DNA of 64,000 bases from an uncultured virus (IMG/VR IMGVR_UViG_3300031830_000001). Taxonomy: Duplodnaviria; Heunggongvirae; Uroviricota; Caudoviricetes. The DNA is taken from the IMG/VR virus record IMGVR_UViG_3300031830_000001. One strand, written 5' to 3'. Below are positions 1 to 64,000 of the stretch, one piece after another. Within the stretch, counting starts at the first letter, position 1. Each line of letters opens with the position of its first letter. The notes under the pieces are model-generated. The model made no database searches, was not told the DNA's origin, and saw nothing but the letters and a program-made list of their open reading frames with translations. The translations under genes were made by a program, and so were the position numbers.

Positions 1-263
1 TGGTCTCTCATAGTGTGAGATGGAAACTTTGCAAAATACCCATTTGTATCCAACCCATACCCATTTAGTACCAAAGTCTTTCCAGTTTGAATCTGCACTC
101 CATCCGAAATCTCACTCATTACACTATTCCCAATCGCATTCGTCCCCGTAAATTTGGGGATAGTATTAGTTGTCCCCGAACCTGTAATTACAGATGGCTT
201 ATTATTTACATCATCCCAAGTAATATCTACATCTAAGTTTGGTCTAATTTTCCGTCTTGGCAT
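1..263 (-). CDS. Partial ORF running off the window, tail fibre-like virion protein
   Basis: Hand translation from ATG at 263: MPRRKIRPNLDVDITWDDVNNKPSVITGSGTTNTIPKFTGTNAIGNS..., open to position 1. The ITWDDVxxKP and GxGTTNxIPKFT motifs are typical of tail fibres. Not in the ORF track. Confidence 0.6.
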   Translation of the reverse strand, partial: MPRRKIRPNLDVDITWDDVNNKPSVITGSGTTNTIPKFTGTNAIGNSVMSEISDGVQIQTGKTLVLNGYGLDTNGYFAKFPSHTMRD

Positions 264-600
264 TTTTCCATCCTCGCTGAATACTAGTTTCTATCTCCTT
301 TCTCTTTTCAGGCGGGATAATAATTTCGGGAGATTGTAAAATATCATAAATTATTGAATATAGCATATTAATTAATTGTCTATTATCCTCATATTGCAAC
401 ATCTTGTCCTCTAGTTTTTTATTTTTATCTTCTAGGACAAGAAGCGTTTCTTTCATAATTCTTAATGATTTCTCCGCCGTCTCAATAGCAGTTTTATCTT
501 TTTCCTCTTTAGGCTTTTCTTTTTCTATTTTCTTTATGACAACATTTGTTATAAACCCTACAATAGCGGCGATTAAAGCAGCAATGATTTGTTCATTCAT
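244..600 (-). CDS. Membrane-anchored coiled-coil protein (holin-like or unknown)
   Basis: N-terminal hydrophobic helix IIAALIAAIVGFI followed by coiled coil; GGAG RBS before ATG at 600. Confidence 0.55.
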   Translation of the reverse strand: MNEQIIAALIAAIVGFITNVVIKKIEKEKPKEEKDKTAIETAEKSLRIMKETLLVLEDKNKKLEDKMLQYEDNRQLINMLYSIIYDILQSPEIIIPPEKRKEIETSIQRGWKNAKTEN

Positions 601-952
601 AATAATCTCCAAAAAGTAAAATCCATATACCTAAAATTATGAATATTGCGGTATTTAGAAAGTATAAAACTACACCTCCTTGAAAAAATAGCAATAAATA
701 ATAGATACCAAAATAGATAAACGGCAAAGAAACTATCGTAGCCCGCAGCCTAGTTGTATTTCCATTGCCGAAAATTCCAAAGAATGCAGCATTAAACAGT
801 AAAATCCTAATAAGAAAATTAACCAAAAAATTGTATTCGTTTATAGAAGTAAAGCGTATTTCAAACCCATTAATTATTGCCATCATTATAATTATAAATG
901 AAAATAGCTTAATTGGCGTAAAAAATTTTCGTGCATTTTCAAGCAACAACAT
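593..952 (-). CDS. Small multi-pass membrane protein
   Basis: About 4 hydrophobic segments in 119 aa; AGGAGG RBS. Confidence 0.6.
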   Translation of the reverse strand: MLLLENARKFFTPIKLFSFIIIMMAIINGFEIRFTSINEYNFLVNFLIRILLFNAAFFGIFGNGNTTRLRATIVSLPFIYFGIYYLLLFFQGGVVLYFLNTAIFIILGIWILLFGDYYE

Positions 953-969
953 GTTATCCTCCTTGTAAT

Positions 970-1212
970 CTAGATAACCTGAACAGTATAATCATATTGT
1001 CCTATTTTAGGATTAGCCATGATTATATCAGCAGTTATTTGAGTAACTCTCACTGGTCTAAGCTCAGCAATAACTAAATCCAATGTAACTTGGGTAACTC
1101 GCGAATTCGGAATACCGCGAATCACGTTATCCAGCGTAACTTGGGTAACTCGCGAATTCGGAATACCGCGAATTATATTATCTAATGTAACTTGTGTAAC
1201 CCTAATTGGCAT
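970..1212 (-). CDS. Small repeat protein (RVTQVTLD repeats), probably virion-associated
   Basis: Four RVTQ(V/I)T units about 17 aa apart; abuts upstream tail gene. Confidence 0.7.
   Translation of the reverse strand: MPIRVTQVTLDNIIRGIPNSRVTQVTLDNVIRGIPNSRVTQVTLDLVIAELRPVRVTQITADIIMANPKIGQYDYTVQVI
1085..1173. repeat. 51-bp period tandem repeat
   Basis: gtaacttgggtaactcgcgaattcggaataccgcgaat identical at 1085 and 1136; degenerate copies on each side. Confidence 0.9.
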
Positions 1213-2210
1213 TATGACTCTACTATCTTAAATCCAAATTCGGCTGAATTTAAATCATTAAAAGACCAATCTTCATTAGTTCCAATTCTAGATTCATAAA
1301 TATTAAAATATGTTCTATAAGTATCTAATAAAGAAATAGAACTAGATTCTGCATTATTACTACCATAAGAGCCGATTAATTTAATAAATCTAGTTCCTGA
1401 GTCATCTTTTCTTGCTGTAACAGTTTGTTGAATACCAAGTAAAGAACCACTTATACTAGGTGCTGTAAACCCATATAAATCGTACATCCCAATTCCGCTT
1501 TGGGTAACATAATTTGTATCACTATTTTGCAGAGTCTCATTTACGGCTTGGTAGTTTGAGGCAGCCCCTACAGGTGAAAAATCAATACGCGAGCCATCCC
1601 TTGTTGGAGTATAGGATAATACTTTTATATCTCCAAGAAAGTCATTATTTTTCGTACCTGAATTATCACAAATATACCAATCATCGAAAAAAAACCCGTC
1701 ATGACCCCTAATTTTAACTCTTTCAGTTTTTGGATTACTACTATCAAAAGCAGTATTTATCCCAGAAACATTTAAAATTTCTACCCCATTTAGTCTTACT
1801 ATAACATATCCTCCAGATGAAGCACAGTAAGCTTTCATCTCAACATAGTACCAAGTATAAAGATTAATATAAATATTCGTAGAATAATATGCAGCTCCTT
1901 GCCTAATAGACACATAAAGCAAACCCAAAGTATTTACACGTAATTCTACATTCATATTATCTGATGAATTAGCGAAACCCAAAAAATAATGGTCGTAATG
2001 AAAAGCATATGTAATGAATGCTACTCCAGATATAGCAGTTGATACTCCCCGGGGAATTCTTTTTATTACGTCTCCACCTCCATAAATCCCCCGAAGAGCA
2101 TAATTACCATTTCTTCCAGGAGAAGATAAAAAATATCTAAAATCTCCGGCATCAAAATAACTGGCTAAATCACTATTAGTCTCAAATCCAGTAGCAAATA
2201 ATAAAGCCAT
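1212..2210 (-). CDS. Virion structural protein with lectin/LamG-like beta-sandwich
   Basis: WYYVEMK, VRLNG and DDWYICD motifs typical of phage concanavalin-like tail proteins; GGAGG RBS before 2210. Confidence 0.6.
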   Translation of the reverse strand: MALLFATGFETNSDLASYFDAGDFRYFLSSPGRNGNYALRGIYGGGDVIKRIPRGVSTAISGVAFITYAFHYDHYFLGFANSSDNMNVELRVNTLGLLYVSIRQGAAYYSTNIYINLYTWYYVEMKAYCASSGGYVIVRLNGVEILNVSGINTAFDSSNPKTERVKIRGHDGFFFDDWYICDNSGTKNNDFLGDIKVLSYTPTRDGSRIDFSPVGAASNYQAVNETLQNSDTNYVTQSGIGMYDLYGFTAPSISGSLLGIQQTVTARKDDSGTRFIKLIGSYGSNNAESSSISLLDTYRTYFNIYESRIGTNEDWSFNDLNSAEFGFKIVES

Positions 2211-2211
2211 T

Positions 2212-3510
2212 TTAAACCTCCGAAACAATACGAATATGAACTGTCAAATCACTCGCTGTTATATCGCCTTGAGAAATCTCAAGTTGAAAGTAATCATTAT
2301 AAGTAATCGAATCATTAAATCCCGTGTTTATAGTTTTTATTTTCTGCCCAACTGGGATTTCAATATAATTGGGCGTAGTAAGAATATTTGAACCATTTTT
2401 CAAGATTTTCAATCTTAAATTATTTGTGCTTGGCGGGGTATTTACATAACACAAGATTTCCTCAATTTTAGGATTATCACCTACTTGATGAAGATAAATT
2501 CTAATTGGTTTCACTTCAATATTATATAAATTATTTCCCGCGATTGTAAAAACAATTTGTTGCCTAATCTGTTTAGTAAAGCTAATCGCGTCTAGATTTG
2601 CCCAACGCATTCCTAGGGATTCAGTCAAGTCGGTTACTAAAATTAGATTGCCACTTGCTGGATGATACAATTTACTAAAACCATTTCCATTCCCGACAAT
2701 AAGACTTCCTAATTGCCCAGGCAGTAGCCCAGAAAAAATCGTAATTGGAGCAACTAAAGAATTAACCTCATCTTTTGTATAAAAATAATTTATTGCCCGT
2801 TCATAATTAAGATATTGAATATGGTCATCTGCATCTAGATTGGATAATGAACCATGACTAATAGGAATTGCTAATGGGACACTAACCCCAACATCATAAT
2901 TTACAAAGAGAATATCACCAGTTTGAGGAGCAAAGTCTAGTTGAAAACTATTTGAACTAACACTAGTTGGAGTTTGTTGCAACCCATTAAGAAAAACTTG
3001 TAAACTATTTTGTAAAATACTGTGAGGTAGGGAAAAAGTAGTTCTGGAACCATCAATTTGACTAGATAAATTTACATTACAAATACCAGAGGGAATGATA
3101 ACATTATTTTCTAAACCAGATGTTGTAATAAAAATATTAACTCCGCTATTGCCAATAGGTTCAACTGCAACCGCTCCGATAAAATTCATTAAACGAACAT
3201 CATTAGCAACAACTGTGCCCTCCTCTTGAATTGTCAAACCAGAATATGTTAATGCTGTTTCAAGGTTGCCAATTCGATAGCGAATATGATTTAAATTATC
3301 TAAGAGAGAAGGTGAACCAGAAGTTGTTGGTGTAGCCGCCTCGCTAGTGTCATAAGCTACCCTTGTTTGAGGTAAATACCCTATATAACCCCCAGGTCTA
3401 GAGCCTTCACCTCCAGCTTCTCCACTTGAACCTCCCAAATGAAGAGGTCGAGACTCAATATACCTTCTTACATTATCAAGAACCTCATAAAAAAATCGTT
3501 CAAAATTCAT
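2212..3510 (-). CDS. Tail fibre/baseplate-associated structural protein
   Basis: DGSRTTF..LQVFLNGLQQ..APQTGD module and HGSLSNLDADDHIQY motif; position in tail module. Confidence 0.6.
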   Translation of the reverse strand: MNFERFFYEVLDNVRRYIESRPLHLGGSSGEAGGEGSRPGGYIGYLPQTRVAYDTSEAATPTTSGSPSLLDNLNHIRYRIGNLETALTYSGLTIQEEGTVVANDVRLMNFIGAVAVEPIGNSGVNIFITTSGLENNVIIPSGICNVNLSSQIDGSRTTFSLPHSILQNSLQVFLNGLQQTPTSVSSNSFQLDFAPQTGDILFVNYDVGVSVPLAIPISHGSLSNLDADDHIQYLNYERAINYFYTKDEVNSLVAPITIFSGLLPGQLGSLIVGNGNGFSKLYHPASGNLILVTDLTESLGMRWANLDAISFTKQIRQQIVFTIAGNNLYNIEVKPIRIYLHQVGDNPKIEEILCYVNTPPSTNNLRLKILKNGSNILTTPNYIEIPVGQKIKTINTGFNDSITYNDYFQLEISQGDITASDLTVHIRIVSEV

Positions 3511-6500
3511 AATAAATCATCCACACGAATTGTCAAAATTTTGGCAGAGGGATTGGGACATGTTCTCCAAATTTCCTTATCAAATTCGTAAAATGTACTT
3601 AAGTCATTCATAAATACAAATGGTGTTGGAGGAATATTAGAAGTTTCAACATGATAAATAAGATTATTACTGTACTTAAGAACTGCAGGACTTGTATTTA
3701 AATCAATATCTTGGATATATAAACTCTTATTAACAGGAATTGCAATATAACGCATATTTTCTATATCAATTATACCAGATTCTACAATTCCTGATGCAAT
3801 ATATGGAATTTCCATAATGTCCACAATGCGTTCATCATTTCCCGTTAAGCTGGTGTAACTAAAAGCTGAAAAATCAATTGTATAAATTTTTGTCCCTAAA
3901 CCACCACTAAAGGGAACTAAAGACCCTGAAACGCTTGGTAACCAATATTCAAAGGGGTTATAAGTAATATAAGGATAAACCTTTGATACCTCAACATTTA
4001 TAGGTAATAGTTCTACATTAACTAAATTTGTAGTTCCAAAATAATTTTGATATAAAACAGGAAATACAAAATATCCTGTAACAGTTGTCCTAAATACCCA
4101 AAAAGCGCTTCTCCTAAACAAAATTCCATTGTGAATTACTGGAGGAGCTGATTCACATTTCTCACCAAAAGCCATTTCAAAATAAAACCCTGTAATAAAC
4201 TTTTTTAGAATTCCAGTATTATAGTCAATTCCGTATAAGTTTCCTCCTCCCCAGCAGGATGTAAAGACATAAATTGTATTGTCAAAAAAATCTATATAAG
4301 GACAAACATGAGGGAGAACGCTGCCTAAATCCCATTCATAAAAAACTGGAATAGGTATTTGAACTTCATCCCCCGTTAAAGGGTCTATCTTCCCAATATA
4401 AAAATTATAACCACGTGAAAGTCTATGCGCGCCGATGTAGGAGGGTAAATAACCAGAAGGTGCAACTAGAGGAACGGAAATCAAAGGTGCGGGAGAGTCA
4501 GCTATAGAACTTTTTGTCAATAATGGTATTATAAATCCATCCTTGTTAACATTAAGCCTAACAAACCCACCCGCTCGCCGAGATATCCACGTTGGATAAA
4601 CAGACTCTTCAGGGTCATAGCAGCAGGGATTAGGAACCCAGGGTTTATAGTAAAAACTCTGGTAATTAAATTCTATATAAGCATCTATGATTGTTGTACC
4701 CTTTTCATCTAATACATGCCCTCGACAAATAATGTTATTATTTCCAGTAGGAAGCTCAGAACCTAATAACCACACAATTAGCCCGTTCCCCCCTGATTCA
4801 GGGTTTGAACATGCACCATCACTCTCTACCTTAGCCCAATAAACTCTTTTAACAAAACAAAATTCGTTAAAATCAACTGGAGGGGTTGCTTCAATTTGTT
4901 CATAATTATCATCATTAAAAACCTTATTACCTAAAGCAACAAAAATAAGATAAGATGATATAATAGGCACATTACTTAAAATTCTACATTGTCCATCTAT
5001 AATTGATTTTTTATCTAATACCCAGAAATTTGCACCGATAACTGCTGCACTAGCATAGGGGATTTTTATTGGTGGTGATACATATAAGCAATGTACATCA
5101 TAAAGAGATGATTCCTCTAAAACTTTTACAATTCTTTTTTCTTGAGTTTCTACATTATATCTAACAAGAAATAAACCCAAATGATTTCCATATTCAGCCC
5201 AAAATGGCGCTAAAATAACCCCGTTATCGCAAAGCACATCTTGATTATAGAGGCCGCCCTGTCCTCTGAAACAAAAATTAAAATGTCCTAAATTTTGAGG
5301 TTCATCAACAAAGATTTCCCTATTCTTGATTATTTCAGTGCCAGATAGTGTTGTATAACTGTAATCTGTAAAAATATATTTCCCGTGAAAAATTTTATTT
5401 CCATCAGAGGAAGTCGGTCTTTGCCCTTGCCCGTATGTATCTATAGTAATATAATGTAATTCTGGATGGTCAGCCTTCTTCTCTAAATGTAGAAATCTAT
5501 TATTATAACCAAATGGAGGAATCATCCCACTAATTAAGTTGGGATGACGAATAGGTAGTCCAGTTAGGGTTGTTACCCCACTTGGTGTAAAGTCATAAAT
5601 AGACAATCCATAACCACCATGGAAACTTAAAGTAAATATTCTTCCATTATCATATAATGAATGGGTACTTATCCAGTCAAAACTTTTGATATATGAGCAT
5701 ACATCTCTCGCCAAACCAGACAAAAATGCCCCAGAATAAACTAATACTCCAGATGAACTATAAAGATAGTTGTCTTGATGCTTATCCTCTACAACTCCTC
5801 CCGATGTAGTAAGTAATTGAGGACCAAAAATAAAAGGCAAAGTTTCTTCAGGTGCTTTAATAGGATAAGTATTACGTTCACCTACCTTCAGAAAGTCTGA
5901 AATATCTCCTATACCAGCAATAAAAGTATTCGCTGAGTGTCTATCTAAATCATGAATTAACACTCTATTTGTAAAATATAGTGAAACTGGAAATTTATTT
6001 TTTACCTTTCCAGAACTATCAAATTGAACAACCCAAGACCTAAAAGTATGAAAATCTGTATCTAATTCGTAATAATTATAACCTACAAAATAATCTCCAG
6101 TAACTTGGTCAATCGAGCAGCTAATTGCTTTTACTTCTTCTTCTGTGTATTCATTAATTCCATCTGAAAAAGAACCTGGACGTAATTTTGACCAATTGGT
6201 ACCCTCACTGCGAATGTACGCATATCCATCATCTGCAACACAAATAAAATTGCCAGCATAAATTCTTAAGTCCTTAACTGTTAGATTCCCTAACCCAGAA
6301 CTAAAATCATACCAACCAGTCCCACCTATATATTTTCTTTTTACTCCCCCTCCCTGAGTTCCGACATAGACATAGTCATTGTAATTTGGGTTTGTCCCCC
6401 AATCAAACCAAGCAAATAATCTTGGGCATCGTTTATCCAAAGTTAGAGTTGTTTTTACTCCTGCCGAACTTACATTTACTTCTATATCTGTAATAATACT

Positions 6501-7373
6501 CGTGCTTTTGTGATAAGTTAAATTTAATCTAACAACATCTCCAATAGTTAATCCTGTAAATCCTGGGGCAACTAATTTCTTTTCTTTATTTAGTTTGCTA
6601 AAAGTCGCTAAAAGAAGATTGCCTAAATATTTTGCCACCTTTAAAGAGTGAATTGCACCGTTACTTAAAACAACCGAGCGAATATCTTTTTTATGTCTAT
6701 CCCAGGGAGTATAAACTCTCTTACTAAAGAGAACGGGTTTCTTAGAACTAGAATCATACCCTCCCCATACGATTGCTTTATTTCGTAACGAGTTATCATT
6801 ATAAGAATAAGAAAATTCTAATACATTAGAATCAGAAAAAGTAAACTTAACGTTTGACAAAGACGCCTTTAATTTACCAATCCTGCATATATTATTCTCA
6901 TCAAAGTAAAAATACCAACCGCTTTGCTGACAAAGTAGTAAAACAGCGTCATAAGCTGATTGTGTCCCTAATTGCGTTTCAGGCGCAACTGGAGCGCCAT
7001 TTCCAGAGACAGAAAACGAATAAGAAACACCAGCTCTAGATAAAATATCAATAAGTAACTCTCTAGAATATTTAATTACATTTGTAGGTGTAGTAATATC
7101 ATCTAAAAAATAATCCGATAATTTTTTAGAACCATCCTGAGCTTCTACAGCTAGTTCACCCGTATTCTCCTTATAAGTTATGGAGGAGATATAATAAGTG
7201 CCAACTTTTTCGGCATTTTCATAGACAACTAACTGTTTCCATAGTTGGAGATTAGCAGAATTAGAAACGACTAAGCTGATTCTTCCAATGCCATCACAAA
7301 TTGCATGAGTTCGACTATATGATACAACAAGGTGGGAAATATTTTCTGAATCAGCAATAATCTGATAGTTCAT
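3507..7373 (-). CDS. Large tail tip/central fibre protein (hub-like N-terminus, beta-propeller-like C-terminus)
   Basis: N-terminus resembles the upstream hub protein (LRNKAIVWG vs LRNRVVVYG); ATGA overlap supports start at 7373. Confidence 0.65.
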   Translation of the reverse strand: MNYQIIADSENISHLVVSYSRTHAICDGIGRISLVVSNSANLQLWKQLVVYENAEKVGTYYISSITYKENTGELAVEAQDGSKKLSDYFLDDITTPTNVIKYSRELLIDILSRAGVSYSFSVSGNGAPVAPETQLGTQSAYDAVLLLCQQSGWYFYFDENNICRIGKLKASLSNVKFTFSDSNVLEFSYSYNDNSLRNKAIVWGGYDSSSKKPVLFSKRVYTPWDRHKKDIRSVVLSNGAIHSLKVAKYLGNLLLATFSKLNKEKKLVAPGFTGLTIGDVVRLNLTYHKSTSIITDIEVNVSSAGVKTTLTLDKRCPRLFAWFDWGTNPNYNDYVYVGTQGGGVKRKYIGGTGWYDFSSGLGNLTVKDLRIYAGNFICVADDGYAYIRSEGTNWSKLRPGSFSDGINEYTEEEVKAISCSIDQVTGDYFVGYNYYELDTDFHTFRSWVVQFDSSGKVKNKFPVSLYFTNRVLIHDLDRHSANTFIAGIGDISDFLKVGERNTYPIKAPEETLPFIFGPQLLTTSGGVVEDKHQDNYLYSSSGVLVYSGAFLSGLARDVCSYIKSFDWISTHSLYDNGRIFTLSFHGGYGLSIYDFTPSGVTTLTGLPIRHPNLISGMIPPFGYNNRFLHLEKKADHPELHYITIDTYGQGQRPTSSDGNKIFHGKYIFTDYSYTTLSGTEIIKNREIFVDEPQNLGHFNFCFRGQGGLYNQDVLCDNGVILAPFWAEYGNHLGLFLVRYNVETQEKRIVKVLEESSLYDVHCLYVSPPIKIPYASAAVIGANFWVLDKKSIIDGQCRILSNVPIISSYLIFVALGNKVFNDDNYEQIEATPPVDFNEFCFVKRVYWAKVESDGACSNPESGGNGLIVWLLGSELPTGNNNIICRGHVLDEKGTTIIDAYIEFNYQSFYYKPWVPNPCCYDPEESVYPTWISRRAGGFVRLNVNKDGFIIPLLTKSSIADSPAPLISVPLVAPSGYLPSYIGAHRLSRGYNFYIGKIDPLTGDEVQIPIPVFYEWDLGSVLPHVCPYIDFFDNTIYVFTSCWGGGNLYGIDYNTGILKKFITGFYFEMAFGEKCESAPPVIHNGILFRRSAFWVFRTTVTGYFVFPVLYQNYFGTTNLVNVELLPINVEVSKVYPYITYNPFEYWLPSVSGSLVPFSGGLGTKIYTIDFSAFSYTSLTGNDERIVDIMEIPYIASGIVESGIIDIENMRYIAIPVNKSLYIQDIDLNTSPAVLKYSNNLIYHVETSNIPPTPFVFMNDLSTFYEFDKEIWRTCPNPSAKILTIRVDDLL

Positions 7374-8395
7374 AATCGCACCATTAAATCCGTAGTATAA
7401 CCGCCAGAACCCCAGCGATGTTCTACCTGATAAACATACCAATTTCTATTATTACTCAACCCAGGATAATTAATTCTTACAATACTCCTCGCCTGAATAT
7501 TTGGGTTTCCCTCTACACTTAACCTCATACTCACATCTAACCTATTTAGCTTATTTAGATTATAATTAGCGGTCTTTTGGCATAGATTTGTATTGCCGAT
7601 AAGATTAGAGGCAATAACAACACTTTTATAAAACCCAGAAGGCAAAACTGGTATTGTTGTACCCGTATCTGGGTCAAATGATGTTGCCGAAGAGGCTGTA
7701 GCATGGGCTTTTTTATCACCATAAACAACAACCCTATTTCGTAAATTTGTTTCATTTTTTACCTTTTCTATAGATATAATTGACATCTCATTCAAAGTAA
7801 TGGATGGAGTAATAGTTCTTTCATCTACTGTATCACCTGGTTGTCCTGTGTCTCCAGTCATTATATAAGGTTTTCGATTTTTAAAGTGGATAGTTCCATT
7901 TCTATCTGCCCACAATGTCCAAGTTACTATATCAGCTATAGATTTACAATAATCAAAAACTGAAATCAAATTTACTTCAGCGTCAACATTAATAGCTAAA
8001 GTAAATCCCGTAGCCTGATAAGAATAACTAGTCAAACCCGCTAAAGCTAGCACATCCCTTACTAAATTTTCTGCAGCTATATTACGCCTTTTGAAGGGAT
8101 TTTCAGGATTATCACTGGCTACAAAATAATCGATAGCCCTGCTCATGTAATCATGAAAGGTTAATGTATATTCTCCTTGAGGTATCTTTAGGTCTTTTTG
8201 CTTTAAATATCCCTTAAAAACTTTCGTATAGGAATTTACATAACCTAGAAAAATCTCCACCTCATCACCAATATTCAAGGATTCATCCTCACATTCTACT
8301 ACCGCAATTGTAACTGGCGATGTATGGCTTTCACTAATTACTACTGATTTGATATTTTCAACACCAGTACAAGTAGCATAAAGAATTTTACTCAT
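7370..8395 (-). CDS. Baseplate hub/tail protein
   Basis: Two genes after tape measure; GNPNIQARSIV..WYVYQVEHRW..GYTTDL C-terminus is typical of hub proteins. Confidence 0.65.
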   Translation of the reverse strand: MSKILYATCTGVENIKSVVISESHTSPVTIAVVECEDESLNIGDEVEIFLGYVNSYTKVFKGYLKQKDLKIPQGEYTLTFHDYMSRAIDYFVASDNPENPFKRRNIAAENLVRDVLALAGLTSYSYQATGFTLAINVDAEVNLISVFDYCKSIADIVTWTLWADRNGTIHFKNRKPYIMTGDTGQPGDTVDERTITPSITLNEMSIISIEKVKNETNLRNRVVVYGDKKAHATASSATSFDPDTGTTIPVLPSGFYKSVVIASNLIGNTNLCQKTANYNLNKLNRLDVSMRLSVEGNPNIQARSIVRINYPGLSNNRNWYVYQVEHRWGSGGYTTDLMVRL

Positions 8396-8750
8396 TACGA
8401 TAAAGCTCCAAACTAACGTGATAAACAGGAGAATTCTTAGGCAAATCTGGTCGTAAAGTTTGACAAATAAAATTTGTCAAGCTATCCTTCATAGATTTTA
8501 CAATTAGCCCGCTAATTGAAATACCATAAGCTCCAGTTAAAGTGTGGGTATTTCCATCACGAACTTTGGCTTTTATGGCATTTCTATCCACATGTCCTAC
8601 AACATAACATTCAAGATTAATAACTTCAGATTCAGCTCCAAAAATGTGGTGAATTGTTAACCCCCGAAGAGGTTGCAATCTGGCAACAATCTGAGTGTTC
8701 GTAGTATCAAATCTTTGAACAAAAATTCTGGTTGTATCTAAGTACCACAT
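8388..8750 (-). CDS. Putative distal tail protein
   Basis: Immediately downstream of tape measure; synteny only. Confidence 0.5.
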   Translation of the reverse strand: MWYLDTTRIFVQRFDTTNTQIVARLQPLRGLTIHHIFGAESEVINLECYVVGHVDRNAIKAKVRDGNTHTLTGAYGISISGLIVKSMKDSLTNFICQTLRPDLPKNSPVYHVSLELYRNE

Positions 8751-8759
8751 AATACCTAC

Positions 8760-11700
8760 CTAAATAATTGTGTAGCTTTGAGAAGCAGCAGTAGATGAAT
8801 TTACATATTTGATTAAATCTTCCCAAAGATAGTTTTTTACGACATTGGCTAGTATTCTTCCATCAACAACAAGATTAATATTTGAATTAAGACTCAATTT
8901 TAGAGATGTAGATACTTGAGGAATTTGAGTTGTTGCTGTTTGTGAAGGTAATAACAACTCCTCAGACTTCCTCTTAGCCGTTGGAATATCGGGAGGATTA
9001 AATGAATTAGGATTAAATAATCCCTTAAAAAAGTTACTTAAATCGGTTGGTATTTGTTTTATAGCATCAATTAACCCAGATAAATCAATATTAAAAGGTT
9101 GTTTTGATAATTCTAAGAGAAGCTCCTGCTGCGCTTGCAATGATTGAACAATTCCTCTATTAACTTCTTGCTCTTGTTCTGTATAACGCTGTTTGTATGC
9201 TTCTATAGCGCTACTATATTGTTGTGTTAAATAATGTTCATATTGAGCCTCATATCTTAGTGCGCTTGCTTTATTTCCTCTTTCCTCTCTTTCACGTGCT
9301 GCATACATCTCATACTGAGCTGGGTAGTTTCTTAAAGTAGTTGCAGCATATTCCGCGGCTGTTGCTAAATTATTTAGCTGATTCCCAGTATTCTGAGCTG
9401 CGCTATCCACGGGTCCAAAATCAGGAGGAACGATATTTTGAGAGCTAGCTTCATTTAATCCTTTTTGATAGGCGAACTGGAGAGATTGGAAAGGTACCCA
9501 GGCAGTAGCTTCAGAAGGTAAATTATAAATACCATCTAGCTGTTTCTTTTCAGTGTCTAAAATTTGAGAAAGTAGATGCTGGACAATTTTCCAATCCATT
9601 TTATAATTAAGCGGGTTACTAGTATCCTTAAAGAATGTAATTAATTCTTGAACATCTACCTTCCCGCCTCTTGATTCTATTGCTTTTACAATTCGATTAT
9701 ATTCTGGAATAATACTTTGAAACTGGGCAAGGGTAACATTTAGAAATTGATAGCCTAATCCCCCAAAAGCTCCTCCTTTTTGTAATTCATTGTAAACTTT
9801 ACTCAACAAATCGGGAAAAATAATTCCCTGAGCAATTTGATAGCCCAGTTTTTCCCCAAGTTCAAGAATTAGCTTTTCACTCTTTGCCTGTGTTTCTAAC
9901 AACCCCGCATCAGCCCCAGTGATAATTCCATTTTGAATTGCAAATGCTAACAACTCCTCTTGCTTCTTCATAACTTCAGCAAGAAAAGCATTTAATTGCT
10001 CCTGATTTGTAATATCTTCAAAGGTATAGGTTTGAGGGAATAATCCCTTAATTGCAGCAGCTTGATTCTTTTGTGTTTGCTGTTCAGTTAATTTTAGCAA
10101 GGCAAGTAGTTGTTCAATCTGACCATTAAGAATTTCAACAGCCTGTGCCGTTGTAATATTGGTATCTCCATATTCTATCATTCCACCTTTGCTCGCCTGG
10201 ATAGCTGCTGATAAATCAATAATATCTGTAATCAAAGATACTAGTGCCTGTGAACTTTCCGCACTAGCTTGTAATAAAATATCAGCAAAGCTTTCGGCAG
10301 TAGGCAAAGTTTTCAATAATTCCTTATTAATCCCCTGAATTCCCTCAATTGTCTTTACAGCGTCAAATCTTGCCATGGCAGAAGGAGTACCAGCTATACT
10401 TCTTCCGAGTTCCCTATATTGAGTAGGAGTTATCAACCCTCGATAATACTGCTCCTTAATATACTCCTGTTGCTGCTTCATAACGTCTGAAATAATCTTT
10501 TTATTTGTCTCCCCGTATCGCTCAATAAATTGATTAATTGGCGTCCTTCTAATATCTTCCTGGGTTAGCTCTCTAGGAATTTCTTTCCTTGATTCTTCCA
10601 GTGCTTCTAAGTACGCTTCTGCTACCTGCTGTAATTCTGGTGTTATAAATCTTGCATATCGCCCAACACCTAAAAATTTTCTCCCCTCTTTTACGGCATT
10701 TACTATCGCCCTTGCATAAAGCTCCATTACATTTCTTTCAGTAATTTCCGCACCAGGTTGTATAGATAATCCGTAAAAATCTCTCCCAAAAGTTTGGGCT
10801 GCTCTAGCCTGTAAAACTAAAGTTGTTTTTGAAATCCATCCGCCTAATAATTTCGGAATAAATTCATCTAATTTTTTAGCTAATTCTTCTTCTTTTGTTA
10901 ATCTTGGCTCCTCTACTCTACCCTCTTCTACAGCTCCTTTAATAATTGACCTGAAATAATCTGTAACCTCTCCCTTTTCAGTTATCAAAGAATCAACGAA
11001 TGCTCCTCCTATTGTAGCGCCTGCAAACATCCAAATAGGATTACCAGTTAGACCTCCAACAATTCCTCCGACAATCGAACCCGCTACAGACAGCCAGCGT
11101 CTTTCGTCTCCCTCTATTGCCTTGGAAATAAAAGGAAGCGCTGCTACACCTCCTAATACTGCACCCCCTCCAACTCTACCGATAATTTTAGAAGTTGTGG
11201 TGGGGTCTAATCCAAATAACGAACTTATTCCCGCTGTTAATCCTGGAGCTTTGATAGCTGCCAAACCTTCAAGATTCTCCATAAATTCAGCTAATCTAGC
11301 CTGTCTTGTGGGTCCTCTTGATAGAAACAGGAGAAGACTGGTAAGAGTAAGAGGAATTGTTAATGAACCTAAAATTTTTGTCAATTCGGAAAAAGTATCA
11401 ACCAGCCCAGTTCCGACATCTAGTAGAGCCTTAGTATAATCAAGTAACCCGCCTTCCATTCCCAGAGTATTAGCTAACTTTTGAAAAGCGTTACCTAGAT
11501 AAGTAACTTTTGTTTGAACAGTATCTAAAGATTTTGCTAGCGCGTTCTGGGCTGCTCCCGCTGAATCTGCCTGCTCTTCAGTTAACTGAGCAACTCTAGG
11601 TAAATCAGCTAGGAATAGCTGGAATCTTTGAGCATTTCTCACACCATCGCCCAAAGTGTATGCTAATTTAGCAAAATCTTTTTCAGAAATTAATCCCGTT

Positions 11701-14700
11701 TTATATGCAGTATAAATATCATAAGAAATGTCGAGAAAATCTCGCATTTCACCTGAGGCTGATTTAACAGCGATGCCATACCTAGATAACGCTTGAATAG
11801 CTCTATCTGTATAGAGGTTGCCCACTAAAGCTCTAACAATATTACCTAGCTCCTTACCTGCCACTTGTCCTGTCTTTTCTGCTACAACAGCGATAACCGC
11901 ATTTAATTGTTCAAGGCTCATGCCCGCATTTTCAGCGGATTCTTGAACAACGGAAAATGCCGTAGCTAACGAGGCTAAGTCAATATTAGCCTTTCTGGTA
12001 ATTGTTACCCACATATCCAATAAAGTAGCGCCTCGTGAAAATGCTTCCCCCGTTGTTTCACCAGCTTTTTGAACCTGTCTCAAAGAACCCGATAAAACAT
12101 CAATAGCCTCAGCAGTAGATAGTGTAGATAATTTTGATAATGTAAGCGCATTAACAAGTAATTCATTAGCTGCTACAGTTCTTTCATAAGCATCACGAAT
12201 ATCTCCAACAGCTCGATATGCAGCCGTATAGGCTTCAATAACTCCGTTTACATTTTCTCCTGTTTCCTTAGCAATATCCGAAGCTGCTTTAAAAATTTCC
12301 GTTAATTTTATCTGCTCATTTCCTAGAATAATGGATACTTGAACTAATTTAGCCTCATTATCAATTGCTAGCTGAATTATTTCACTAATTTTTCGATACC
12401 CACCATAAATTAGTGTGGCACCAATCGACCATTTAAAAACTTCTACGATATTTCTTCGAATCGCTTCTGTAAATTCGAGAATTCTTCTATTTGTATAGGT
12501 TACCGCCTCTCCGAATCTATTTAGGGCAATAGTCATTTGATTGACTGAGCCTGTATCCTTATCTATTTGCTTAGCTGTAAAAAATGTAATGTCAGCGGGC
12601 ATTTGCCGGCGAATATCCAATTTATCATAAGAGCTAAATCCCGCCTGCGCAAACATTTCAGTAACCTTATTAGTAAGTTCTGAAATCCTTTCCCTAGCCT
12701 TTAGAGGAGGGGTAATTTCCAAGTATCTTGCGATTGTTGCTCGTAAATCAGGTCGAAATGTACCCGAAAGCGTATTTCCTACAACACTTATAGTCTGCCC
12801 CGCGGCTCGGACATTAACTTCTAAATTTTTAAATTCATCATTAAGTTGTACTATTGATACAGTTTTAATATCTTTTAAAGATAAACTAAATTTTCTTAAT
12901 TTATCTACTACGACGTCAAGAAGTCCTGGTACCTCTTTTAGACGTTTTATTTCCTCTTCTCGTAGCCATTCCTCAAAAGTTTTCCGACCTGGAAGTCTTA
13001 TATTACCCAGCCTGTCTAAAGTTACGACAAGATTAGAAACAACCCCCGCTGAATTTTCTGCCTCAACTCTAAGTTCTAAAAGGTCGGTTTTAATATTTTG
13101 AACTGAACTTAGCTTACTGATACCTGTAACTCCTAATCCCTTAAATGTTTCAACCAGTTGATTGACAATTTCAGTCGTTTTTTCGGGTGAAAAACCAAAA
13201 ATTGAACTTTGAACAGCTTTCTCTAATTCCTGTCTTAAATCTCGTTGAAAAACACCCTTAGCAGTATTACCTAAAATTTGAATAGATTTTTCACCCGCTT
13301 GGATAGTAACAATTAATGACTTTAAACTATCATTTAATTGCTCTACTTCGACATGAGTTATATCTTTTAATCCTAAATTAAAATCCTTTAATTTAGCAGT
13401 TACATGGTCTAAAAGACCTGGAATCTCTTTTAACTTGTCTAAAGGACTTGCTAAAGGAGTAACCTCCTCCATTTGTTGAGCTGACTCTTTAAATTTAAAA
13501 GCAAACTTATATCTAGATTTTTCCCCCTTTACACCAGCTAGTACAGAAATTCGAGCCTCTCCTGTAGGAGAAACGGACATTAATGGAGAAAAATATTCGA
13601 TAACCTTATTCTCAATATCGACCCCGATGCTCTTCAAATGTTTTTCGATAGCATCGATAATAGTTTGAGCATACTTTTCTCCTACTGCACGTATTATTTC
13701 CCTTCTTTGATATTCAATTTCACCTCGTAATTGACTAATATCAGGCTCTGTTGGTTTAAAAACTTCAGCAGGTGGGGGAGTTAATTTTAGTAAAGCACTC
13801 TCAATTTTTCTAATATCTACAAATTGAGGTATGACAGCTTTTTGTCCTGTAGTAAGTGTTTTTTCTACGTCTATTTCTAATTTTCGAGTACGTACTCCAA
13901 ACTTAGGAGTAATATTTTTAATATTTTCTATATCCCCAGCGACTTTAACCACTTCTTCAAGGACAGCATCAATTGCTTCGCTTTTAATTTTCCCCAAACT
14001 AATCAGAAAGTTTCTTAAATCTTCTAATGATTTAAATGCAATCGTTTCGACTTTTTTCGTTTTTTCCGCAATATCAGTTTTTATCTCAGCAGCGGGCAGG
14101 GTGCTTTTTGGAGTGGAAGGAGTTAAATATTTCGATAAGGCTTCTCTACTTCTTAGTATCTCCTCATTGACTCTTTCCACCTCTCCAGTGGCTGTATTAA
14201 TAATATACTGGACAATCTGTTCTGAAAGATTAGTTGCGAGCTTATCAGGCTTTACTTTTACCTCTAAAAATTTATAAATATCCTGAAATTTATCCTTAAT
14301 ACCTAATGAGGCTGCAACACTCTTTAGTGGTCTAGGTCTGCCCAACAGCTCTACACCACTAACCTTACCTAAATCGCCAAGTAAAGTTCCTACATCAGCA
14401 AGTATTGAAGTAACAACTTCATCTCGAATCCTGGATAAAAGTCCCGTTAATTTACCTTTTAAAATAGTGTCTATAACTCCAACACTCTTGACTGCCCCAG
14501 GGGTGAGTTTAGTTTTAGACCTAATTAAACTTTCTATTACAGATTGAGGAGCTTCGAGAATAGTTATAAGTTCTTCAGAAACATATTGATTTAGCTCTTC
14601 AATTTTCTTAGAAATAGAGGGGATAGTTCTAGAAAAAACACTTTTCAACCCTCTTTGTGTCTCAATAGGTTTATATCTAGCACCTAGACTAATTCCCTCT

Positions 14701-14951
14701 AATTCCCCCCTTAACTGTTGAAATTGTGCAATAAGAGCTTCAACATTTCGTAATCCCGCAGGAGATGAAACAGATTTACTCAGCTCCCTATAAGCCGTGG
14801 CTAGTTTTGATATTTGAGCGACTACAGCTTCACTTTTAGAGGCTGTTTGCTCATATCTTTGATTAAATTTTTCAAGGCTAGAGCTAACTAGCTCTAATTG
14901 TTTAGCTAAATTTTGAAGCTCCTTAATTGTAGATTCTACATCTCTAGGCAT
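8760..14951 (-). CDS. Tail tape measure protein
   Basis: 2063 aa, helical, Ala/Leu/Gly-rich central TMP-like region, hydrophobic Gly-rich segments; follows frameshifted chaperone pair. Confidence 0.9.
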   Translation of the reverse strand: MPRDVESTIKELQNLAKQLELVSSSLEKFNQRYEQTASKSEAVVAQISKLATAYRELSKSVSSPAGLRNVEALIAQFQQLRGELEGISLGARYKPIETQRGLKSVFSRTIPSISKKIEELNQYVSEELITILEAPQSVIESLIRSKTKLTPGAVKSVGVIDTILKGKLTGLLSRIRDEVVTSILADVGTLLGDLGKVSGVELLGRPRPLKSVAASLGIKDKFQDIYKFLEVKVKPDKLATNLSEQIVQYIINTATGEVERVNEEILRSREALSKYLTPSTPKSTLPAAEIKTDIAEKTKKVETIAFKSLEDLRNFLISLGKIKSEAIDAVLEEVVKVAGDIENIKNITPKFGVRTRKLEIDVEKTLTTGQKAVIPQFVDIRKIESALLKLTPPPAEVFKPTEPDISQLRGEIEYQRREIIRAVGEKYAQTIIDAIEKHLKSIGVDIENKVIEYFSPLMSVSPTGEARISVLAGVKGEKSRYKFAFKFKESAQQMEEVTPLASPLDKLKEIPGLLDHVTAKLKDFNLGLKDITHVEVEQLNDSLKSLIVTIQAGEKSIQILGNTAKGVFQRDLRQELEKAVQSSIFGFSPEKTTEIVNQLVETFKGLGVTGISKLSSVQNIKTDLLELRVEAENSAGVVSNLVVTLDRLGNIRLPGRKTFEEWLREEEIKRLKEVPGLLDVVVDKLRKFSLSLKDIKTVSIVQLNDEFKNLEVNVRAAGQTISVVGNTLSGTFRPDLRATIARYLEITPPLKARERISELTNKVTEMFAQAGFSSYDKLDIRRQMPADITFFTAKQIDKDTGSVNQMTIALNRFGEAVTYTNRRILEFTEAIRRNIVEVFKWSIGATLIYGGYRKISEIIQLAIDNEAKLVQVSIILGNEQIKLTEIFKAASDIAKETGENVNGVIEAYTAAYRAVGDIRDAYERTVAANELLVNALTLSKLSTLSTAEAIDVLSGSLRQVQKAGETTGEAFSRGATLLDMWVTITRKANIDLASLATAFSVVQESAENAGMSLEQLNAVIAVVAEKTGQVAGKELGNIVRALVGNLYTDRAIQALSRYGIAVKSASGEMRDFLDISYDIYTAYKTGLISEKDFAKLAYTLGDGVRNAQRFQLFLADLPRVAQLTEEQADSAGAAQNALAKSLDTVQTKVTYLGNAFQKLANTLGMEGGLLDYTKALLDVGTGLVDTFSELTKILGSLTIPLTLTSLLLFLSRGPTRQARLAEFMENLEGLAAIKAPGLTAGISSLFGLDPTTTSKIIGRVGGGAVLGGVAALPFISKAIEGDERRWLSVAGSIVGGIVGGLTGNPIWMFAGATIGGAFVDSLITEKGEVTDYFRSIIKGAVEEGRVEEPRLTKEEELAKKLDEFIPKLLGGWISKTTLVLQARAAQTFGRDFYGLSIQPGAEITERNVMELYARAIVNAVKEGRKFLGVGRYARFITPELQQVAEAYLEALEESRKEIPRELTQEDIRRTPINQFIERYGETNKKIISDVMKQQQEYIKEQYYRGLITPTQYRELGRSIAGTPSAMARFDAVKTIEGIQGINKELLKTLPTAESFADILLQASAESSQALVSLITDIIDLSAAIQASKGGMIEYGDTNITTAQAVEILNGQIEQLLALLKLTEQQTQKNQAAAIKGLFPQTYTFEDITNQEQLNAFLAEVMKKQEELLAFAIQNGIITGADAGLLETQAKSEKLILELGEKLGYQIAQGIIFPDLLSKVYNELQKGGAFGGLGYQFLNVTLAQFQSIIPEYNRIVKAIESRGGKVDVQELITFFKDTSNPLNYKMDWKIVQHLLSQILDTEKKQLDGIYNLPSEATAWVPFQSLQFAYQKGLNEASSQNIVPPDFGPVDSAAQNTGNQLNNLATAAEYAATTLRNYPAQYEMYAAREREERGNKASALRYEAQYEHYLTQQYSSAIEAYKQRYTEQEQEVNRGIVQSLQAQQELLLELSKQPFNIDLSGLIDAIKQIPTDLSNFFKGLFNPNSFNPPDIPTAKRKSEELLLPSQTATTQIPQVSTSLKLSLNSNINLVVDGRILANVVKNYLWEDLIKYVNSSTAASQSYTII

Positions 14952-14952
14952 A

Positions 14953-15219
14953 TTATTCTATCTCACTCTCAGAAATAAATATATCAGAAGATTTGTCATC
15001 TAATTTTAAGGCATTATTAATCCACCTTTCAAGCTCTTCCTGAGGTCGCCACCAGATAACTACATCTGGAGGTCGTTTATCATTGGGCAATTCATTAATG
15101 CTATCTACTTGCATCCTCTTCCTGATAACGTATGACCATGTATAAGGTATCTCTGCTAATTCTTCTAATTTAGTTGGAAAGATTTTTAGCTCCTTTGCGA
15201 TAGCCCAGAGATTAGCCAT
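14953..15219 (-). CDS. Tail assembly chaperone, C-terminal (gpT-like) part reached by -1 frameshift
   Basis: In the -1 frame of the upstream ORF and open back to the slippery site. Confidence 0.75.
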   Translation of the reverse strand: MANLWAIAKELKIFPTKLEELAEIPYTWSYVIRKRMQVDSINELPNDKRPPDVVIWWRPQEELERWINNALKLDDKSSDIFISESEIE

Positions 15220-15233
15220 CGCAGACGAGCGAG

Positions 15234-15944
15234 CTATTTTTTTAACTGATTATCATCAATTTCTAATTTAGTATAAAAAGAAATTAACTTTTCCTTTATA
15301 GTTGATGGTAAATTATCAAACTCCTCAAAAGAATTAAAAAGTCGTTGCTTATACTTAGCATCTTTATATGCGCCAAAATAAGTACACATAGCTCTGAATC
15401 TTTCCAGCATAGTAAATTCACAGATTTGATTAATCAAAAAATTCCGATATTCATTTATCAACTGTTCTTTAGAATAATTAGAAATTTCATTTTTATATTC
15501 GCTTGATAATTTGTCAACCTTTTCCTGCAATTCTTGTGCCAATCTTTCATCAAAAGAATCAACCTCAAGTTGATAAGCCTCCTGCTCTTCAAGCGATGCG
15601 TCAGAATCTGGCTCAATAGGAAGATTAAATTTTGTACTGCGGTATGCCTCACGAACAAACTCAGTGTTTTTTAAAGCAATCAAGCTTTCAATAAGTTGCT
15701 CCTTTGTGAGCGCTTCTAGGTCGGGCATGTAAGCCATATACTCATCAGTATCTGGGTTTTTTAATTTTTCACGCATTTCTCTTGACATTCTAAGAGCGAA
15801 AACTCTAGCTCTGTTTAGTTCCGCATCTCCAACTAATCGCATATAAACTGGAATCTTTTTTCCTTTTACATCCAGTTCAAACTTTTCCGCGAAATGAAAT
15901 AGCCTTGAAATATCAACATCATTTTTGTCAATTGTACTGCTCAT
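15234..15944 (-). CDS. Tail assembly chaperone (gpG-like)
   Basis: Between tail tube and tape measure genes; GAAGGAG RBS; ends TTA AAA AAA TAG. Confidence 0.75.
   Translation of the reverse strand: MSSTIDKNDVDISRLFHFAEKFELDVKGKKIPVYMRLVGDAELNRARVFALRMSREMREKLKNPDTDEYMAYMPDLEALTKEQLIESLIALKNTEFVREAYRSTKFNLPIEPDSDASLEEQEAYQLEVDSFDERLAQELQEKVDKLSSEYKNEISNYSKEQLINEYRNFLINQICEFTMLERFRAMCTYFGAYKDAKYKQRLFNSFEEFDNLPSTIKEKLISFYTKLEIDDNQLKK
15237..15243 (-). other. Programmed -1 frameshift slippery site A AAA AAA
   Basis: Seven As before TAG; -1 frame reads ATA GCT CGC TCG TCT GCG ATG into the 15219 ORF. Confidence 0.8.
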
Positions 15945-15967
15945 AATATCTCCTTCTTTCCTAAATT

Positions 15968-16002
15968 TAGAAAAGAAAGGACTACAAATTACTTGTAGTC
16001 CT
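15968..16002 (-). terminator. Intrinsic terminator after tail tube gene
   Basis: Stem aggactaca/tgtagtcct followed by a T-rich run on the minus strand. Confidence 0.75.
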
Positions 16003-16035
16003 CTCAAAAATCCTTTTTGATTATACTAAAATTTT

Positions 16036-17229
16036 TTAGGCGTCGCCTGAATAGACAATCATTTCTCCAGTTGAAGCCTTGAAGTTGAATGCTTGCTGAA
16101 CATTCTGATTGACATTTACAGTATAATTATCGCCTGTAATCATAATATTAGGCACAACAATTGTCTTTAAAACTGTATAAGGCGCGGTTGTATCGCAGGG
16201 GTCTAAAATTTTAATCTTAAGATTTAGTCCAGACCCTGAGGCACAGGCGCCCTCGATTTGAAACTCCGTATCTCCAGAATTAGTCGAACCATTCAAAAGT
16301 AAATCAATTAATTCGGTATCGGTATCTAGTACAGTAATCGTACCATTAATTGTCGGAACCTGCTTTTGAGTACCTACTTTATTTCTGTTACCCAGCTCCA
16401 TTACATCTTGAAGATTCATCGAGCCGTTAATGGTAACAGTCTGAACTCTTGGAATATTCTCAGTAGAGATTACAATTTTTACATCACGACCTCTAACAAC
16501 GGCAGGTTGAGTAGAATCACTGATATAACTATAAGAGCCAGTAGTTGAATTCGTCTGATATACACAAATAACTCTATCTGTTCTAGAATCGCCAGTTGTT
16601 AAAGTTGTCCCAACAATTCTATACTGTCCAGACCCAGGAGTTCCAGTAGTCTCAGTAAGATATTGCCCATCTAAAATTACCGATAAGGCATAATTACCAT
16701 TCTTTAGTGCCTTAGGAGTATTTGTCAACGTAAATGAGGTCGTCCCTGCCGTAAAAACATCTACAATTAAATCCCGCTTAAACCAGCGTTTTTCAGCAGC
16801 AGTAAGCGTATAACTTTCCGTAGCCTCGCCTGTAACATTATAAGATAGGGAGAAATCTCTCACTGTAGCATTTTTAACATGACCAGCCTTGACGTAGGTA
16901 CTCAAAGTAGGGTCTTTGACATACATAACTCCATCAACGGGCGCAAACTCGGTAATATTAGCCCCTCCAGATGGATAAGACGCGGGGTCTTTCCCCGTTA
17001 AAATTCCAAATAATCTTACTCCAACATCAAAAGCATTCAATGTTAACGTAATATTCGGCATATCAACAGCCGAGCCTACCTGATTTTTATTCCCGATTTC
17101 ATAGGCATCGGTAACAGGGAGGTCGGTTGTCAAAGTGATTGATTGAAGACGAGGTACATCATATGCACCCGTTTTATTAATCAATCTTAGTTTAATCTCA
17201 TCAGACGGAATGGCAACTCTTTTCGCCAT
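16036..17229 (-). CDS. Major tail tube protein
   Basis: Thr/Gly/Val-rich beta protein with two similar halves (VPRLQSIT..EIGN vs IPRVQTVT..ELGN); synteny; followed by terminator. Confidence 0.75.
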   Translation of the reverse strand: MAKRVAIPSDEIKLRLINKTGAYDVPRLQSITLTTDLPVTDAYEIGNKNQVGSAVDMPNITLTLNAFDVGVRLFGILTGKDPASYPSGGANITEFAPVDGVMYVKDPTLSTYVKAGHVKNATVRDFSLSYNVTGEATESYTLTAAEKRWFKRDLIVDVFTAGTTSFTLTNTPKALKNGNYALSVILDGQYLTETTGTPGSGQYRIVGTTLTTGDSRTDRVICVYQTNSTTGSYSYISDSTQPAVVRGRDVKIVISTENIPRVQTVTINGSMNLQDVMELGNRNKVGTQKQVPTINGTITVLDTDTELIDLLLNGSTNSGDTEFQIEGACASGSGLNLKIKILDPCDTTAPYTVLKTIVVPNIMITGDNYTVNVNQNVQQAFNFKASTGEMIVYSGDA

Positions 17230-17678
17230 TAGCTACCTCCTATAATTTCTAATTGCGCAGTAAAAGTACCTGCACCTCTATAAAATATTTCTTCTGGGTT
17301 ATCTATTTTAATATCAATAAAATCAAGCGTTATCGTAATAGGTCTAATTACACCTACTTGTGGAGGCAAGGGCGGAGGAAAATTTACACCAAAATCATAA
17401 ATAGGAATTGGTTTTTCCAGACTCGCCATCGCCTTGAAGATAATTCTATCACGCTGTGATTTTGTCCTGGCAAAAATATCAACCAGCCAATTAACTTCTC
17501 TTATATTATTATAATCACCTATCTGAAATTTGGTAAACCTAACTGATTGTATATCAATAGCTAGAGTAGGTGTATCCAAAAATTTTTCAGGAAAGCTATC
17601 TAGAACCTGTGCTAGGCTGCCAAATTGATTTTTTAAGTGATGAATTAAAGAAAAATGGGCGTTTTCTTCTATAAACAT
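17229..17678 (-). CDS. Putative tail terminator/completion protein
   Basis: 149 aa directly upstream of tail tube gene; WLVDIFA motif. Confidence 0.55.
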   Translation of the reverse strand: MFIEENAHFSLIHHLKNQFGSLAQVLDSFPEKFLDTPTLAIDIQSVRFTKFQIGDYNNIREVNWLVDIFARTKSQRDRIIFKAMASLEKPIPIYDFGVNFPPPLPPQVGVIRPITITLDFIDIKIDNPEEIFYRGAGTFTAQLEIIGGS

Positions 17679-18767
17679 TTATTTCATTCTCCATCTCACA
17701 AAGTGTCCTTTAGAATCCCGCACTACTAGCGTATATGCACCTGTTTTAGTTTGATTTATTTTTACTTTAACTCCATGTATGCCAATAGAACGAAGATACT
17801 CGCTTACAAGATTAATCAACTCGCTTTCATTTGTACTTAATATATTAACGGCTTCTTTATCAATAACTCCTTTTTCTAAAAGTGATTCAATGAGTTGATT
17901 AAAAGCTTCTTCTTTAGTAATGTTATCTGGCACGTCAATCTGAATTGAAACTATTTGATTAAAAAGTTCATTAAAATAATGAACAAACTCAACTTCTAGC
18001 TGATATAATCGCCTCGTTACATTCATTATAATTCCATATCCCTTATAACTAGGAGTAGGAATACCTCCTCTATTAGATGGCATGGGTAGCCCCGTCCCTT
18101 TATCAAGAATCTCAAAAAATGGAAGGGAATTTGATGGCATTGCACTTACCCTGGCTCTTATTGTTCTATTATAGTATTTTTTATACCTTTCCGTTACATC
18201 TATAGCCCTCAGTTTACCTTTTTTAGTCCTGTAAACATCAATAATTTTTTGATTTCTCCTCCCCGCTCGATAAATCCTAGACCAAATCCAGGATGCTTTA
18301 ATGGGGTCTAATATATCCTCATCAGCATTTGAAAATAATTGTCTAGCATAAATAACCGCATTGCTGTATATATTCAAATCGAAATATGATTCGTCAAAAT
18401 CTATTTCAAAGCGAAGGCGAGAATACTCATCAAGCTCAGCAGTAACACGAACGGGAAAATATCTTTGATATTTCAAATTACTAATAAGATTAGTAAATGG
18501 GCTTCTGCCAAATTCTTCACTATATCTAGCTGCCTTAAGTGTTTCCTCAATAAAAATAATGGGAAAAATCTTATCTTCTATATAGTCAGAAATAGTCTGT
18601 AAAACATTTCTTTGATTTTCAAATAGCACATTATATAATCCCGCCTCTTTTATATTCAATAGTATAGTCGTTCGCTCTGACTTCACTATAGAAGCAATAG
18701 TTTCTCTTACAACATCTATTTCCTTTTCAATGACACTCTCTAGTTCTTTAAGACTCAACATCGCCAA
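17679..18767 (-). CDS. Hypothetical protein in head-tail module (possible neck protein)
   Basis: Long coupled ORF; synteny only. Confidence 0.5.
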   Translation of the reverse strand: MAMLSLKELESVIEKEIDVVRETIASIVKSERTTILLNIKEAGLYNVLFENQRNVLQTISDYIEDKIFPIIFIEETLKAARYSEEFGRSPFTNLISNLKYQRYFPVRVTAELDEYSRLRFEIDFDESYFDLNIYSNAVIYARQLFSNADEDILDPIKASWIWSRIYRAGRRNQKIIDVYRTKKGKLRAIDVTERYKKYYNRTIRARVSAMPSNSLPFFEILDKGTGLPMPSNRGGIPTPSYKGYGIIMNVTRRLYQLEVEFVHYFNELFNQIVSIQIDVPDNITKEEAFNQLIESLLEKGVIDKEAVNILSTNESELINLVSEYLRSIGIHGVKVKINQTKTGAYTLVVRDSKGHFVRWRMK

Positions 18768-18978
18768 TTAAATCTCGACCGACTTCTCTACCAAAATCAT
18801 TAATATTATCTAAAATAATTTTTCTAACTTCAGGAAAAATTTCCTGTGGAATTTCCAAAGATTCTAATTTATTCATAATAATTGCTTGGTATTTTCTACT
18901 TAAAGCAGAGATAGTCTCCACTAGTTCTTTAGCATCAATGCCTTTGATGATAATAATGTTACCATTCATCAGTCTCAT
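18748..18978 (-). CDS. Hypothetical protein
   Basis: Overlaps both neighbours in the operon. Confidence 0.55.
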   Translation of the reverse strand: MRLMNGNIIIIKGIDAKELVETISALSRKYQAIIMNKLESLEIPQEIFPEVRKIILDNINDFGREVGRDLIGDVES

Positions 18979-19411
18979 CCTCCTGCCTTAATCCAAGTAA
19001 GATGCGATTAATTTGAGGCACACCTCGCATAATCTTTTTTGTAATTCTCATACTTTTATTATCGACAATAACATATTTAGTCATTTCAAGAATATTCAAT
19101 ATCTCATCTGTAAATTTTATTTGAATAACACAATCCCCATCAAAATATTGACCACCTGTAACCCACTGAGGTAAATCACTGTAACCCCAGGTTACATGTC
19201 CACTAACAGTTACTCCTGAATAGGTATAAATATAACCTAATCCAGAACAAACGGGACATAAGGGGTCAATAGCCTGGTTAGTAAATGGGTTTATACCGCA
19301 AGTGGTACAAACTCCCGAACCAGTAATTACAATAAAAGTTACAGGTCTTCCAATAGCTTTACGTATACCGTCTATGATTTCAACAGTATTTGAAGGAAAA
19401 GTTATTTCCAT
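18959..19411 (-). CDS. Putative head closure/stopper protein with CxxC-CxxC insert
   Basis: CTTC...CPVCSGLG; synteny after adaptor. Confidence 0.5.
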   Translation of the reverse strand: MEITFPSNTVEIIDGIRKAIGRPVTFIVITGSGVCTTCGINPFTNQAIDPLCPVCSGLGYIYTYSGVTVSGHVTWGYSDLPQWVTGGQYFDGDCVIQIKFTDEILNILEMTKYVIVDNKSMRITKKIMRGVPQINRILLGLRQEDETDEW

Positions 19412-20565
19412 AATCTTTCAAAGCTGGGCAGCATTTTTTCTTCAACAATATAATCCCAAGAATATTCCTTAGCTGTAAATTTTTCTAGAGTTTTCTGGGA
19501 AAGTTCATTATATAATTCTTTATTCGTATAGAGTTGATTTAATTTATTCGCCAAATCTTCAGCAGAAACAATACCGTGTTTTACACTCATATCTCTGCCG
19601 AAAATCCACTCTTTTACATCAATTAACAACCCACAATCTGCAAATAGCTCTTTTAAAGACGTATGATTAGCAACTACCTGAGGCGCTCCCGTGGCTGCGT
19701 GTTCTGTATTAACCAATCCCCATCCTTCTCCTTCAGCAGTATTAACTCCTACATCACAAGCATTATACAAAAGATTTAATGCTGCGACTGGAATCTGAGG
19801 GAGCGATTTATCACTTTGGGTCATAATAACTTTTTCTTCTAATCCTAACGTCCTAACTAAATCTGGAATAAACCATCCCGCATCCTTTTGCCCACAATGT
19901 AAATAAAGTTTTACATTATTGGGCTTACCTTCAACAAAAAGTCTAAATCCTTGTAAAGTTAAGTCGATTCTTTTTCTCGGTTGATTTCTATTCCCATTTA
20001 GAACAATAAAAGAATCTTCATCTATTTCTTTAACAGATTGAAATAAAAGTTTTTTAGCGATATGCCTATCCGCAAACATTTTATGGTAATCAGCCTGATT
20101 AACTCCATGCGGAACGACTTTAGATTCTATACCGATTTTTTCTAACTCAGCTTGAGCAAAATTTGTATAAACCCAGAGTTCTTTTACAATATCATAGTTA
20201 TCAAAAAATCTTTTTGGAGGATTATACCCATCAATTGGAATATAAACAATAATTGGTGGAATTTTCTTTAATCCTAAAGATTTAATTGCCTGTAAATAGC
20301 CGTCAACAATTGGCATGTCATTTAAAATAAAAATTCCGCTAAATTGTTCGAGTGATAACTGTCTTAATCGATTAATCCCATAAATATCCCCGCCTAACAT
20401 AGCAGGATAAATTTTCCAATTATACTCGTGGGGGTCTCCAAAATAATTAATAGCTAAATGGTGAACATCAAATCCTTTATTAACTATTCTTGATATGATA
20501 TTGTGTAAAACTGTCGAAAATCCTGTAAAAGTAACACCATCTCCTATAAATAATACTTTTCTCAT
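19402..20565 (-). CDS. Glycosyltransferase, GT-B fold (GT4-like)
   Basis: TGFSTV N-terminus, VPHGV, NRNQPRKR, EGWGLVNTEHAATGAPQV catalytic motif. Confidence 0.9.
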   Translation of the reverse strand: MRKVLFIGDGVTFTGFSTVLHNIISRIVNKGFDVHHLAINYFGDPHEYNWKIYPAMLGGDIYGINRLRQLSLEQFSGIFILNDMPIVDGYLQAIKSLGLKKIPPIIVYIPIDGYNPPKRFFDNYDIVKELWVYTNFAQAELEKIGIESKVVPHGVNQADYHKMFADRHIAKKLLFQSVKEIDEDSFIVLNGNRNQPRKRIDLTLQGFRLFVEGKPNNVKLYLHCGQKDAGWFIPDLVRTLGLEEKVIMTQSDKSLPQIPVAALNLLYNACDVGVNTAEGEGWGLVNTEHAATGAPQVVANHTSLKELFADCGLLIDVKEWIFGRDMSVKHGIVSAEDLANKLNQLYTNKELYNELSQKTLEKFTAKEYSWDYIVEEKMLPSFERLWK

Positions 20566-21074
20566 GGCTCGTCTCCTCTTTCATACCTATTTCCTAAATA
20601 CCCAGGTAGTTTAGCTCCTCTAGTCTTTCCCAATCTTTTTGTGGGAGGCTTTAATGTATTATATAGCTCTTCCCACAATTTATTTAAAATCTCATTCCTA
20701 GTCCTTGATTGTTCTAGATTAGAATATGAGATTTCGGCGTCTCGCCAAGAATGAAAATTCCATGCGCTATTTTCCAGACTTCCCTCAAGAAGAATAATAG
20801 ACGCCATTAAGACGATAACATCCTTATCACTAGGTTCAATAATTCCAAAAGAATCCTCAGAAAATACAAAACTAGCGTTAGGATTTCTATAAATATTATA
20901 GTCAGTATCTAAAAGATATTTAAAATTATTCCATTTTCCTAGCTTATCAACAGCCGATACTAAAGCCGTTCTAATCCATTCATCTAAATAACGATAAGGT
21001 TGAGAAGTATCTCCAATTCTCAACCTGACAAACTGAATAAGAAAATCTAAATTAGTCGGCGTTTGAATTGACAT
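20562..21074 (-). CDS. Putative head-tail adaptor
   Basis: VRLRIGDT N-terminal motif typical of adaptors; synteny. Confidence 0.6.
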   Translation of the reverse strand: MSIQTPTNLDFLIQFVRLRIGDTSQPYRYLDEWIRTALVSAVDKLGKWNNFKYLLDTDYNIYRNPNASFVFSEDSFGIIEPSDKDVIVLMASIILLEGSLENSAWNFHSWRDAEISYSNLEQSRTRNEILNKLWEELYNTLKPPTKRLGKTRGAKLPGYLGNRYERGDEP

Positions 21075-21564
21075 TTACTTCCGCCCCAAAAGATTCTTTC
21101 TGAACTTCAGCTAGTCTTGTCTCAATTAAAGTTAGAATCTTTTCGGACTTCTGTTTCTCCCTAGCAATTGTTAGAATCCTTAAAAGAGTTGTTTCAGATG
21201 TAATTTTCGGCAGTAAATTCTGTAAAGAAAAGAATCTAGAATCCAAGACTTCCTCAATTTCCTCATCGGTAATCTCATTAGGAGTTTTTTCCAAAGGCTG
21301 CTCCTTTCTTTTGTACTCAACAAGGTGTCCATTTTCAAAATGAAACCTATTAGAACGCCTAAAAAATAAATCCTCAAGAGGAGACCACATGTCAATTACA
21401 GTTTCCTCTCCCTTATTCGGGTCGCCCTCCAAAATCATGCCTTGGATTTGCTGAGTAAGAGGGTCGATATATTGCACATATAATTTGCCTAAAATTACTT
21501 TTTTATAACTCTTATAAGGTTTATTCTGCGCCATTAATTCTAGCACGCTTTCCTGAGAAGCCAT
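21052..21564 (-). CDS. Hypothetical protein after major capsid
   Basis: AAGGAGG RBS; operon position. Confidence 0.6.
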   Translation of the reverse strand: MASQESVLELMAQNKPYKSYKKVILGKLYVQYIDPLTQQIQGMILEGDPNKGEETVIDMWSPLEDLFFRRSNRFHFENGHLVEYKRKEQPLEKTPNEITDEEIEEVLDSRFFSLQNLLPKITSETTLLRILTIAREKQKSEKILTLIETRLAEVQKESFGAEVNVNSNAD

Positions 21565-21579
21565 TTATACCTCCTTATA

Positions 21580-21617
21580 AAATAAATAAAAGGGAGGAGG
21601 AGCTTATCCCCCTCCCC
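21580..21617 (-). terminator. Intrinsic terminator after major capsid gene
   Basis: Minus strand gggagggggat-aagc-tcctcctccc followed by ttttattt. Confidence 0.65.
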
Positions 21618-21624
21618 ATATCAA

Positions 21625-22530
21625 CTAGGTAAGTCCAGCAATAACGTAAATACCCTGAGCGTTCCAGACAAGGAGACCAAACTGCTGATAAAGTTCAAGA
21701 TACCATTGAGGAGGAGTCGGTTTGGGGTCAGTATATTGCTTAGTCATGACATCCCCATAAAGTATAAATTCACCAACATTTTCCCCAATGACAACGACTT
21801 TATTCTCAGGAATGAGGGGAGTATAATCTTCTAAGTTATCATAAACCTGGTCGATAACAAAAAGTTTCGCCCCATAAAATTCACCTAAGAATCCCTCCCG
21901 CATAAGCTGGTCAATTCTGCTGGGGCTATAACCACTATCAGTATCACTGCGCCAGAAAGCACTATCAGCAGAAATTGGAGTTAGCGCTTTTCTAGAGCCT
22001 ACAACTGCTCTAACACCTGGCGTTGTTTGATTAATCCTATCAATAGCGTTCTTTAAAGCAGTTGCGTTAAGAGGTCCTCCAACGCTGGTATAGTTATTAG
22101 GAGTATTTGCAGCAGACCACACAGTAGAAAGGGCGGTAAAAATTTTCCGATAGTAGTAATCACGCAGTGCTGCAACCATCTCATTACGGATTTCTTCAAT
22201 TGTCCCCAGCTCCCCAGATTCAAGTTCCCATTCATTATACGTAACTTTGACATTTGCACCGTCTAAGACATAGTTGATTCTATCAGAGACGGTAATTTCA
22301 CTCGCTAGATGAACAGAACCTGGAACCAGTGTACGCACCTCGATTCCCTTACGAATCTTTTTAACTAGGGCATCTCCTGGTTTTAGAGTTCTAGTATTAA
22401 ACAGCATTGAAATAAAGTCGGTTGTAATGTGGTTGGGATTAACGTATTCCACAATTAATTCGGCAACCGCCTGCTTATCACCCGACTTCAGGAGTTCAGC
22501 TACTGCTTCGCGAATTTTCTCTTTTTCCAT
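21625..22530 (-). CDS. Major capsid protein (HK97 fold likely)
   Basis: 301 aa; LTATALKNAI-type helix, GFLGEFYGAKL, IPENKVVVI; position after scaffold; terminator downstream. Confidence 0.8.
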   Translation of the reverse strand: MEKEKIREAVAELLKSGDKQAVAELIVEYVNPNHITTDFISMLFNTRTLKPGDALVKKIRKGIEVRTLVPGSVHLASEITVSDRINYVLDGANVKVTYNEWELESGELGTIEEIRNEMVAALRDYYYRKIFTALSTVWSAANTPNNYTSVGGPLNATALKNAIDRINQTTPGVRAVVGSRKALTPISADSAFWRSDTDSGYSPSRIDQLMREGFLGEFYGAKLFVIDQVYDNLEDYTPLIPENKVVVIGENVGEFILYGDVMTKQYTDPKPTPPQWYLELYQQFGLLVWNAQGIYVIAGLT

Positions 22531-22545
22531 CTTTAAACTCCTTTA

Positions 22546-23103
22546 TTATTTGACTAATCTAAAGGTTAACTTATTAGCGGAACTATCAAAGCGAACAACC
22601 TCAGCAACTACATTGGAAGTTCCATATTGTAATTTGCCTTTATCACTGCCAGCATGTGCAACGGACAAAGTAGCACCTGGGGTTTGAATGTTGCTTGAAT
22701 AGATAAAAACTCCGCTAGATACGGTAAACACGCCATCGCCAAATGCCACAGCAAGTTGATTAGCGGGAATAGTCAACCCCTCCTGAACCGAAGGATTAGT
22801 TACATAAACTGTTGCAGAAAACGGCGTATTATCAGGCCGGTCAAATCCATATCTCAATGCCCAGGAAAGGGCTGGTTCGGGGTTGTACATCGGCATTTGA
22901 GCATTCGACTGAGCAAAAGCGACTACATATTTAGCTTGCGCTGCTTCAGTAGCATTTGCAGGAAGTTTTACTCCAGGAAGGTCAGTTCTCGACCCGAAAT
23001 CATAATTTTCAGTGTGGGAGGTAAATAGAACCATCCGACCTTCTGGAATAGCTTCTGTAGTTACAACACCAAAAACTTTTCCATCAAATTCATTAATAAT
23101 CAT
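22546..23103 (-). CDS. Putative capsid decoration/cement protein
   Basis: Beta-rich 185 aa between scaffold and capsid genes. Confidence 0.55.
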   Translation of the reverse strand: MIINEFDGKVFGVVTTEAIPEGRMVLFTSHTENYDFGSRTDLPGVKLPANATEAAQAKYVVAFAQSNAQMPMYNPEPALSWALRYGFDRPDNTPFSATVYVTNPSVQEGLTIPANQLAVAFGDGVFTVSSGVFIYSSNIQTPGATLSVAHAGSDKGKLQYGTSNVVAEVVRFDSSANKLTFRLVK

Positions 23104-23115
23104 CGCTACTCTCCT

Positions 23116-24348
23116 TTATAAAATTTCTTTAAGTAATTTTGCTAATTGAGAAGGAGTATATTCTTTCTCTGCTCCATCAAATGTATTTACATTTGGGACA
23201 GAGGCTTTTGCGGTTTTACTTTCACGAGAAGCGAAAGAAACCAGCTCTTGAACCATAAATTCAAGCGCAGAATCAGATAAATTAAGGAGCATATCTTTAT
23301 TCTCCTCAAAATAAGATTCAGGCTTTTCAATTCCTCTATCAGCAAACAGACGTTTAATGTTTTCTAATTTAATTTGAGCTTCTTTTTCAGCTTCAGCTTG
23401 CTGCTTATACAAGCGAAGCTCTTCAAGTTCAGCTTCATAAGTCTGAAGTTGAGCTTGTAGCTCACCAATTGTTTTTTCAAGCTCGCCAATCTTGGCTAAG
23501 GCTTCTTCAAGTTCCATAGTTGCATTCTCCTCTTCATTAATTTGTTTCAAAATACGTCTAGCTTTTTCTAATAATCTTTTTCTCAATTCTGGAGTTAACC
23601 ATCCCTCTCCAGTATTTTCTTGAGATAACCTTACTATCGCATTGCGTAAATGAGGTAAGTCAATATTTCCCTCATCATCTTTATAAGGTAGATGCCTCAA
23701 AGAACGAGGAACTGTCTTTCCCTCCTCATCTTTTTTACCCCCGTCTTCGATATATAAGAAAGCAGAATCGGGTAAATCATTAATATATTTACGAGACCAT
23801 TTCTCAGCATCTGAATCCTCAACGGAGGCTATTGCTAAAAATTTAGCTCTGTCGGCATAGGCAGGATTAGCCACAATTGCAACACCAGTTAAAATTGTAC
23901 CTTTTAGAATTTCAACATCATTTTCAAACTCAGATTCGTGATAAGAGATTTCCCAAGAAACTTTAGGAAGATTCCCCTCCGATGCCATTTCCTCCAATAG
24001 GCTGACATCATCAGGTCTTTCTTTTTTCCATAAAGCAGCCAGGGCAACTAGACTATTTCTATTATTAATAACATCTTTCTTTATATGCGTAATAACACCA
24101 ATAGGCTTTTTCTCAGCCTCTTTATGTCCGTTTGAAATTTGATTAAAATCCATTTTAAGGGGCGTATATACTCCCGTCATAATCAAATTATCAAATTCCG
24201 ATTCTGGGATTTTCTGGTTATTCAAGTTAACATCATCATCTGTTAAAACAAACTTCGCCCACTTGAAAAATGGATTTAATCCAATTGAGGCTGTAGCCTC
24301 ATTGGTTAAAAATTCAAAAGAGGTTTCAAATGTTTGTTTATTCGACAT
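23116..24348 (-). CDS. Prohead protease/scaffold fusion
   Basis: N-terminal herpes/HK97-like protease features (NLNNQ, GH, VSWEI, GVAIVANPAY); C-terminal coiled-coil scaffold. Confidence 0.75.
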   Translation of the reverse strand: MSNKQTFETSFEFLTNEATASIGLNPFFKWAKFVLTDDDVNLNNQKIPESEFDNLIMTGVYTPLKMDFNQISNGHKEAEKKPIGVITHIKKDVINNRNSLVALAALWKKERPDDVSLLEEMASEGNLPKVSWEISYHESEFENDVEILKGTILTGVAIVANPAYADRAKFLAIASVEDSDAEKWSRKYINDLPDSAFLYIEDGGKKDEEGKTVPRSLRHLPYKDDEGNIDLPHLRNAIVRLSQENTGEGWLTPELRKRLLEKARRILKQINEEENATMELEEALAKIGELEKTIGELQAQLQTYEAELEELRLYKQQAEAEKEAQIKLENIKRLFADRGIEKPESYFEENKDMLLNLSDSALEFMVQELVSFASRESKTAKASVPNVNTFDGAEKEYTPSQLAKLLKEIL

Positions 24349-24404
24349 TGCTCCTCCTAATTCATTTACTATTATATAAAAGTTTCATTAATATTGGTTA
24401 TTTA

Positions 24405-25754
24405 TCAATCAACTTCCTGTTGCATTTTTCTTTTTTCCTCATCATAATCAAGTCCAAAAACTCTTCCTAGACTCTCAAGCGATATTCCGCCTTCCTTTCT
24501 TAGCTCAAATAGACCTCTAACAAAATCGCTAAAACTATAAAAATCAATACTTCCGAATTTCACTTTTGGAATCGTCGTTAGGTTATTCAAAATACCAATT
24601 TGATTAACGATATATTTAGCAATGGGTAGTAAATCTTTTTGCATTGTCTCCATTGTTTTTATCGGAGACTTTGTAGCTAACTCATGATTAGACGCCTGAG
24701 TTCGTAAAGTTTCACCTGTGGTCAAAATTCTAGGAAACCCAAGGGCAAAGAAAATGTCATTATTAACCTCTTCATATTTAGACGAGCTTAATAAAACATC
24801 AATTTGAGGTATTACCCACGAGATTTCCACCGTATGATTTGTGAATAATTGAACAATTCTTTCGATATTAGAATCACCAGCGTTTTTATAACGCAATTGA
24901 TTCCGAATATTTGAAAAAATCTCATCCTCCTCTCCTTCAAGAAGTGGGTATGTATCATTACCTACTTTAATATGCTGAATAGCTGCAATAACTCTAGCAG
25001 CTAAAGCATAATCCATTCTGCGCATATTTCTCTTATGCTTTAGAGAATCCAGCGCTGGGTAGAGATAAGGAATTGGATAAGGCGAATCTGGTAAATAACG
25101 CCCTCTTACAATTAATTCATTGTTTAACAGAATTTCTCTTTTACCGTTGAGAACATCCCTAACAAAATCTGGAAAGTTTTTCTCCAGCCACTGGTACCTC
25201 TCTTTATCAATTGTCCCATCAGGATAAGTCCCCTTTGAGCGGATAAACATGATTAAATCATCAGGAATCATCAAAGAATAAGATGGTTTATCATTACTGA
25301 TAAAAGATGAATTAATCTTGATATGCTCTGAATTTCTAATCCACATTGAAACTGGAAAATAAAGTCGCATATATTTCTTAATACCAAAACTTCTAATTGC
25401 GACTCTATCTACAGGCTCAAAAGTTATCTCAGGGACAACTAAACCCGTAATTAAATATTCCAGTCCACACAGTCGTAAAAATTTATTAATCTCACCCAGA
25501 TAAGCCTCATAAATTTTGCGGTCATTTTGAGGTAGGGAAGATAAATCTAATTCTAAATCTGTTATTCCAATTTCAACCAATTTATTAATAACTGTGCTGG
25601 CAATAGGGTCGCTGCGATAAAAAAAGCGACATTCCTGCACAACCTTTTGATAATCTTCTAATCTAGATGACTCCAGTCTATCGACATCTAAATTTTTCCA
25701 CACAACCGGCGCTTCTAAAATTGCAGAAGTAGCTTTTTTAGTAATTGTTGACAT
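24405..25754 (-). CDS. Portal protein
   Basis: Follows terminase; CRFFYRSDPIASTVINKLVE and IFFALGFPRILTTGE motifs. Confidence 0.8.
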   Translation of the reverse strand: MSTITKKATSAILEAPVVWKNLDVDRLESSRLEDYQKVVQECRFFYRSDPIASTVINKLVEIGITDLELDLSSLPQNDRKIYEAYLGEINKFLRLCGLEYLITGLVVPEITFEPVDRVAIRSFGIKKYMRLYFPVSMWIRNSEHIKINSSFISNDKPSYSLMIPDDLIMFIRSKGTYPDGTIDKERYQWLEKNFPDFVRDVLNGKREILLNNELIVRGRYLPDSPYPIPYLYPALDSLKHKRNMRRMDYALAARVIAAIQHIKVGNDTYPLLEGEEDEIFSNIRNQLRYKNAGDSNIERIVQLFTNHTVEISWVIPQIDVLLSSSKYEEVNNDIFFALGFPRILTTGETLRTQASNHELATKSPIKTMETMQKDLLPIAKYIVNQIGILNNLTTIPKVKFGSIDFYSFSDFVRGLFELRKEGGISLESLGRVFGLDYDEEKRKMQQEVD

Positions 25755-27324
25755 AATTTATACTCCAAACATTTAATCTTGGCTGCCCTAATTTAATAAC
25801 TTTACCCTTCCGAAAGCTTTTAAATTCATTTTTCACATAATAAGCAAGGCAAAAACAAAGAAGAGCTGATGTAAAGTGGTCATCTCCTCGTTTGCCACCT
25901 CGTTCTGTTAAAGTTCTAAAAACCACCTCTCCTGCAGGAGTTTTTGTATAAGTCATTCTTTCAAGCTCAGCAACTGTTTCTAAATCTGTAGATGAATAAA
26001 TTATTTTATGCTGATTAGAATAATCCTGTAAGATATTCACAGCTAGGGGTTTAGTTCGCATACTAATTGGCGAACCGTCTGCATTTATCCCCAAATCTGT
26101 ATTACCTGAAAAATTAACTGGATAAAGAATGTTATCATACTTTTTATGCGAATACTCTGGACTATTAATTAAATTAGGAATTACTGCTCTACCTGCATTT
26201 CCCTCATCTATCGCTACTAGAATGGGACTAAACTTTTCAAATAAGAAGTCCAAAATACGCTCTTGTAAATAATAATTGACCCTAGTTAATTGAATTTTAG
26301 CGTGGAATCTTATCCTACCATAATTATCAGCATACAAAATAAAAATCGCAGTAGGTTCAGTAACTCCTAAATCAACCCCCATAAAAACTGGATATTTTCT
26401 GTCTGGTATGGAGGGGAGGATAGATAACTTGTTAATATACTCTACAATATTATCAGAAATAGCCGACCCATCAAACGCTAACTTATATACTGGATATTCC
26501 TCAATAGCCATCAACTCACGGTCAAACAGAGCAAAAATAGGTCTCCCAGGTAGACCTAAGACGTTATGAATATAATCATCAGAGTCCTCCCCACCATAAG
26601 TTTCGATTGCTTTTTGCTTATCTATCTCAGTAAACCTGGGATTGTCAAAAGCTGATACATGATGTTTTGAATAATCTTTGTTTTCATTTTGACAATGCCA
26701 GTTTACATTCTTCTCGCGAATACCATTAGGTACGCCTGAAACAATCAGTCGATTTCCTTTTGTAAATGTTTTAATTACTGGCTGTAATTCAAGAAATGTT
26801 TTATAAGGATAAAAAGCCGATTCATCTAAAATAACAAATGGTGTGTGCAACCCCACAACATTAGCACCTGTCCCCGATGTGCCTGCAATGCGGCAAATAA
26901 GAGATGACCCTAATTTAGTCGTAATTGTAAATGTCGAACCATTCACCCCCTTATTAGGGTCGAGAAAATGCTGTAAAAATGAATTACCTCGCAGAAGTTT
27001 TACCAAATAATTTACCCAAACGGGTTCTAGATGAACCCTATTAGGTACGGTATAGACAATATAATCATCTGGGAATACATTAAAGATTAAACACCATAAA
27101 ATTAAACCAGAAAGAGCTGCTGTTTTTCCTACAGAACGAGCGCAGGAAATACTAACATTATGGTTGAAATCCAGCATAAACTCTTTTTGATACACTGTTA
27201 ATTCAAATTCTTCATCCCCCTCTAATTTATCATAATTCATTATAAACTCGAAGAAAAGAACTGGATTTCTCAGAATCTCATATAAAACTAGGTCTTCTTG
27301 AGTTACTCTTTCAACAACTGCCAA
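25738..27324 (-). CDS. terL: Terminase large subunit
   Basis: ARSVGKT Walker A, VILDE Walker B, VSGVP coupling motif, MGVDLG and DDH nuclease residues. Confidence 0.9.
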   Translation of the reverse strand: MAVVERVTQEDLVLYEILRNPVLFFEFIMNYDKLEGDEEFELTVYQKEFMLDFNHNVSISCARSVGKTAALSGLILWCLIFNVFPDDYIVYTVPNRVHLEPVWVNYLVKLLRGNSFLQHFLDPNKGVNGSTFTITTKLGSSLICRIAGTSGTGANVVGLHTPFVILDESAFYPYKTFLELQPVIKTFTKGNRLIVSGVPNGIREKNVNWHCQNENKDYSKHHVSAFDNPRFTEIDKQKAIETYGGEDSDDYIHNVLGLPGRPIFALFDRELMAIEEYPVYKLAFDGSAISDNIVEYINKLSILPSIPDRKYPVFMGVDLGVTEPTAIFILYADNYGRIRFHAKIQLTRVNYYLQERILDFLFEKFSPILVAIDEGNAGRAVIPNLINSPEYSHKKYDNILYPVNFSGNTDLGINADGSPISMRTKPLAVNILQDYSNQHKIIYSSTDLETVAELERMTYTKTPAGEVVFRTLTERGGKRGDDHFTSALLCFCLAYYVKNEFKSFRKGKVIKLGQPRLNVWSINYVNNY

Positions 27325-28139
27325 AGCTCGTTGTAAAACCTCCGCATAATATTAGCCCATGAAAATTGAGCTAATTTTTCTTTATTTACAGCTATTTTTT
27401 CCTTATTCTTTAGAATATTATAAATATTTTCCTCTAAATTGGGTGATTCTATATCGATTCTAATAGCTAGTTCATCATACCAATCATAAGAGGGAAGTGT
27501 AGGTACGACCCCTGTAGCACCGCAAGCAATGCCTTCAAGAACAGCTACCTCAAATCCCTCAATCGCTCTCAAACCAAACACATAGCTAACCTGATTAAGT
27601 AAGTTCCGAAAATCAACTTCTGACATATATTCTAGATATAAATACGATTCACCAAACTTAAAATCCTCCCCAGTGTGGATAAACGGATATTTAGCCTTTT
27701 TGCAGGCTCGATAAATTTTATCCAAATGCTCAGTTTCTGCTACATGACCAGTAGCAAAGACTAGATTAGCTCTACTATAGTCGTTGAAATTATAATAAAT
27801 ATTAGGGTCATAGCCGAAAGGTAAGTACAAAAAATTAAATTTTTTATCAGTCTCTTTGGGTAAATCGTAAAAAGAAACGGTCAACAAAGACTTTTCCCAT
27901 AAAGTATCCCAGGCATAATTACCCGCTGTTTTATAGCATTCCTGAAATAAAACAAGATTTTTAGCCTGTAAAGCAACCTCAACTTCACCCAAACCAATGA
28001 TGTGAACAATTTGAATATCGGAATCCTCCATTCTATCTACCCATTCAACCCAAATTGGCGCGTAATCTCTAAATGCTTTTCTAATCTTTTTAAAAACAAT
28101 TCCCCAATCAGGGTGTTGATATTCATAAATCCTTACCAT
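27303..28139 (-). CDS. Glycosyltransferase, GT-B (GT4-like)
   Basis: PFGYDP and EGFEVAVLEGIACGA motifs. Confidence 0.8.
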   Translation of the reverse strand: MVRIYEYQHPDWGIVFKKIRKAFRDYAPIWVEWVDRMEDSDIQIVHIIGLGEVEVALQAKNLVLFQECYKTAGNYAWDTLWEKSLLTVSFYDLPKETDKKFNFLYLPFGYDPNIYYNFNDYSRANLVFATGHVAETEHLDKIYRACKKAKYPFIHTGEDFKFGESYLYLEYMSEVDFRNLLNQVSYVFGLRAIEGFEVAVLEGIACGATGVVPTLPSYDWYDELAIRIDIESPNLEENIYNILKNKEKIAVNKEKLAQFSWANIMRRFYNELWQLLKE

Positions 28140-28948
28140 ACTTCCTCCTTAAAACTAACATTGGAAAATCCCCAGGCTTCGTTATTCATAGTTGGTTGAT
28201 TAAAATTCAAAACAAATCTATCAGCGTCATTTGCTATTCCCGAACCGCCAAATCCTCCCTCGTGCCGAATATGAAACACGGGGCAGTTAAAAATAGGCAC
28301 TAATTTATATCCCAAATTAGCAGCTTTACGCTGAACATTTGAATCTGAAAAACCCCGATAAACCATCTGCTCCTCAAAACCTCGAATATCAAACCATATT
28401 TTTCTAGAGGCTAGTTGAAAATCACCACAACAATCAATAATAGACCAGACATCTTGTTTATTAATCCCAGAATACCCATGACAAAAATATCCATCATAAT
28501 TTGAAAATAGATACTCTTGGGAATTATTTATTTGGCGAAGTTCCTCCAAACTAATATCCCTTCTAGCTATAATATAAAAACAATTTTCATCTGGTTGAAA
28601 GGTCAACTTTAAAGGCGCAACAATATCAATGTTAGACGAAATAATAAAATCCCCCTTGGCACGCCTAATTCCAATATTCCTAGCCAAAACCTCAACCACT
28701 GCCTGAGAATCTAAAGGTAGTCCCAAATTGAAAACAAATTCATTTGTTACTTGAATATGGCGAATACGCCCAGTTTTTTCAATGTAATCCTTAATTTCAG
28801 TAAACAACGAGATGTTATTTGGAGAATTCCAATCAACATAGATTACCTCATCGCATAGTTTAACAAAGCTGTTTAAACAATAAACAGCTCTTTCATTTAG
28901 ATTTCCTCCGTAATTATCATTTCTAGCAATTATCACACTACTTAACAT
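28133..28948 (-). CDS. Glycosyltransferase, GT-A (GT2-like)
   Basis: RNDNYGG, VDWNS, ARNIGIRRAKGDFII, NID, CGDF, RGFEE. Confidence 0.75.
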   Translation of the reverse strand: MLSSVIIARNDNYGGNLNERAVYCLNSFVKLCDEVIYVDWNSPNNISLFTEIKDYIEKTGRIRHIQVTNEFVFNLGLPLDSQAVVEVLARNIGIRRAKGDFIISSNIDIVAPLKLTFQPDENCFYIIARRDISLEELRQINNSQEYLFSNYDGYFCHGYSGINKQDVWSIIDCCGDFQLASRKIWFDIRGFEEQMVYRGFSDSNVQRKAANLGYKLVPIFNCPVFHIRHEGGFGGSGIANDADRFVLNFNQPTMNNEAWGFSNVSFKEEVW

Positions 28949-28993
28949 AGTTACTTTTCCAAATTTTTATTGAACTAATAAACTCCTTATAAC

Positions 28994-30076
28994 TTAAAAT
29001 AAGCTCATCCAGTACTGGTATGCATTCCTCGCCCTATTAGGCATATAAGCAAATAAAGAATCTGCATCCTCTCCTTGACAAATTGATTTTATAACCTTTT
29101 TATTATACGCATAACCTAGTAGTTCATTCTCAAAATTAGCTACAAGACTCTGTGGATTCCTTTCTTGAAAAACTGTCGCCTCAGTCAACACTATTTGGGG
29201 CTTTGCTTTAGCAATTACGTAATAACTTGCCCAAATATCATCCATCCTTCCTACATGCGGAACTATAAAATAATACGGGACTATATTTCGATGAATAACA
29301 GTATTTTGAGAATTAAAAGGTGTTATATGATTTTTATCAAGTAATAAATAAGTATCGAATTTTGATTCAAAAAGATACTGACTATTTTGTGTACACGCTC
29401 TTAATACGGCATCAAAATCTGGTATTCCATTCCACAATCCTATAACAATATCGGGGCTAAAATCAGCAAGTAAGTCATATTTAATATCAAATTCCTCTAG
29501 TAAACCATCAAAGTACAACTCAAAAGGAAATCCCCTAACCCACATTGAGTCGTGTACCATATCCGATAAAAGATAATTATACTTTTTTGCATAGTAATTA
29601 AGAATATTCACAAGAACGGGTTTTTCAGGTTTAGGTCTTAAAACATTAAAATTACTCCCAGTAAATTTTCGTAAAAACATAAAGTCATACCAATCATGGT
29701 AGGGAATATTATCATCATCAACTAAGGCTATCCATTCAGCGCCCTCCTGATAGGCGTATAAAACACCTAAATTTCTTCTCTGGATGCAATTCCACCCGAT
29801 TAGCTCAGAAAGTTCAACATCAATATCTTGCTGAAATTCAGGCGAGAGATAAACTATATTTTTGAAATTTTTTTCAAGTTCATAATAATCTTCATGAGGT
29901 GTTTTTAAATCACCAACTATAATAAATAAACAGTTATGTTGTTCGGCAATTTCACAAAATCGTAAAATTGCTCTGGAGGGCTTATAAATAGTTGTAGTTA
30001 CTATAGCAGTTTTAATTGAAAAATTTTTCAACTTTGACTCAAGAATAACGTCAAAAAGATTTGTAGTAGTAATCAT
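28994..30076 (-). CDS. STELLO/RGP (GT75-related) protein: glycosyltransferase or NDP-sugar mutase
   Basis: VTTTI, VGDLKTP, RRNLG..YA, VDDDN, RGFP, GLWNGIPDFDA, PFNSQNT, GRMDDIW. Confidence 0.75.
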   Translation of the reverse strand: MITTTNLFDVILESKLKNFSIKTAIVTTTIYKPSRAILRFCEIAEQHNCLFIIVGDLKTPHEDYYELEKNFKNIVYLSPEFQQDIDVELSELIGWNCIQRRNLGVLYAYQEGAEWIALVDDDNIPYHDWYDFMFLRKFTGSNFNVLRPKPEKPVLVNILNYYAKKYNYLLSDMVHDSMWVRGFPFELYFDGLLEEFDIKYDLLADFSPDIVIGLWNGIPDFDAVLRACTQNSQYLFESKFDTYLLLDKNHITPFNSQNTVIHRNIVPYYFIVPHVGRMDDIWASYYVIAKAKPQIVLTEATVFQERNPQSLVANFENELLGYAYNKKVIKSICQGEDADSLFAYMPNRARNAYQYWMSLF

Positions 30077-31047
30077 GCTAACTCCTTTCTAACCTGCTCC
30101 TCAATCCAAAAATATGTCCGCTTCAATCCCTCTTCCAAAGAAATCCTAGGAGACCAACCTAAAAGTCTTTTGATTAGTCTGTTATCGGAAGTTCTAGCCT
30201 TAACACCGACAGGTGCATTATTTAGTACATATTTTACTCGAATATTTTTTCTAGCTATGCTGCTAATCATAGAAATTAACTGATTAATCGAAACCATCTC
30301 CTCAGAGCCAATATTTACCGTCTCTTTATAAGGAGAGTTTACCAAAGCTAGCACGGCGTCTAGACAATCTTCTACGTGAAGATATGACCTGGTTTGCGTT
30401 CCATCTCCCCAGACCTCAACTTCTCCTTTATTCTTAGCTTGGGCAATTTTTCTACACAATGCTGCGATTGACTTTTCCCGACCTCCTTTCCAAGTCCCCT
30501 TCTCCCCATAAATATTGTGGAATCTAGCAACTCTTATGTCTAAATTATAATTTCTTCTATAAGAGTCATACACTATTTCACTAAACAATTTTTCCCAACC
30601 ATAAACGCTATCAGGGTTTGCTGGAAAGGCTGAATCCTCACTGATTATGATATTATCGGGGTAAAGTTGATTATGGGATGGATAAACACAAGCTGAAGAA
30701 CTGAAAAATAAAACTCCAATATTGGATTGAGAAGCCACCCGCGCCACGTTCAAATTAATCATTGCCGAATTTGTTACCAAGTCAGCATCATGTCTCCCAG
30801 TAAAAACAAAACCAGCTCCCCCCATATCAGCAGCTAATTGAAATACAAAATCAAATGAACCCTCAAAAGACTCTTTAACAACATTTATATCCCGTAAATC
30901 TCCCAAAATAAAATGGTCGGTATATACAGGCTGCCATTCATTTTGTTTTCTATCAACACCTCTAACCCAAAATCCTTCTTCTTTCAATCTATTCACCAAA
31001 TGTCCTCCAATAAACCCTCCAGCGCCTAAAACTAAAGCTCTTCTCAT
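30073..31047 (-). CDS. NAD-dependent epimerase, GDP-mannose 3,5-epimerase-like
   Basis: GAGGFIG, LAADMGGAGF, SSSACVYP, YGWEK (YxxxK), RFHNIYG..GTWKGGREK. Confidence 0.9.
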   Translation of the reverse strand: MRRALVLGAGGFIGGHLVNRLKEEGFWVRGVDRKQNEWQPVYTDHFILGDLRDINVVKESFEGSFDFVFQLAADMGGAGFVFTGRHDADLVTNSAMINLNVARVASQSNIGVLFFSSSACVYPSHNQLYPDNIIISEDSAFPANPDSVYGWEKLFSEIVYDSYRRNYNLDIRVARFHNIYGEKGTWKGGREKSIAALCRKIAQAKNKGEVEVWGDGTQTRSYLHVEDCLDAVLALVNSPYKETVNIGSEEMVSINQLISMISSIARKNIRVKYVLNNAPVGVKARTSDNRLIKRLLGWSPRISLEEGLKRTYFWIEEQVRKELA

Positions 31048-31086
31048 ATCTACCTCCTCAATAAACTATTTATTTCGTTCAAATGC

Positions 31087-31329
31087 TTAAACATCTTCTG
31101 TAAAAATTTCAGCGGGCATTGTAGAAAAAAGTCGCTTTATCAATGAATGAAATGTCATTCCTCGACCAGAACTTGCAGTTATTGAATAAATATACTCATC
31201 ACCCGCTGGAGATTTACAACTTACAGAATAAACATTACCTTCTTTACTCATTATAAAATTATATCCCTTTTTTCTTAGAAGTTTGAATTTTTTATCTTCG
31301 TCCATAAAAAGCTCCTTTCTAGTTTTCAT
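31087..31329 (-). CDS. Hypothetical protein
   Basis: ORF in operon. Confidence 0.5.
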   Translation of the reverse strand: MKTRKELFMDEDKKFKLLRKKGYNFIMSKEGNVYSVSCKSPAGDEYIYSITASSGRGMTFHSLIKRLFSTMPAEIFTEDV

Positions 31330-32314
31330 TTACTTCTCCATCAGTCATTAAACAATGAGGACTAAACCAAATTCGCTCTTTAAACCTGTTTTCAGCGTTT
31401 TTATTCTCTCGCTTACTATTACCGTAAGAACGCCACCCTATCCAACTTATTTTATACCATCCCAATTCTTCTAAAATATTATGCTCGCCTTCATAACCAC
31501 AAAGTGCAATTCTAAGGTGGGAATTATTAGAATTTTCAATGCACCAGTTTCTTACTTCTGCAGCTAAATTATCATCATCAACTGTGTAAATATTTTCTGA
31601 ACGAACTTCTTTTGAATACGGGGGGTCAAAAAATATACCTACAGTTTTAAATTCAGATAAAACTACTCCAGTAATAACACTTTTCCAATCTTCACAACAA
31701 ACCTTTACATGACGTAGTCTGTTTGATAGCTGAGTAAGATAAGCTAAAACATCAAAATCTTTACCTCTAATGATTCCGCTACTAGGTGCTGGTAGGTTAG
31801 GTCTTTTTCTACAAACACCCTCTAATCCAGCGTCTTTACCTAAAACCTTTTTCCAGTTAACCAATTTACCATCAATTTCAGTCCAGGGGGCATTTCCCTT
31901 ACACCAATCACTCCCAGCGCCCAGCCAGATAGATACCCCCCATACCCACCAGCCTGCCACCTTGGGGTCATAAAAATCAAGGTCAGTGGGAACTCTAGAT
32001 GCTAATTCAGGTTTAGCATATTTAACTAGCCAAATATGTCTAGCTGTTAAATCTGCTTCATTGACGGGATTATCTATATGCTTTGCGACCTCATCTGGCG
32101 CATTTTTAACAGCCCGCCAAAAATTAGCAACAAAATAATCTTTATCATTAATAATCTCAATTTTAGGAATCGAGGGTCTTAAAAACAAAACCGCGCCAGC
32201 ACCAAAAAATGGTTCTATATAACAATCTACATCACCAAAAAACCGCCAAACAGTGTCAGCGATACTCCTCTTATTACCAAACCAAGGAAATGGGGCAATA
32301 TATCTTTTATCCAT
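31319..32314 (-). CDS. DNA adenine methyltransferase (D12/Dam-like class)
   Basis: PFPWFGNK, YIEPFFGAG, FFDPPY. Confidence 0.9.
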   Translation of the reverse strand: MDKRYIAPFPWFGNKRSIADTVWRFFGDVDCYIEPFFGAGAVLFLRPSIPKIEIINDKDYFVANFWRAVKNAPDEVAKHIDNPVNEADLTARHIWLVKYAKPELASRVPTDLDFYDPKVAGWWVWGVSIWLGAGSDWCKGNAPWTEIDGKLVNWKKVLGKDAGLEGVCRKRPNLPAPSSGIIRGKDFDVLAYLTQLSNRLRHVKVCCEDWKSVITGVVLSEFKTVGIFFDPPYSKEVRSENIYTVDDDNLAAEVRNWCIENSNNSHLRIALCGYEGEHNILEELGWYKISWIGWRSYGNSKRENKNAENRFKERIWFSPHCLMTDGEVNEN

Positions 32315-32318
32315 TATC

Positions 32319-32771
32319 CTAATACTCCTTGGGTTTAATCAAAATAATCTCCTTACTGGGTAAATATCCTAAATATTTGATAGCTAGGTTCTTTACATCT
32401 TCCCAATTCAAACCTCCTAAACCACATCCTACAGCAGGCAATGCAATATATCTAGATTCCTCTATATAACTTAGCATATCAAACCCTTTCTCTATCCACT
32501 CAAGTTTTGATTTATCTCTCCAGTGGTCTTTTGTAGCAAATAAAATCCAAGCAGGTCGAATATCACCATAGAAACAGACCCTTACCACATCACCTGGTGA
32601 AAACGAACCGCGATTGCAAATCTCTTTATATGCAGTAAAAAGAATCTTATGGCGAGACATAATGTCTTTAGCCAATCCAGCACCCGCAACGCCAACACAG
32701 TTTACAGGTACAACAATTTCAAAATGTGAAGGTGTATCAAAAATATTGAAATAATTAGCTATCCTCAGCAC
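32319..32771 (-). CDS. Macrodomain protein, DarG/TARG1-like
   Basis: VNCVGVAGAGLA, FATKDHW..KS, IALPAVGCGLGGLNW. Confidence 0.85.
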   Translation of the reverse strand: MLRIANYFNIFDTPSHFEIVVPVNCVGVAGAGLAKDIMSRHKILFTAYKEICNRGSFSPGDVVRVCFYGDIRPAWILFATKDHWRDKSKLEWIEKGFDMLSYIEESRYIALPAVGCGLGGLNWEDVKNLAIKYLGYLPSKEIILIKPKEY

Positions 32772-32901
32772 TTTCCTTTTCTTCTTTCTTTTTATTTATT
32801 TCATCCAAAATAATCTGCTCAGTGTCCAATTCTGCGTGCTGTTCATCATCTTCGTCATAGTAAACAATACAATAGCCATCTCTATATTGATTAGGAAACA
32901 T
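32755..32901 (-). CDS. Small acidic hypothetical protein (48 aa)
   Basis: Hand translation MFPNQYRDGYCIVYYDEDDEQHAELD...; GGAGGAG RBS; fills the gap between ORFs. Confidence 0.55.
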   Translation of the reverse strand: MFPNQYRDGYCIVYYDEDDEQHAELDTEQIILDEINKKKEEKESAEDS

Positions 32902-33112
32902 ACTCCTCCTGCTTAATTCTTCTAATATTTACAATAATTATATTTTCATCTAAACTATCCGAAGTAATCTCTACGTGGAATTTTCTTGCCAAGTCTTCTA
33001 ACTCATCGAGAGAGATTGAAAAAACAGCCTCATCTGCGTCCTTAACAAGTTCCTTATAGACTAGTCCTAAACTAACAGTAGCTATAACATAATCTTCTTC
33101 TGGATTATTCAT
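32891..33112 (-). CDS. Hypothetical protein
   Basis: AAAGGAG RBS; acidic 73 aa. Confidence 0.55.
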   Translation of the reverse strand: MNNPEEDYVIATVSLGLVYKELVKDADEAVFSISLDELEDLARKFHVEITSDSLDENIIIVNIRRIKQEEYVS

Positions 33113-33128
33113 TCTATGGTCTCCTTTC

Positions 33129-33884
33129 TTATGCAAAAATTAAATCTAATTTTCCAGCACAATTAGCCCAAAATGGACATAACTTTTCATTACAAAACGG
33201 ACTGCTTGTGTTCAGTGGAAAATTATTATTTTTTATAAATAAATTCATCCTATACCAAACAAACTCTAAAAGAGCGTCCAATTTGTCCTCCACATCCTCC
33301 TTTGATAAATTAACTACATAAGTTTCAATTCGAAACCCACTATTTTTTGAGAATGAAATAAATTTAAATTTATTACCTATGCCAAATGTAGTTCGTACTC
33401 CTCTCAAATAAATAGCAGGTTGTAACCAATAACTTTCCCAGTGAAATTTACTGCCGAAAGTCTTAAAATCTACAACCGTACCATCTGCTAAAACACAGTC
33501 AACAAATCCCTTTATTGGGATAGGAATTGACGCTGAGCTAAATTGAAATTCTTTTTCTAGAACTGGTTCAGCGTCTATATAGTATGGCTGTAGTTTAGAT
33601 AATTCACTCTCTATATGGGGTGATGAAAATAATAAATTACCTTTTTGAACGTAATCACTTGGTAAAGACAACTTCGATTTTTGACAAGTGGACTCCCAAA
33701 TATCTTCTAATTTTTGCTGCTTATTAGATAAAAATTGCGCAACAGTTTGGTGGAATAAAGAGCCGAATAAGGTATCGATAGTTTGAGGTTTAGGCTCCTT
33801 ATCAATATAAATTCGCTTCCACCTCTGGGCGCAATCTAAAAAAGTCGATATACTCGAATAGGATAAATGGTCTGTAGGAAACAA
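33129..33884 (-). CDS. PD-(D/E)xK nuclease (RecB/Cas4-like exonuclease)
   Basis: LSYSSI..C, FGSLFH, E..GFVD..VVDFKT, Q..IY, C-terminal C...C.F...C. Confidence 0.85.
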   Translation of the reverse strand: MFPTDHLSYSSISTFLDCAQRWKRIYIDKEPKPQTIDTLFGSLFHQTVAQFLSNKQQKLEDIWESTCQKSKLSLPSDYVQKGNLLFSSPHIESELSKLQPYYIDAEPVLEKEFQFSSASIPIPIKGFVDCVLADGTVVDFKTFGSKFHWESYWLQPAIYLRGVRTTFGIGNKFKFISFSKNSGFRIETYVVNLSKEDVEDKLDALLEFVWYRMNLFIKNNNFPLNTSSPFCNEKLCPFWANCAGKLDLIFA

Positions 33885-33917
33885 TGTCTAATCCTCGCTT
33901 TCTTCTAAAATTTTTAA

Positions 33918-33991
33918 TGCCCCAGGCAGGATTCGAACCTGCATGACTAACGGTTTAGAAGACCGCTGTTCGTCCATTGAACTACTGGGGC
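33918..33991 (-). tRNA. tRNA-Arg (anticodon UCU), CCA not encoded
   Basis: Cloverleaf: acceptor GCCCCAG/CTGGGGC, D stem GTTC/GAAC, anticodon stem GCGGT/ACCGT with loop CTTCTAA, T arm GCAGG-TTCGAAT-CCTGC. Confidence 0.9.
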
Positions 33992-33998
33992 GAAAAAA

Positions 33999-34322
33999 TT
34001 AACCCTCTAACACCTCTACAAAAATTGAACAATTATCTAGATACTCAACAATAAAATTTCCAGAGATTAAAATAGTTCGAGGGTAGGAAAAAATTCCTAA
34101 TCTAGACACATTTACGCCCTCTTTAAAAGATTTTATTTTTTCCCTTATCTCAGCATTAGAATAAAAAGAGTAAACGGGTACTCCCCAAATTTTATAAAGA
34201 GCCTGACCATTAAGAGTTTTTATTTCTGGGTTAAGTAGATAAAAATCTTCAAAAGGTGTTTTCATAATCGCAGCGACAGGTACTTGTTTATAAACTTTTT
34301 CATCATATACAAAAGCGTTCAT
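33999..34322 (-). CDS. Hypothetical protein
   Basis: AAAGGAG RBS before 34322; consensus promoter upstream. Confidence 0.6.
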   Translation of the reverse strand: MNAFVYDEKVYKQVPVAAIMKTPFEDFYLLNPEIKTLNGQALYKIWGVPVYSFYSNAEIREKIKSFKEGVNVSRLGIFSYPRTILISGNFIVEYLDNCSIFVEVLEG

Positions 34323-34383
34323 TTTTTTTTCTCCTTTCATAAAGTGTGCTATTTGTTGAAAAATTTTCAACAATTCTGTCAGT

Positions 34384-34412
34384 ATTATAGCACACTTTTT
34401 CAAGTTTGTCAA
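34384..34412 (-). promoter_or_regulatory. Sigma70/SigA consensus promoter
   Basis: TTGACA-17 nt-TATAAT with TG extension. Confidence 0.85.
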
Positions 34413-35080
34413 GAGATTGATTCTGGAATTCTATTATCCTTTCTAACTAGCTCATCACCGGTCAAATCAAAGACAGTATCACAATAAGTACCATCTGAAA
34501 ACTTTCTTTTGCAATGGAACCTCAATTTAGCCTTTTTGCTTTCTGGATAGAGCATCCAGACTGACGCAACCCAAGTTCCGCATTTCGGACAAAGAACAAT
34601 CTTCATTTTAGACTCATAGAATCTCTTAGCTTTCTGTTTCAGGCTCTCAACAAAGTCAATGATAGACTCCTGCTCGCTAGCTTTTCGATTTCGCCGAGTA
34701 ATACCAAGACTGTCCTGTAACTTGTTAATATCATTGCGCAGATTAGACTTAATATTATTTAACTTTTCCAACCTGACGATATCAACCTCATCAAATCCTC
34801 CCTCACCCTCTTGTAATTTATAGGAGTATCTTTCAAAATCTTCAAGGCTAATAAACGCCTGAGCTAAAGCCCTTAAAGCTAATAAGTCATTAATTTTCAA
34901 GTCAGACAAATCATAATCACGAGAAAATTCATTTATTTTATCTTGGATTCGCTTCTCAAATTCTTGAGTAAGCGATACGCCCGTAACCATTTCAGAGTAA
35001 ATTTTATCAAACTCCTCGTCAGATAAATTCCTATATTGCTTAAGATTTCTAATCCTGTTTTTAGATATATAATCTTTCAT
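34409..35080 (-). CDS. Hypothetical protein, possible terminase small subunit, with C-terminal Zn ribbon
   Basis: Helical region ending LQDSLGITRRNR (like P27-type TerS LGLT..R); CPKC and C..C at C-terminus. Confidence 0.4.
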   Translation of the reverse strand: MKDYISKNRIRNLKQYRNLSDEEFDKIYSEMVTGVSLTQEFEKRIQDKINEFSRDYDLSDLKINDLLALRALAQAFISLEDFERYSYKLQEGEGGFDEVDIVRLEKLNNIKSNLRNDINKLQDSLGITRRNRKASEQESIIDFVESLKQKAKRFYESKMKIVLCPKCGTWVASVWMLYPESKKAKLRFHCKRKFSDGTYCDTVFDLTGDELVRKDNRIPESIS

Positions 35081-35304
35081 TCGAGCAAATCTCCTAAACT
35101 CATCTTATAACTTTTGTACCTCATCAGGCTGTCAATTAAACTCTCCGTCAACAGAGAATCATCCTTCGAATATAAAAATCGGATAAGCGCTGTCAAGTCC
35201 TCTCTCGTAAGGTAAACTACTACCAGATTGTGGCTTTGTGCACACTTTACCGCATCGATTGATGCGTTATACTCAGCATTGCAATAAACACATCTATAAG
35301 CCAT
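35077..35304 (-). CDS. Small Zn-finger-like protein
   Basis: YRCVYC..Y..A..C...H; AAAGGAGG RBS. Confidence 0.6.
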   Translation of the reverse strand: MAYRCVYCNAEYNASIDAVKCAQSHNLVVVYLTREDLTALIRFLYSKDDSLLTESLIDSLMRYKSYKMSLGDLLE

Positions 35305-35341
35305 AAAACCTCCTTTATTATAATTATAACTCTTTTATTGC

Positions 35342-35370
35342 ATTTTAGCGCATAATCAACCTATTGTCAA
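35342..35370 (-). promoter_or_regulatory. Leftward sigma70-type promoter
   Basis: TTGACA-17 nt-TAAAAT. Confidence 0.7.
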
Positions 35371-35373
35371 GGC

Positions 35374-35402
35374 TTGACAAGTTACAGTTAGTTTGGTATT
35401 CT
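35374..35402 (+). promoter_or_regulatory. Rightward sigma70-type promoter
   Basis: TTGACA-17 nt-TATTCT with TG extension. Confidence 0.65.
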
Positions 35403-35698
35403 TAGGTATAAGCTAAAAGCAAAGATTCTAATACTCTTCTTATAGAAAATTAACAAAACTCTAACGAAAAAACCCTTGACAAGTCTTGACTTTTCTGCTA
35501 AAAAATAGGTAAAATTGCGGGGACAAGACTTGGATAATAAATAAAAAATAAATTACAATGACCGTAAGCGGTGAACGGAATTCGGAATAAACTAAACGCT
35601 TATTAACGATAAACGCAATTAAACTTAGGATAATTATGATAAAAATAAAAAATTATAGATGAACTAACTGCCCAATAATTTTTCCGAAAGGAGGTTTA

Positions 35699-37804
35699 AT
35701 GCGTACAGATAAGCAAGCCGAGGTTTTAGAAAAATTGCAAAATTTTCTGCAAAATTGCAGAGTTCTTTGCATTGACCTCGAAACAAGCGGATTAGATTTT
35801 CTTACCGATTCTGTTTTGTTAATTGGTCTTTTTATACCGAATAGTATCAACTTCGTTGATTCTAATAGAGCGTGCTTAAAAGATAAAACTGATTTTCAAG
35901 CGGATGCTGTTCTCCCACCCACCCACCCTTTCCGCTCAGAACAAAAAAATTTAGAGTCGGATTCAGCCTCCTTAACCGAGTCTTCCGAAAATAGAACAAT
36001 TGTTCTACAAAAAGATTTGGATTTTTTTCGGGACTTTCAAACCGATTTTTCCGAAAGCGGAACAATCGTTCTACAAAAAGATGAGGGCATTCTTATAATT
36101 ATAAATCCTCGTCAAACCGCCCCGATTGTGAAATTTTTTACAAGTTTACAAGATAAATTATTTATCGGGCATCATCTTAAGTTTGATTTGAAGTTTATTT
36201 ACGCTAAATATGGTGTTTTGTTAAAAAGTATTTTTGATATTTTTATTGCTGAGGGCGTATTAACCGCGGGTTTAGGTAGTTCATTTTTATCCTTAAACGA
36301 CTTGACAAATAAATATTTTGGTGTACAATTAGAAAAGGAGATAAGAGATACTTTTATCGGTAAAGAAAATGATGAATTTTCTGAGGAGCAAATAGATTAT
36401 TTGATAAATGACCTAAAATACCTTGATAGGATATACTTAAAACAGGTAGAGCTTTCTAAGGAATTTAATTTAGAACACGTCTTAGATTTGGAAATGAAAC
36501 TCGTTCCTGTAGTTACGATGATGGAATATCTAGGCATAAAAATTGATACCGATACTTGGACTCAAACATTACCTCTTCTTGAATCAAGAAGAGATGAAGA
36601 AGAGAGAAATTTGAAATCTTATTTGTTTAATCATTTGATTGACCGTTTGGAAGGTAAGAATCTTTTAGAAATTTGTGAAAAGTTGAGCATACCCGTAAAG
36701 ACTAAAAAAGCTAAACAATTTTTAGAGACTGTTTATGATATTGATTATATAAAAGATTGGTTACTAAGTAATATTAACTTAGATTCTCCTAAACAGGTAT
36801 TGTCGATTCTACATTTGCTGGGAGTAAATGTACCGAATACAAACGAACAAACATTACAAGACTATCTATCCCATGATATTATAAAAATGCTTTTAAAATA
36901 TCGAGAAATACAAAAGTTGTTAACAACTTATGGTACAAATATTATTAGTAAGATTCACCCTTTAACAGGATGTCTCCATCCTGAATTTAATCAGGTAGGT
37001 GCAGCTACTGGTAGATTTAGCTCAAGCAACCCTAATTGTCAGAATATTCCCGCTACTGAGGAGTTTAGAAAGATGTTTATCGCTCGACCTGGGTTTTTAA
37101 TTTTAACTGCTGATTATAATCAGCAGGAGTATAGATTAGCTGGGGCATTATCGGGAGATAAAAAGATTATAAATGCTTACAAAGCGGGACATGATATTCA
37201 TACGGCTACAGCTTCAATTGCTTATAAAGTGCCTTTAGAACAGGTAACTAAAGAACAGAGAACAGATGGAAAAAAAATTAATTTTTTGACTTTGTATGGC
37301 GGTTCTGCAATGAAATTGCACAAAGTTTTAGGATTTAATTTGGAGTATGCGCAAGAAATCATTGATTCAATAAATACGTCTTATGTAACTTCAGTGCAAT
37401 TTAGAAAATTGTTTGGTGAGAAAACTTTTGAGCGGGGTTATTCTGTTACAGCTTTTGGAAGAAGACGGTGGTATGAAAAGCCAGCTATCTACAATTCGGT
37501 TGATGAGTTTAAAGAGTTAAAATCTAGGATTATGAGACAGGGCTATAATGCGCTTATTCAAGGCACGGGGGCAGATATTGTTAAACTAGCAATGGTTAGA
37601 TGTTTTTATGAAAATCCTTTCGGATTAGATAAGTTTAGAATTATTTTACAAGTGCATGATGAAATTGTGTTTGAGGTTGCGGAGGAGATAATTAATGATG
37701 CTAAAGATTTTGTTATAAAAACGATGGAGGAGGTAGAACAAAAATTTTTGGGCGAAATACCCGCCGTTGTTGAGGTGAAGATTAACAAACATTGGACAAA
37801 ATAA
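35699..37804 (+). CDS. polA: DNA polymerase family A with 3'-5' exonuclease
   Basis: DLETSG, HHLKFDL, TGRFSSSNPN, ADYNQQEYR (motif A), R..GK.INF..LYG (motif B), QVHDE (motif C). Confidence 0.95.
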   Translation: MRTDKQAEVLEKLQNFLQNCRVLCIDLETSGLDFLTDSVLLIGLFIPNSINFVDSNRACLKDKTDFQADAVLPPTHPFRSEQKNLESDSASLTESSENRTIVLQKDLDFFRDFQTDFSESGTIVLQKDEGILIIINPRQTAPIVKFFTSLQDKLFIGHHLKFDLKFIYAKYGVLLKSIFDIFIAEGVLTAGLGSSFLSLNDLTNKYFGVQLEKEIRDTFIGKENDEFSEEQIDYLINDLKYLDRIYLKQVELSKEFNLEHVLDLEMKLVPVVTMMEYLGIKIDTDTWTQTLPLLESRRDEEERNLKSYLFNHLIDRLEGKNLLEICEKLSIPVKTKKAKQFLETVYDIDYIKDWLLSNINLDSPKQVLSILHLLGVNVPNTNEQTLQDYLSHDIIKMLLKYREIQKLLTTYGTNIISKIHPLTGCLHPEFNQVGAATGRFSSSNPNCQNIPATEEFRKMFIARPGFLILTADYNQQEYRLAGALSGDKKIINAYKAGHDIHTATASIAYKVPLEQVTKEQRTDGKKINFLTLYGGSAMKLHKVLGFNLEYAQEIIDSINTSYVTSVQFRKLFGEKTFERGYSVTAFGRRRWYEKPAIYNSVDEFKELKSRIMRQGYNALIQGTGADIVKLAMVRCFYENPFGLDKFRIILQVHDEIVFEVAEEIINDAKDFVIKTMEEVEQKFLGEIPAVVEVKINKHWTK
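35974..36082. repeat. 66-bp period direct repeat inside the polymerase 5' region, each copy with a GAAC-N4-GTTC palindrome
   Basis: AGAACAATTGTTCTACAAAAAGAT at 35993 and GGAACAATCGTTCTACAAAAAGAT at 36059. Confidence 0.85.
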
Positions 37805-37816
37805 ATAGGAGATTTT

Positions 37817-38839
37817 ATGATAAAGAAAAAACAATTTGAAAATTTACTTGAAGAGTTAGCTGAGTATATAACGAATCCTGATGACACTTTGAAGGTAATC
37901 TCATCTGGAATTGTTAGTTTAGACATTATTTTGGGAACTGGAGGGATTCCTTTAGGTAGATTTATAGAGTTATTTGGTCCTCCTGCCAGTGGTAAAACGA
38001 CAATTGCGATGACAATTGTTAGTGAGTTTTTAAAAGCTGATGATAGGTTTGTATCATATTGTGATGCTGAGCAGGGGTTATCTGAGTCTTTTATTAGTTA
38101 TTTTATTACGCCTGAATTGCGAGAGAGATTTTTGCTACTTCAGCCCGGCACTCTAGAAGATGCGCTTACAGTTTGCGAAAAGGCGATTAATTCAAAGTCA
38201 TGCAGCCTTGTTATTTTAGACTCAATTGGGTCTTTAGTTCCTCAGGCGGTTTTGAAAAATAATTTGGGCGATAGTCATGTTGCTGTTTTATCTAGAATCT
38301 TTACCCAGTTTTTACAGCGAAATATGTCTAATGCGCGAATAAATGCGTGTACTTTTATCGGAATCAACCAGGTTAGAGCTGACTTTGGTAGTTATATAAA
38401 GTCATTTGCTACACCAGGTGGGTTTGCTTGGAAGCATCTAATTACTTTAGGCATTGAGTTAAAGTTCCCTAGTATGATAAAGCAGGGAGATGATAAAATC
38501 GGTCAGAATACTCCGATTGTAATAAAGAAGAACAAGTTAGCGACCCCTTTACGTAGTTTTCCAGTTCCGATTATTTATGGGAAGGGCGTAGATAAGATTA
38601 GAGATATTATTCAATTTGGCGAGGTTGCTGGTATAATTAATAAAAGAGGCTCGTATTATGTCTTTGATGATATAAATCTTGGATTAGGTATGAATAATGC
38701 GATTAAATTTTTAGAATCTAGTCCAGAAGTACTTGACAAAATCAAAGAAAGGTGCTATAATTTACTTGAAAAATTTGATAACGTATCTTTTGAGGTTCTA
38801 GAGAAAGGAGATGATGATGCCGAGGTCGATTTCAGTTGA
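37817..38839 (+). CDS. recA: RecA/UvsX-like recombinase
   Basis: GGIPLGRFIELFGPPASGKTT, DAEQ, VILDS, INQVR, TPGG, KNK. Confidence 0.92.
   Translation: MIKKKQFENLLEELAEYITNPDDTLKVISSGIVSLDIILGTGGIPLGRFIELFGPPASGKTTIAMTIVSEFLKADDRFVSYCDAEQGLSESFISYFITPELRERFLLLQPGTLEDALTVCEKAINSKSCSLVILDSIGSLVPQAVLKNNLGDSHVAVLSRIFTQFLQRNMSNARINACTFIGINQVRADFGSYIKSFATPGGFAWKHLITLGIELKFPSMIKQGDDKIGQNTPIVIKKNKLATPLRSFPVPIIYGKGVDKIRDIIQFGEVAGIINKRGSYYVFDDINLGLGMNNAIKFLESSPEVLDKIKERCYNLLEKFDNVSFEVLEKGDDDAEVDFS
38733..38761 (+). promoter_or_regulatory. Consensus promoter inside recA 3' end
   Basis: TTGACA-17 nt-TATAAT with TG extension. Confidence 0.85.
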
Positions 38840-39146
38840 AAGAACGTATGCGATTAAGCAATATGAGAATATTAAACTATTTGATTCGTTTAGTCTTAGT
38901 GAGTTAGCAGATTTGATTTTAGAAGGAACTGGAAAGGAGGTGCTATTTGATAATGAATTTGTAGATAGAGTGCGTTTACTACAATTTGTGAATTTGGAGT
39001 TGGCTTTTCGTAGGTATCTAGAGTTGTTGAAAAAGCTAAGTGATTTGAATTTAGAAGATTCGATTACATTTTTAGAGACGGAGAAGGCTAATCTGATTGA
39101 TTTAATCAAAGAATCTATTTTATCTAAATTTGAAAAGGAGAGTTAA
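38811..39146 (+). CDS. Hypothetical protein
   Basis: AAAGGAG RBS; ERTY..KQYENIK motif. Confidence 0.6.
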   Translation: MMMPRSISVERTYAIKQYENIKLFDSFSLSELADLILEGTGKEVLFDNEFVDRVRLLQFVNLELAFRRYLELLKKLSDLNLEDSITFLETEKANLIDLIKESILSKFEKES

Positions 39147-39148
39147 AA

Positions 39149-39979
39149 ATGAATTTTAATGAATTTTTTGGAACCGACATTAATCGAGAACGAACAGCTA
39201 ATTTTGGGAAGATAATGTCTTTTAAAGACCCTGGCGTGTACAGAATTCGGATTTTAGAGCCTTTGAAGCTCCTTAATACGCATTATATTCGGAGTCAAAA
39301 AATTTCTGTATTATGCCTTGGGGATAGTTGTCCGATTTGCGCTAATAATATGAAGTTAATGGCTGCTGACCCTCAAAATTATTGGAAACTACCTAATTAC
39401 TATTCAATTAATTATCGATATGTTTGTAATATTTTAGATAGAACACGCGTAAGAATTTGCCCAGGATGTGGGACATCTAATTATTATTTCTTATTACAGA
39501 AAACTGGTAATAAGTGTACAAATTGCGGGATGTCTTTAGTATCTACGGAATTAGCGCCCTTAAATGAGATTAGAATTGCATCTTTTAGTGAAACTTTTAG
39601 GAATCAATTAAAGACTGCTGCCCTTTCTGTAATGGATGCTGAGGGTAATATTATTCCTGTAAATAAGTATGATATTAATGTTACAGTAACAGTTTCTAGT
39701 AACGGTAAGAAAACAATTACTCCAGCGCCCGCTCTGGATGGGATTGGAGACGTTGAAGTTGATACATCTCAGTTTATTGAGCACACAAAGGCAGCATTAA
39801 ATTTTTCGGCAGACGAGCTGATGAGAATTTTAGAGGGAGAAAGTTTTAGAGATGTTCTTTCCAGCCGAAACGCTAAAAAAGAATCTATATTTGTAACCTC
39901 AGATTTTGCATTGGATAGCAATAATGAGATTGCAGATGAGGTTGCGGAAACTTTAAAACAATTCTTAGGTAACGATTAG
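39149..39979 (+). CDS. Putative single-stranded DNA-binding protein (gp32-like) with Zn ribbons
   Basis: RIRIL..H..C.G..CPIC, Y.CNILDR, YDI.V, acidic C-terminus; near recA. Confidence 0.6.
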   Translation: MNFNEFFGTDINRERTANFGKIMSFKDPGVYRIRILEPLKLLNTHYIRSQKISVLCLGDSCPICANNMKLMAADPQNYWKLPNYYSINYRYVCNILDRTRVRICPGCGTSNYYFLLQKTGNKCTNCGMSLVSTELAPLNEIRIASFSETFRNQLKTAALSVMDAEGNIIPVNKYDINVTVTVSSNGKKTITPAPALDGIGDVEVDTSQFIEHTKAALNFSADELMRILEGESFRDVLSSRNAKKESIFVTSDFALDSNNEIADEVAETLKQFLGND

Positions 39980-39987
39980 TTTGCTGT

Positions 39988-40377
39988 ATGAAAGGGTCAA
40001 TATCAGAAAAGTATTATAATCTTCTCGAAAAATCTGCAAATAAACCTGCCGTGTTGGTTGCATTTTTGCGAGAATTTTATCCTGCTGACAATAAGCTATA
40101 TGGGTTTATCGGTAGATTAGTGCAACTTTACGGTGAGATAATCGTTTTCGAGAGTATTTTGATTACCGTTATGTCTGATATTGACCCTCTTAATTTTAAA
40201 TCTTATTTGGCTAGAGTTTGTAAAAATCTTTTCTTGGAAAGAACTTTACAAAGTACATCTTCTGATTTAACAGGTGTTGCTAATAATAACTTGGTAAGAT
40301 TATATCGGAGTAATGATGAACAGACAAAAACGGAAAGGAGTAGCTTGGGAAAGAGAATTTGTCGAATTAGTAAATAG
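39988..40377 (+). CDS. Hypothetical protein
   Basis: ORF in operon. Confidence 0.55.
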   Translation: MKGSISEKYYNLLEKSANKPAVLVAFLREFYPADNKLYGFIGRLVQLYGEIIVFESILITVMSDIDPLNFKSYLARVCKNLFLERTLQSTSSDLTGVANNNLVRLYRSNDEQTKTERSSLGKRICRISK

Positions 40378-40762
40378 TATTCCAGAATGTTCGGCAAAGC
40401 GAATCGCCGGCTCTGGTGCGTTTGGAACTCAATTGGACGAACCTCAATTAACAGGAGATGTTGTTTTCGCTGTTAATGATTTTCCCAGAAAATTTAGATT
40501 TGAGTGTAAGACTGGGTATGGTAATGAAACTCAATTAACAATAAAGCGAGAATGGTTTGATAAGATAAAAGAAGAAGCATCTAAAACCATGAGTATTCCG
40601 GGGGTTGCACTGAAATTTTCAGGCGTTAGGGCAAAGGGACAAGTAAGGTACGTAATTGCTTTTGACTTTGAAACTTTTGTTGAATTGCTGACTTATTGTT
40701 TAAGTTTGAAAAAAGAACTGGACTTGCTGTATGACAGAGTTAACGGTTTGGGATTTGGTTAA
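40313..40762 (+). CDS. Holliday junction resolvase, Hjc-like PD-(D/E)xK
   Basis: KRKG..WERE, SG, GD, FECK. Confidence 0.75.
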   Translation: MMNRQKRKGVAWEREFVELVNSIPECSAKRIAGSGAFGTQLDEPQLTGDVVFAVNDFPRKFRFECKTGYGNETQLTIKREWFDKIKEEASKTMSIPGVALKFSGVRAKGQVRYVIAFDFETFVELLTYCLSLKKELDLLYDRVNGLGFG

Positions 40763-41135
40763 GAAATATTATCAGGATACTTTTAATGTGCCTCCTCGAT
40801 ATTTAGATTTAGCAGCCTGTATTGATATTCTTAGGTTATGTGTTGAGGGGTATGGCAATTTGACTATTAGCAGGAGGCTAAAGTTACCTGTTGATTATAT
40901 AGAGGATGTTCTCTATGATTTTTTAAATTTCTATGGTTGGGATGCCGATTTAGATATAAGCCCTATTGCTATTTATAATTTATCGGCTAATGATTTTGAA
41001 TACTATCGTCAAAGGTTTTTGATGTTATCTCCCTTTTATTATAACGATAGATTGATAAAAAAATCTTTTAAAGTGTGTCAAAGGTATAAGGAATTATTGA
41101 AGGAACTGGAGGATTTATATGACAAAGTTAATTGA
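40731..41135 (+). CDS. Hypothetical protein with possible HTH
   Basis: GYGNLTISRRLKLP. Confidence 0.5.
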   Translation: MTELTVWDLVKKYYQDTFNVPPRYLDLAACIDILRLCVEGYGNLTISRRLKLPVDYIEDVLYDFLNFYGWDADLDISPIAIYNLSANDFEYYRQRFLMLSPFYYNDRLIKKSFKVCQRYKELLKELEDLYDKVN

Positions 41136-41472
41136 TTTACCTGATATTGAAAAAGTTCAAGATACGATTTTTGAATTATATCAGTTAGAGCAAGAGCTGG
41201 GTAAAGTTAAATTGGCAATCAAACTCAAAGAGGCTGAGGTTGTTAATCTTGTAACAAATAATCCTCAATATTTTAAAAATGGTAAGCCACTGCCTATCTC
41301 TCAGATTCAAGCTACATATGCTATCACGGGTTTAAACAATGAACTTTCAAAATTACGAGCTAAGCTGATTGAATTAGAATCAGAAGTGAATTATAAATCC
41401 AGACAATTAGACCTCTATAAAATGATTGCTGATTTATGGCGAACACAGTCGGCAAATGAACGAAAGGCATGA
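41119..41472 (+). CDS. Coiled-coil protein (possible UvsY-like mediator)
   Basis: Helical, ends WRTQSANERKA; replication module. Confidence 0.45.
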   Translation: MTKLIDLPDIEKVQDTIFELYQLEQELGKVKLAIKLKEAEVVNLVTNNPQYFKNGKPLPISQIQATYAITGLNNELSKLRAKLIELESEVNYKSRQLDLYKMIADLWRTQSANERKA

Positions 41473-41897
41473 GTGCTTATATTAAGCTGTTATTGCTAAA
41501 TCGAGACGAAATAAAAACATCTATCGTTCAGCAGGTAGATGATGTTGTTTATTTTAATTTTGATTCTGATTTGTATGACGATTTAATGGCCTTGGAGACT
41601 AAGATAGAAACTTTATATAAAGCTGGTTTAATTACAGATGAAGAAATTTTAATTTTAAATCTTATTACGCTAAATAAATCTTTTCGTAGTTTGGAAAAGA
41701 TTTATGGCATTTCCAGAATAACAATTTCCAAAAAATTTGATAGTATCTGCAACAAACTAGCTTTATATTTAGGCGGGAAATTCACAAATGAAGGTTACGC
41801 TAGATATTTGATGAAGAAATATAATCTTACAGAAGCCGAATTTAGAAAACTAATTCAGACTTTTAATAAGGAGTTAAGTAGTGATATTACGTTGTAA
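41469..41897 (+). CDS. HTH protein resembling sigma region 4
   Basis: ITDEE..IL...KSFRSLEKIYGISRITISK. Confidence 0.55.
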   Translation: MSAYIKLLLLNRDEIKTSIVQQVDDVVYFNFDSDLYDDLMALETKIETLYKAGLITDEEILILNLITLNKSFRSLEKIYGISRITISKKFDSICNKLALYLGGKFTNEGYARYLMKKYNLTEAEFRKLIQTFNKELSSDITL

Positions 41898-42540
41898 ACA
41901 TAGACACACAATTGAAGAGCATCCATCTTGTTTTGCGCAGGGATATGTTGATGATAAAGACTTCGAAAAGAAGACTGGTCAGCCTTGGTATAAATATCCT
42001 GCATATAGAATTGGGTATTTAGATATTGAAACAACTCAATTAAACGGTGATTATGGTTTTATGCTTTCTTGGTGTGTAAAAGAAAAAGATGGTAAGATAT
42101 ATTATGATGTAATTTCAAAAAAGGATTTATCTTCATATTCATTTGATTATCGGATTGTAAAATCTTTGATTGGACAACTTAAGTCTTTTAAAATCATTAT
42201 TACATATTACGGCGACAGGTTTGACCTACCCTTTATAAGGACTAGGGCTTTGTACCATAAACTAGAATTTCCAGCTTATGGAGAAATTTATACTTGGGAT
42301 TTGTATTGGACAGTGCGTTCTAAATTGAAATTGAGTAGAAATACTCTAGAGAATGCTTGTCGGCTGGTGGGTATAGAGGGTAAAACTCATCTAGATTCTC
42401 TTGTTTGGATGAAAGCATCGCTAGGTGAGTCAAACGCGCTGAAGGCTGTCCTAGAGCATAACAAGGCAGATGTTGAGATACTGGAAGCGTTACATAATCA
42501 ACTTGAACCGTTCAGAAAGTGGTCAAAGAGAAGTATTTAA
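41881..42540 (+). CDS. DEDD/RNase H-like 3'-5' exonuclease
   Basis: YLDIET, TYYGDRFDLPF, HNKADV. Confidence 0.85.
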   Translation: MILRCKHRHTIEEHPSCFAQGYVDDKDFEKKTGQPWYKYPAYRIGYLDIETTQLNGDYGFMLSWCVKEKDGKIYYDVISKKDLSSYSFDYRIVKSLIGQLKSFKIIITYYGDRFDLPFIRTRALYHKLEFPAYGEIYTWDLYWTVRSKLKLSRNTLENACRLVGIEGKTHLDSLVWMKASLGESNALKAVLEHNKADVEILEALHNQLEPFRKWSKRSI

Positions 42541-42543
42541 CTC

Positions 42544-42571
42544 TTGACAAACTGATAAAGTATGTTATAAT
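42544..42571 (+). promoter_or_regulatory. Consensus promoter
   Basis: TTGACA-16 nt-TATAAT with TG extension. Confidence 0.8.
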
Positions 42572-42605
42572 ATATGTACAATATCAACTAAAGAAAGGAT
42601 GAATT

Positions 42606-42866
42606 ATGAAAAACCCAGATGCGGAAATTATTTCTGTAATGCAGGTAAAAGCCTTGAACAATAATATTGTTCAGGTAGATGTTAGTTATAAAAAAATTAT
42701 TTACAAAGATGGGCAGCCTGAGGAAATGATATTTAGTGCATCAGGCTTTGATAGAGATATATTCAGGGCATATCAAAAAGCTATGTTAGAAATATATAAT
42801 GCTCTAGGAGTGATAGAAGAATTTGATGGTGTTGACTTAGTACAATCTAGTTCTTCAGTATTATGA
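42606..42866 (+). CDS. Hypothetical protein
   Basis: AAAGGA RBS after promoter. Confidence 0.55.
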   Translation: MKNPDAEIISVMQVKALNNNIVQVDVSYKKIIYKDGQPEEMIFSASGFDRDIFRAYQKAMLEIYNALGVIEEFDGVDLVQSSSSVL

Positions 42867-43069
42867 TTTATATTCATAGATTAAAAAATAATTTAGTTAT
42901 AAAAAATCCTCATAATCTGGGGATTTACATAACGAAGGATGGAAATCTAGTCATTCCTATATTTGCGCTAACGGCAATTCTTAAATTTATATTATTTAGA
43001 AAATTTATTAATTATAAAACGGTTCAAATGGTTGTTAATGAATATAAAGAATGGATAGAAAGGAGTTGA
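42863..43069 (+). CDS. Hypothetical protein
   Basis: Coupled small ORF. Confidence 0.45.
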   Translation: MIYIHRLKNNLVIKNPHNLGIYITKDGNLVIPIFALTAILKFILFRKFINYKTVQMVVNEYKEWIERS

Positions 43070-43071
43070 AA

Positions 43072-43266
43072 ATGGAGTGGAGGCTTCAAGACAATATAAT
43101 TGAGGAAGATTATCATTACGATAATTTTGATTTCTATTCTATAGCAACGGATGAAGAAAAAGAAAGCTGGTGGGCGTGCGTCTTAGGTGATAAACCTGAG
43201 ATTGACTATGAGGTGAGTTATGAAGATTGGCTAAATCTAATTTTACAGGAGGTTAATTATGCGTAA
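43072..43266 (+). CDS. Small very acidic hypothetical protein
   Basis: AAGGAG RBS; D/E/aromatic-rich. Confidence 0.55.
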   Translation: MEWRLQDNIIEEDYHYDNFDFYSIATDEEKESWWACVLGDKPEIDYEVSYEDWLNLILQEVNYA

Positions 43267-43564
43267 ACTAATTGTAACTAGACACAAAGGAGCTGTTGAT
43301 TGGATTCACAAACATTATCCCAATACATTAGATTGGGAGGTAAAGGCGGAAGTTTCTGAAGTCGATGTTAATGGCGCAATTGTAATCGGGGTATTGCCCC
43401 CTCCTTTAGCATCTCTAACGGTTAAATATTTTGCAATTGAATTTAAGTCAGGGAAATCTCCTAGAGGACAGGAGTGGACTTTAGAGGATATGGAAAATGC
43501 CGGGGCAACCCTTCAGCAATACGAGATAAGGAAGGGTGATGAGGATGTATCATTCCTATCCTGA
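43259..43564 (+). CDS. csx16: Csx16-like (Cas_VVA1548 family) protein, candidate ring nuclease
   Basis: TRHxGAxxW, VIGxLPxxLA, YF, RGxE, GAxLxxYxI match the Csx16 pattern as I recall it; AGGAGG RBS. Confidence 0.75.
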   Translation: MRKLIVTRHKGAVDWIHKHYPNTLDWEVKAEVSEVDVNGAIVIGVLPPPLASLTVKYFAIEFKSGKSPRGQEWTLEDMENAGATLQQYEIRKGDEDVSFLS

Positions 43565-44411
43565 AGTTTTCAGCCTGTATCATAAACAAGTTAGAGATAT
43601 TTTTTCTACGCCTGTCGTTGTTGAAGAAAAAATTGACGGCAGTCAATTTTCTTTTTACAAAGACAGGAATACTGGTACTGTTCATTGCTTCTCAAAGAAT
43701 GTTGAGATTAATTTGGAGTATCCTCAAAGCCTTTTTAAACTTGCCGTTGATTTTGTTTTATCTATTCAGGCGTTATTAGCTCCTGGGTATATTTACAGAG
43801 GTGAATGTATAAGCAGGGAAAAACACAATGTTATTAAATACTCTAGAACGCCTAAAACTTTTATTGTTGGTTTTGACATTGATAAAGGGTATGAGGATTA
43901 TCTTCCTCCTGAAGAGAAGCTGGAAGAATTTAATCGATTAGGTATTGAAGTTGTGCCAGTCCTCTACAGTGGAGTTGTATCTAACGTAGAAGAATTAGAA
44001 AGGTTATTAGATAGAGAATCTTTTTTAGGAGGTTCGCTTGTTGAGGGGGTTGTAATTAAAAACTATAACCTTTTTGGCGCTGATAAGAAAATTTTAGTAG
44101 CTAAGATTGTATCAGATAAATTTAAAGAAGTGGCTAAGCAGGTTTGGTCTCAATCTAATATAGTAAAAGAGCTGGGTACAGCTTTGAGGACTGAGGCTAG
44201 GTGGCAGAAGGCTGTAATCCACTTGAAAGAGCGAGGATTATTAGAAGATAGTCCGAGGGATATTCCTAGGATTATTGATGAGGTTTTAGCAGATGTTAGA
44301 AAGGAAGAGTATGAAAATATTTGCGAGGCTTTATTCAATCATTACTGGAAAGATATTTCCCGTGAAATTATCAAAGGAATCCCAGAGTGGTACAAAAATC
44401 AGTTGGGATGA
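43536..44411 (+). CDS. RNA ligase (Rnl2-like nucleotidyltransferase)
   Basis: EEKIDGS (KxDG), YRGE, GFDI, EGVVIK, AKIV...FKE. Confidence 0.85.
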   Translation: MMRMYHSYPEVFSLYHKQVRDIFSTPVVVEEKIDGSQFSFYKDRNTGTVHCFSKNVEINLEYPQSLFKLAVDFVLSIQALLAPGYIYRGECISREKHNVIKYSRTPKTFIVGFDIDKGYEDYLPPEEKLEEFNRLGIEVVPVLYSGVVSNVEELERLLDRESFLGGSLVEGVVIKNYNLFGADKKILVAKIVSDKFKEVAKQVWSQSNIVKELGTALRTEARWQKAVIHLKERGLLEDSPRDIPRIIDEVLADVRKEEYENICEALFNHYWKDISREIIKGIPEWYKNQLG

Positions 44412-44504
44412 GTTTAGTACACGTACTGATACTGATGGTAAGTTTATCGAAGGTTTACTTAGCGGAGAATATGAGTATAATGAATTTGGAGGTCGATAAA
44501 TTTT

Positions 44505-44699
44505 ATGAAATGTAAATTTTGCAACTCCTGTCTTAAGATAACAAGAATTGATTTTGACGATGAATCTGTAATTTATTTTGTCTGTTTATTTTGTGGCAGA
44601 GTTTATCGATATATTTCTGATTGGGAATTTCCCCAAGAAGATAATTCTGAGAAAGCTGATAAGGTTAGAGAAATCTTTAAGCTATCAAAAGTAGGTTAA
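44505..44699 (+). CDS. Small Zn-ribbon protein
   Basis: CKFC...CLFC; GGAGG RBS. Confidence 0.55.
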   Translation: MKCKFCNSCLKITRIDFDDESVIYFVCLFCGRVYRYISDWEFPQEDNSEKADKVREIFKLSKVG

Positions 44700-44700
44700 A

Positions 44701-45987
44701 ATGATTGAAGATTCTACTACTTTAGAAGTTGCTGTACTGTCTTTGTTTATTAATAACCCTGAGTTAGTGCTTGAATATCAGAGTCTGCCCTCTGATATTT
44801 TTTCATCGTCTGTTAATAAAAGCCTTTTTGAGGTAATTAAATCTCTTTCTATTAGCGGATTCTTGCCCTCTTTTGACTTGGTGCATAGTACTTTAGCATC
44901 GAGAAACATGCTTGAAACTTGTGGAGGGATTGATTATCTTAGGTATCTGAAAGATTCTCAATATTATGTTGAGAATTTAAAAGAGTATATTAGTTTATTG
45001 GTAAAGCATTATAAAAGGCGTCGACTTGTTAGAATGCTGAATAACTTAGATTCATCTACTATTCCAGTTGATAGAGTTGATAATTTGGTTTATGAGCTAA
45101 AAAATTATCTAGATAATCTGGATACTCTATCTGATGATTCTTTTGTATCTAAACTTGGGGCAGCAATTCCAGAATCTATCGGAGCCTTGGAGCATAAAAT
45201 ACAGTCCCAAAATAAAATAGATGTTACGACTGGATTTAAACACCTTGACGCTATTACTGGAGGATTTATTTCAGGTGATTTGTGGTATGTAGCGGGTAGA
45301 CCTAGTATGGGCAAGACTGCATGGTGTTTGAATTCAATAAACGCAGCTATTTCTAACGGAATACCTAGCCTCATTTTTTCTTTAGAAATGAATAAAACGG
45401 CTTTAGTTTATCGATTACTAGCTTTGAGAACTGGGATTCCGATTACGAATATTCGATTGGGATTGATTAATCAAGAGCAGTTGGAAATTATTAAACAAGA
45501 AGCGCAAAATATAAAAGAATTGCCTTTATTTATTGATACAAAATTTGACGCAAATATTTACTATATTAGGAGTACAGCTAGAAGGCTGGTTCATACAAAC
45601 GGAATAAAACTTGTTCATATAGATTATCTACAACTTATTGATATTGCGGATAATGCAAATGCAGTGCGGGAATTTTCATCTATATCAAGAAGTTTAAAAG
45701 TTTTAGCAAATGCTTTAGATGTTACTGTAATTGCGTATTCTCAATTAAATAGACTTACTGAACTAAGAGGTGATAAAAGACCTATATTATCCGATTTGAG
45801 GGAGAGTGGTGGGCTGGAGCAAGACGCTAATGTTGTTCTTATGCTTTATAGGGATGTAATGTATAACCCAAACACTGCTCAAAAAGACTTAATGGAGTTT
45901 ATTATCCGTAAACATCGGGAGGGGGCTACAGGTACATTATTCGCCATTTTTAATGCTGAAACAAATAAGATTATTGAGCATCTATGA
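44701..45987 (+). CDS. dnaB: Replicative helicase DnaB-like
   Basis: AGRPSMGKT, FSLEM, IDYLQL, SQLNR, LSDLRESGGLEQDA, KHREG. Confidence 0.95.
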   Translation: MIEDSTTLEVAVLSLFINNPELVLEYQSLPSDIFSSSVNKSLFEVIKSLSISGFLPSFDLVHSTLASRNMLETCGGIDYLRYLKDSQYYVENLKEYISLLVKHYKRRRLVRMLNNLDSSTIPVDRVDNLVYELKNYLDNLDTLSDDSFVSKLGAAIPESIGALEHKIQSQNKIDVTTGFKHLDAITGGFISGDLWYVAGRPSMGKTAWCLNSINAAISNGIPSLIFSLEMNKTALVYRLLALRTGIPITNIRLGLINQEQLEIIKQEAQNIKELPLFIDTKFDANIYYIRSTARRLVHTNGIKLVHIDYLQLIDIADNANAVREFSSISRSLKVLANALDVTVIAYSQLNRLTELRGDKRPILSDLRESGGLEQDANVVLMLYRDVMYNPNTAQKDLMEFIIRKHREGATGTLFAIFNAETNKIIEHL

Positions 45988-46862
45988 GTGTTCTAGCTAA
46001 ATTGGTGCAAGAGGATTTTGGTATTAAGAATGAAACTGAGCGATGGTTAAAGGCTCGGAAACATGATTCACTTGTAGTTGATAAACAACATGAAAAGTTT
46101 TATTGGAATTCTGTTGGTTTATTTGGCGGGGTAGTTGAATATCTTATCTTTGTAAGAGGTTTTTCTAAGGAGCAAGCTAATAATTTTTTAAGAGAGAATG
46201 GTTATTTAAATTACTTGCAAACGATTTCTGAAGCTTCTGATGAGCAAGAGCAGGAGCAGGATGAAAGTTTGGTTAAATTTTTTTATGAAGCTGGAAAAAA
46301 TAATCGAGATTATTTCTATCGCCGAAATTTAACTGATGCTACCATTGATAGATTTATGTTAGGATATTACAATGGTTGGTATTCAATACCGTACTATAAG
46401 AGCGATAAGCTACTTAATATTGAACTTAGACGAGATATTCCATCTAAGCAAATCAAGCAATATTATGCGAATGTAGGTCAGGTTATTTTTAATGTGGATA
46501 TTCTTAACTTTGTGAATACTGTCTTTATTACAGAAGGCTCAATAGACGCTTTGAACTTAATTCAAGTTGGGCTACCTGCGATTAGTTCATTTGGCATTAT
46601 TAGACCTCGATATTATTCTTTATTTGTTAATGTAAAAAAGATTTTTATTTTGTTTGATAACGATAGCGGTGGGATGAATATGGCACTAGCCACTGCTAAA
46701 CGGCTTGGCGTTGAGCGCTGTTATATCTATTGCTTTGAAGATTTTGAAAAGAAGGGCTATGACCCAGTTGATTACTTTAGAGATGGCGGTAGCAAAACCG
46801 ACTTGTTAAGGATTGTTAATTCAAAGAGTCGAAAAGCCTATCAGATTGTTAAGAAGCCTTAA
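45984..46862 (+). CDS. Primase (TOPRIM domain)
   Basis: FITEGSIDAL, LFDNDSGG, GYDP; ATGA-coupled to helicase. Confidence 0.85.
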   Translation: MSVLAKLVQEDFGIKNETERWLKARKHDSLVVDKQHEKFYWNSVGLFGGVVEYLIFVRGFSKEQANNFLRENGYLNYLQTISEASDEQEQEQDESLVKFFYEAGKNNRDYFYRRNLTDATIDRFMLGYYNGWYSIPYYKSDKLLNIELRRDIPSKQIKQYYANVGQVIFNVDILNFVNTVFITEGSIDALNLIQVGLPAISSFGIIRPRYYSLFVNVKKIFILFDNDSGGMNMALATAKRLGVERCYIYCFEDFEKKGYDPVDYFRDGGSKTDLLRIVNSKSRKAYQIVKKP

Positions 46863-46873
46863 CCTATGACTTC

Positions 46874-46902
46874 TTGACATTTTTCAAGCTTTATGCTATA
46901 AT
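46874..46902 (+). promoter_or_regulatory. Consensus promoter (TATAAT abuts the next annotated ATG)
   Basis: TTGACA-17 nt-TATAAT with TG extension. Confidence 0.85.
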
Positions 46903-47106
46903 ATGAGTACAATCAAAATAGAAAGGATTGAAGCCATGAAACGTTGTCCTATTTGCCACAAGAAACGACCAGATTACTTTTTTGATAAGTATCAAAACAT
47001 TTGTTTGGACTGCCTTTCGAAAGTTGTTGACGTGCATGTCCAAAAAACTCAAACGAAAAGGAAAAAATATTGGAAGGAGCAAAGGGATGAGAAATATTGG
47101 AACTAG
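46903..47106 (+). CDS. Small Zn-finger protein (start probably the second Met)
   Basis: CPIC...CLDC; AAAGGA RBS before MKRC. Confidence 0.5.
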   Translation: MSTIKIERIEAMKRCPICHKKRPDYFFDKYQNICLDCLSKVVDVHVQKTQTKRKKYWKEQRDEKYWN

Positions 47107-47251
47107 GTTTTATTTGGAGGCTGGGTATTTTTGGGGTGAAACCCCCAGCTTACTTTCAATCGAAATTTTTAGTTATATGGCAGGTATTTTAGATATTTTA
47201 CATATCAAAATTTATAAATTTGTATTTTCATTTGGATTGCAAATAAGGTAA
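47087..47251 (+). CDS. Small hypothetical protein
   Basis: AAGGAG RBS before ATG at 47087. Confidence 0.4.
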   Translation: MRNIGTRFYLEAGYFWGETPSLLSIEIFSYMAGILDILHIKIYKFVFSFGLQIR

Positions 47252-47263
47252 TGTGAATATTAA

Positions 47264-47470
47264 ATGAAAAATTTGCGGAAAGCAGATTGTTGTGAAACTT
47301 GTAAATATTTTCGCAGCGTTTTTAATGATTATTTTTATTGTGGTTTTTATAGGGAAAAGCCTCCTAAATTTAATCCCGATGATGAGGAAGCTTCTAGAAG
47401 AGCGCTTCAAAAATTTTTGAAGCTCTATGGAATAGAGCCTGATTATATTTGTGATTATTATGAATCATAG
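47264..47470 (+). CDS. Cys-rich small protein, paralog 1
   Basis: CxxCKY..YCG..PP..YICDYY. Confidence 0.65.
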   Translation: MKNLRKADCCETCKYFRSVFNDYFYCGFYREKPPKFNPDDEEASRRALQKFLKLYGIEPDYICDYYES

Positions 47471-47497
47471 TGGGTCGATTAGAAAGGAGAATATAAA

Positions 47498-47711
47498 ATG
47501 CGTAAAAATTTTCGTCGGGTAGATACTTGTTATACATGCAAGTATCTTCGCTCAATAGAGAGTAGTTTTGATAATTTATATTGTGGACTAGGAGGTCAAA
47601 CTCCTCCAGAATATGACCTAAATGATAATGATTATTGGAATGCTCTAGAAAATTTTTTAGATAATAACGGAGTGGCTGTAAATTACGTATGCGATAATTA
47701 TACAGCGGAGG

Positions 47712-47722
<11 letters not shown>
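47498..47722 (+). CDS. Cys-rich small protein, paralog 2
   Basis: CxxCKY..YCG..PP..YVCDNY; AAAGGAG RBS. Confidence 0.65.
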
Positions 47723-48330
<608 letters not shown>

Positions 48331-48343
48331 AGAGGAGGATAAA

Positions 48344-48706
48344 ATGGATATTAAATTAACTTTTAGTGAGAAACATAGGCAGAATTTCTTTAGTGGGATT
48401 TTATCTATTAAGGACGAGCAAGGACTTTTAGATATTTTTCAAGATGCTAAAAAGAATATTAAACAGAGTGAGTTTACTTTAACGCCTATTGAGCATTTTG
48501 TAGAGCTTAAGCCTATTGAATTTTTCAAGGTGGTTAAAAATAGAATTGTCGATGATAGTCCTAGAGAAGTTCGTAATATTTTTCTACTGTGTTTTCCTGA
48601 GCCGATTCTTAAAAATGTTGTTTTTGGTCTGATGGCACGATTAGACGGTGGTGGGGATTATTATAACTATTCTGATTTAGAGGCTATTTTATTAGGAAAG
48701 GATTAG
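48344..48706 (+). CDS. Hypothetical protein
   Basis: GAGGAGG RBS. Confidence 0.6.
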   Translation: MDIKLTFSEKHRQNFFSGILSIKDEQGLLDIFQDAKKNIKQSEFTLTPIEHFVELKPIEFFKVVKNRIVDDSPREVRNIFLLCFPEPILKNVVFGLMARLDGGGDYYNYSDLEAILLGKD

Positions 48707-48710
48707 TGAG

Positions 48711-48914
48711 ATGGATAACGATTATACACCCCTAACAATTGGTGAATGTTTAAAAATTGTCTTAATGTTTATTATATTTTTTATTCTCTTTATCGTTGGT
48801 GCTGTTTTTGAAAGTGGGGTATTACAAATATTTTTTGCTTTTTCAGCCACAGCTACTTTTGCATTGATTTTAATTTTAGTTCATGACGCTATAAAATATG
48901 GAGAAAGAAAATGA
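48711..48914 (+). CDS. Small two-TM membrane protein
   Basis: Two hydrophobic segments. Confidence 0.55.
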   Translation: MDNDYTPLTIGECLKIVLMFIIFFILFIVGAVFESGVLQIFFAFSATATFALILILVHDAIKYGERK

Positions 48915-49309
48915 AGGTTTGCAGACTTACTGAAGAATCTAAACTGCCAACTAAAAAATATGCGGGTGATGCTGGTTTTGACTTGTATTCTACTATTGAT
49001 GTAGTCATTGAGCCTCATACAACCGCAATTATTCCTACAGGCATCGCTATTGAATTGCCAAGCGGATTTTTTGGCTGGATTACAAATAAAAGCTCTAAAG
49101 AATACCTAGTCGGAGCAGGGGTTATAGATAATAACTATAGAGGCGAGATAAAAGTCAGAATATTTAATGTGCTAAATAAAAAAATTTATATCAAAGAAGG
49201 TGATGCAATCGCTCAGCTAATTCTTTTACCTCAGATTAATGATGCAATTGAGCTGGTTTTGTTTCTTTCCGAAACAGATAGAAATAATGATGGAGGAATT
49301 AATCGATAG
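48911..49309 (+). CDS. dut: Trimeric dUTPase
   Basis: DAGFDL, PTGI, GVIDNNYRGEI, GDAIAQL. Confidence 0.9.
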   Translation: MKVCRLTEESKLPTKKYAGDAGFDLYSTIDVVIEPHTTAIIPTGIAIELPSGFFGWITNKSSKEYLVGAGVIDNNYRGEIKVRIFNVLNKKIYIKEGDAIAQLILLPQINDAIELVLFLSETDRNNDGGINR

Positions 49310-50159
49310 AAAGAAAGTTTCAGGTAAAATGAATTTTTTAGGTGGATTTACGGCGGTAGAGTGTAATACAATAATTTGTGGCGACTCTCTAGAAGTATTA
49401 AAAACTTTTCCAGATAGTTTTATTGACTGTGTAATTACATCACCACCTTACTATGCTGGAAAGGAGTATGAGGATACTTATAAAACTCAATCTGGATATG
49501 AAAAATACCTGAATTCTCTAATCAATATTTTTATAGAGTCTGAAAGGGTTTTGAAACCTGGCGGTCATTTGTGGATTAATGTTGATGATGTCCATACTAG
49601 TTTGAAGTCGGAATATAAGCGTAATATTACGCTTCCTACTCACGCCTTTTTGGCTGTTGAGCTATCAAAGGTTTATGATTATAAAGATTTAGTGCTTTGG
49701 AGGAAGATTAGAGGAAAGCACGCCAGCGGAGGAGCTTCTAGATTATTGGGTAGTTATGGAAGATTTGGTTCGCCAGGGTCTATTCCTATTGTTGGGGAGT
49801 GTGAATTTATTTTATGGTTTAAAAAGAAAGGCAAAAGAACTGATGTTACTGATGAAATGAGAAAATTATCTAGCCTAACCAGTGAGGAATTTAAGGTATA
49901 TGGTATGCAGGTCTGGGAGGTACGACCAGAGAATGTTTTAAGAGCTAAACACCCAGCGCCGTTTCCTGAGGAAATTCCTGCTAGGATAATAAAATTATCA
50001 ACTTTTGTAGGAGATTTAGTTCTCGACCCTTTTGTAGGAAGCGGTACTACAGCCGTTGCTGCAAAAAAGTTAGGTAGAAATTTTATCGGAATAGATATAA
50101 ATCCTAAATACTGTGAGATTGCAAATGAGAGATTAAATTCCTTAGATAGAAAGGAGTAG
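49287..50159 (+). CDS. DNA methyltransferase, N4-cytosine/N6-adenine beta class
   Basis: TSPPY, HPAPFP, VLDPFVGSGTT, FIGID; start uncertain. Confidence 0.9.
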   Translation: MMEELIDRKKVSGKMNFLGGFTAVECNTIICGDSLEVLKTFPDSFIDCVITSPPYYAGKEYEDTYKTQSGYEKYLNSLINIFIESERVLKPGGHLWINVDDVHTSLKSEYKRNITLPTHAFLAVELSKVYDYKDLVLWRKIRGKHASGGASRLLGSYGRFGSPGSIPIVGECEFILWFKKKGKRTDVTDEMRKLSSLTSEEFKVYGMQVWEVRPENVLRAKHPAPFPEEIPARIIKLSTFVGDLVLDPFVGSGTTAVAAKKLGRNFIGIDINPKYCEIANERLNSLDRKE

Positions 50160-50164
50160 AAAAT

Positions 50165-50359
50165 ATGGTAGAAAGAATTATTTATCGACCAGTTTATATA
50201 GGAGATGAGAAACTTTGGCGAGTTGCTAAGTACTCATTAGACGCCGAAACAATTGTAGGGTATGTAACAGGGTTAGCTTTTGATACGGAAAGGGAGGTTT
50301 ATGAAGCTATCCTTGCTTTAGAGGCTGCCGAAGTTAATAAAAAGATTAGTAAGGAGTAG
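50165..50359 (+). CDS. Hypothetical protein
   Basis: AAAGGAG RBS. Confidence 0.55.
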   Translation: MVERIIYRPVYIGDEKLWRVAKYSLDAETIVGYVTGLAFDTEREVYEAILALEAAEVNKKISKE

Positions 50360-50481
50360 TCATACCATTTGAAGAGTCTTAATGCCTTGATGGGCATCAG
50401 ATAATTCTGATATAAACAGCTTCTTAATAATTTTAGTTAACTAAAATCGCCATTTTAACACAATTTTAAGGAGGTATTTTT

Positions 50482-52077
50482 ATGTCCCTATCACAAGAAA
50501 TTCTCAACCTGCGCTATGCTTGGGACAAAGGTAATGGTATAAAAGAGACTTGGGAGGAGGTTGCTCAAAGGGTTGTTGATAATGTCTTAAATGTTTTTAA
50601 TGTCCAGCAGTCTATAAAGGACGCTATTTATGAAATTATTGTGCGGAAGAAGTTTATACCTGGTGGAAGGTTTTTAGCCCAGGCGGGAAGAAAGTTTCAC
50701 CAGGTAAATAACTGCTTCCTCCTCCGAGCTGAAGATTCAAGAGAAGGCTGGGGAGAATTGATGAAAAAAGCCTCTTTAATGCTGATGTCTGGGGGCGGGG
50801 TTGGTGTGGATTATTCACAGATTAGACCTTACGGTTCTGCTCTTAAAAGTTCCGGAGGAACTGCTTCGGGTCCTCTTCCCTTGATGAATGTAATCAATGA
50901 AATCGGCAGGGGAGTGATGTGTGGAGGAAAGCGAAGGTCAGCAATTTGGGGTGGGTTAAGCTGGAAACATGACGATATTTTTGATTTTATTAAGATGAAA
51001 AATTGGCAGCCAGAAATTAGAAAGCTAAAGGAGAAAGATTTTAATTTTCCTGCCACAATGGATATGACCAATATTTCAGTTATTTTGGATAAGGAATTTT
51101 TTGAAGCGTTTGAAAAGGGCGATGAGAAAGCTCAAAAAGTCTATTGGGATACTGTAGAGAGAATGTGTAAAACAGGCGAGCCTGGTTTTAGTATTGATTA
51201 CGATAATCCCAGTGAGTCTTTACGGAATGCTTGTACGGAAATTGTCTCTGAAGATGACTGTGATGTCTGCTGTTTAGGAAGTATTAATCTAGCGAATATT
51301 AGTAATACAGATGAATTGGAGTGGATTACTGAATTAGCTATGATATTTTTATTATGCGGGACAGAATATTCTGACGTTCCTTATCCCTTAGTAAAAAATG
51401 TTAGGGAGAAGAATAGGCGAACTGGTTTAGGATTAATGGGTATCCATGAATGGTTAATTTTGAGAGGCTATCAATATGAAGCCAATCTCGAATTAGGAGA
51501 GTGGTTAAGAATTTGGCAGGAGAAATCAGATGAATTTGCTGAAAAGTGGGCAAATAAGTTTAGTATAAATGTCCCGATAAAGAAGAGAGCTATTGCCCCG
51601 ACTGGTTCGATTTCTATCATAGGTGAGACAACCTCTGGCATTGAGCCGATTTTTGGTGTAGCTTACTTAAGGAGGTATTTAACACCCTCCGGCTGGAAGG
51701 AGATGGTAGTTATTGACCCCGTAGCGGAGAGGTTAGTTAACCTTTTTGGGATAAATCCAGATGATATTGAGGACTCGTTTTCCCTAGCGCAAGATGTAAA
51801 AAGAAGAATAGAATTCCAGGCATTTGTTCAGAAATATGTTGACAACGCAATTTCAAGTACCATAAATTTGCCCGCTTGGGGAAGTGAATTTAATAATGAT
51901 TACGAAAAATTTGGGAAAATACTTTTGCCATTTTTAAAGCATTTAAGGGGTATAACTGTCTATCCAGATGGTGCTAGAGGAGGGCAGCCCTTGACAAGAA
52001 TATCTTATAAAGACGCGATTAAACATCAAGCGGGGTATGAAGAAGTGGAGTGCCAGAACGGGGTTTGTGGATTATGA
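50482..52077 (+). CDS. nrdJ: Ribonucleotide reductase, class II (B12-dependent) likely
   Basis: PGGR, NNCF, RNACTE thiyl loop, CCLGSINL, APTGSIS, C-terminal CQNGVC; no small subunit nearby. Confidence 0.85.
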   Translation: MSLSQEILNLRYAWDKGNGIKETWEEVAQRVVDNVLNVFNVQQSIKDAIYEIIVRKKFIPGGRFLAQAGRKFHQVNNCFLLRAEDSREGWGELMKKASLMLMSGGGVGVDYSQIRPYGSALKSSGGTASGPLPLMNVINEIGRGVMCGGKRRSAIWGGLSWKHDDIFDFIKMKNWQPEIRKLKEKDFNFPATMDMTNISVILDKEFFEAFEKGDEKAQKVYWDTVERMCKTGEPGFSIDYDNPSESLRNACTEIVSEDDCDVCCLGSINLANISNTDELEWITELAMIFLLCGTEYSDVPYPLVKNVREKNRRTGLGLMGIHEWLILRGYQYEANLELGEWLRIWQEKSDEFAEKWANKFSINVPIKKRAIAPTGSISIIGETTSGIEPIFGVAYLRRYLTPSGWKEMVVIDPVAERLVNLFGINPDDIEDSFSLAQDVKRRIEFQAFVQKYVDNAISSTINLPAWGSEFNNDYEKFGKILLPFLKHLRGITVYPDGARGGQPLTRISYKDAIKHQAGYEEVECQNGVCGL

Positions 52078-52131
52078 TAAAGTTATTTAGGACTTTAGAT
52101 ACGAGGAATGCTATATACAAATTGCAGCTAT

Positions 52132-52158
52132 AAAAGCCAGGATTTTTCCTGGCTTTTT
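52132..52158. terminator. Bidirectional intrinsic terminator
   Basis: aaaagccagga-tttt-tcctggcttttt between convergent gene blocks. Confidence 0.85.
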
Positions 52159-52427
52159 AATGCTTTAAATTTAATTTTTGAATGGGTAGCGAAAGTGGAA
52201 GAGAATAATGTGTAAAATAATTGCCGTCATGTTAGAATTGAAATTGAAGAGAGGGTATTTTTGCCGGCAAAAAATCACTTGGAAAAATTCCAGAAAGTTT
52301 AAGTGCCATTTCTAGTAAAATTTTACTTTTGGAATTAAATTTTTTTACCACCCTCGAAAATTAGGGTGGTGAAGATAAAACTAGAAGGGCTTTGAATCGT
52401 TTCACTTTATCTATTTCAATCCTTCTT

Positions 52428-53198
52428 TTATATTAATATTTTTTCTGTAAATTCCCTACCTCTTGATGAGATTCTAATAAATCCCATCTTCACAAGGTAG
52501 GGTTCAATCTCATTAATAATTGTATCTCTATCTAACCCCGTTCCTCTCTGAAGTCTTTCCAAAGAGGATATTTTTACTTCCTGCAGGAATTCCAAATACC
52601 TTAAGTCTAATTCATTCAATCCGTATCTGTAAATTCCTATTCTATTTAAACACCATTCCAACTCTTCTATCGTTTGAGGAATACCTTCATATCTACAGAT
52701 AATTGATAGACGAAAAGCTATCATTTTTGTTACACGGGGGTTATTTCTACATTGATAACTAAGAAAATCAATTAATTCTTCTTTTAAAGTTATTTCTAAA
52801 TTTGATTTTAAAATTTCTTTTATATGTTCGGAGGAGTACTCTTCAAAAACGAAGTTTATACATCTGTTTATTACAGGTTCTGGTAAAGAACCCGATAAAT
52901 TCGTAGCGAGAATGATTGTATATCTTTTCGAGTCCATAAATCTATAGAGGAACTCGAAATTTTTGAGTGTGTGCGCCTCATCGAAAAAATGGAATCTTAT
53001 ATTTGTAAAAAAGTCCCCTTCTCCTGGTGGATACATTATATAATCCTTGCCCTCAAGGAATTTAAGGGCAAGGGTAGTTTTACCATACCCAGAGGGCGCC
53101 CTAAGTAAAATATTAAAATTAGCCCCCTTCTCGATTTCTTTTTGTAAATAGTTCAACTGGGTTATTATTCTTTCTTGATTGATAAATTTACTACTCAT
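52428..53198 (-). CDS. ruvB: RuvB-like AAA+ ATPase
   Basis: PSGYGKTT, DEAH, ATN..G.L, NPR, GLNELD..YL, IEPYL...G.I....RGR winged helix. Confidence 0.75.
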   Translation of the reverse strand: MSSKFINQERIITQLNYLQKEIEKGANFNILLRAPSGYGKTTLALKFLEGKDYIMYPPGEGDFFTNIRFHFFDEAHTLKNFEFLYRFMDSKRYTIILATNLSGSLPEPVINRCINFVFEEYSSEHIKEILKSNLEITLKEELIDFLSYQCRNNPRVTKMIAFRLSIICRYEGIPQTIEELEWCLNRIGIYRYGLNELDLRYLEFLQEVKISSLERLQRGTGLDRDTIINEIEPYLVKMGFIRISSRGREFTEKILI

Positions 53199-53367
53199 TG
53201 TGCTTTCCTGCCTTTCTATAATATCAGCAAATATAGTTATAATCTAAGTTTTCTTCATAAAACCTTGCTCCGCATTTTGAGCAATCTTTTGTGTATTTCG
53301 AAATAGATAATTATTCCCTTTATTTACTAAATCGGGAGTTTTTTCTAAGCAACTTTCTTTTAATCTT

Positions 53368-54186
53368 TTAATATTGAACATCTTCCTCTCCTGCCAGTGT
53401 AGTGCCACATGATGGACAATATAACTTGGTATCATTTAGGTATGTTTTTAAATCTAGTATGGGGTGAGATTCCCCGCAAGTGGGGCAGATTATTAAGTTA
53501 CTTTCTATATACCTCCACAGTTCCGCCCAGCTAAACTCTACCCCCTCTGTAGTGATGAAGTAAAAGTGTTTATTATTTGTATAAATGTTGGGTATATTCC
53601 CGGTTATCATTTCATAAATTCCCCCCAAATAAATCGCCAATAATCTGGCGAAGAAGATTAGATTATAATTCCTGGTGTTATAAGAATTAAACACCAAAAA
53701 GTTTTTCTCCTCCTCATCATAAGGTAAAACCCAAGCCCTACCAAGGGGGGTTTGATTTTCATCATAAACCTTCATTGCATATCCCCCCAGCAGTTTAATT
53801 TTTGTCCTTTGGTATCTATAAATACCAAAGAAGCAAGAATTTTTATCGCCGAATTCTCCAGGAGTCCAGTTAAAATCTTTAGAGAATTCGACAAAATACA
53901 TCCGATTAAGAGTATATTTTCGGGCGATATTCCCAATATCCCCTAATATTCTATTATCAAGGGTAATTTTCCATTGTTTGCAAATCTTCGCAAATCTTTT
54001 GGGGAATGTACCTGCGAATTCCCCCTTTGAAACTATCCAATCGGGGGAGATTCTCTCAATTAGATAAGAGAAGTTCAGGAAAATCCCGGATTTATTTAAA
54101 ATTTTCTCTATCTCCTCCAACCCTTTTGGGTCAATTTCTGACTCTTTTAGAGGTATATTAACTTCTATTTTTTCGAGTGGTAACAT
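53368..54186 (-). CDS. Hypothetical protein with C-terminal Zn ribbon
   Basis: FGD.NSCF, GRAW, CPTC..CPSC; AGGAG RBS. Confidence 0.65.
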   Translation of the reverse strand: MLPLEKIEVNIPLKESEIDPKGLEEIEKILNKSGIFLNFSYLIERISPDWIVSKGEFAGTFPKRFAKICKQWKITLDNRILGDIGNIARKYTLNRMYFVEFSKDFNWTPGEFGDKNSCFFGIYRYQRTKIKLLGGYAMKVYDENQTPLGRAWVLPYDEEEKNFLVFNSYNTRNYNLIFFARLLAIYLGGIYEMITGNIPNIYTNNKHFYFITTEGVEFSWAELWRYIESNLIICPTCGESHPILDLKTYLNDTKLYCPSCGTTLAGEEDVQY

Positions 54187-54272
54187 GACATCTCATCTCC
54201 TACAATTATTATACTAGCATACCTGCAATTCGTTCGTTAATCGAAGAATTTTTGAAAGAGTGATAGATATGC

Positions 54273-54520
54273 GAAAAATTTTTAGTTTTGTTCTGTGCCA
54301 TCGACTTTCTTTAAACTTTTCTTAACATTAGCGCCTTGGCAAACTTTTTCGTTTTTTGAAAAATTTTCACCTTACCGTCTTCCTCCTCAAAAACCGAAAA
54401 ACTTTTCAGAATCTGAAAAATTTTAGTTTTGTCTAGCGCCATTTTTAAGCTGCTCTATGGTGTAGTCGTTTTTGAAGCCTTGAGTGGAAAATTTTTGACA
54501 TGTGGAAAAAATTTTCTTCA
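54273..54520. repeat. Two copies (one degenerate) of the AATTTTTAG-N11/12-GCCATTTTTAAG element
   Basis: GCCAT at 54297 and GCCATTTTTAAG at 54438, both preceded by AAAAATTTT(T)AG. Confidence 0.7.
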
Positions 54521-54696
54521 GAAGCTCAGAAACAAATTTTCGCACTTGTCAATGCTTGTAAACGTGTTTCACGTATTCGGTTTTGAAGTTTTGATATTGG
54601 GATAAGTAATTAAGATAATCATGATTCCTCCAGTGAACAAGGAACGTATGCATTAGTAAGAATACTCTTCAAAATTATCTGCCCGTAGTTGTATCA

Positions 54697-54738
54697 ATAA
54701 ACAAAAACGCCGGGGTTATCTTCATAGATAACCCCGGC
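54697..54738 (-). terminator. Intrinsic terminator after 54782-55204
   Basis: gccggggttatc/gataaccccggc stem followed by TTTTTGTTT on minus strand. Confidence 0.8.
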
Positions 54739-54781
54739 TCCAGTTGCGCAATTACAAATGGAGGTGGGGAGGGGAGATTAC

Positions 54782-55204
54782 TTACTCGGAAACAAAATAT
54801 CTCCCATCCAGATTGTAGAGTATATTACATCCCTCCCAGACGGAGGAAGGAATATCATCTACACTAACATCTACGGATTCCGTGATGGCAAGTATATTGT
54901 CATCATCACCACCGATTTTGAATCCCTTTACTTTCCACCCGTGAATTCCGATTACGGGGTTGTCCGGACTTGCGGGGAGGAATCCCTCTACACCTACCAG
55001 AATATCCCCCTTCTGGAGAGGGACAAGGGCTTGTTCGTTATTGGAGCGAAATCTAGATGTGCGAATAAAACTTGCGGGAGCAAGCCCCCCGTTCCGTAAA
55101 ACAAAAGTTGCGGAAAAACGGTTACTGGTTGCTCCGCCCCCAACCCAAAGGGTGGGGAATCCCTTTTGAGTTTTTTCAGTGAATACGTATAGTATATCGT
55201 TCAT
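54782..55204 (-). CDS. Hypothetical early protein, paralog A
   Basis: LWVGGGATS..FSA.FV; similar to 56455-56868; AGGAG RBS. Confidence 0.8.
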   Translation of the reverse strand: MNDILYVFTEKTQKGFPTLWVGGGATSNRFSATFVLRNGGLAPASFIRTSRFRSNNEQALVPLQKGDILVGVEGFLPASPDNPVIGIHGWKVKGFKIGGDDDNILAITESVDVSVDDIPSSVWEGCNILYNLDGRYFVSE

Positions 55205-55216
55205 TTTATACTCCTA

Positions 55217-55522
55217 TTAATATGGTACACTTATACCATCCATGAAGTTCGGCATACCCTCGAAGAAAAGTTTGACGGTTGCAAATCGAGGGTCGCTACC
55301 ACAAACAGCACTAGCTCCGATTTTGTTTGCCAAATCATAAATATGCGCCATTAGGCGTTCTTGCTTTTTTAGCAGGCGTTCTACATCTTCCTCCATACAG
55401 AGGCGCTCATTTATTGTGTGCAATTTTCGAGTTAGGCTAATTAACTCAGCCAATTCTTCGGGGGTTGCAGTAGTATATTTTGCAACCGATAGTGTGAACG
55501 ATATGATATTGATAGTGTCCAT
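55217..55522 (-). CDS. Hypothetical protein
   Basis: AAGAAAGGAG RBS; ERLC and DPR motifs. Confidence 0.65.
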   Translation of the reverse strand: MDTINIISFTLSVAKYTTATPEELAELISLTRKLHTINERLCMEEDVERLLKKQERLMAHIYDLANKIGASAVCGSDPRFATVKLFFEGMPNFMDGISVPY

Positions 55523-55567
55523 TTTATACTCCTTTCTTGTTTTTTTTTTATTTCTCACGCGAAGCGT

Positions 55568-55670
55568 GAATTTTTAGATTTCTCTACTCGCCATTTTTAA
55601 GCCGTTTAGGGATATGACATTCCCAAAGCTTTGAGGGTGAATTTTTTGGCGAGATGAAAATTTTTTCTCG
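55568..55670. repeat. Copy of the early-region repeat element
   Basis: GCCATTTTTAAG at 55590, then AAGCTTTGAG, TTTTTGGC, GAAAATTTTT. Confidence 0.75.
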
Positions 55671-55704
55671 CCCCGCCCATCGGACAAAAGGCGGGGCGAT
55701 AGTT

Positions 55705-56139
55705 TTATTTCTCAATCAAGATTTCGATTTTTTGCACCTCCACAGGGTCCCCAGGTGGATTATCAATTGATTTCGTTTCTCCCTCCAATATCCATATTCC
55801 GCTGTGAGTTTTAGAATACTCCTTGATTGTGTACTCGTAGAGTGCGCCATTTAAAGCGCGCTCATACCTTTCGAGAAGCTCCTCAAAGCTTTTCTCGTCT
55901 ATCTCCTGCTCCCCCTCATAAACGCAGACGAGAAAATCTCCGTCCTCGTTATCCCTTACGGGATAGAGGTAAACAAATCCATCATTACTGTATCGCCGGA
56001 TACCCCGGCAGATGATGGTATAGCCTTTGGGAATAGGGTCGCCCTTTCGGCAGATATAATACGGGAAAGCAGCTTCTTCGGGATAGATGTCCCGAATGGC
56101 AATTACTTCAAAAATTTTGTTGTTGTATTTGTAAAACAT
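55705..56139 (-). CDS. Hypothetical protein
   Basis: AAGAAAGGAG RBS. Confidence 0.65.
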   Translation of the reverse strand: MFYKYNNKIFEVIAIRDIYPEEAAFPYYICRKGDPIPKGYTIICRGIRRYSNDGFVYLYPVRDNEDGDFLVCVYEGEQEIDEKSFEELLERYERALNGALYEYTIKEYSKTHSGIWILEGETKSIDNPPGDPVEVQKIEILIEK

Positions 56140-56188
56140 TTTTTATTCTCCTTTCTTGTTTTTTATCTTCTGCCCCGTGAATCGGGGC

Positions 56189-56300
56189 GAAAAATTTTTA
56201 GCCCGCGCCTAATGCCATTTTTAAGTTGCCCAGGGGGGGGGGGGGGGAGGTGGCGCCCCCGAAGCTTGGGCGGCATTTTGGCGCGCTGGATTTTTTTTCT
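56189..56300. repeat. Copy of the early-region repeat element containing a G15 tract
   Basis: GCCATTTTTAAG at 56214, G15 at 56233-56247, AAGCTTGG, TTTTGGC, GGATTTTTT. Confidence 0.75.
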
Positions 56301-56366
56301 TACCCGCCCCTTGTCCGGTGAGGGGTGGACACTGAACGCTGAGCAGTGTCCACCGGGGCGGTGTTG

Positions 56367-56407
56367 GTAAACAAAAATGCCGGGGCTACGTCGTAAGTAG
56401 CCCCGGC
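56367..56407 (-). terminator. Intrinsic terminator after 56455-56868
   Basis: gccggggctac/gtagccccggc stem followed by TTTTTGTTT on minus strand. Confidence 0.8.
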
Positions 56408-56454
56408 TCCGGTGCCGGCTAGTTAGCCGGCGAGGAAATGGGGGAGAGTGGGCG

Positions 56455-56868
56455 CTACTCAGCTATAAAGTAGCGTCCATCTCTGTTGTGATAGATTTCG
56501 CATCCCTGCCATACGCTGGCAGGGATGTTGTCTAGGCTAATATCGATATGCTCGATATTAGCAATTGGATTGCCTTGCTCATCGGCTCCAAAGCCGACGA
56601 TACGGCGGGCATCGACAAAAACTTCAGGATTGTCCGGCGTCGCCGGGCGTCTCCCGCTCAGTTCAACAACGATGTCTCCCTCTCTGAGACCAACCAGTGC
56701 CTGCCCGCTATTGCACCGGTGCCCGTGCCGGGCAATGAAGCACGCCCGGGCTAGCTCCCCCGCCCGCATCACGAAGCGGGCGGAGAATTTCGAGGTAGTG
56801 GCGCCCCCGCCCACCCAGAGGGCGGGGTTGCCACGGGAGGTTTTTGTAACTTCTAATTTTGCGTCCAT
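56455..56868 (-). CDS. Hypothetical early protein, paralog B
   Basis: LWVGGGATTSKFSARFV..., ends DGRYFIAE; GGAAGGT RBS. Confidence 0.8.
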   Translation of the reverse strand: MDAKLEVTKTSRGNPALWVGGGATTSKFSARFVMRAGELARACFIARHGHRCNSGQALVGLREGDIVVELSGRRPATPDNPEVFVDARRIVGFGADEQGNPIANIEHIDISLDNIPASVWQGCEIYHNRDGRYFIAE

Positions 56869-56883
56869 TTTTGCACCTTCCTT

Positions 56884-57306
56884 TCAACTGATTTTCAGTA
56901 GTTCGACGTACGGGTTTGCCACCCACACGTGAGCAACAGCCCAAGGAAAAAACATCCTCCTCACCCCTTCGGGGGAGGCTAAGAAAACCTCTCCCACCCC
57001 CCTAAACAGGGGGAGAACGGCGTGGACGGGCATCGGGGCATATACTGTTTTAATATCGATGTTTAAATTAACGAAATATGAAGAAACAATACATGCGTGC
57101 TTCCCGTTGTCGAAGACGAAATACCCCTCCAGTTCTTCTAGAAGTGGGCTTTTATCACGGACTGCCCACTTCGGGTTTCGCCCGTTCCGCCCCCAGGTGT
57201 CAACCTGGGGGCCGAATGGGACTCGGACGGACAGGTACGTGCTACTCGACAGAGAGAGTAGCGCACTTGATACTCTTTTTAGTGTTCGTTTATCGAAAGT
57301 ATTCAT
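56884..57306 (-). CDS. Hypothetical protein
   Basis: GGAGGT RBS; tightly packed. Confidence 0.55.
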   Translation of the reverse strand: MNTFDKRTLKRVSSALLSLSSSTYLSVRVPFGPQVDTWGRNGRNPKWAVRDKSPLLEELEGYFVFDNGKHACIVSSYFVNLNIDIKTVYAPMPVHAVLPLFRGVGEVFLASPEGVRRMFFPWAVAHVWVANPYVELLKIS

Positions 57307-57308
57307 TG

Positions 57309-57620
57309 TTACACCTCCATTTTAATAATTAATGCCGGAGGCACGCTCCGGGTAAATGCGGGGAAGGTATCGTAATCCTCCCCCTCCACCAGGGGAGCTA
57401 GCATCAAAGCTAGCTCCTCATCCGAAATGATTTCCCCGTAATGCCACCAGTTACCGGACATGTCGCGGATGAAGAAGTCCGCGACGCCGGTTACGGAGAC
57501 GTCTTTAATTTCGACGTCTCCATGGGCTTCACAGTGGCACGGGGCGTTGAGAACGGGTGGCACGTCTAAATCGTGCCACTTCCACTCGCAACCGCAAGAC
57601 ATTGTAATCCTGATTTCCAT
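57309..57620 (-). CDS. Hypothetical protein with Cys/His cluster
   Basis: CGC...CxxH; AAAGGAG RBS. Confidence 0.6.
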   Translation of the reverse strand: MEIRITMSCGCEWKWHDLDVPPVLNAPCHCEAHGDVEIKDVSVTGVADFFIRDMSGNWWHYGEIISDEELALMLAPLVEGEDYDTFPAFTRSVPPALIIKMEV

Positions 57621-57844
57621 TCTTACTCTCCTTTCTTAAGAGATAAACTAATCTTACTTCTGTTCTTGTGTATGCAAGAACAGTTATATCCCTGTTCGCA
57701 GCATTTTTGAGGATGCTGCGAGAATATCACCCCTTCCCCTCACGGGGAAGGGGGCGGATTGAAATTGGGGTTCCTCCCCCGTTAGCGGGGGAAGAAAATC
57801 AGGAAGGACACGAACAGTAAAATTAGTAGTACGTAAAGCATCTG

Positions 57845-58111
57845 TCATTCTCCTTTCCACATCTTGACCAGAACGCTAATTAATTTTCTATATTCTTTAT
57901 CGTTGTCATTGTTTGAAAAAGAAGTGATACGATATGCCAGACGGAAAGCCTCATCCAAATACTGTCTGTTCTGAGCATCCATTAGCTTAAAGCTAGCTCG
58001 GCTCGTAAGATACACCTGACGGGGAGCTTCCATCTTCTGGATAGCTCCCTCTATGATGCTAACTTTAAGCCAACTTGGATAGGTCGCAGGGTCGGGGTCA
58101 AACGGTTTCAT
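57845..58111 (-). CDS. Hypothetical protein
   Basis: GGGAGGG RBS; ATGA overlap with upstream ORF. Confidence 0.55.
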   Translation of the reverse strand: MKPFDPDPATYPSWLKVSIIEGAIQKMEAPRQVYLTSRASFKLMDAQNRQYLDEAFRLAYRITSFSNNDNDKEYRKLISVLVKMWKGE

Positions 58112-58302
58112 TCTTCCCTCCCATCCGGGCGCCCCAGGTCGAGAGGGCGCCGAAAAGCATTGACCAGCGTCCACACACGCCAGCCGTAACGCCAGTCGTG
58201 CTCGGCGGCGTAGTACGCCGTACGGACATAATCCCGCCGGCGAGCAGCCTTGCGCTCACGGCGATTAATAAAGTTTTTGAGATTCTGAGTTTCCTTCATC
58301 AC
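58108..58302 (-). CDS. Small basic hypothetical protein, first gene after early promoter
   Basis: AAAGGAG RBS. Confidence 0.55.
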   Translation of the reverse strand: MMKETQNLKNFINRRERKAARRRDYVRTAYYAAEHDWRYGWRVWTLVNAFRRPLDLGRPDGREE

Positions 58303-58333
58303 TTGCTCCTTTCATTCTTCTAACTTTGCTTTT

Positions 58334-58362
58334 AGCATACCAACCAAATTGTCCGATGTCAA
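58334..58362 (-). promoter_or_regulatory. Sigma70-type promoter heading the early region
   Basis: TTGACA-17 nt-TATGCT with TG extension. Confidence 0.75.
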
Positions 58363-58657
58363 GAGTTTTTAGCAACTCTAACCAAACTCCAATCTTGCGT
58401 TCTATTTTTTAATCTTCCGTTCTGCAGTGCAAATTGCAAAAAATATAGCATGCAAGCTTCCAACCCCGCAATCCGCATTGCTGCAACAAATGTTGCGCCC
58501 GAAAAAATTGCCTGCAACGAGAATTGCTGGCGCTGGTGTACTCCCCCTCCCACCACCGCTCTCAATCCGTAAATTCTCGATAATCTCCCCTTAACTCTCT
58601 CTATCCATCTTTAGCCACTCTACTCTCCTCTCTGATATACTTACTAATGGAGGATTT

Positions 58658-59002
58658 ATGATTCCCGCCGAAATTTTTGACAGAGTGAAGATAGACGAGG
58701 AGTATAAGTATCTCTTAACGAAGTACAGGTGGAGGTTAATTAATGGCTACCTGGCGACGAATGATTTTCATGGGGGGCTTACTTATTTACATAGGTTCTT
58801 GGTCAACCCGCCGAAAAATTTTAAGGTTGAGCATATTAACGGCGATAAATTAGATAATCGGCTGTGTAATCTGAGGATTAATAATAACATTAAATGGAAA
58901 ACCAAGCCCGAGGAGGAAAAAGGCTTGGTTAGGATAAAAGGGAAAATCTATAAATATAAATATGAAAAGGGTAAAAATATTTATTTAGGGCGGGTTTATT
59001 AG
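58658..59002 (+). CDS. HNH endonuclease
   Basis: YLHRF, VEHINGDKLDNRLCNLR; GGAGG RBS. Confidence 0.85.
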   Translation: MIPAEIFDRVKIDEEYKYLLTKYRWRLINGYLATNDFHGGLTYLHRFLVNPPKNFKVEHINGDKLDNRLCNLRINNNIKWKTKPEEEKGLVRIKGKIYKYKYEKGKNIYLGRVY

Positions 59003-59127
59003 TTTATATGGGATAAAATAAAGATATTTAAACTTATAGGCGATTTCAAATTCTATTTTAGGCAGCCCGACAAAGGCTCTGTAAATATAATTCCTTGGCA
59101 ACTGGTTTATTTTATCCAGCTCGATAA

Positions 59128-59454
59128 TCATAGCTCCCTAAGTACCCTATCAAAATCAAATTCATACTTATTACATAAAGCTAATACTTTTGCCTGGGCT
59201 TGATTAAAGGTCAGGTTATCGTTTCGCATTACGCGGAGAACTAGTTGATTAATTCTCCCATTGATGAGGAGTTCTGCATCCTCGCGCGATTTTTTCTCTC
59301 GCAACATAGTTTTACAAATGGCTATCTTTTCTGCTTTGGTATAGGGTCTTCGAGTGCGTTTATTGATTCCCGTAATAGAGTTAACGCACTCCTCCATCCA
59401 CTTCGTGTTTTCGGGGCTGTCTCCTCCTAGATTCTGGGGGATATTATAAGGCAT
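59128..59454 (-). CDS. Hypothetical protein
   Basis: GGAGG RBS; W..CV....AIC motif. Confidence 0.6.
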   Translation of the reverse strand: MPYNIPQNLGGDSPENTKWMEECVNSITGINKRTRRPYTKAEKIAICKTMLREKKSREDAELLINGRINQLVLRVMRNDNLTFNQAQAKVLALCNKYEFDFDRVLREL

Positions 59455-59456
59455 TT

Positions 59457-60458
59457 CTATTCCTCCTGATTATCTAAATTGATACAGTTGGGATTAAACC
59501 AGATTCTCTCCTTATACCTGTTTTCAGCATTAGGAGAGTTTTTGTTTTTACTGTTTCCATAAGCTCTAACTGCCTTACCCTCGACTTTTTTCCAACCGAG
59601 TTCCTCTAGCTCGTTATGCTCTCCCTCATATCCGCATAAAGCGATTCTATACCTTGGATTGTTACTGTTTTCTATACACCATTTCCTGACCTGGGCGGAT
59701 AAGTTATCTGCATCCTCATTATACAAACCATCATCTCGTAAATCTTGCTTGTAAGGAGGGTCAAGGAATATTCCCACAGATTTTCCATAATCCAGCGCGC
59801 CCTTAGTAACTACCCTTGACCAATCCCCACAACAAACTCTAACAAATCTCAACCTCTCACTTAAAGTGTTAAAATATTCAATTAAAGAACTTTGTTTAGC
59901 GATAGTATTAATTCCTGTCTCGCCATGACCTATATGAGGTTTTTGTTTAGATACCCCATCTGGTTCGTTAATAGTTTTTTTATCAACAAGTTTCCCCTCA
60001 TGTTCAGTCCATTTCCCATCTCCGCTGCACCAACCGCTACCTATCCAGGAGCAGATTCCCCACACCCACCACCCAGCTACTTTTGCATCATAAAAATCTG
60101 GGTCAGCAAAAATTCTCTCTTGAATATTGGGTAGTCCATATTTAATTAACCAAATATGCCTCGCCGTCAAGTCGGCTTCATTTACAGGATTATCAGCATA
60201 ATAAGCTACTTGTTCAGGGTCATGTTTAACAGCCCGCCAAAAATTGGCAATTAAGCTGTCTTTATCATTTACGGTTTCTAATTTAGGCGTAGTAGGTCTT
60301 AGAAACAAGACCGCACCACTGCCGAAAAATGGTTCAACATATAAATCAACATCTCCTAATTTATCCCAAACAATATTAGCTACTCTTGATTTCCCTCCGA
60401 ACCAGGGAAACGGTGGACGATGTTTTACCTCATTCATGATATTACTCCTTTCCTCCAT
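59457..60458 (-). CDS. DNA adenine methyltransferase (D12/Dam-like), paralog of 31319-32314
   Basis: PFPWFGGKS, EPFFGSG, FLDPPY. Confidence 0.9.
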   Translation of the reverse strand: MEERSNIMNEVKHRPPFPWFGGKSRVANIVWDKLGDVDLYVEPFFGSGAVLFLRPTTPKLETVNDKDSLIANFWRAVKHDPEQVAYYADNPVNEADLTARHIWLIKYGLPNIQERIFADPDFYDAKVAGWWVWGICSWIGSGWCSGDGKWTEHEGKLVDKKTINEPDGVSKQKPHIGHGETGINTIAKQSSLIEYFNTLSERLRFVRVCCGDWSRVVTKGALDYGKSVGIFLDPPYKQDLRDDGLYNEDADNLSAQVRKWCIENSNNPRYRIALCGYEGEHNELEELGWKKVEGKAVRAYGNSKNKNSPNAENRYKERIWFNPNCINLDNQEE

Positions 60459-60518
60459 AGACGTATTTTAAAACAATGCCAGCGAATTCTAATTCTTTCT
60501 AAGAAATTTTGATTCTTC

Positions 60519-61097
60519 TTATTTAACTCTCTCTATAACCGATTTATGAACCCAAAGCTCCTTATCTATTTTGATTCTTACCCAATCCTGATTTTCCTCC
60601 AGTACATCAAAAGTATCATCGGCATATAAAGTTGCATAAATTGTTTCAGGAGATAGAACAGGACTAATTCTTAGGTTAATACTCGGTTTATTCTTAGTAA
60701 CTTTTTGTAACCTCTCAACAGCGTCAAAAAAGAACCTAGGATTTTGAGGTTTTCCATTTAATCTAACCTCAAAATGTAAATGCACTCCGCTAGACCAGCC
60801 AGTATTGCCCATATAGCCTATAATTTGACCTCGCTTAACCTTTCCGCTTACCTCTGGAGGACTCATTAAATGAGCATAGAGAGTTTCTATTCCATCACCA
60901 CAATCTATGATTAAATAATTACCATAACCCTGGGGGTCAAATCCTATCTTTTTGACCTTACCATCTTCAGCAGCATAAATAAAGTCGCCCAGCTTGCCCG
61001 CAAAATCAATACCTGTATGTCCCCCTGTTTTCGGATATTTATCAGGATTCTCACCAAATTCCTGAGTAACAATTACTGAATCAACAGGAAATCTCAT
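60519..61097 (-). CDS. M23 family peptidase (lysin)
   Basis: HTGID, YGN, LYAHL, GNTGWSSGVHLHFEV; SH3-like C-terminus. Confidence 0.9.
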   Translation of the reverse strand: MRFPVDSVIVTQEFGENPDKYPKTGGHTGIDFAGKLGDFIYAAEDGKVKKIGFDPQGYGNYLIIDCGDGIETLYAHLMSPPEVSGKVKRGQIIGYMGNTGWSSGVHLHFEVRLNGKPQNPRFFFDAVERLQKVTKNKPSINLRISPVLSPETIYATLYADDTFDVLEENQDWVRIKIDKELWVHKSVIERVK

Positions 61098-61107
61098 CGA
61101 AATACCC

Positions 61108-61368
61108 CTAATTTAGTTTACAACGCTTTTTATACTCATCCCAAAAAAATTTTCTAATATTCTTATTAGAAGTAAAATTTTGAAGTGCTTTTGCTAGAGA
61201 AACTTTCCGCCCGATAGCTTTGACATATTTATCTTCGGGGTGTACTCTTGCAAATCCTGTATAGATTTGTCCGTTTGGAGATTCAATAAAGCACATTGTT
61301 TGTCGATGTTCTACATCATGAACCCAGGTAACTGTAAAAACCTTATTTCCAAGCACAGCTTTAAACAT
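61108..61368 (-). CDS. Hypothetical phage protein
   Basis: G.A..HP.D.Y.K.IGR..L..A motif; AAGGAG RBS. Confidence 0.6.
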   Translation of the reverse strand: MFKAVLGNKVFTVTWVHDVEHRQTMCFIESPNGQIYTGFARVHPEDKYVKAIGRKVSLAKALQNFTSNKNIRKFFWDEYKKRCKLN

Positions 61369-61381
61369 TTTATTCTCCTTT

Positions 61382-61654
61382 CTATTCTTTAAATTTTGTA
61401 AGAAGTGATTTTAAGTCCTGACAGTTAATTACCTCACACTCTGGATGTTTAGCCTCGAAATCACTTATAGCCTCGAAGAAATTTCGCGCTAAGATAATTT
61501 TGTGTCTCTCCTCTCCGATTTGATTAAGATAAGTAATCCGATAAGAAATCAAGTCCCTATCTAAAGGTATTTCCGGTCGTTTAGAAATTAAATAAAAACT
61601 GTAAACTACAATGCCTGTTAAAAATGTTAATAAGAAAATTAATAAACCTTCCAT
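61382..61654 (-). CDS. Membrane-anchored hypothetical protein
   Basis: N-terminal TM; AGGAGG RBS. Confidence 0.55.
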   Translation of the reverse strand: MEGLLIFLLTFLTGIVVYSFYLISKRPEIPLDRDLISYRITYLNQIGEERHKIILARNFFEAISDFEAKHPECEVINCQDLKSLLTKFKE

Positions 61655-61661
61655 ATTCCTC

Positions 61662-63635
61662 CTAAACATATTGAACATATCTCTGACCATTGTATAGCAT
61701 TGCACAGTATTTATTCTCTCCAATTTTTATCCATATATCAGAACCTACCTTTACCTCTTCCAAAATGTTAATAATATTTCCGTAATAAAGTTTTCCTACT
61801 ACAGCGCCCGTAGGCTTGTCTCTTACATTTAAAATATTCACAACTACTCTGCCTTTTCTGCTGGACGGCTCATCTTCTAATCCATGTACTTCTATATACT
61901 TGTTACCATTATACACAAAAGCTGAAAATTTGTCAAGGCCTAATTTTACCCATTTATTGCCTGAAGCATCTAAAACAATAGATTCAATCCCAATAGTCTC
62001 GCCTTTTCTCAGGTATTCTACAATAGGCGCGCCGATATTTGGAGCTTTCCTAATTCGCAAGTTGTCAACTAGAACAGTTCCTCTATATTTATATTCAGGC
62101 TCTGGAGGCGGGGGTGAGGGAGTTCCAGAAAGATACTTTTGTTTAAATTCGGCAGTAGTAATATTTTTATCTACATGATTGCTCTCTAAGCCGTATAGTT
62201 TACCTTCAAAGTTACCATCGGCGGAAAATTGCCACAACTCCCACTTTGTCCAATCTAAAGGTCGATAAGAATCTTTCTCACCGAACCAGGGCAAATCAGT
62301 TCCGTATCTAGCTACCCATAACCCGTATCTAGACCAACCAGACCATCTACTAACATAGACATTCCACCATGAGCCTCTTGTATAAATCAAAGGCGGGTGT
62401 AAATTATATTGCTTCAGCCACTCTTCTAGCAATTGAGCTAGTTTCTGAATTACGGAGGTAATTTTCTCTTTAGATTGCCCGTTATCAAATTCACAATCTA
62501 AAGCAACTGGAAAATCTGGAATTTTATCGCCAAATGATTTCTTAAAAAACTCAAAATGAGCCTCAGCACTTACTTTAGGGTCAACAAAGATATAGCAACT
62601 AACGGGTATCTTAGCATCTTTTAGAATTTGCCAAAACTCCTCAAATTTAGAGTCCTTAGTATAATCTCCTTGAGTACATTTGATAATGACCCCAATGACA
62701 TTATTTTCTCTCATTTTATTTACATCTAAAATCCGACCATTCCACTTAGAAATATCTAGAATAACCTCCCGCCTATCAAATGGAATATCTATATTAAGAA
62801 GGTTCATTATATTACTAATTTTACATCCTACGATGTACCCCCCTCCACCTGCGAAAAGAATACCAACTACTTTATTACTTCCCTGTTCTAAAATAGGGGA
62901 GCCACTATCTCCAGGGGCGCCTCCCATTTTACAAATAAAGCAATCCTTTAATGTATAAGTTGTCCCATCATAATCAACATTAACTGTAACTCCGATAGCA
63001 GTAACAGAACCAAATGTAGCATCTGTAGAACGCCCATATTTCTTTACAGACATCCCAACTGAGGGGTCTTTCCACCCATTTACTGTAGGAAGTAAATTCC
63101 AGATTCCTGTCAAATATTTAGCGGTTGGTTTAGCCAGGGCTGCATCAACTGTTGTACCATTTTCCAATTTGATAAATTTATATAAAGTCCCCACAACCTC
63201 AGTACCCCCATCATATTTACCAGGTTGGTAAATGCTATCTCCAATTTGAGCTTTATTTGTATTAGCAAATACGTGATTATTTGACAAAAGTAAAAATTCA
63301 CCACTAGTTTTTTCCTGTACAACTAGAGAAAGAGTTCCCGCCGTAACTTTTTCATGCCCGATAGAAATACTCCCCTGTAAAGGTCGAATCTTAGCCGTCC
63401 TATTATAGGCTTTAAATGAATCTACTTTAATAACTTTAACTTTGCTTAGGCTATAACTATTTAGATAGGGAATGTCTTTATCTGTAAAGATAACTAATCC
63501 CTCATCATCATAACCCACTGCTAAAGCTCCACTCCTAATAAAAGAGTCCTCATGTTCTTCTTTAAGAGCTTTAATTTCCTCCTTAGATAAGCTCTTAAAG
63601 GCTCGTTTAAATTGATTAATATACTTTCTAACCAT
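61662..63635 (-). CDS. Modular endolysin: trypsin-like serine protease + GH25 muramidase + two SH3b-like domains
   Basis: LSNNHV / VDAAL / PGDSGS triad motifs; LDISKWN, KCTQG, ALDCE, LWVARY, LWQFS, VDKN; Pro linker; NLRIR..P and LNVR..P repeats. Confidence 0.85.
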   Translation of the reverse strand: MVRKYINQFKRAFKSLSKEEIKALKEEHEDSFIRSGALAVGYDDEGLVIFTDKDIPYLNSYSLSKVKVIKVDSFKAYNRTAKIRPLQGSISIGHEKVTAGTLSLVVQEKTSGEFLLLSNNHVFANTNKAQIGDSIYQPGKYDGGTEVVGTLYKFIKLENGTTVDAALAKPTAKYLTGIWNLLPTVNGWKDPSVGMSVKKYGRSTDATFGSVTAIGVTVNVDYDGTTYTLKDCFICKMGGAPGDSGSPILEQGSNKVVGILFAGGGGYIVGCKISNIMNLLNIDIPFDRREVILDISKWNGRILDVNKMRENNVIGVIIKCTQGDYTKDSKFEEFWQILKDAKIPVSCYIFVDPKVSAEAHFEFFKKSFGDKIPDFPVALDCEFDNGQSKEKITSVIQKLAQLLEEWLKQYNLHPPLIYTRGSWWNVYVSRWSGWSRYGLWVARYGTDLPWFGEKDSYRPLDWTKWELWQFSADGNFEGKLYGLESNHVDKNITTAEFKQKYLSGTPSPPPPEPEYKYRGTVLVDNLRIRKAPNIGAPIVEYLRKGETIGIESIVLDASGNKWVKLGLDKFSAFVYNGNKYIEVHGLEDEPSSRKGRVVVNILNVRDKPTGAVVGKLYYGNIINILEEVKVGSDIWIKIGENKYCAMLYNGQRYVQYV

Positions 63636-63921
63636 AAGTCTTTTTCCTATTAGGGTCTAAACTATGCGCAGCTTGATTTAAGAAAATCATCCCAAACACA
63701 GAAGCTAAAACTTGAAAGTATGGCTCTAAAGTCCTTAAAATTTCCTGAGGGACAAAATTTGAAACCAATAAAGCTCCCAAACCTAGAAAAGCACTTAAAC
63801 CAAACTGCAAATATCTCTTTTGTTGGGGAGTTAAATTTTGAAACCAATCTACCTGCTCTAAAGCCCATGAGGCTGCAATAACACAACCACCACTGACGAG
63901 CCAAAGTAAAAATTCAGACAT
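63628..63921 (-). CDS. Putative holin
   Basis: 97 aa, about 3 hydrophobic segments, basic tail, overlaps endolysin start. Confidence 0.7.
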   Translation of the reverse strand: MSEFLLWLVSGGCVIAASWALEQVDWFQNLTPQQKRYLQFGLSAFLGLGALLVSNFVPQEILRTLEPYFQVLASVFGMIFLNQAAHSLDPNRKKTYG

Positions 63922-64000
63922 TTTATACCTCCTCTACTCAAAAATTATCTATAATTTAATTTTACCACAGTAATTATAACCTAACATCTCTGTCGATTTT

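Follow-up and report, generated by a model that had tools for sequence, protein, structure and literature searches.

A sugar-nucleotide and glycosyltransferase cassette upstream of the large terminase gene of a tailed phage: a candidate virion glycosylation system

The stretch of DNA analyzed here (64,000 nucleotides, hereafter the window) holds approximately 98% of the ~65 kb genome of an uncultured tailed phage, which maps as a circle, while the 1.1-1.6 kb outside the window comprises the remainder of a 278-aa ORF and one ORF of 152 aa. Four contiguous minus-strand sugar genes are located at 27303-31047, directly upstream of the gene of the large terminase, TerL (Table 1), and the ORF coordinates bear out the claim of an earlier note on this DNA that they are consecutive. 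Read from 5' to 3', their junctions consist of a 4-nt overlap between the epimerase and mutase-like genes, a 45-nt gap between the latter and the GT-A gene, and a 7-nt overlap between the GT-A and GT-B genes. In comparison with the relative L002, dN/dS values of 0.06-0.18 indicate purifying selection on each of the four genes, none of which is disrupted. Upstream of the epimerase lies an 80-aa ORF (g80), conserved at 89-100% identity in three related loci (L001-L003), for which the Pfam and phrog family searches found no match, and a Dam-like methylase gene is found 40 nt beyond it.

Table 1. Features of the sugar cassette and of the genes discussed with it.
Feature	Length (aa)	Label	Coordinates	Strand	Basis or context
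GDP-mannose 3,5-epimerase orthologue	324	P0004	30073..31047	-	PF01370, PDB phmmer, catalytic residues
MtdL/GT75-like NDP-sugar pyranose-furanose mutase homologue	360	P0001	28994..30076	-	PDB phmmer, profile A3
GT-A fold glycosyltransferase, virus-associated GT2-like family	271	P0002	28133..28948	-	PF00535 in family, AF2/Foldseek
Short GT-B fold (GT4-like) glycosyltransferase	278	P0003	27303..28139	-	AF2/Foldseek; adjoins TerL
Fifth enzyme, full-length GT4 glycosyltransferase	387		19402..20565	-	PF00534, phrog_2170; in head-tail morphogenesis block
Large terminase (TerL), downstream neighbor of cassette			25738..27324	-	phrog_2, Terminase_6C
Major head protein, candidate acceptor			21625..22530	-	phrog_16565, phrog_2522/phrog_29
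Conserved ORF (g80) between Dam-like methylase and epimerase	80		31087..31329	-	89-100% identity in L001-L003

The epimerase is the only one of the four cassette proteins with a direct Pfam match (PF01370, E 7.7e-44), and phmmer searches of the PDB align its residues 6-323 with the Arabidopsis GDP-mannose 3,5-epimerase (GME) 2c59 at E 2e-87, with the best non-GME chain at E 3e-30. The catalytic Cys/Tyr/Lys/Lys of GME (C145, Y174, K178, and K217) align to C120, Y149, K153, and K192 of the phage protein, which has the NAD motif GAGGFIG at residue 8. Given this orthology and the retention of the catalytic residues, the protein is predicted to have the activity of a GME.

The MtdL/GT75-like protein, by contrast, has no match in the Pfam scan, although Pfam includes an RGP model, and was assigned by phmmer against the PDB, in which it matches MtdL 7xpr (E 1.1e-13), and by its family profile A3 (E 2e-33 against MtdL). 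Its residues D120-D122, R181, and D220 correspond to D109-111, R159, and D195 of MtdL, and S256/Q257, R277, D280, and R306 to S228/Q229, R257, D260, and R289, whereas H287, H292, and D87 are replaced by Q304, Q309, and I98. Gln304, at the position of the Mn-binding His287, is invariant in 36/36 aligned family members. The alignment is likewise invariant at R277 (= Arg257), at the Arg that is glycosylated (R181), throughout the DDD motif, and at four more sugar-binding residues.

PMC9937993 describes MtdL as the GDP-L-galactopyranose mutase (substrate GDP-L-Galp) of the A201A pathway and Hyg20 as performing the equivalent mutase reaction on GDP-L-fucose; it also links the inactivity of AtRGP5 to the loss of His287 and Arg257, and reports that D87N/S substitution abolishes MtdL activity. 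As the phage protein has Gln in place of the Mn-binding His287 and Ile in place of the essential D87, its mutase activity is not assured, and it may instead be a GT-A enzyme that glycosylates itself or works as a transferase (GT75's "reversibly glycosylated polypeptide" activity), or have no activity at all, in which case the donor would be GDP-L-galactopyranose or GDP-L-gulose, and the acceptor any of those proposed below. This alternative, which is also favored by the replacement of H292 and the missing RGP match, is nevertheless unlikely, given the invariant residues, the dN/dS of 0.18 for this gene, and the gene's repeated close association with GME, or with GMD and a second SDR, which resembles the arrangement in both bacterial mutase pathways known so far. 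The pair formed by GME and the MtdL-like protein suggests GDP-L-galactose in particular, followed by GDP-L-galactofuranose, and these assignments lend good support to the earlier proposal that the phage makes its own unusual activated sugar, an L-sugar and possibly a furanose, which the cassette enzymes would probably produce from GDP-mannose.

The GT-A protein has 625 homologues, PF00535 is matched by 22 of the 42 aligned members of its family, and Foldseek places its AF2 model (pLDDT 91.8) closest to K4CP (1.1e-10), with further matches to SpsA and ppGalNAc-Ts. The short GT-B has only 14 homologues, conserves E194-x7-E202, and matches phrog_2170 weakly (1.1e-3), while its AF2 model (pLDDT 94.5) matches the GT4 enzymes 7qsg, BshA, PimA, and MshA at ~1e-10 (TMq 0.66-0.74), the top fold matches being GT4 mannosyl/GlcNAc transferases. 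In the Atlas, the clusters closest to the two small glycosyltransferases (GTs) are virus-only, and the short GT-B gene also lies directly upstream of TerL in three other loci (L040, L041, and L061). Homology, profile, and fold matches thus support all four family guesses of the earlier note (GME, GT75-like, GT2-like, and GT4-like).

The link to the morphogenesis genes is both supported and extended by the fifth enzyme, whose gene follows that of the major head protein by ~1 kb, inside the head-tail block. This GT4 matches PF00534 (44.8 bits, cut-off 26.4) and phrog_2170 (E 1.3e-38), has a 98% identical copy in the relative G002, and is 37% identical to gp14 of S-CBS4, which is flanked by the genes of the portal and the head protease; long RNA-library contigs cover it together with tail genes. 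The major head protein (1.7e-16 against phrog_16565, with matches also to the major head proteins of phrog_2522/phrog_29) ends in Gly-Leu-Thr, and downstream of its gene lies a strong hairpin that resembles a terminator (21617-21591; 11 pairs, 7 GC). TerL matches phrog_2 (E 3.5e-24) and Terminase_6C (E 2.3e-4), and the overlap that had been claimed between its start and the last cassette gene holds for the TTG at 27324 (22 nt), but not for the first in-frame ATG, at 27240, which leaves a 62-nt gap. The proposal that the cassette is wired into the late operon is supported in part, by the shared strand, the hairpin scan, which found no terminator-like site between the cassette and TerL, and the RNA-library contigs, one of which bridges the short GT-B and TerL genes, with bridging also of the GT-A/GT-B, mutase-like/epimerase, and epimerase/g80 junctions. 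On the other hand, early-type genes (exonuclease, macro domain, and the Dam-like methylase) lie upstream on the cassette strand, so that late timing is only a possibility.

Similar gene combinations recur in other phages. A gene of the GT-A family is present in 76 distant viral loci, of which 40 have the mutase-like gene adjacent to it and 26 have a GME-grade SDR, always together with the mutase-like gene (26/26), i.e., the epimerase/mutase-like/GT-A trio is found in 26/76. The mutase-like gene occurs in a set of 17 distant viral loci, five of which have a GME next to it (44-54% identity) and three a true GDP-mannose 4,6-dehydratase with a second SDR, a pairing which fits a GDP-sugar substrate for the mutase-like protein. 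In 5/5 distant loci whose terminase is of the window's type, a sugar cassette lies immediately upstream of the terminase gene, while 71 of the 76 GT-A loci have no terminase of this type within 6 kb, other types not being reliably detectable there. In G005 and G006, whose terminase and capsid families differ from those of the window phage, GMD, SDR, and mutase-like genes (a GDP-fucose-type cassette) are found upstream of TerL, an N6/N4 methylase gene lies between cassette and TerL, and one or more phrog_2170 GT genes come right after the capsid gene. The position of the cassette is shared or analogous in these phages, but its content varies among the five loci, and the mutase-like gene of cultured cyanomyoviruses is far from the structural genes, beside hli. 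The mutase-like family is also distributed widely among cellular genomes, with 280 confirmed loci, and among the 80 of these loci that were kept, GME is adjacent in 12 and the GT-A family in two.

The best reading, to which we assign a probability of roughly 0.4, is that the phage makes a rare donor sugar with which its GTs glycosylate its own virion proteins during assembly, a process established for phage GTs in mycobacteriophages (Freeman et al. 2023, as cited in PMC11256854). A short phage pathway would convert host GDP-D-mannose into the rare donor, with ring contraction by the MtdL-like protein yielding GDP-L-galactofuranose, the reaction that MtdL catalyzes on the way to A201A; this step is predicted from homology, the conserved residues, and the repeated gene pairing, and the change of His to Gln at the metal site weakens the case for it. 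The L-sugar may then be transferred by GT-A, whose gene accompanies that of the mutase-like protein in many viral contigs, and the short GT-B and the post-capsid GT4 would subsequently add or extend sugars. These three soluble GTs would use the rare donor and probably also host nucleotide sugars, and the position of the genes suggests a capsid, tail, or other virion protein as the acceptor.

The main rival is the remodeling of the host surface, in which the enzymes would alter envelope glycans (LPS, capsule, S-layer, or cell-wall polymers) during cytoplasmic build-up, changing the surface of the infected cell and resulting, for example, in a superinfection block or the failure of the progeny to adsorb to debris. 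This corresponds to the standard view of cyanophage epimerase and GT genes as modifiers of the host cell wall or LPS (PMC9602691), and in the cultured S-T4 and Sf-CH8 the mutase-like gene is part of auxiliary sugar islands that adjoin hli genes rather than structural ones. These observations, like the 71 GT-A loci without a nearby window-type terminase, speak against the virion as acceptor, and the abundance of the mutase-like family in cells also favors the host surface. We nonetheless consider host-surface remodeling rather unlikely, as all five enzymes lack a hydrophobic segment (the highest Kyte-Doolittle mean over 19 aa is 1.45), and family scans of the window ORFs found no flippase, polymerase, or lipid-carrier enzyme. 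In addition, both small GT families are virus-only, GT-A rarely adjoins the mutase-like gene in cells, and one GT is embedded among head-tail genes, a position that recurs in unrelated phages. Lysogenic conversion is also unlikely, given that phrog and Pfam scans of the window ORFs found neither an integrase nor a repressor.

A further possibility is that the transferases attach the sugar to a modified base of the phage genome prior to packaging, which would explain the position of the cassette between a DNA methylase and the terminase, an arrangement partly echoed by the methylase of G005 and G006. The hypermodification of phage DNA uses furanose sugars and phage NDP-sugar mutases, including Araf in RB69 and DLP3 DNA and a UDP-Galf mutase in RL38J1, as described in PMC13326640. 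Among the mutase-like homologues, the most distant ones, L018 and L021, have a C5 cytosine methylase and a dUTPase as neighbors, and in L045 and L076 the GT-A and mutase-like genes are 5 kb away from a thymidylate-synthase-like gene. On the other hand, Pfam scans of 75 window ORFs, which covered ~98% of the genome, i.e., all but the 152-aa ORF and the remainder of the 278-aa ORF, found no thymidylate-synthase homologue, TET/JBP, C5 methylase, or ParB, confirming the earlier observation that the window has no hydroxymethylase or TET/JBP gene. This result, together with a fifth GT placed among head-tail genes, makes DNA glycosylation decidedly improbable. PF00303 and PF00145 were not found in the related records, which are fragments, and in the PF12851 search of these records the control itself gave no match.

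DNA sugar hypermodification clusters (arabinosyl-5hoC in RB69/DLP3, 5hmC glycosylation by 5mYOX-GT) resemble the phage system in synthesizing their own nucleotide sugars, in their furanose donors, which are predicted for the phage system, and in having GTs near DNA-metabolism or packaging genes, but they are defined by a base-hydroxylating or hydroxymethylating enzyme, which was not found in the ~98% of the phage genome in the window. The A201A pathway of Marinactinospora thermotolerans, in which the epimerase presumably acts ahead of MtdL, has the same succession of an epimerase and a GT-A-like mutase that depends on Mn and takes a GDP-L-sugar as its substrate, and MtdL (structures 7xpr and 7yua) shares with the phage protein its DDD motif and catalytic Arg, along with most of the residues that bind the sugar. 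It belongs, however, to an antibiotic cluster, where the sugar goes to a nucleoside antibiotic, whereas the viral GTs would act on a macromolecule.

In the virion O-glycosylation of mycobacteriophages (Che8, Corndog, and Myrna), soluble GTs encoded inside or beside the structural module are likewise proposed to decorate capsid or tail proteins, although tblastn of 50,697 phage records detected no sequence relative of the three phage GTs among the mycobacteriophage enzymes. The window phage also differs in host and habitat and in making its own rare donor, and its glycan is predicted from genes. Finally, the cyanophage sugar islands compared here include ORF121-135 of S-SCSM1, with an annotated phage GME (PMC9602691), gp104-119 of S-T4, and gp14-16 of S-CBS4. 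The mutase-like gene is present at 38-40% identity in S-T4, Sf-CH5, and Sf-CH8, and in the cyanomyoviruses S-T4 and Sf-CH8 it is annotated only as hypothetical, in islands read as LPS or cell-wall auxiliary genes, whereas S-CBS4, like the window phage, carries its homologue of the fifth GT in the head module.

The four consecutive minus-strand genes described in the earlier note were all found as open reading frames on that strand where it had placed them, joined by overlaps of 4 and 7 nt or by a 45-nt spacing. The observation is confirmed, and it is extended by a fifth gene, a full-length GT4 glycosyltransferase that lies among the head-tail genes. The major head gene is located approximately 1 kb upstream of this fifth gene; its product ends in ...AGLT, and it is directly followed by a strong terminator-like hairpin. 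The portal gene lies downstream of the cassette together with that of the large terminase (TerL). Whether the last cassette gene overlaps the terminase, as claimed, is a matter of where translation of the latter begins: the overlap spans 22 nt with the TTG at 27324 and gives way to a 62-nt gap with the first in-frame ATG, at 27240. Five close relatives (L001-L004 and L014) carry intact copies of all four cassette genes, for which dN/dS ratios range from 0.06 to 0.18 in the comparison with L002; a value of 0.60 for P0003 against L001 was dropped as an indel artefact of the ungapped comparison. A promoter scan returned 58 sites against 64.3 in shuffled sequences, i.e., no excess, and no promoter is named.

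Positions of the sugar enzymes and of other features in the window
Feature	Position	Strand	Evidence or remark
P0004, epimerase, 324 aa	30073-31047	-	ORF
P0001, mutase-like, 360 aa	28994-30076	-	ORF
P0002, GT-A, 271 aa	28133-28948	-	ORF
P0003, short GT-B, 278 aa	27303-28139	-	ORF
Large terminase	25738-27324	-	phrog_2, E 3.5e-24; downstream of cassette
Fifth enzyme, full-length GT4	19402-20565	-	PF00534, 44.8 bits (cut-off 26.4); phrog_2170, E 1.3e-38
Major head gene	21625-22530		
Dam-like methylase gene	31319-32314		
Second Dam-like paralogue	59457-60458		
Macro-domain protein	32319-32771		
tRNA-Arg(TCT)	33918-33991		
101-aa ORF	43259-43564	+	PF09652 Cas_VVA1548 (putative CRISPR-associated), E 9.6e-15
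RNA ligase	43536-44411		
Lysis region	61662-63635 and 60519-61097	-	657-aa trypsin-like protease, GH25 muramidase and SH3 fusion; separate M23 peptidase with SH3

The epimerase P0004 is the sole cassette protein with a Pfam match (PF01370, E 7.7e-44), and its predicted identity as a GDP-mannose 3,5-epimerase (GME), an extended SDR, is solid. Among solved structures, it matches Arabidopsis GME (2c59) at E 2e-87 over residues 6-323 and 8sg0 at 1e-83, with the best non-GME chain at 3e-30. The NAD-binding GxxGxxG motif is represented by GAGGFIG at residue 8, the Tyr-x3-Lys motif by Y149/K153, and C120, Y149, K153, and K192 align with C145, Y174, K178, and K217 in Arabidopsis GME. These four residues are presumably catalytic, with C145 and K217 as a Cys/Lys acid-base pair.

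Scans of Pfam, PHROGs, and NCBIfam returned nothing usable for the other three cassette proteins. For the mutase-like protein P0001, no match was found in any of these libraries (Pfam at E <= 0.01, its RGP model included), and a Pfam domain was present in none of the 120 matches listed for its 4,729 homologues. Its relatives among solved structures are the entries for MtdL (7xpr and related entries, E 1.1e-13), which the profile of the 36-member P0001 family matches at E 2e-33 over MtdL residues 9-318. As described in PMC9937993, the GT75 enzyme MtdL supplies the biosynthesis of A201A with GDP-L-galactofuranose, formed from GDP-L-galactopyranose, and its relative Hyg20 performs the same conversion on GDP-L-fucose. 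The DDD motif (D120-D122) and R181, the equivalent of the autoglycosylated catalytic R159 of MtdL, are invariant in all 36 family members, as are D220, S256/Q257, R277, D280, and R306, which correspond to the MtdL sugar and phosphate ligands D195, S228/Q229, R257, D260, and R289.

The metal site has nevertheless been altered in this family. H287, which coordinates Mn in MtdL (PMC9937993), is replaced by an invariant Gln (Q304), while nearly invariant substitutions are seen at H292 (Q309) and at D87 (I98), a position at which the D87N/S mutants of MtdL are inactive (PMC9937993). At the specificity positions T13, N42, and S86 of MtdL, the Thr is kept (T28), and K58 and C97 are unlike both the MtdL residues and those of the plant UDP-type enzymes. 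Given these metal-site changes, P0001 is named MtdL-like and not a GT75 member, and its mutase activity is one that we infer. The family guesses of the earlier note thus held firmly for the epimerase and for the transferase folds, whereas the putative mutase assignment is good but qualified. In the literature that was searched, no GT75-type mutase is described for a phage, and one cyanophage paper annotates a GME.

The transferase P0002 has 625 homologues, and PF00535 was matched by 22 of the 42 aligned members (best 3.1e-7), P0002 itself being without a Pfam match. Its model (pLDDT 91.8) retrieved K4CP (1.1e-10), SpsA (1.2e-7), and ppGalNAc-Ts (probability 1.00) in Foldseek, with TMq values of 0.5-0.59, which makes a solid case for a predicted GT-A fold with a Rossmann-like nucleotide-binding half. 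With regard to a DXD metal motif, the residues D39, N106-x-D108, D176, and H226/H229 show little or no variation across the family, and their roles are putative. P0003, which has only 14 homologues and no Pfam match, is short in relation to its structural matches (278 vs 300-400 aa), and its model (pLDDT 94.5) retrieved 7qsg, 3mbo, 2gej, and 3c4q at approximately 1e-10 to 1e-9. These matches are GT4-type GT-B enzymes, i.e., a GDP-mannose-dependent mannosyltransferase (7qsg), BshA, PimA, and MshA, and the GT4 motif E-x7-E occurs in P0003 with E194 invariant and E202 nearly invariant, so that a two-Rossmann, GT4-like GT-B fold is likewise a solid prediction. Searches of the PDB with the profiles of the two families found no relative, tblastn found none among 50,697 GenBank phage records, and the nearest Atlas clusters of both proteins contain viruses only. 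No hydrophobic segment was found in any of the five sugar enzymes. In some relatives of P0002 (P0016-P0018, P0022, P0024, P0027, and the gene at 5995-7356 of locus L040), the GT-A domain is fused to a C-terminal O-methyltransferase in proteins of about 455-470 aa (PF13578/PF01596), which hints that the sugars made by these variants of the cassette are methylated.

The gene neighbourhoods in other genomes provide the main novelty, given that the epimerase, the mutase-like protein, and the GT-A transferase appear to constitute a widespread and unannotated viral trio. Glycosylation cassettes for phage virions and sugar-nucleotide genes in phages are known kinds, and it is the trio that is new. 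In 17 distant viral loci with a mutase-like gene, an adjacent GME is found in five (44-54% identity), and a true GDP-mannose 4,6-dehydratase (GMD; PF16363, E about 1e-100) with a second SDR, the route to the GDP-L-fucose that feeds Hyg20, in three, while three others have other SDRs and six have no SDR within 3.5 kb. These GME and GMD neighbours argue for a GDP-sugar as the probable substrate of the P0001 family. A clear member of the GT-A family is present in only one of the 17 loci (L011), so the mutase-like gene partners varied transferases. Starting from the GT-A family, the best 80 of 224 confirmed viral loci were kept and four close relatives set aside; a mutase-like gene is present in 40 of the remaining 76 distant loci, and a GME-grade SDR in 26, all 26 of which also have the mutase-like gene, often as a contiguous trio. 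Among 80 loci kept from the 280 confirmed cellular mutase-like loci, a GME is found in 12 and the GT-A family in two.

The most distant viral mutase-like homologues (28-29% identity; L018, 7914-9125, and L021, 7995-9116) lie amid genes for an AAA_24 ATPase, dUTPase_2, and a 555-aa C5 cytosine DNA methylase, a neighbourhood that would suit a DNA-directed role for that branch. Two identical loci (L045/L076) have a GT-A and mutase-like pair and, 5 kb further downstream, a 400-aa thymidylate-synthase-like ORF with an insertion (10854-12056; PF00303, E 1.6e-91).

Taken together, the trio, in which the MtdL-like protein is the Gln variant and the GT-A is virus-only, may form a viral module that makes GDP-L-galactofuranose and places L-galactofuranose on phage particles, a tentative reading to which a probability of roughly one in four is assigned. 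In favour of a virion target, which is the leading reading, the cassette abuts TerL, with no terminator-like site between them, and contigs of four RNA libraries span the P0003/TerL, P0002/P0003, mutase-like/epimerase, and epimerase/g80 (an 80-aa ORF) junctions, while long RNA-library contigs cover the fifth GT4 and tail genes, although a contig across two genes need not be one transcript and DNA carry-over is possible. The depths of these contigs vary strongly along the region, and the single figure per contig cannot rank genes. With respect to gene order, which was to be compared in related phages, position is conserved and content is not: a sugar cassette lies directly upstream of TerL in all five distant loci with the terminase type of the window (L040, L041, L061, L094, and L106), and those of L040 and L061 consist of a GT-A/O-methyltransferase fusion, another SDR, and a P0003 homologue, with neither epimerase nor mutase. 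Pfam missed even the known terminase homologue at 7175-8728 of L106, and no frequency of terminase adjacency is drawn from it for the 76 GT-A loci. The 910-923-aa terminases of the more distant relatives L040 (9234-12005) and L061 (9037-11769) are interrupted by an intein that contains a LAGLIDADG homing endonuclease (matches to Hint, Intein_splicing, and LAGLIDADG_3).

Similar arrangements are found in phages with other terminase and capsid families (G005 and G006), in which the terminase is preceded by a cassette of GMD, SDR, and mutase-like genes and the capsid gene is immediately followed by one or two phrog_2170 transferases. Among cultured phages, the nearest homologue of the fifth GT4 (37% identity) is that of Synechococcus phage S-CBS4, where it has the portal gene on one side and the head protease gene on the other and adjoins a second transferase and a methyltransferase. 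The terminase genes of Tetrasphaera phage TJE1 have a sugar cluster upstream of them. Unlike the known case of virion glycosylation in the mycobacteriophages Che8 and Corndog, whose transferases have no sequence kinship to the three found here (no mycobacteriophage match by tblastn in 50,697 phage records), the acceptor is deduced from gene position; this, the lack of kinship, and the location of the cyanomyovirus islands elsewhere would all count against a virion target. Those islands, in S-T4 and Sf-CH8, have hli genes next to a mutase-like gene of 38-40% identity that bears the annotation hypothetical, and would point to a remodelling of the host surface, as does a GME annotated as a cell-wall/LPS gene in a cyanophage (PMC9602691), which makes this a possible but doubtful alternative. 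It is unlikely that P0001 is not a mutase at all, as the Gln in place of the Mn-binding His287, with Q309 and I98, might indicate, given that it retains the DDD motif, the catalytic Arg, and most of the sugar ligands of MtdL; that case concerns the second step of the pathway and not the target, and is thus compatible with a virion, host-surface, or DNA target. Glycosylation of the phage DNA itself is improbable, even though furanose donors and phage-encoded mutases are employed in such systems, as described in PMC13326640. DNA hypermodification systems are defined by a base-hydroxylating enzyme, either a thymidylate-synthase (ThyA) homologue or a C5 cytosine methylase with TET/JBP, often with a ParB-like partner, and none of these is present among the 75 ORFs of the window. 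The earlier note, which saw neither a base hydroxymethylase nor a TET/JBP gene, was upheld over these ORFs, among which there is also no integrase, flippase, or polymerase. PF00303 and PF00145 are absent from the related records, which are fragments, and no absence is drawn from the PF12851 (TET/JBP) search, whose own control gave no signal.

If the module does place L-galactofuranose on the particle, this would be the first L-galactofuranose glycoconjugate beyond the antibiotic pathways, and no phage would have been seen before to synthesise a rare furanose donor with which to coat itself, and the roughly 4,700 unannotated mutase-like homologues would represent a new metal-site-variant branch of the GT75 NDP-pyranose mutases. 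To our knowledge, experimental proof of phage particle glycosylation is limited to the mycobacteriophages, in which it changes antibody recognition. A rare L-sugar donor of its own would allow the phage to decorate itself independently of the sugar repertoire of the host. The cassette is apparently exchanged, in the same genomic slot, between GDP-L-galactose-type and GDP-L-fucose-type versions, and such swapping would point to a phage surface under diversifying selection. A testable function is also provided for the large MtdL-like family, including “hypothetical” genes of cultured Synechococcus phages, and NDP-furanose mutases of the MtdL type are wanted as biocatalysts.

Two relatives (L032, 7047-8103, and L033, 4221-6013) join window positions 1 and 64000 across 1.1-1.6 kb, so the genome maps as a circle of approximately 65 kb, of which the window represents some 98%. 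The gap contains the remainder of a 278-aa ORF and a 152-aa ORF, both outside the family-library scans. The CheckV completeness of 44-46% for relatives of 40-44 kb, which would imply a genome of approximately 96 kb, was rejected given that the ends are joined over this short distance. A marine habitat, as suggested by the cyanophage matches, was also rejected, since public runs matching window positions 24500-32500 bear hot-spring or microbial-mat labels in 20 of the 22 listed, from 17 studies, six of the runs being RNA libraries.

Finally, the Dam-like methylase beside the cassette looks like a presence/absence polymorphism, as contigs of two RNA runs (X15 and X17) skip 853 nt within its gene (31442-32296), and L003 keeps only its last 43 residues. 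The region 53300-59000 is a hypervariable and compositionally foreign block, in which the GC content climbs to 0.41-0.51 (about 0.34 outside it), successive small ORFs match no family, and relatives are 83-84% identical at 56163-58292 vs 94-98% in the flanks. The Cas_VVA1548 ORF belongs to the replication module and adjoins the RNA ligase gene; this ligase, the macro-domain protein, and the tRNA-Arg might serve in tRNA repair or act against ADP-ribosylation.

Follow-up and report, generated by a model that had tools for sequence, protein, structure and literature searches.

A divergent Csx16-family protein of a tailed phage as a predicted cA4 ring nuclease and candidate type III anti-CRISPR

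Based on family membership, genomic context and selection, we propose that a small Csx16-like protein encoded by an uncultured tailed phage of hot springs destroys cyclic tetra-adenylate (cA4) and blunts type III CRISPR signalling, a reading that we consider probable. The gene lies on the + strand at 43259..43564 of the window, by which we mean the whole stretch of 64,000 nucleotides that was analysed; it begins with ATG and encodes 101 amino acids (aa), and its product is a predicted cA4 ring nuclease and a candidate anti-type III CRISPR protein. As enzymes of the Csx16 family have been shown to destroy cA4, the phage gene most likely switches type III defence off, and because there is no cas locus around it the gene is an anti-CRISPR candidate. 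Dimer formation, cleavage of cA4 and the anti-CRISPR effect itself are what we infer.

The protein belongs to the Csx16/Cas_VVA1548 family. The original prediction had singled out a 101-aa protein carrying four motifs, and all of them are present in the translation: TRHKGAVDW at residues 7-15, VIGVLPPPLA at 42-51, RGQE at 69-72 and GATLQQYEI at 82-90. The family pattern that had been recognized in these motifs was borne out by profile searches. Pfam PF09652 (Cas_VVA1548) is the sole Pfam family at E<=1 and matches at E 9.6e-15 with 55 bits against a cut-off of 25, aligning residues 5-90 with profile positions 2-90 of 91, a full-length match. Three PADLOC Csx16 models (PDLC01635, PDLC01062 and PDLC01356) match at E 1e-13 to 1.5e-9, and the Csx16 portion of the PADLOC CARF-HEPN-Csx16 fusion model matches as well. 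NCBIfam TIGR02620 (Csx16, hypothetical equivalog domain) scores 35 bits (E 1.3e-8), which is under its cut-off of 46.35. Full matches to Pfam and PADLOC but a score below the TIGR02620 cut-off mark the protein as a genuine though divergent family member, which we therefore file in the broader Pfam family, as part of a divergent virus-associated branch, rather than in the narrower model. A phmmer search of PDB sequences gave no match for the protein.

The residues that define the family are in place. R8, H9, A12, G44 and P47 are kept in 53/53 homologues from both clades of the tree described below, R69 in 52 and G70 in 50 of the 53, and the phage protein has them all. Of these, the Arg-His pair comes after strand 1 and the G..P residues after strand 3, and the Arg-Gly pair sits in a loop. 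It likewise retains the invariant R8, G44 and P47 of a 61-sequence alignment, together with the near-invariant I5, H9, L50, A51, R69, G70, M78 and G82. According to excerpts of a review (PMC8284326), His, Arg and Asp/Glu make up the polar positions that Csx16 conserves, a set compatible with ring-nuclease chemistry. An AlphaFold2 model built from the 61-row alignment (pLDDT 95.2, pTM 0.84) has five strands and four helices, and this predicted fold contains the CARF-like core, a five-stranded sheet with flanking helices, that is described in excerpts of PMC12409355. Foldseek with the model against the PDB returned nothing at E<=0.001, the weak best rows being Cad1 CARF domains.

The surrounding genome, of about 34% G+C, is that of a tailed phage. 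PHROG and Pfam searches of 65-69 ORFs identify genes for the large terminase, the portal and a probable major head protein, for a tape measure of 2063 aa and for tail proteins, the replication genes for a family A DNA polymerase, RecA/UvsX, DnaB and primase, and in addition ribonucleotide reductase, dUTPase, several DNA methyltransferases and two lysins including an endolysin. No other cas family was found in the 64-kb window by Pfam (69 ORFs plus 5 other proteins near csx16), a PADLOC scan of 52 window ORFs matched only Csx16, methyltransferase models and one DarG, and a search of the whole window for CRISPR-like repeats found none; the earlier statement that the window lacks cas genes and an array thus holds, Csx16 itself apart. 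An Rfam scan of the window detected only a tRNA, the tRNA-Arg(TCT) gene at 33918-33991 (-). The 8 kb around csx16 gave no blastn match among 50,697 phage records; in the comparison with cultured phages the terminase found one record, at 26% identity, and the DNA polymerase reached no more than 31%, identities so low that no cultured relative names the host. The extended -10 promoters, the strong Shine-Dalgarno sites and the GH25/M23/SH3 lysins of this genome are features often met with in phages that infect Gram-positive hosts. Sister genomes, all syntenic and 94-98% identical at the DNA level, comprise three contigs of IMG/VR with their counterparts in metagenomes, and the additional metagenome contig L037. 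The stretch occurs in public runs whose labels read hot springs or microbial mat metagenomes (24 rows from 20 studies, one of them possibly the source).

An exhaustive HMMER search yielded 600 homologues at E<=0.001, the best of which outside the protein's own cluster are 36-57% identical. The nearest relatives beyond the phage's own lineage (44-50% identity) sit on virus-like contigs or come without context, whereas the cas-adjacent Csx16 homologues are 27-34% identical to the phage protein. The nearest ESM Atlas clusters are Cas_VVA1548 clusters with 55, 293 and 53 members, and 83-88% of their labelled members are viral. A pattern scan of IMG/VR recovered 23 csx16 loci, namely the three sister genomes and 20 others at 29-47% identity. 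In the phage collection (50,697 records) the only homologue is that of Bacillus phage Shbh1, present in 2 records.

The genomic contexts of these genes were surveyed in two sets of loci. Eighteen virus-contig loci, left after the near-duplicates L006 and L023 had been dropped, were surveyed with Pfam within 4 kb (193 crude ORFs, each 85 aa or longer): none of the 18 has a cas family besides Cas_VVA1548, and eight carry hallmarks of phages or mobile elements, among them terminases, a portal, integrases, RecT and a phiEco32-type ligase. Another 18 loci, from cellular or metagenome sequences, were surveyed with PADLOC within 6 kb (106 ORFs, each 180 aa or longer); 14 of them have cas genes, CARF effectors or Csx3, and seven of those 14 have Cas10, while L026, L032, L035 and L052 have no cas gene, CARF effector or Csx3 within 6 kb. 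The two surveys differ in library and threshold, but as Pfam, too, picked up the cas genes in L042, the library does not account for the contrast. L042 is a complete III-B locus with Cas1, Cas2, Cmr1-6, Cas10, Cas6, Csx16 and Card1, in which Csx16 directly precedes Card1. One virus contig, L012, apparently has two adjacent Csx16-like genes, at 7352-7759 and 8001-8246, one seen by tblastn and the other by Pfam (E 9.5e-7).

A maximum-likelihood tree of 53 domain sequences, from which the near-identical L002-L004, L036-L038, L006, L023, L045 and L053 were left out, splits into two clades; its sampling by peptide patterns taken from window-like sequences biases which homologues were drawn. A starred branch (99/96) of length 0.56 divides the rows into 21 and 32. 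The 21-row clade holds 17 virus-contig rows, three short contigs and the phage-like 128-kb contig L040, with no cas-adjacent row, while the 32-row clade holds all 15 cas-adjacent rows and only two from virus contigs. The phage protein falls inside a starred 16-row subset of the virus-associated clade, at the end of a long terminal branch (1.31). Forcing it into the cas clade costs 18 log-likelihood units (AU p 0.047, a borderline value for a group that was named post hoc). The signature residues of the virus clade are S7, N45, L48, H49, A51, A54 and V57, and the phage protein departs from the clade consensus at six clade-typical positions, where it has T7, V45, P48, P49, T54 and Y57. Since the nearest relatives lie on virus-like contigs or come without context, the cas-adjacent ones are at most 34% identical and the tree placement agrees, the gene is better described as belonging to a virus-associated Csx16 branch than as a recent host capture; the original prediction of a captured host off-switch does not fit in so far as it implies a recent event.

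What is known of the family gives the proposal its chemistry. In excerpts of Hoikkala et al. 2025 (PMC12409355), the purified Csx16 enzyme broke cA4 down completely but left cA3 and cA6 intact; the statement in the original prediction that Csx16 degrades cA4 is borne out there for the cellular enzyme. The same excerpts place Csx16 in 68 type III loci, report that Csx20 also degrades cA4, and, for the 28,114 phage genomes of the Millard database, give 36 with AcrIII-1, four with Csx20 and two with Csx16. The deployment of ring nucleases by viruses as anti-CRISPRs is described in excerpts of PMC13148439 and PMC12830947, later papers of the same group. Full-text searching of the literature turned up no study in which a phage Csx16 had been tested as an anti-CRISPR. 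With Csx16 published as a cA4 ring nuclease and already counted in phages, the anti-CRISPR reading is credible but not new in kind: this is a known kind of protein with phage copies already in print, and what goes beyond that is only the virus-clade result and the coupling to an RNA ligase gene.

How does the phage protein compare with its characterized counterparts? It is like cellular type III Csx16 in size class, full-length profile match, invariant R-H, G..P and R-G residues and five-stranded alpha/beta fold, and for both a structural resemblance to DUF1874 is weak. It is unlike cellular type III Csx16 in that its gene sits in a phage, with no cas neighbour or array in 64 kb, and in its Pfam score of 55 bits, compared with 117-127 for L041 and for the copy in the III-B locus L042. 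In lying in a phage genome outside a CRISPR locus it resembles the two phage Csx16 homologues counted in PMC12409355, as excerpted. AcrIII-1/Crn2 (DUF1874) is the anti-CRISPR ring nuclease by which viruses destroy cA4 (Athukoralage et al. 2020, cited in excerpts of PMC13148439 and PMC12830947); the phage protein has no DUF1874 profile match (Pfam, E<=1), and the similarity of its model to solved DUF1874 structures is weak, below the level at which a shared fold could be claimed. Csx15 and Csx20, like the phage protein, are small stand-alone CARF-like proteins of the type III repertoire, predicted ring nucleases that are grouped with Csx16 as related in the published excerpts; the phage protein matches neither of their profiles, only Csx16 models.

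The long terminal branch and the six departures from the virus-clade consensus make an altered substrate or a loss of turnover possible. One alternative reading is that the virus-associated clade degrades cA3, cA6, a CBASS molecule or some other signal and counters a defence other than cA4-type III CRISPR. The starred branch that parts the clade from cas-adjacent Csx16, the clade's own signature residues, and the fact that the main text of PMC12409355, as excerpted, states no member of the clade as assayed all leave room for such a shift. We nevertheless judge it unlikely, as the residues common to both clades are those expected at the binding and catalytic site and published Csx16 stays cA4-specific even at a tenfold higher enzyme concentration (PMC12409355, excerpts).

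The other alternative is that the protein binds cA4 with slow or no turnover, as reported for Csx15. In excerpts of PMC13148439, Csx15, grouped with Csx16 and Csx20, is a good cA4 sponge and a very slow nuclease, and the divergence of the phage protein, with its long branch and its score below the NCBIfam cut-off, would be compatible with a similar loss of activity. Against this stand the retained R-H pair, R69 and G70; moreover, in the same excerpts sequestration is a poor strategy against the large amounts of cOA made by type III systems, and Csx15 is not seen in phages. Sequestration thus seems to us an improbable account of the protein, and we retain cA4 cleavage as the preferred reading.

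A sigma-70-type promoter, TTGACA-16-TG-n-TATAAT, lies at 42544..42571 (+) in a 65-base gap after an exonuclease gene and matches the consensus at 12/12 positions with a TG extension. Its -35, TG and -10 elements are identical in 4/4 sister contigs, whereas the spacer bases vary. Perfect promoters are rare by chance: the window has five where 0.09 are expected, and 0/100 shuffles reached five. The five perfect TTGACA/TATAAT promoters are found at 34384-34412 (-), 38733-38761 (+), 42544-42571 (+), 46874-46902 (+) and 61908-61936 (-); in 5/5 a TG immediately precedes the -10 hexamer or stands one base further upstream, and most start TTGACAAA. The earlier proposal that csx16 is expressed from the consensus promoter at 42544 is plausible, with this element as the operon promoter, in view of its score, rarity and conservation among sisters, and it is likely the start of the operon that holds csx16. 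Downstream follow ORFs of 86, 68 and 71 aa, csx16, an RNA ligase gene, a 64-aa CxxC protein, DnaB and primase, all abutting or overlapping, and the stretch from the promoter to csx16 has no terminator-like site on the + strand. The 86-aa ORF (42606..42866, +) has no Pfam match above cut-off and a weak match to phrog_31556 (E 0.0016); the 68-aa ORF (42863..43069, +) overlaps it by 4 bases, the acidic 71-aa ORF (43051..43266, +) overlaps csx16 by 8 bases, and neither of these two has a family in Pfam, PHROG or PADLOC. As read from the sequence, a Shine-Dalgarno element, AGGAGG at 43247-43252 (+), lies six bases 5' of the csx16 ATG. Contigs from 4/4 metatranscriptome libraries cover csx16; with DNA carry-over possible, transcription, start, strand and level are not readable from these contigs.

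The RNA ligase gene (43536..44411, +; Pfam PF09414, E 1.1e-19; phrog_548, E 5.9e-27) gave no match to PDB sequences with phmmer. Its ORF opens with GTG at 43536 and has ATG codons at 43539 and 43545 after a GGAAGGG motif, so that it begins within the final 20-29 bases of csx16, and the two genes are probably translationally coupled. None of the 193 neighbour ORFs of the 18 other virus loci is an RNA ligase by Pfam, and the pairing is therefore lineage-specific. Just 3' of the ligase gene, at about 44441-44443, is a strain-variable junction, where the sister contig L002 has about 180 extra bases and contigs of two RNA libraries continue into unlike sequence. The overlap and probable coupling of the genes might suggest that the Csx16-like protein assists the ligase in metabolizing or repairing phage RNA, such as by processing the ends of cleaved RNA, instead of inhibiting signalling. 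We give this very little credence: ring nucleases leave 2',3'-cyclic phosphate ends behind and have no healing action on them (PMC12409355, excerpts), the pairing does not recur in the other virus loci, and neither a kinase nor a phosphatase that would heal ends was seen in the window.

Selection on the gene speaks for a function that matters to the phage. Among the four lineage copies of csx16, pN/pS is 0.019-0.082 in 6/6 pairs, with 8-18 synonymous against 1-4 non-synonymous differences per pair, and the reading frame is intact in every copy. The gene is real, needed and under strong purifying selection in the sister phages. A decaying or functionless ORF, for which one might point to the absence of a PHROG family and to Shbh1 as the single cultured phage with a homologue (35% identity over 56% of the query), is disfavoured and very improbable in the face of pN/pS values of 0.02-0.08, intact frames in all copies, a strong Shine-Dalgarno and the retention of family-invariant residues.

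Several other features of the window stand out. A stand-alone DarG-like macrodomain of 150 aa is encoded at 32322-32771 (-) (PADLOC DarG, E 3.8e-32; Pfam Macro, E 2.2e-6). It matches PDB entries 5m3i (E 3e-21) and 5m31 (E 2e-16), which are titled 'RNase III inhibitor' and 'Appr-1-p processing domain protein' and which we take to be DarG macrodomain entries. No DarT was seen beside the gene, whose product is a candidate for countering, on the phage's behalf, DNA ADP-ribosylation of the DarT type. Four DNA methyltransferase-like ORFs, at 31322-32314 (-), 47712-48113 (+), 49239-50156 (+) and 59460-60458 (-), likely serve anti-restriction functions; two have a D12-class N-terminal part, one is of the N6_N4 type and one is short. 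A G+C-rich block at 54800-58700 (42-60% G+C, compared with 34% in the phage) is a variable mosaic island: conservation is 96% in one sister contig and 81-93% in a second, and a third lacks most of it. Two paralogous genes, at 54785-55204 (-) and 56458-56868 (-), are 51% identical, and one of the two lies within this block.

What would a Csx16-like protein do for the phage? Upon infection, Cas10 of a host type III CRISPR system would sense phage RNA and make cA4. The phage protein, a small stand-alone member of the Csx16 family with a CARF-like alpha/beta fold that would act as a dimeric, metal-independent phosphodiesterase, may then bind cA4 and cut it to linear products, so that cA4-activated effectors (Csx1/Csm6, Card1/Can and CARF-TM types) would remain inactive and the phage would evade growth arrest. 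Transcription of csx16 with the DNA-replication genes from a strong host-type promoter, as the operon structure suggests, would fit the need to act early. A bolder proposal has two parts, which we put forward jointly and hold as doubtful. Virus-borne Csx16-like proteins might constitute a ring-nuclease lineage that is old and adapted to viruses, standing beside AcrIII-1/Crn2 as a parallel AcrIII family, rather than repeated recent captures from host CRISPR loci; and in this thermophilic phage, together with the coupled RNA ligase, the protein might form a two-step counter-defence module that silences the cA4 alarm and then re-seals RNA cut by Csm6/Csx1-type nucleases.

To our knowledge, viral ring nucleases are the main route by which viruses defeat type III CRISPR immunity based on cOA signalling, and the viral families shown experimentally to date are AcrIII-1 and the SAVED-type AcrIII-2. 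An anti-CRISPR of the Csx16 type, if borne out, would add a third viral family, and a compact, probably thermostable cA4-degrading tool would follow. If the virus copies do form a large clade of their own, surveys of cultured phages, with Csx16 in two of 28,114 genomes, would underestimate the use that phages make of Csx16.
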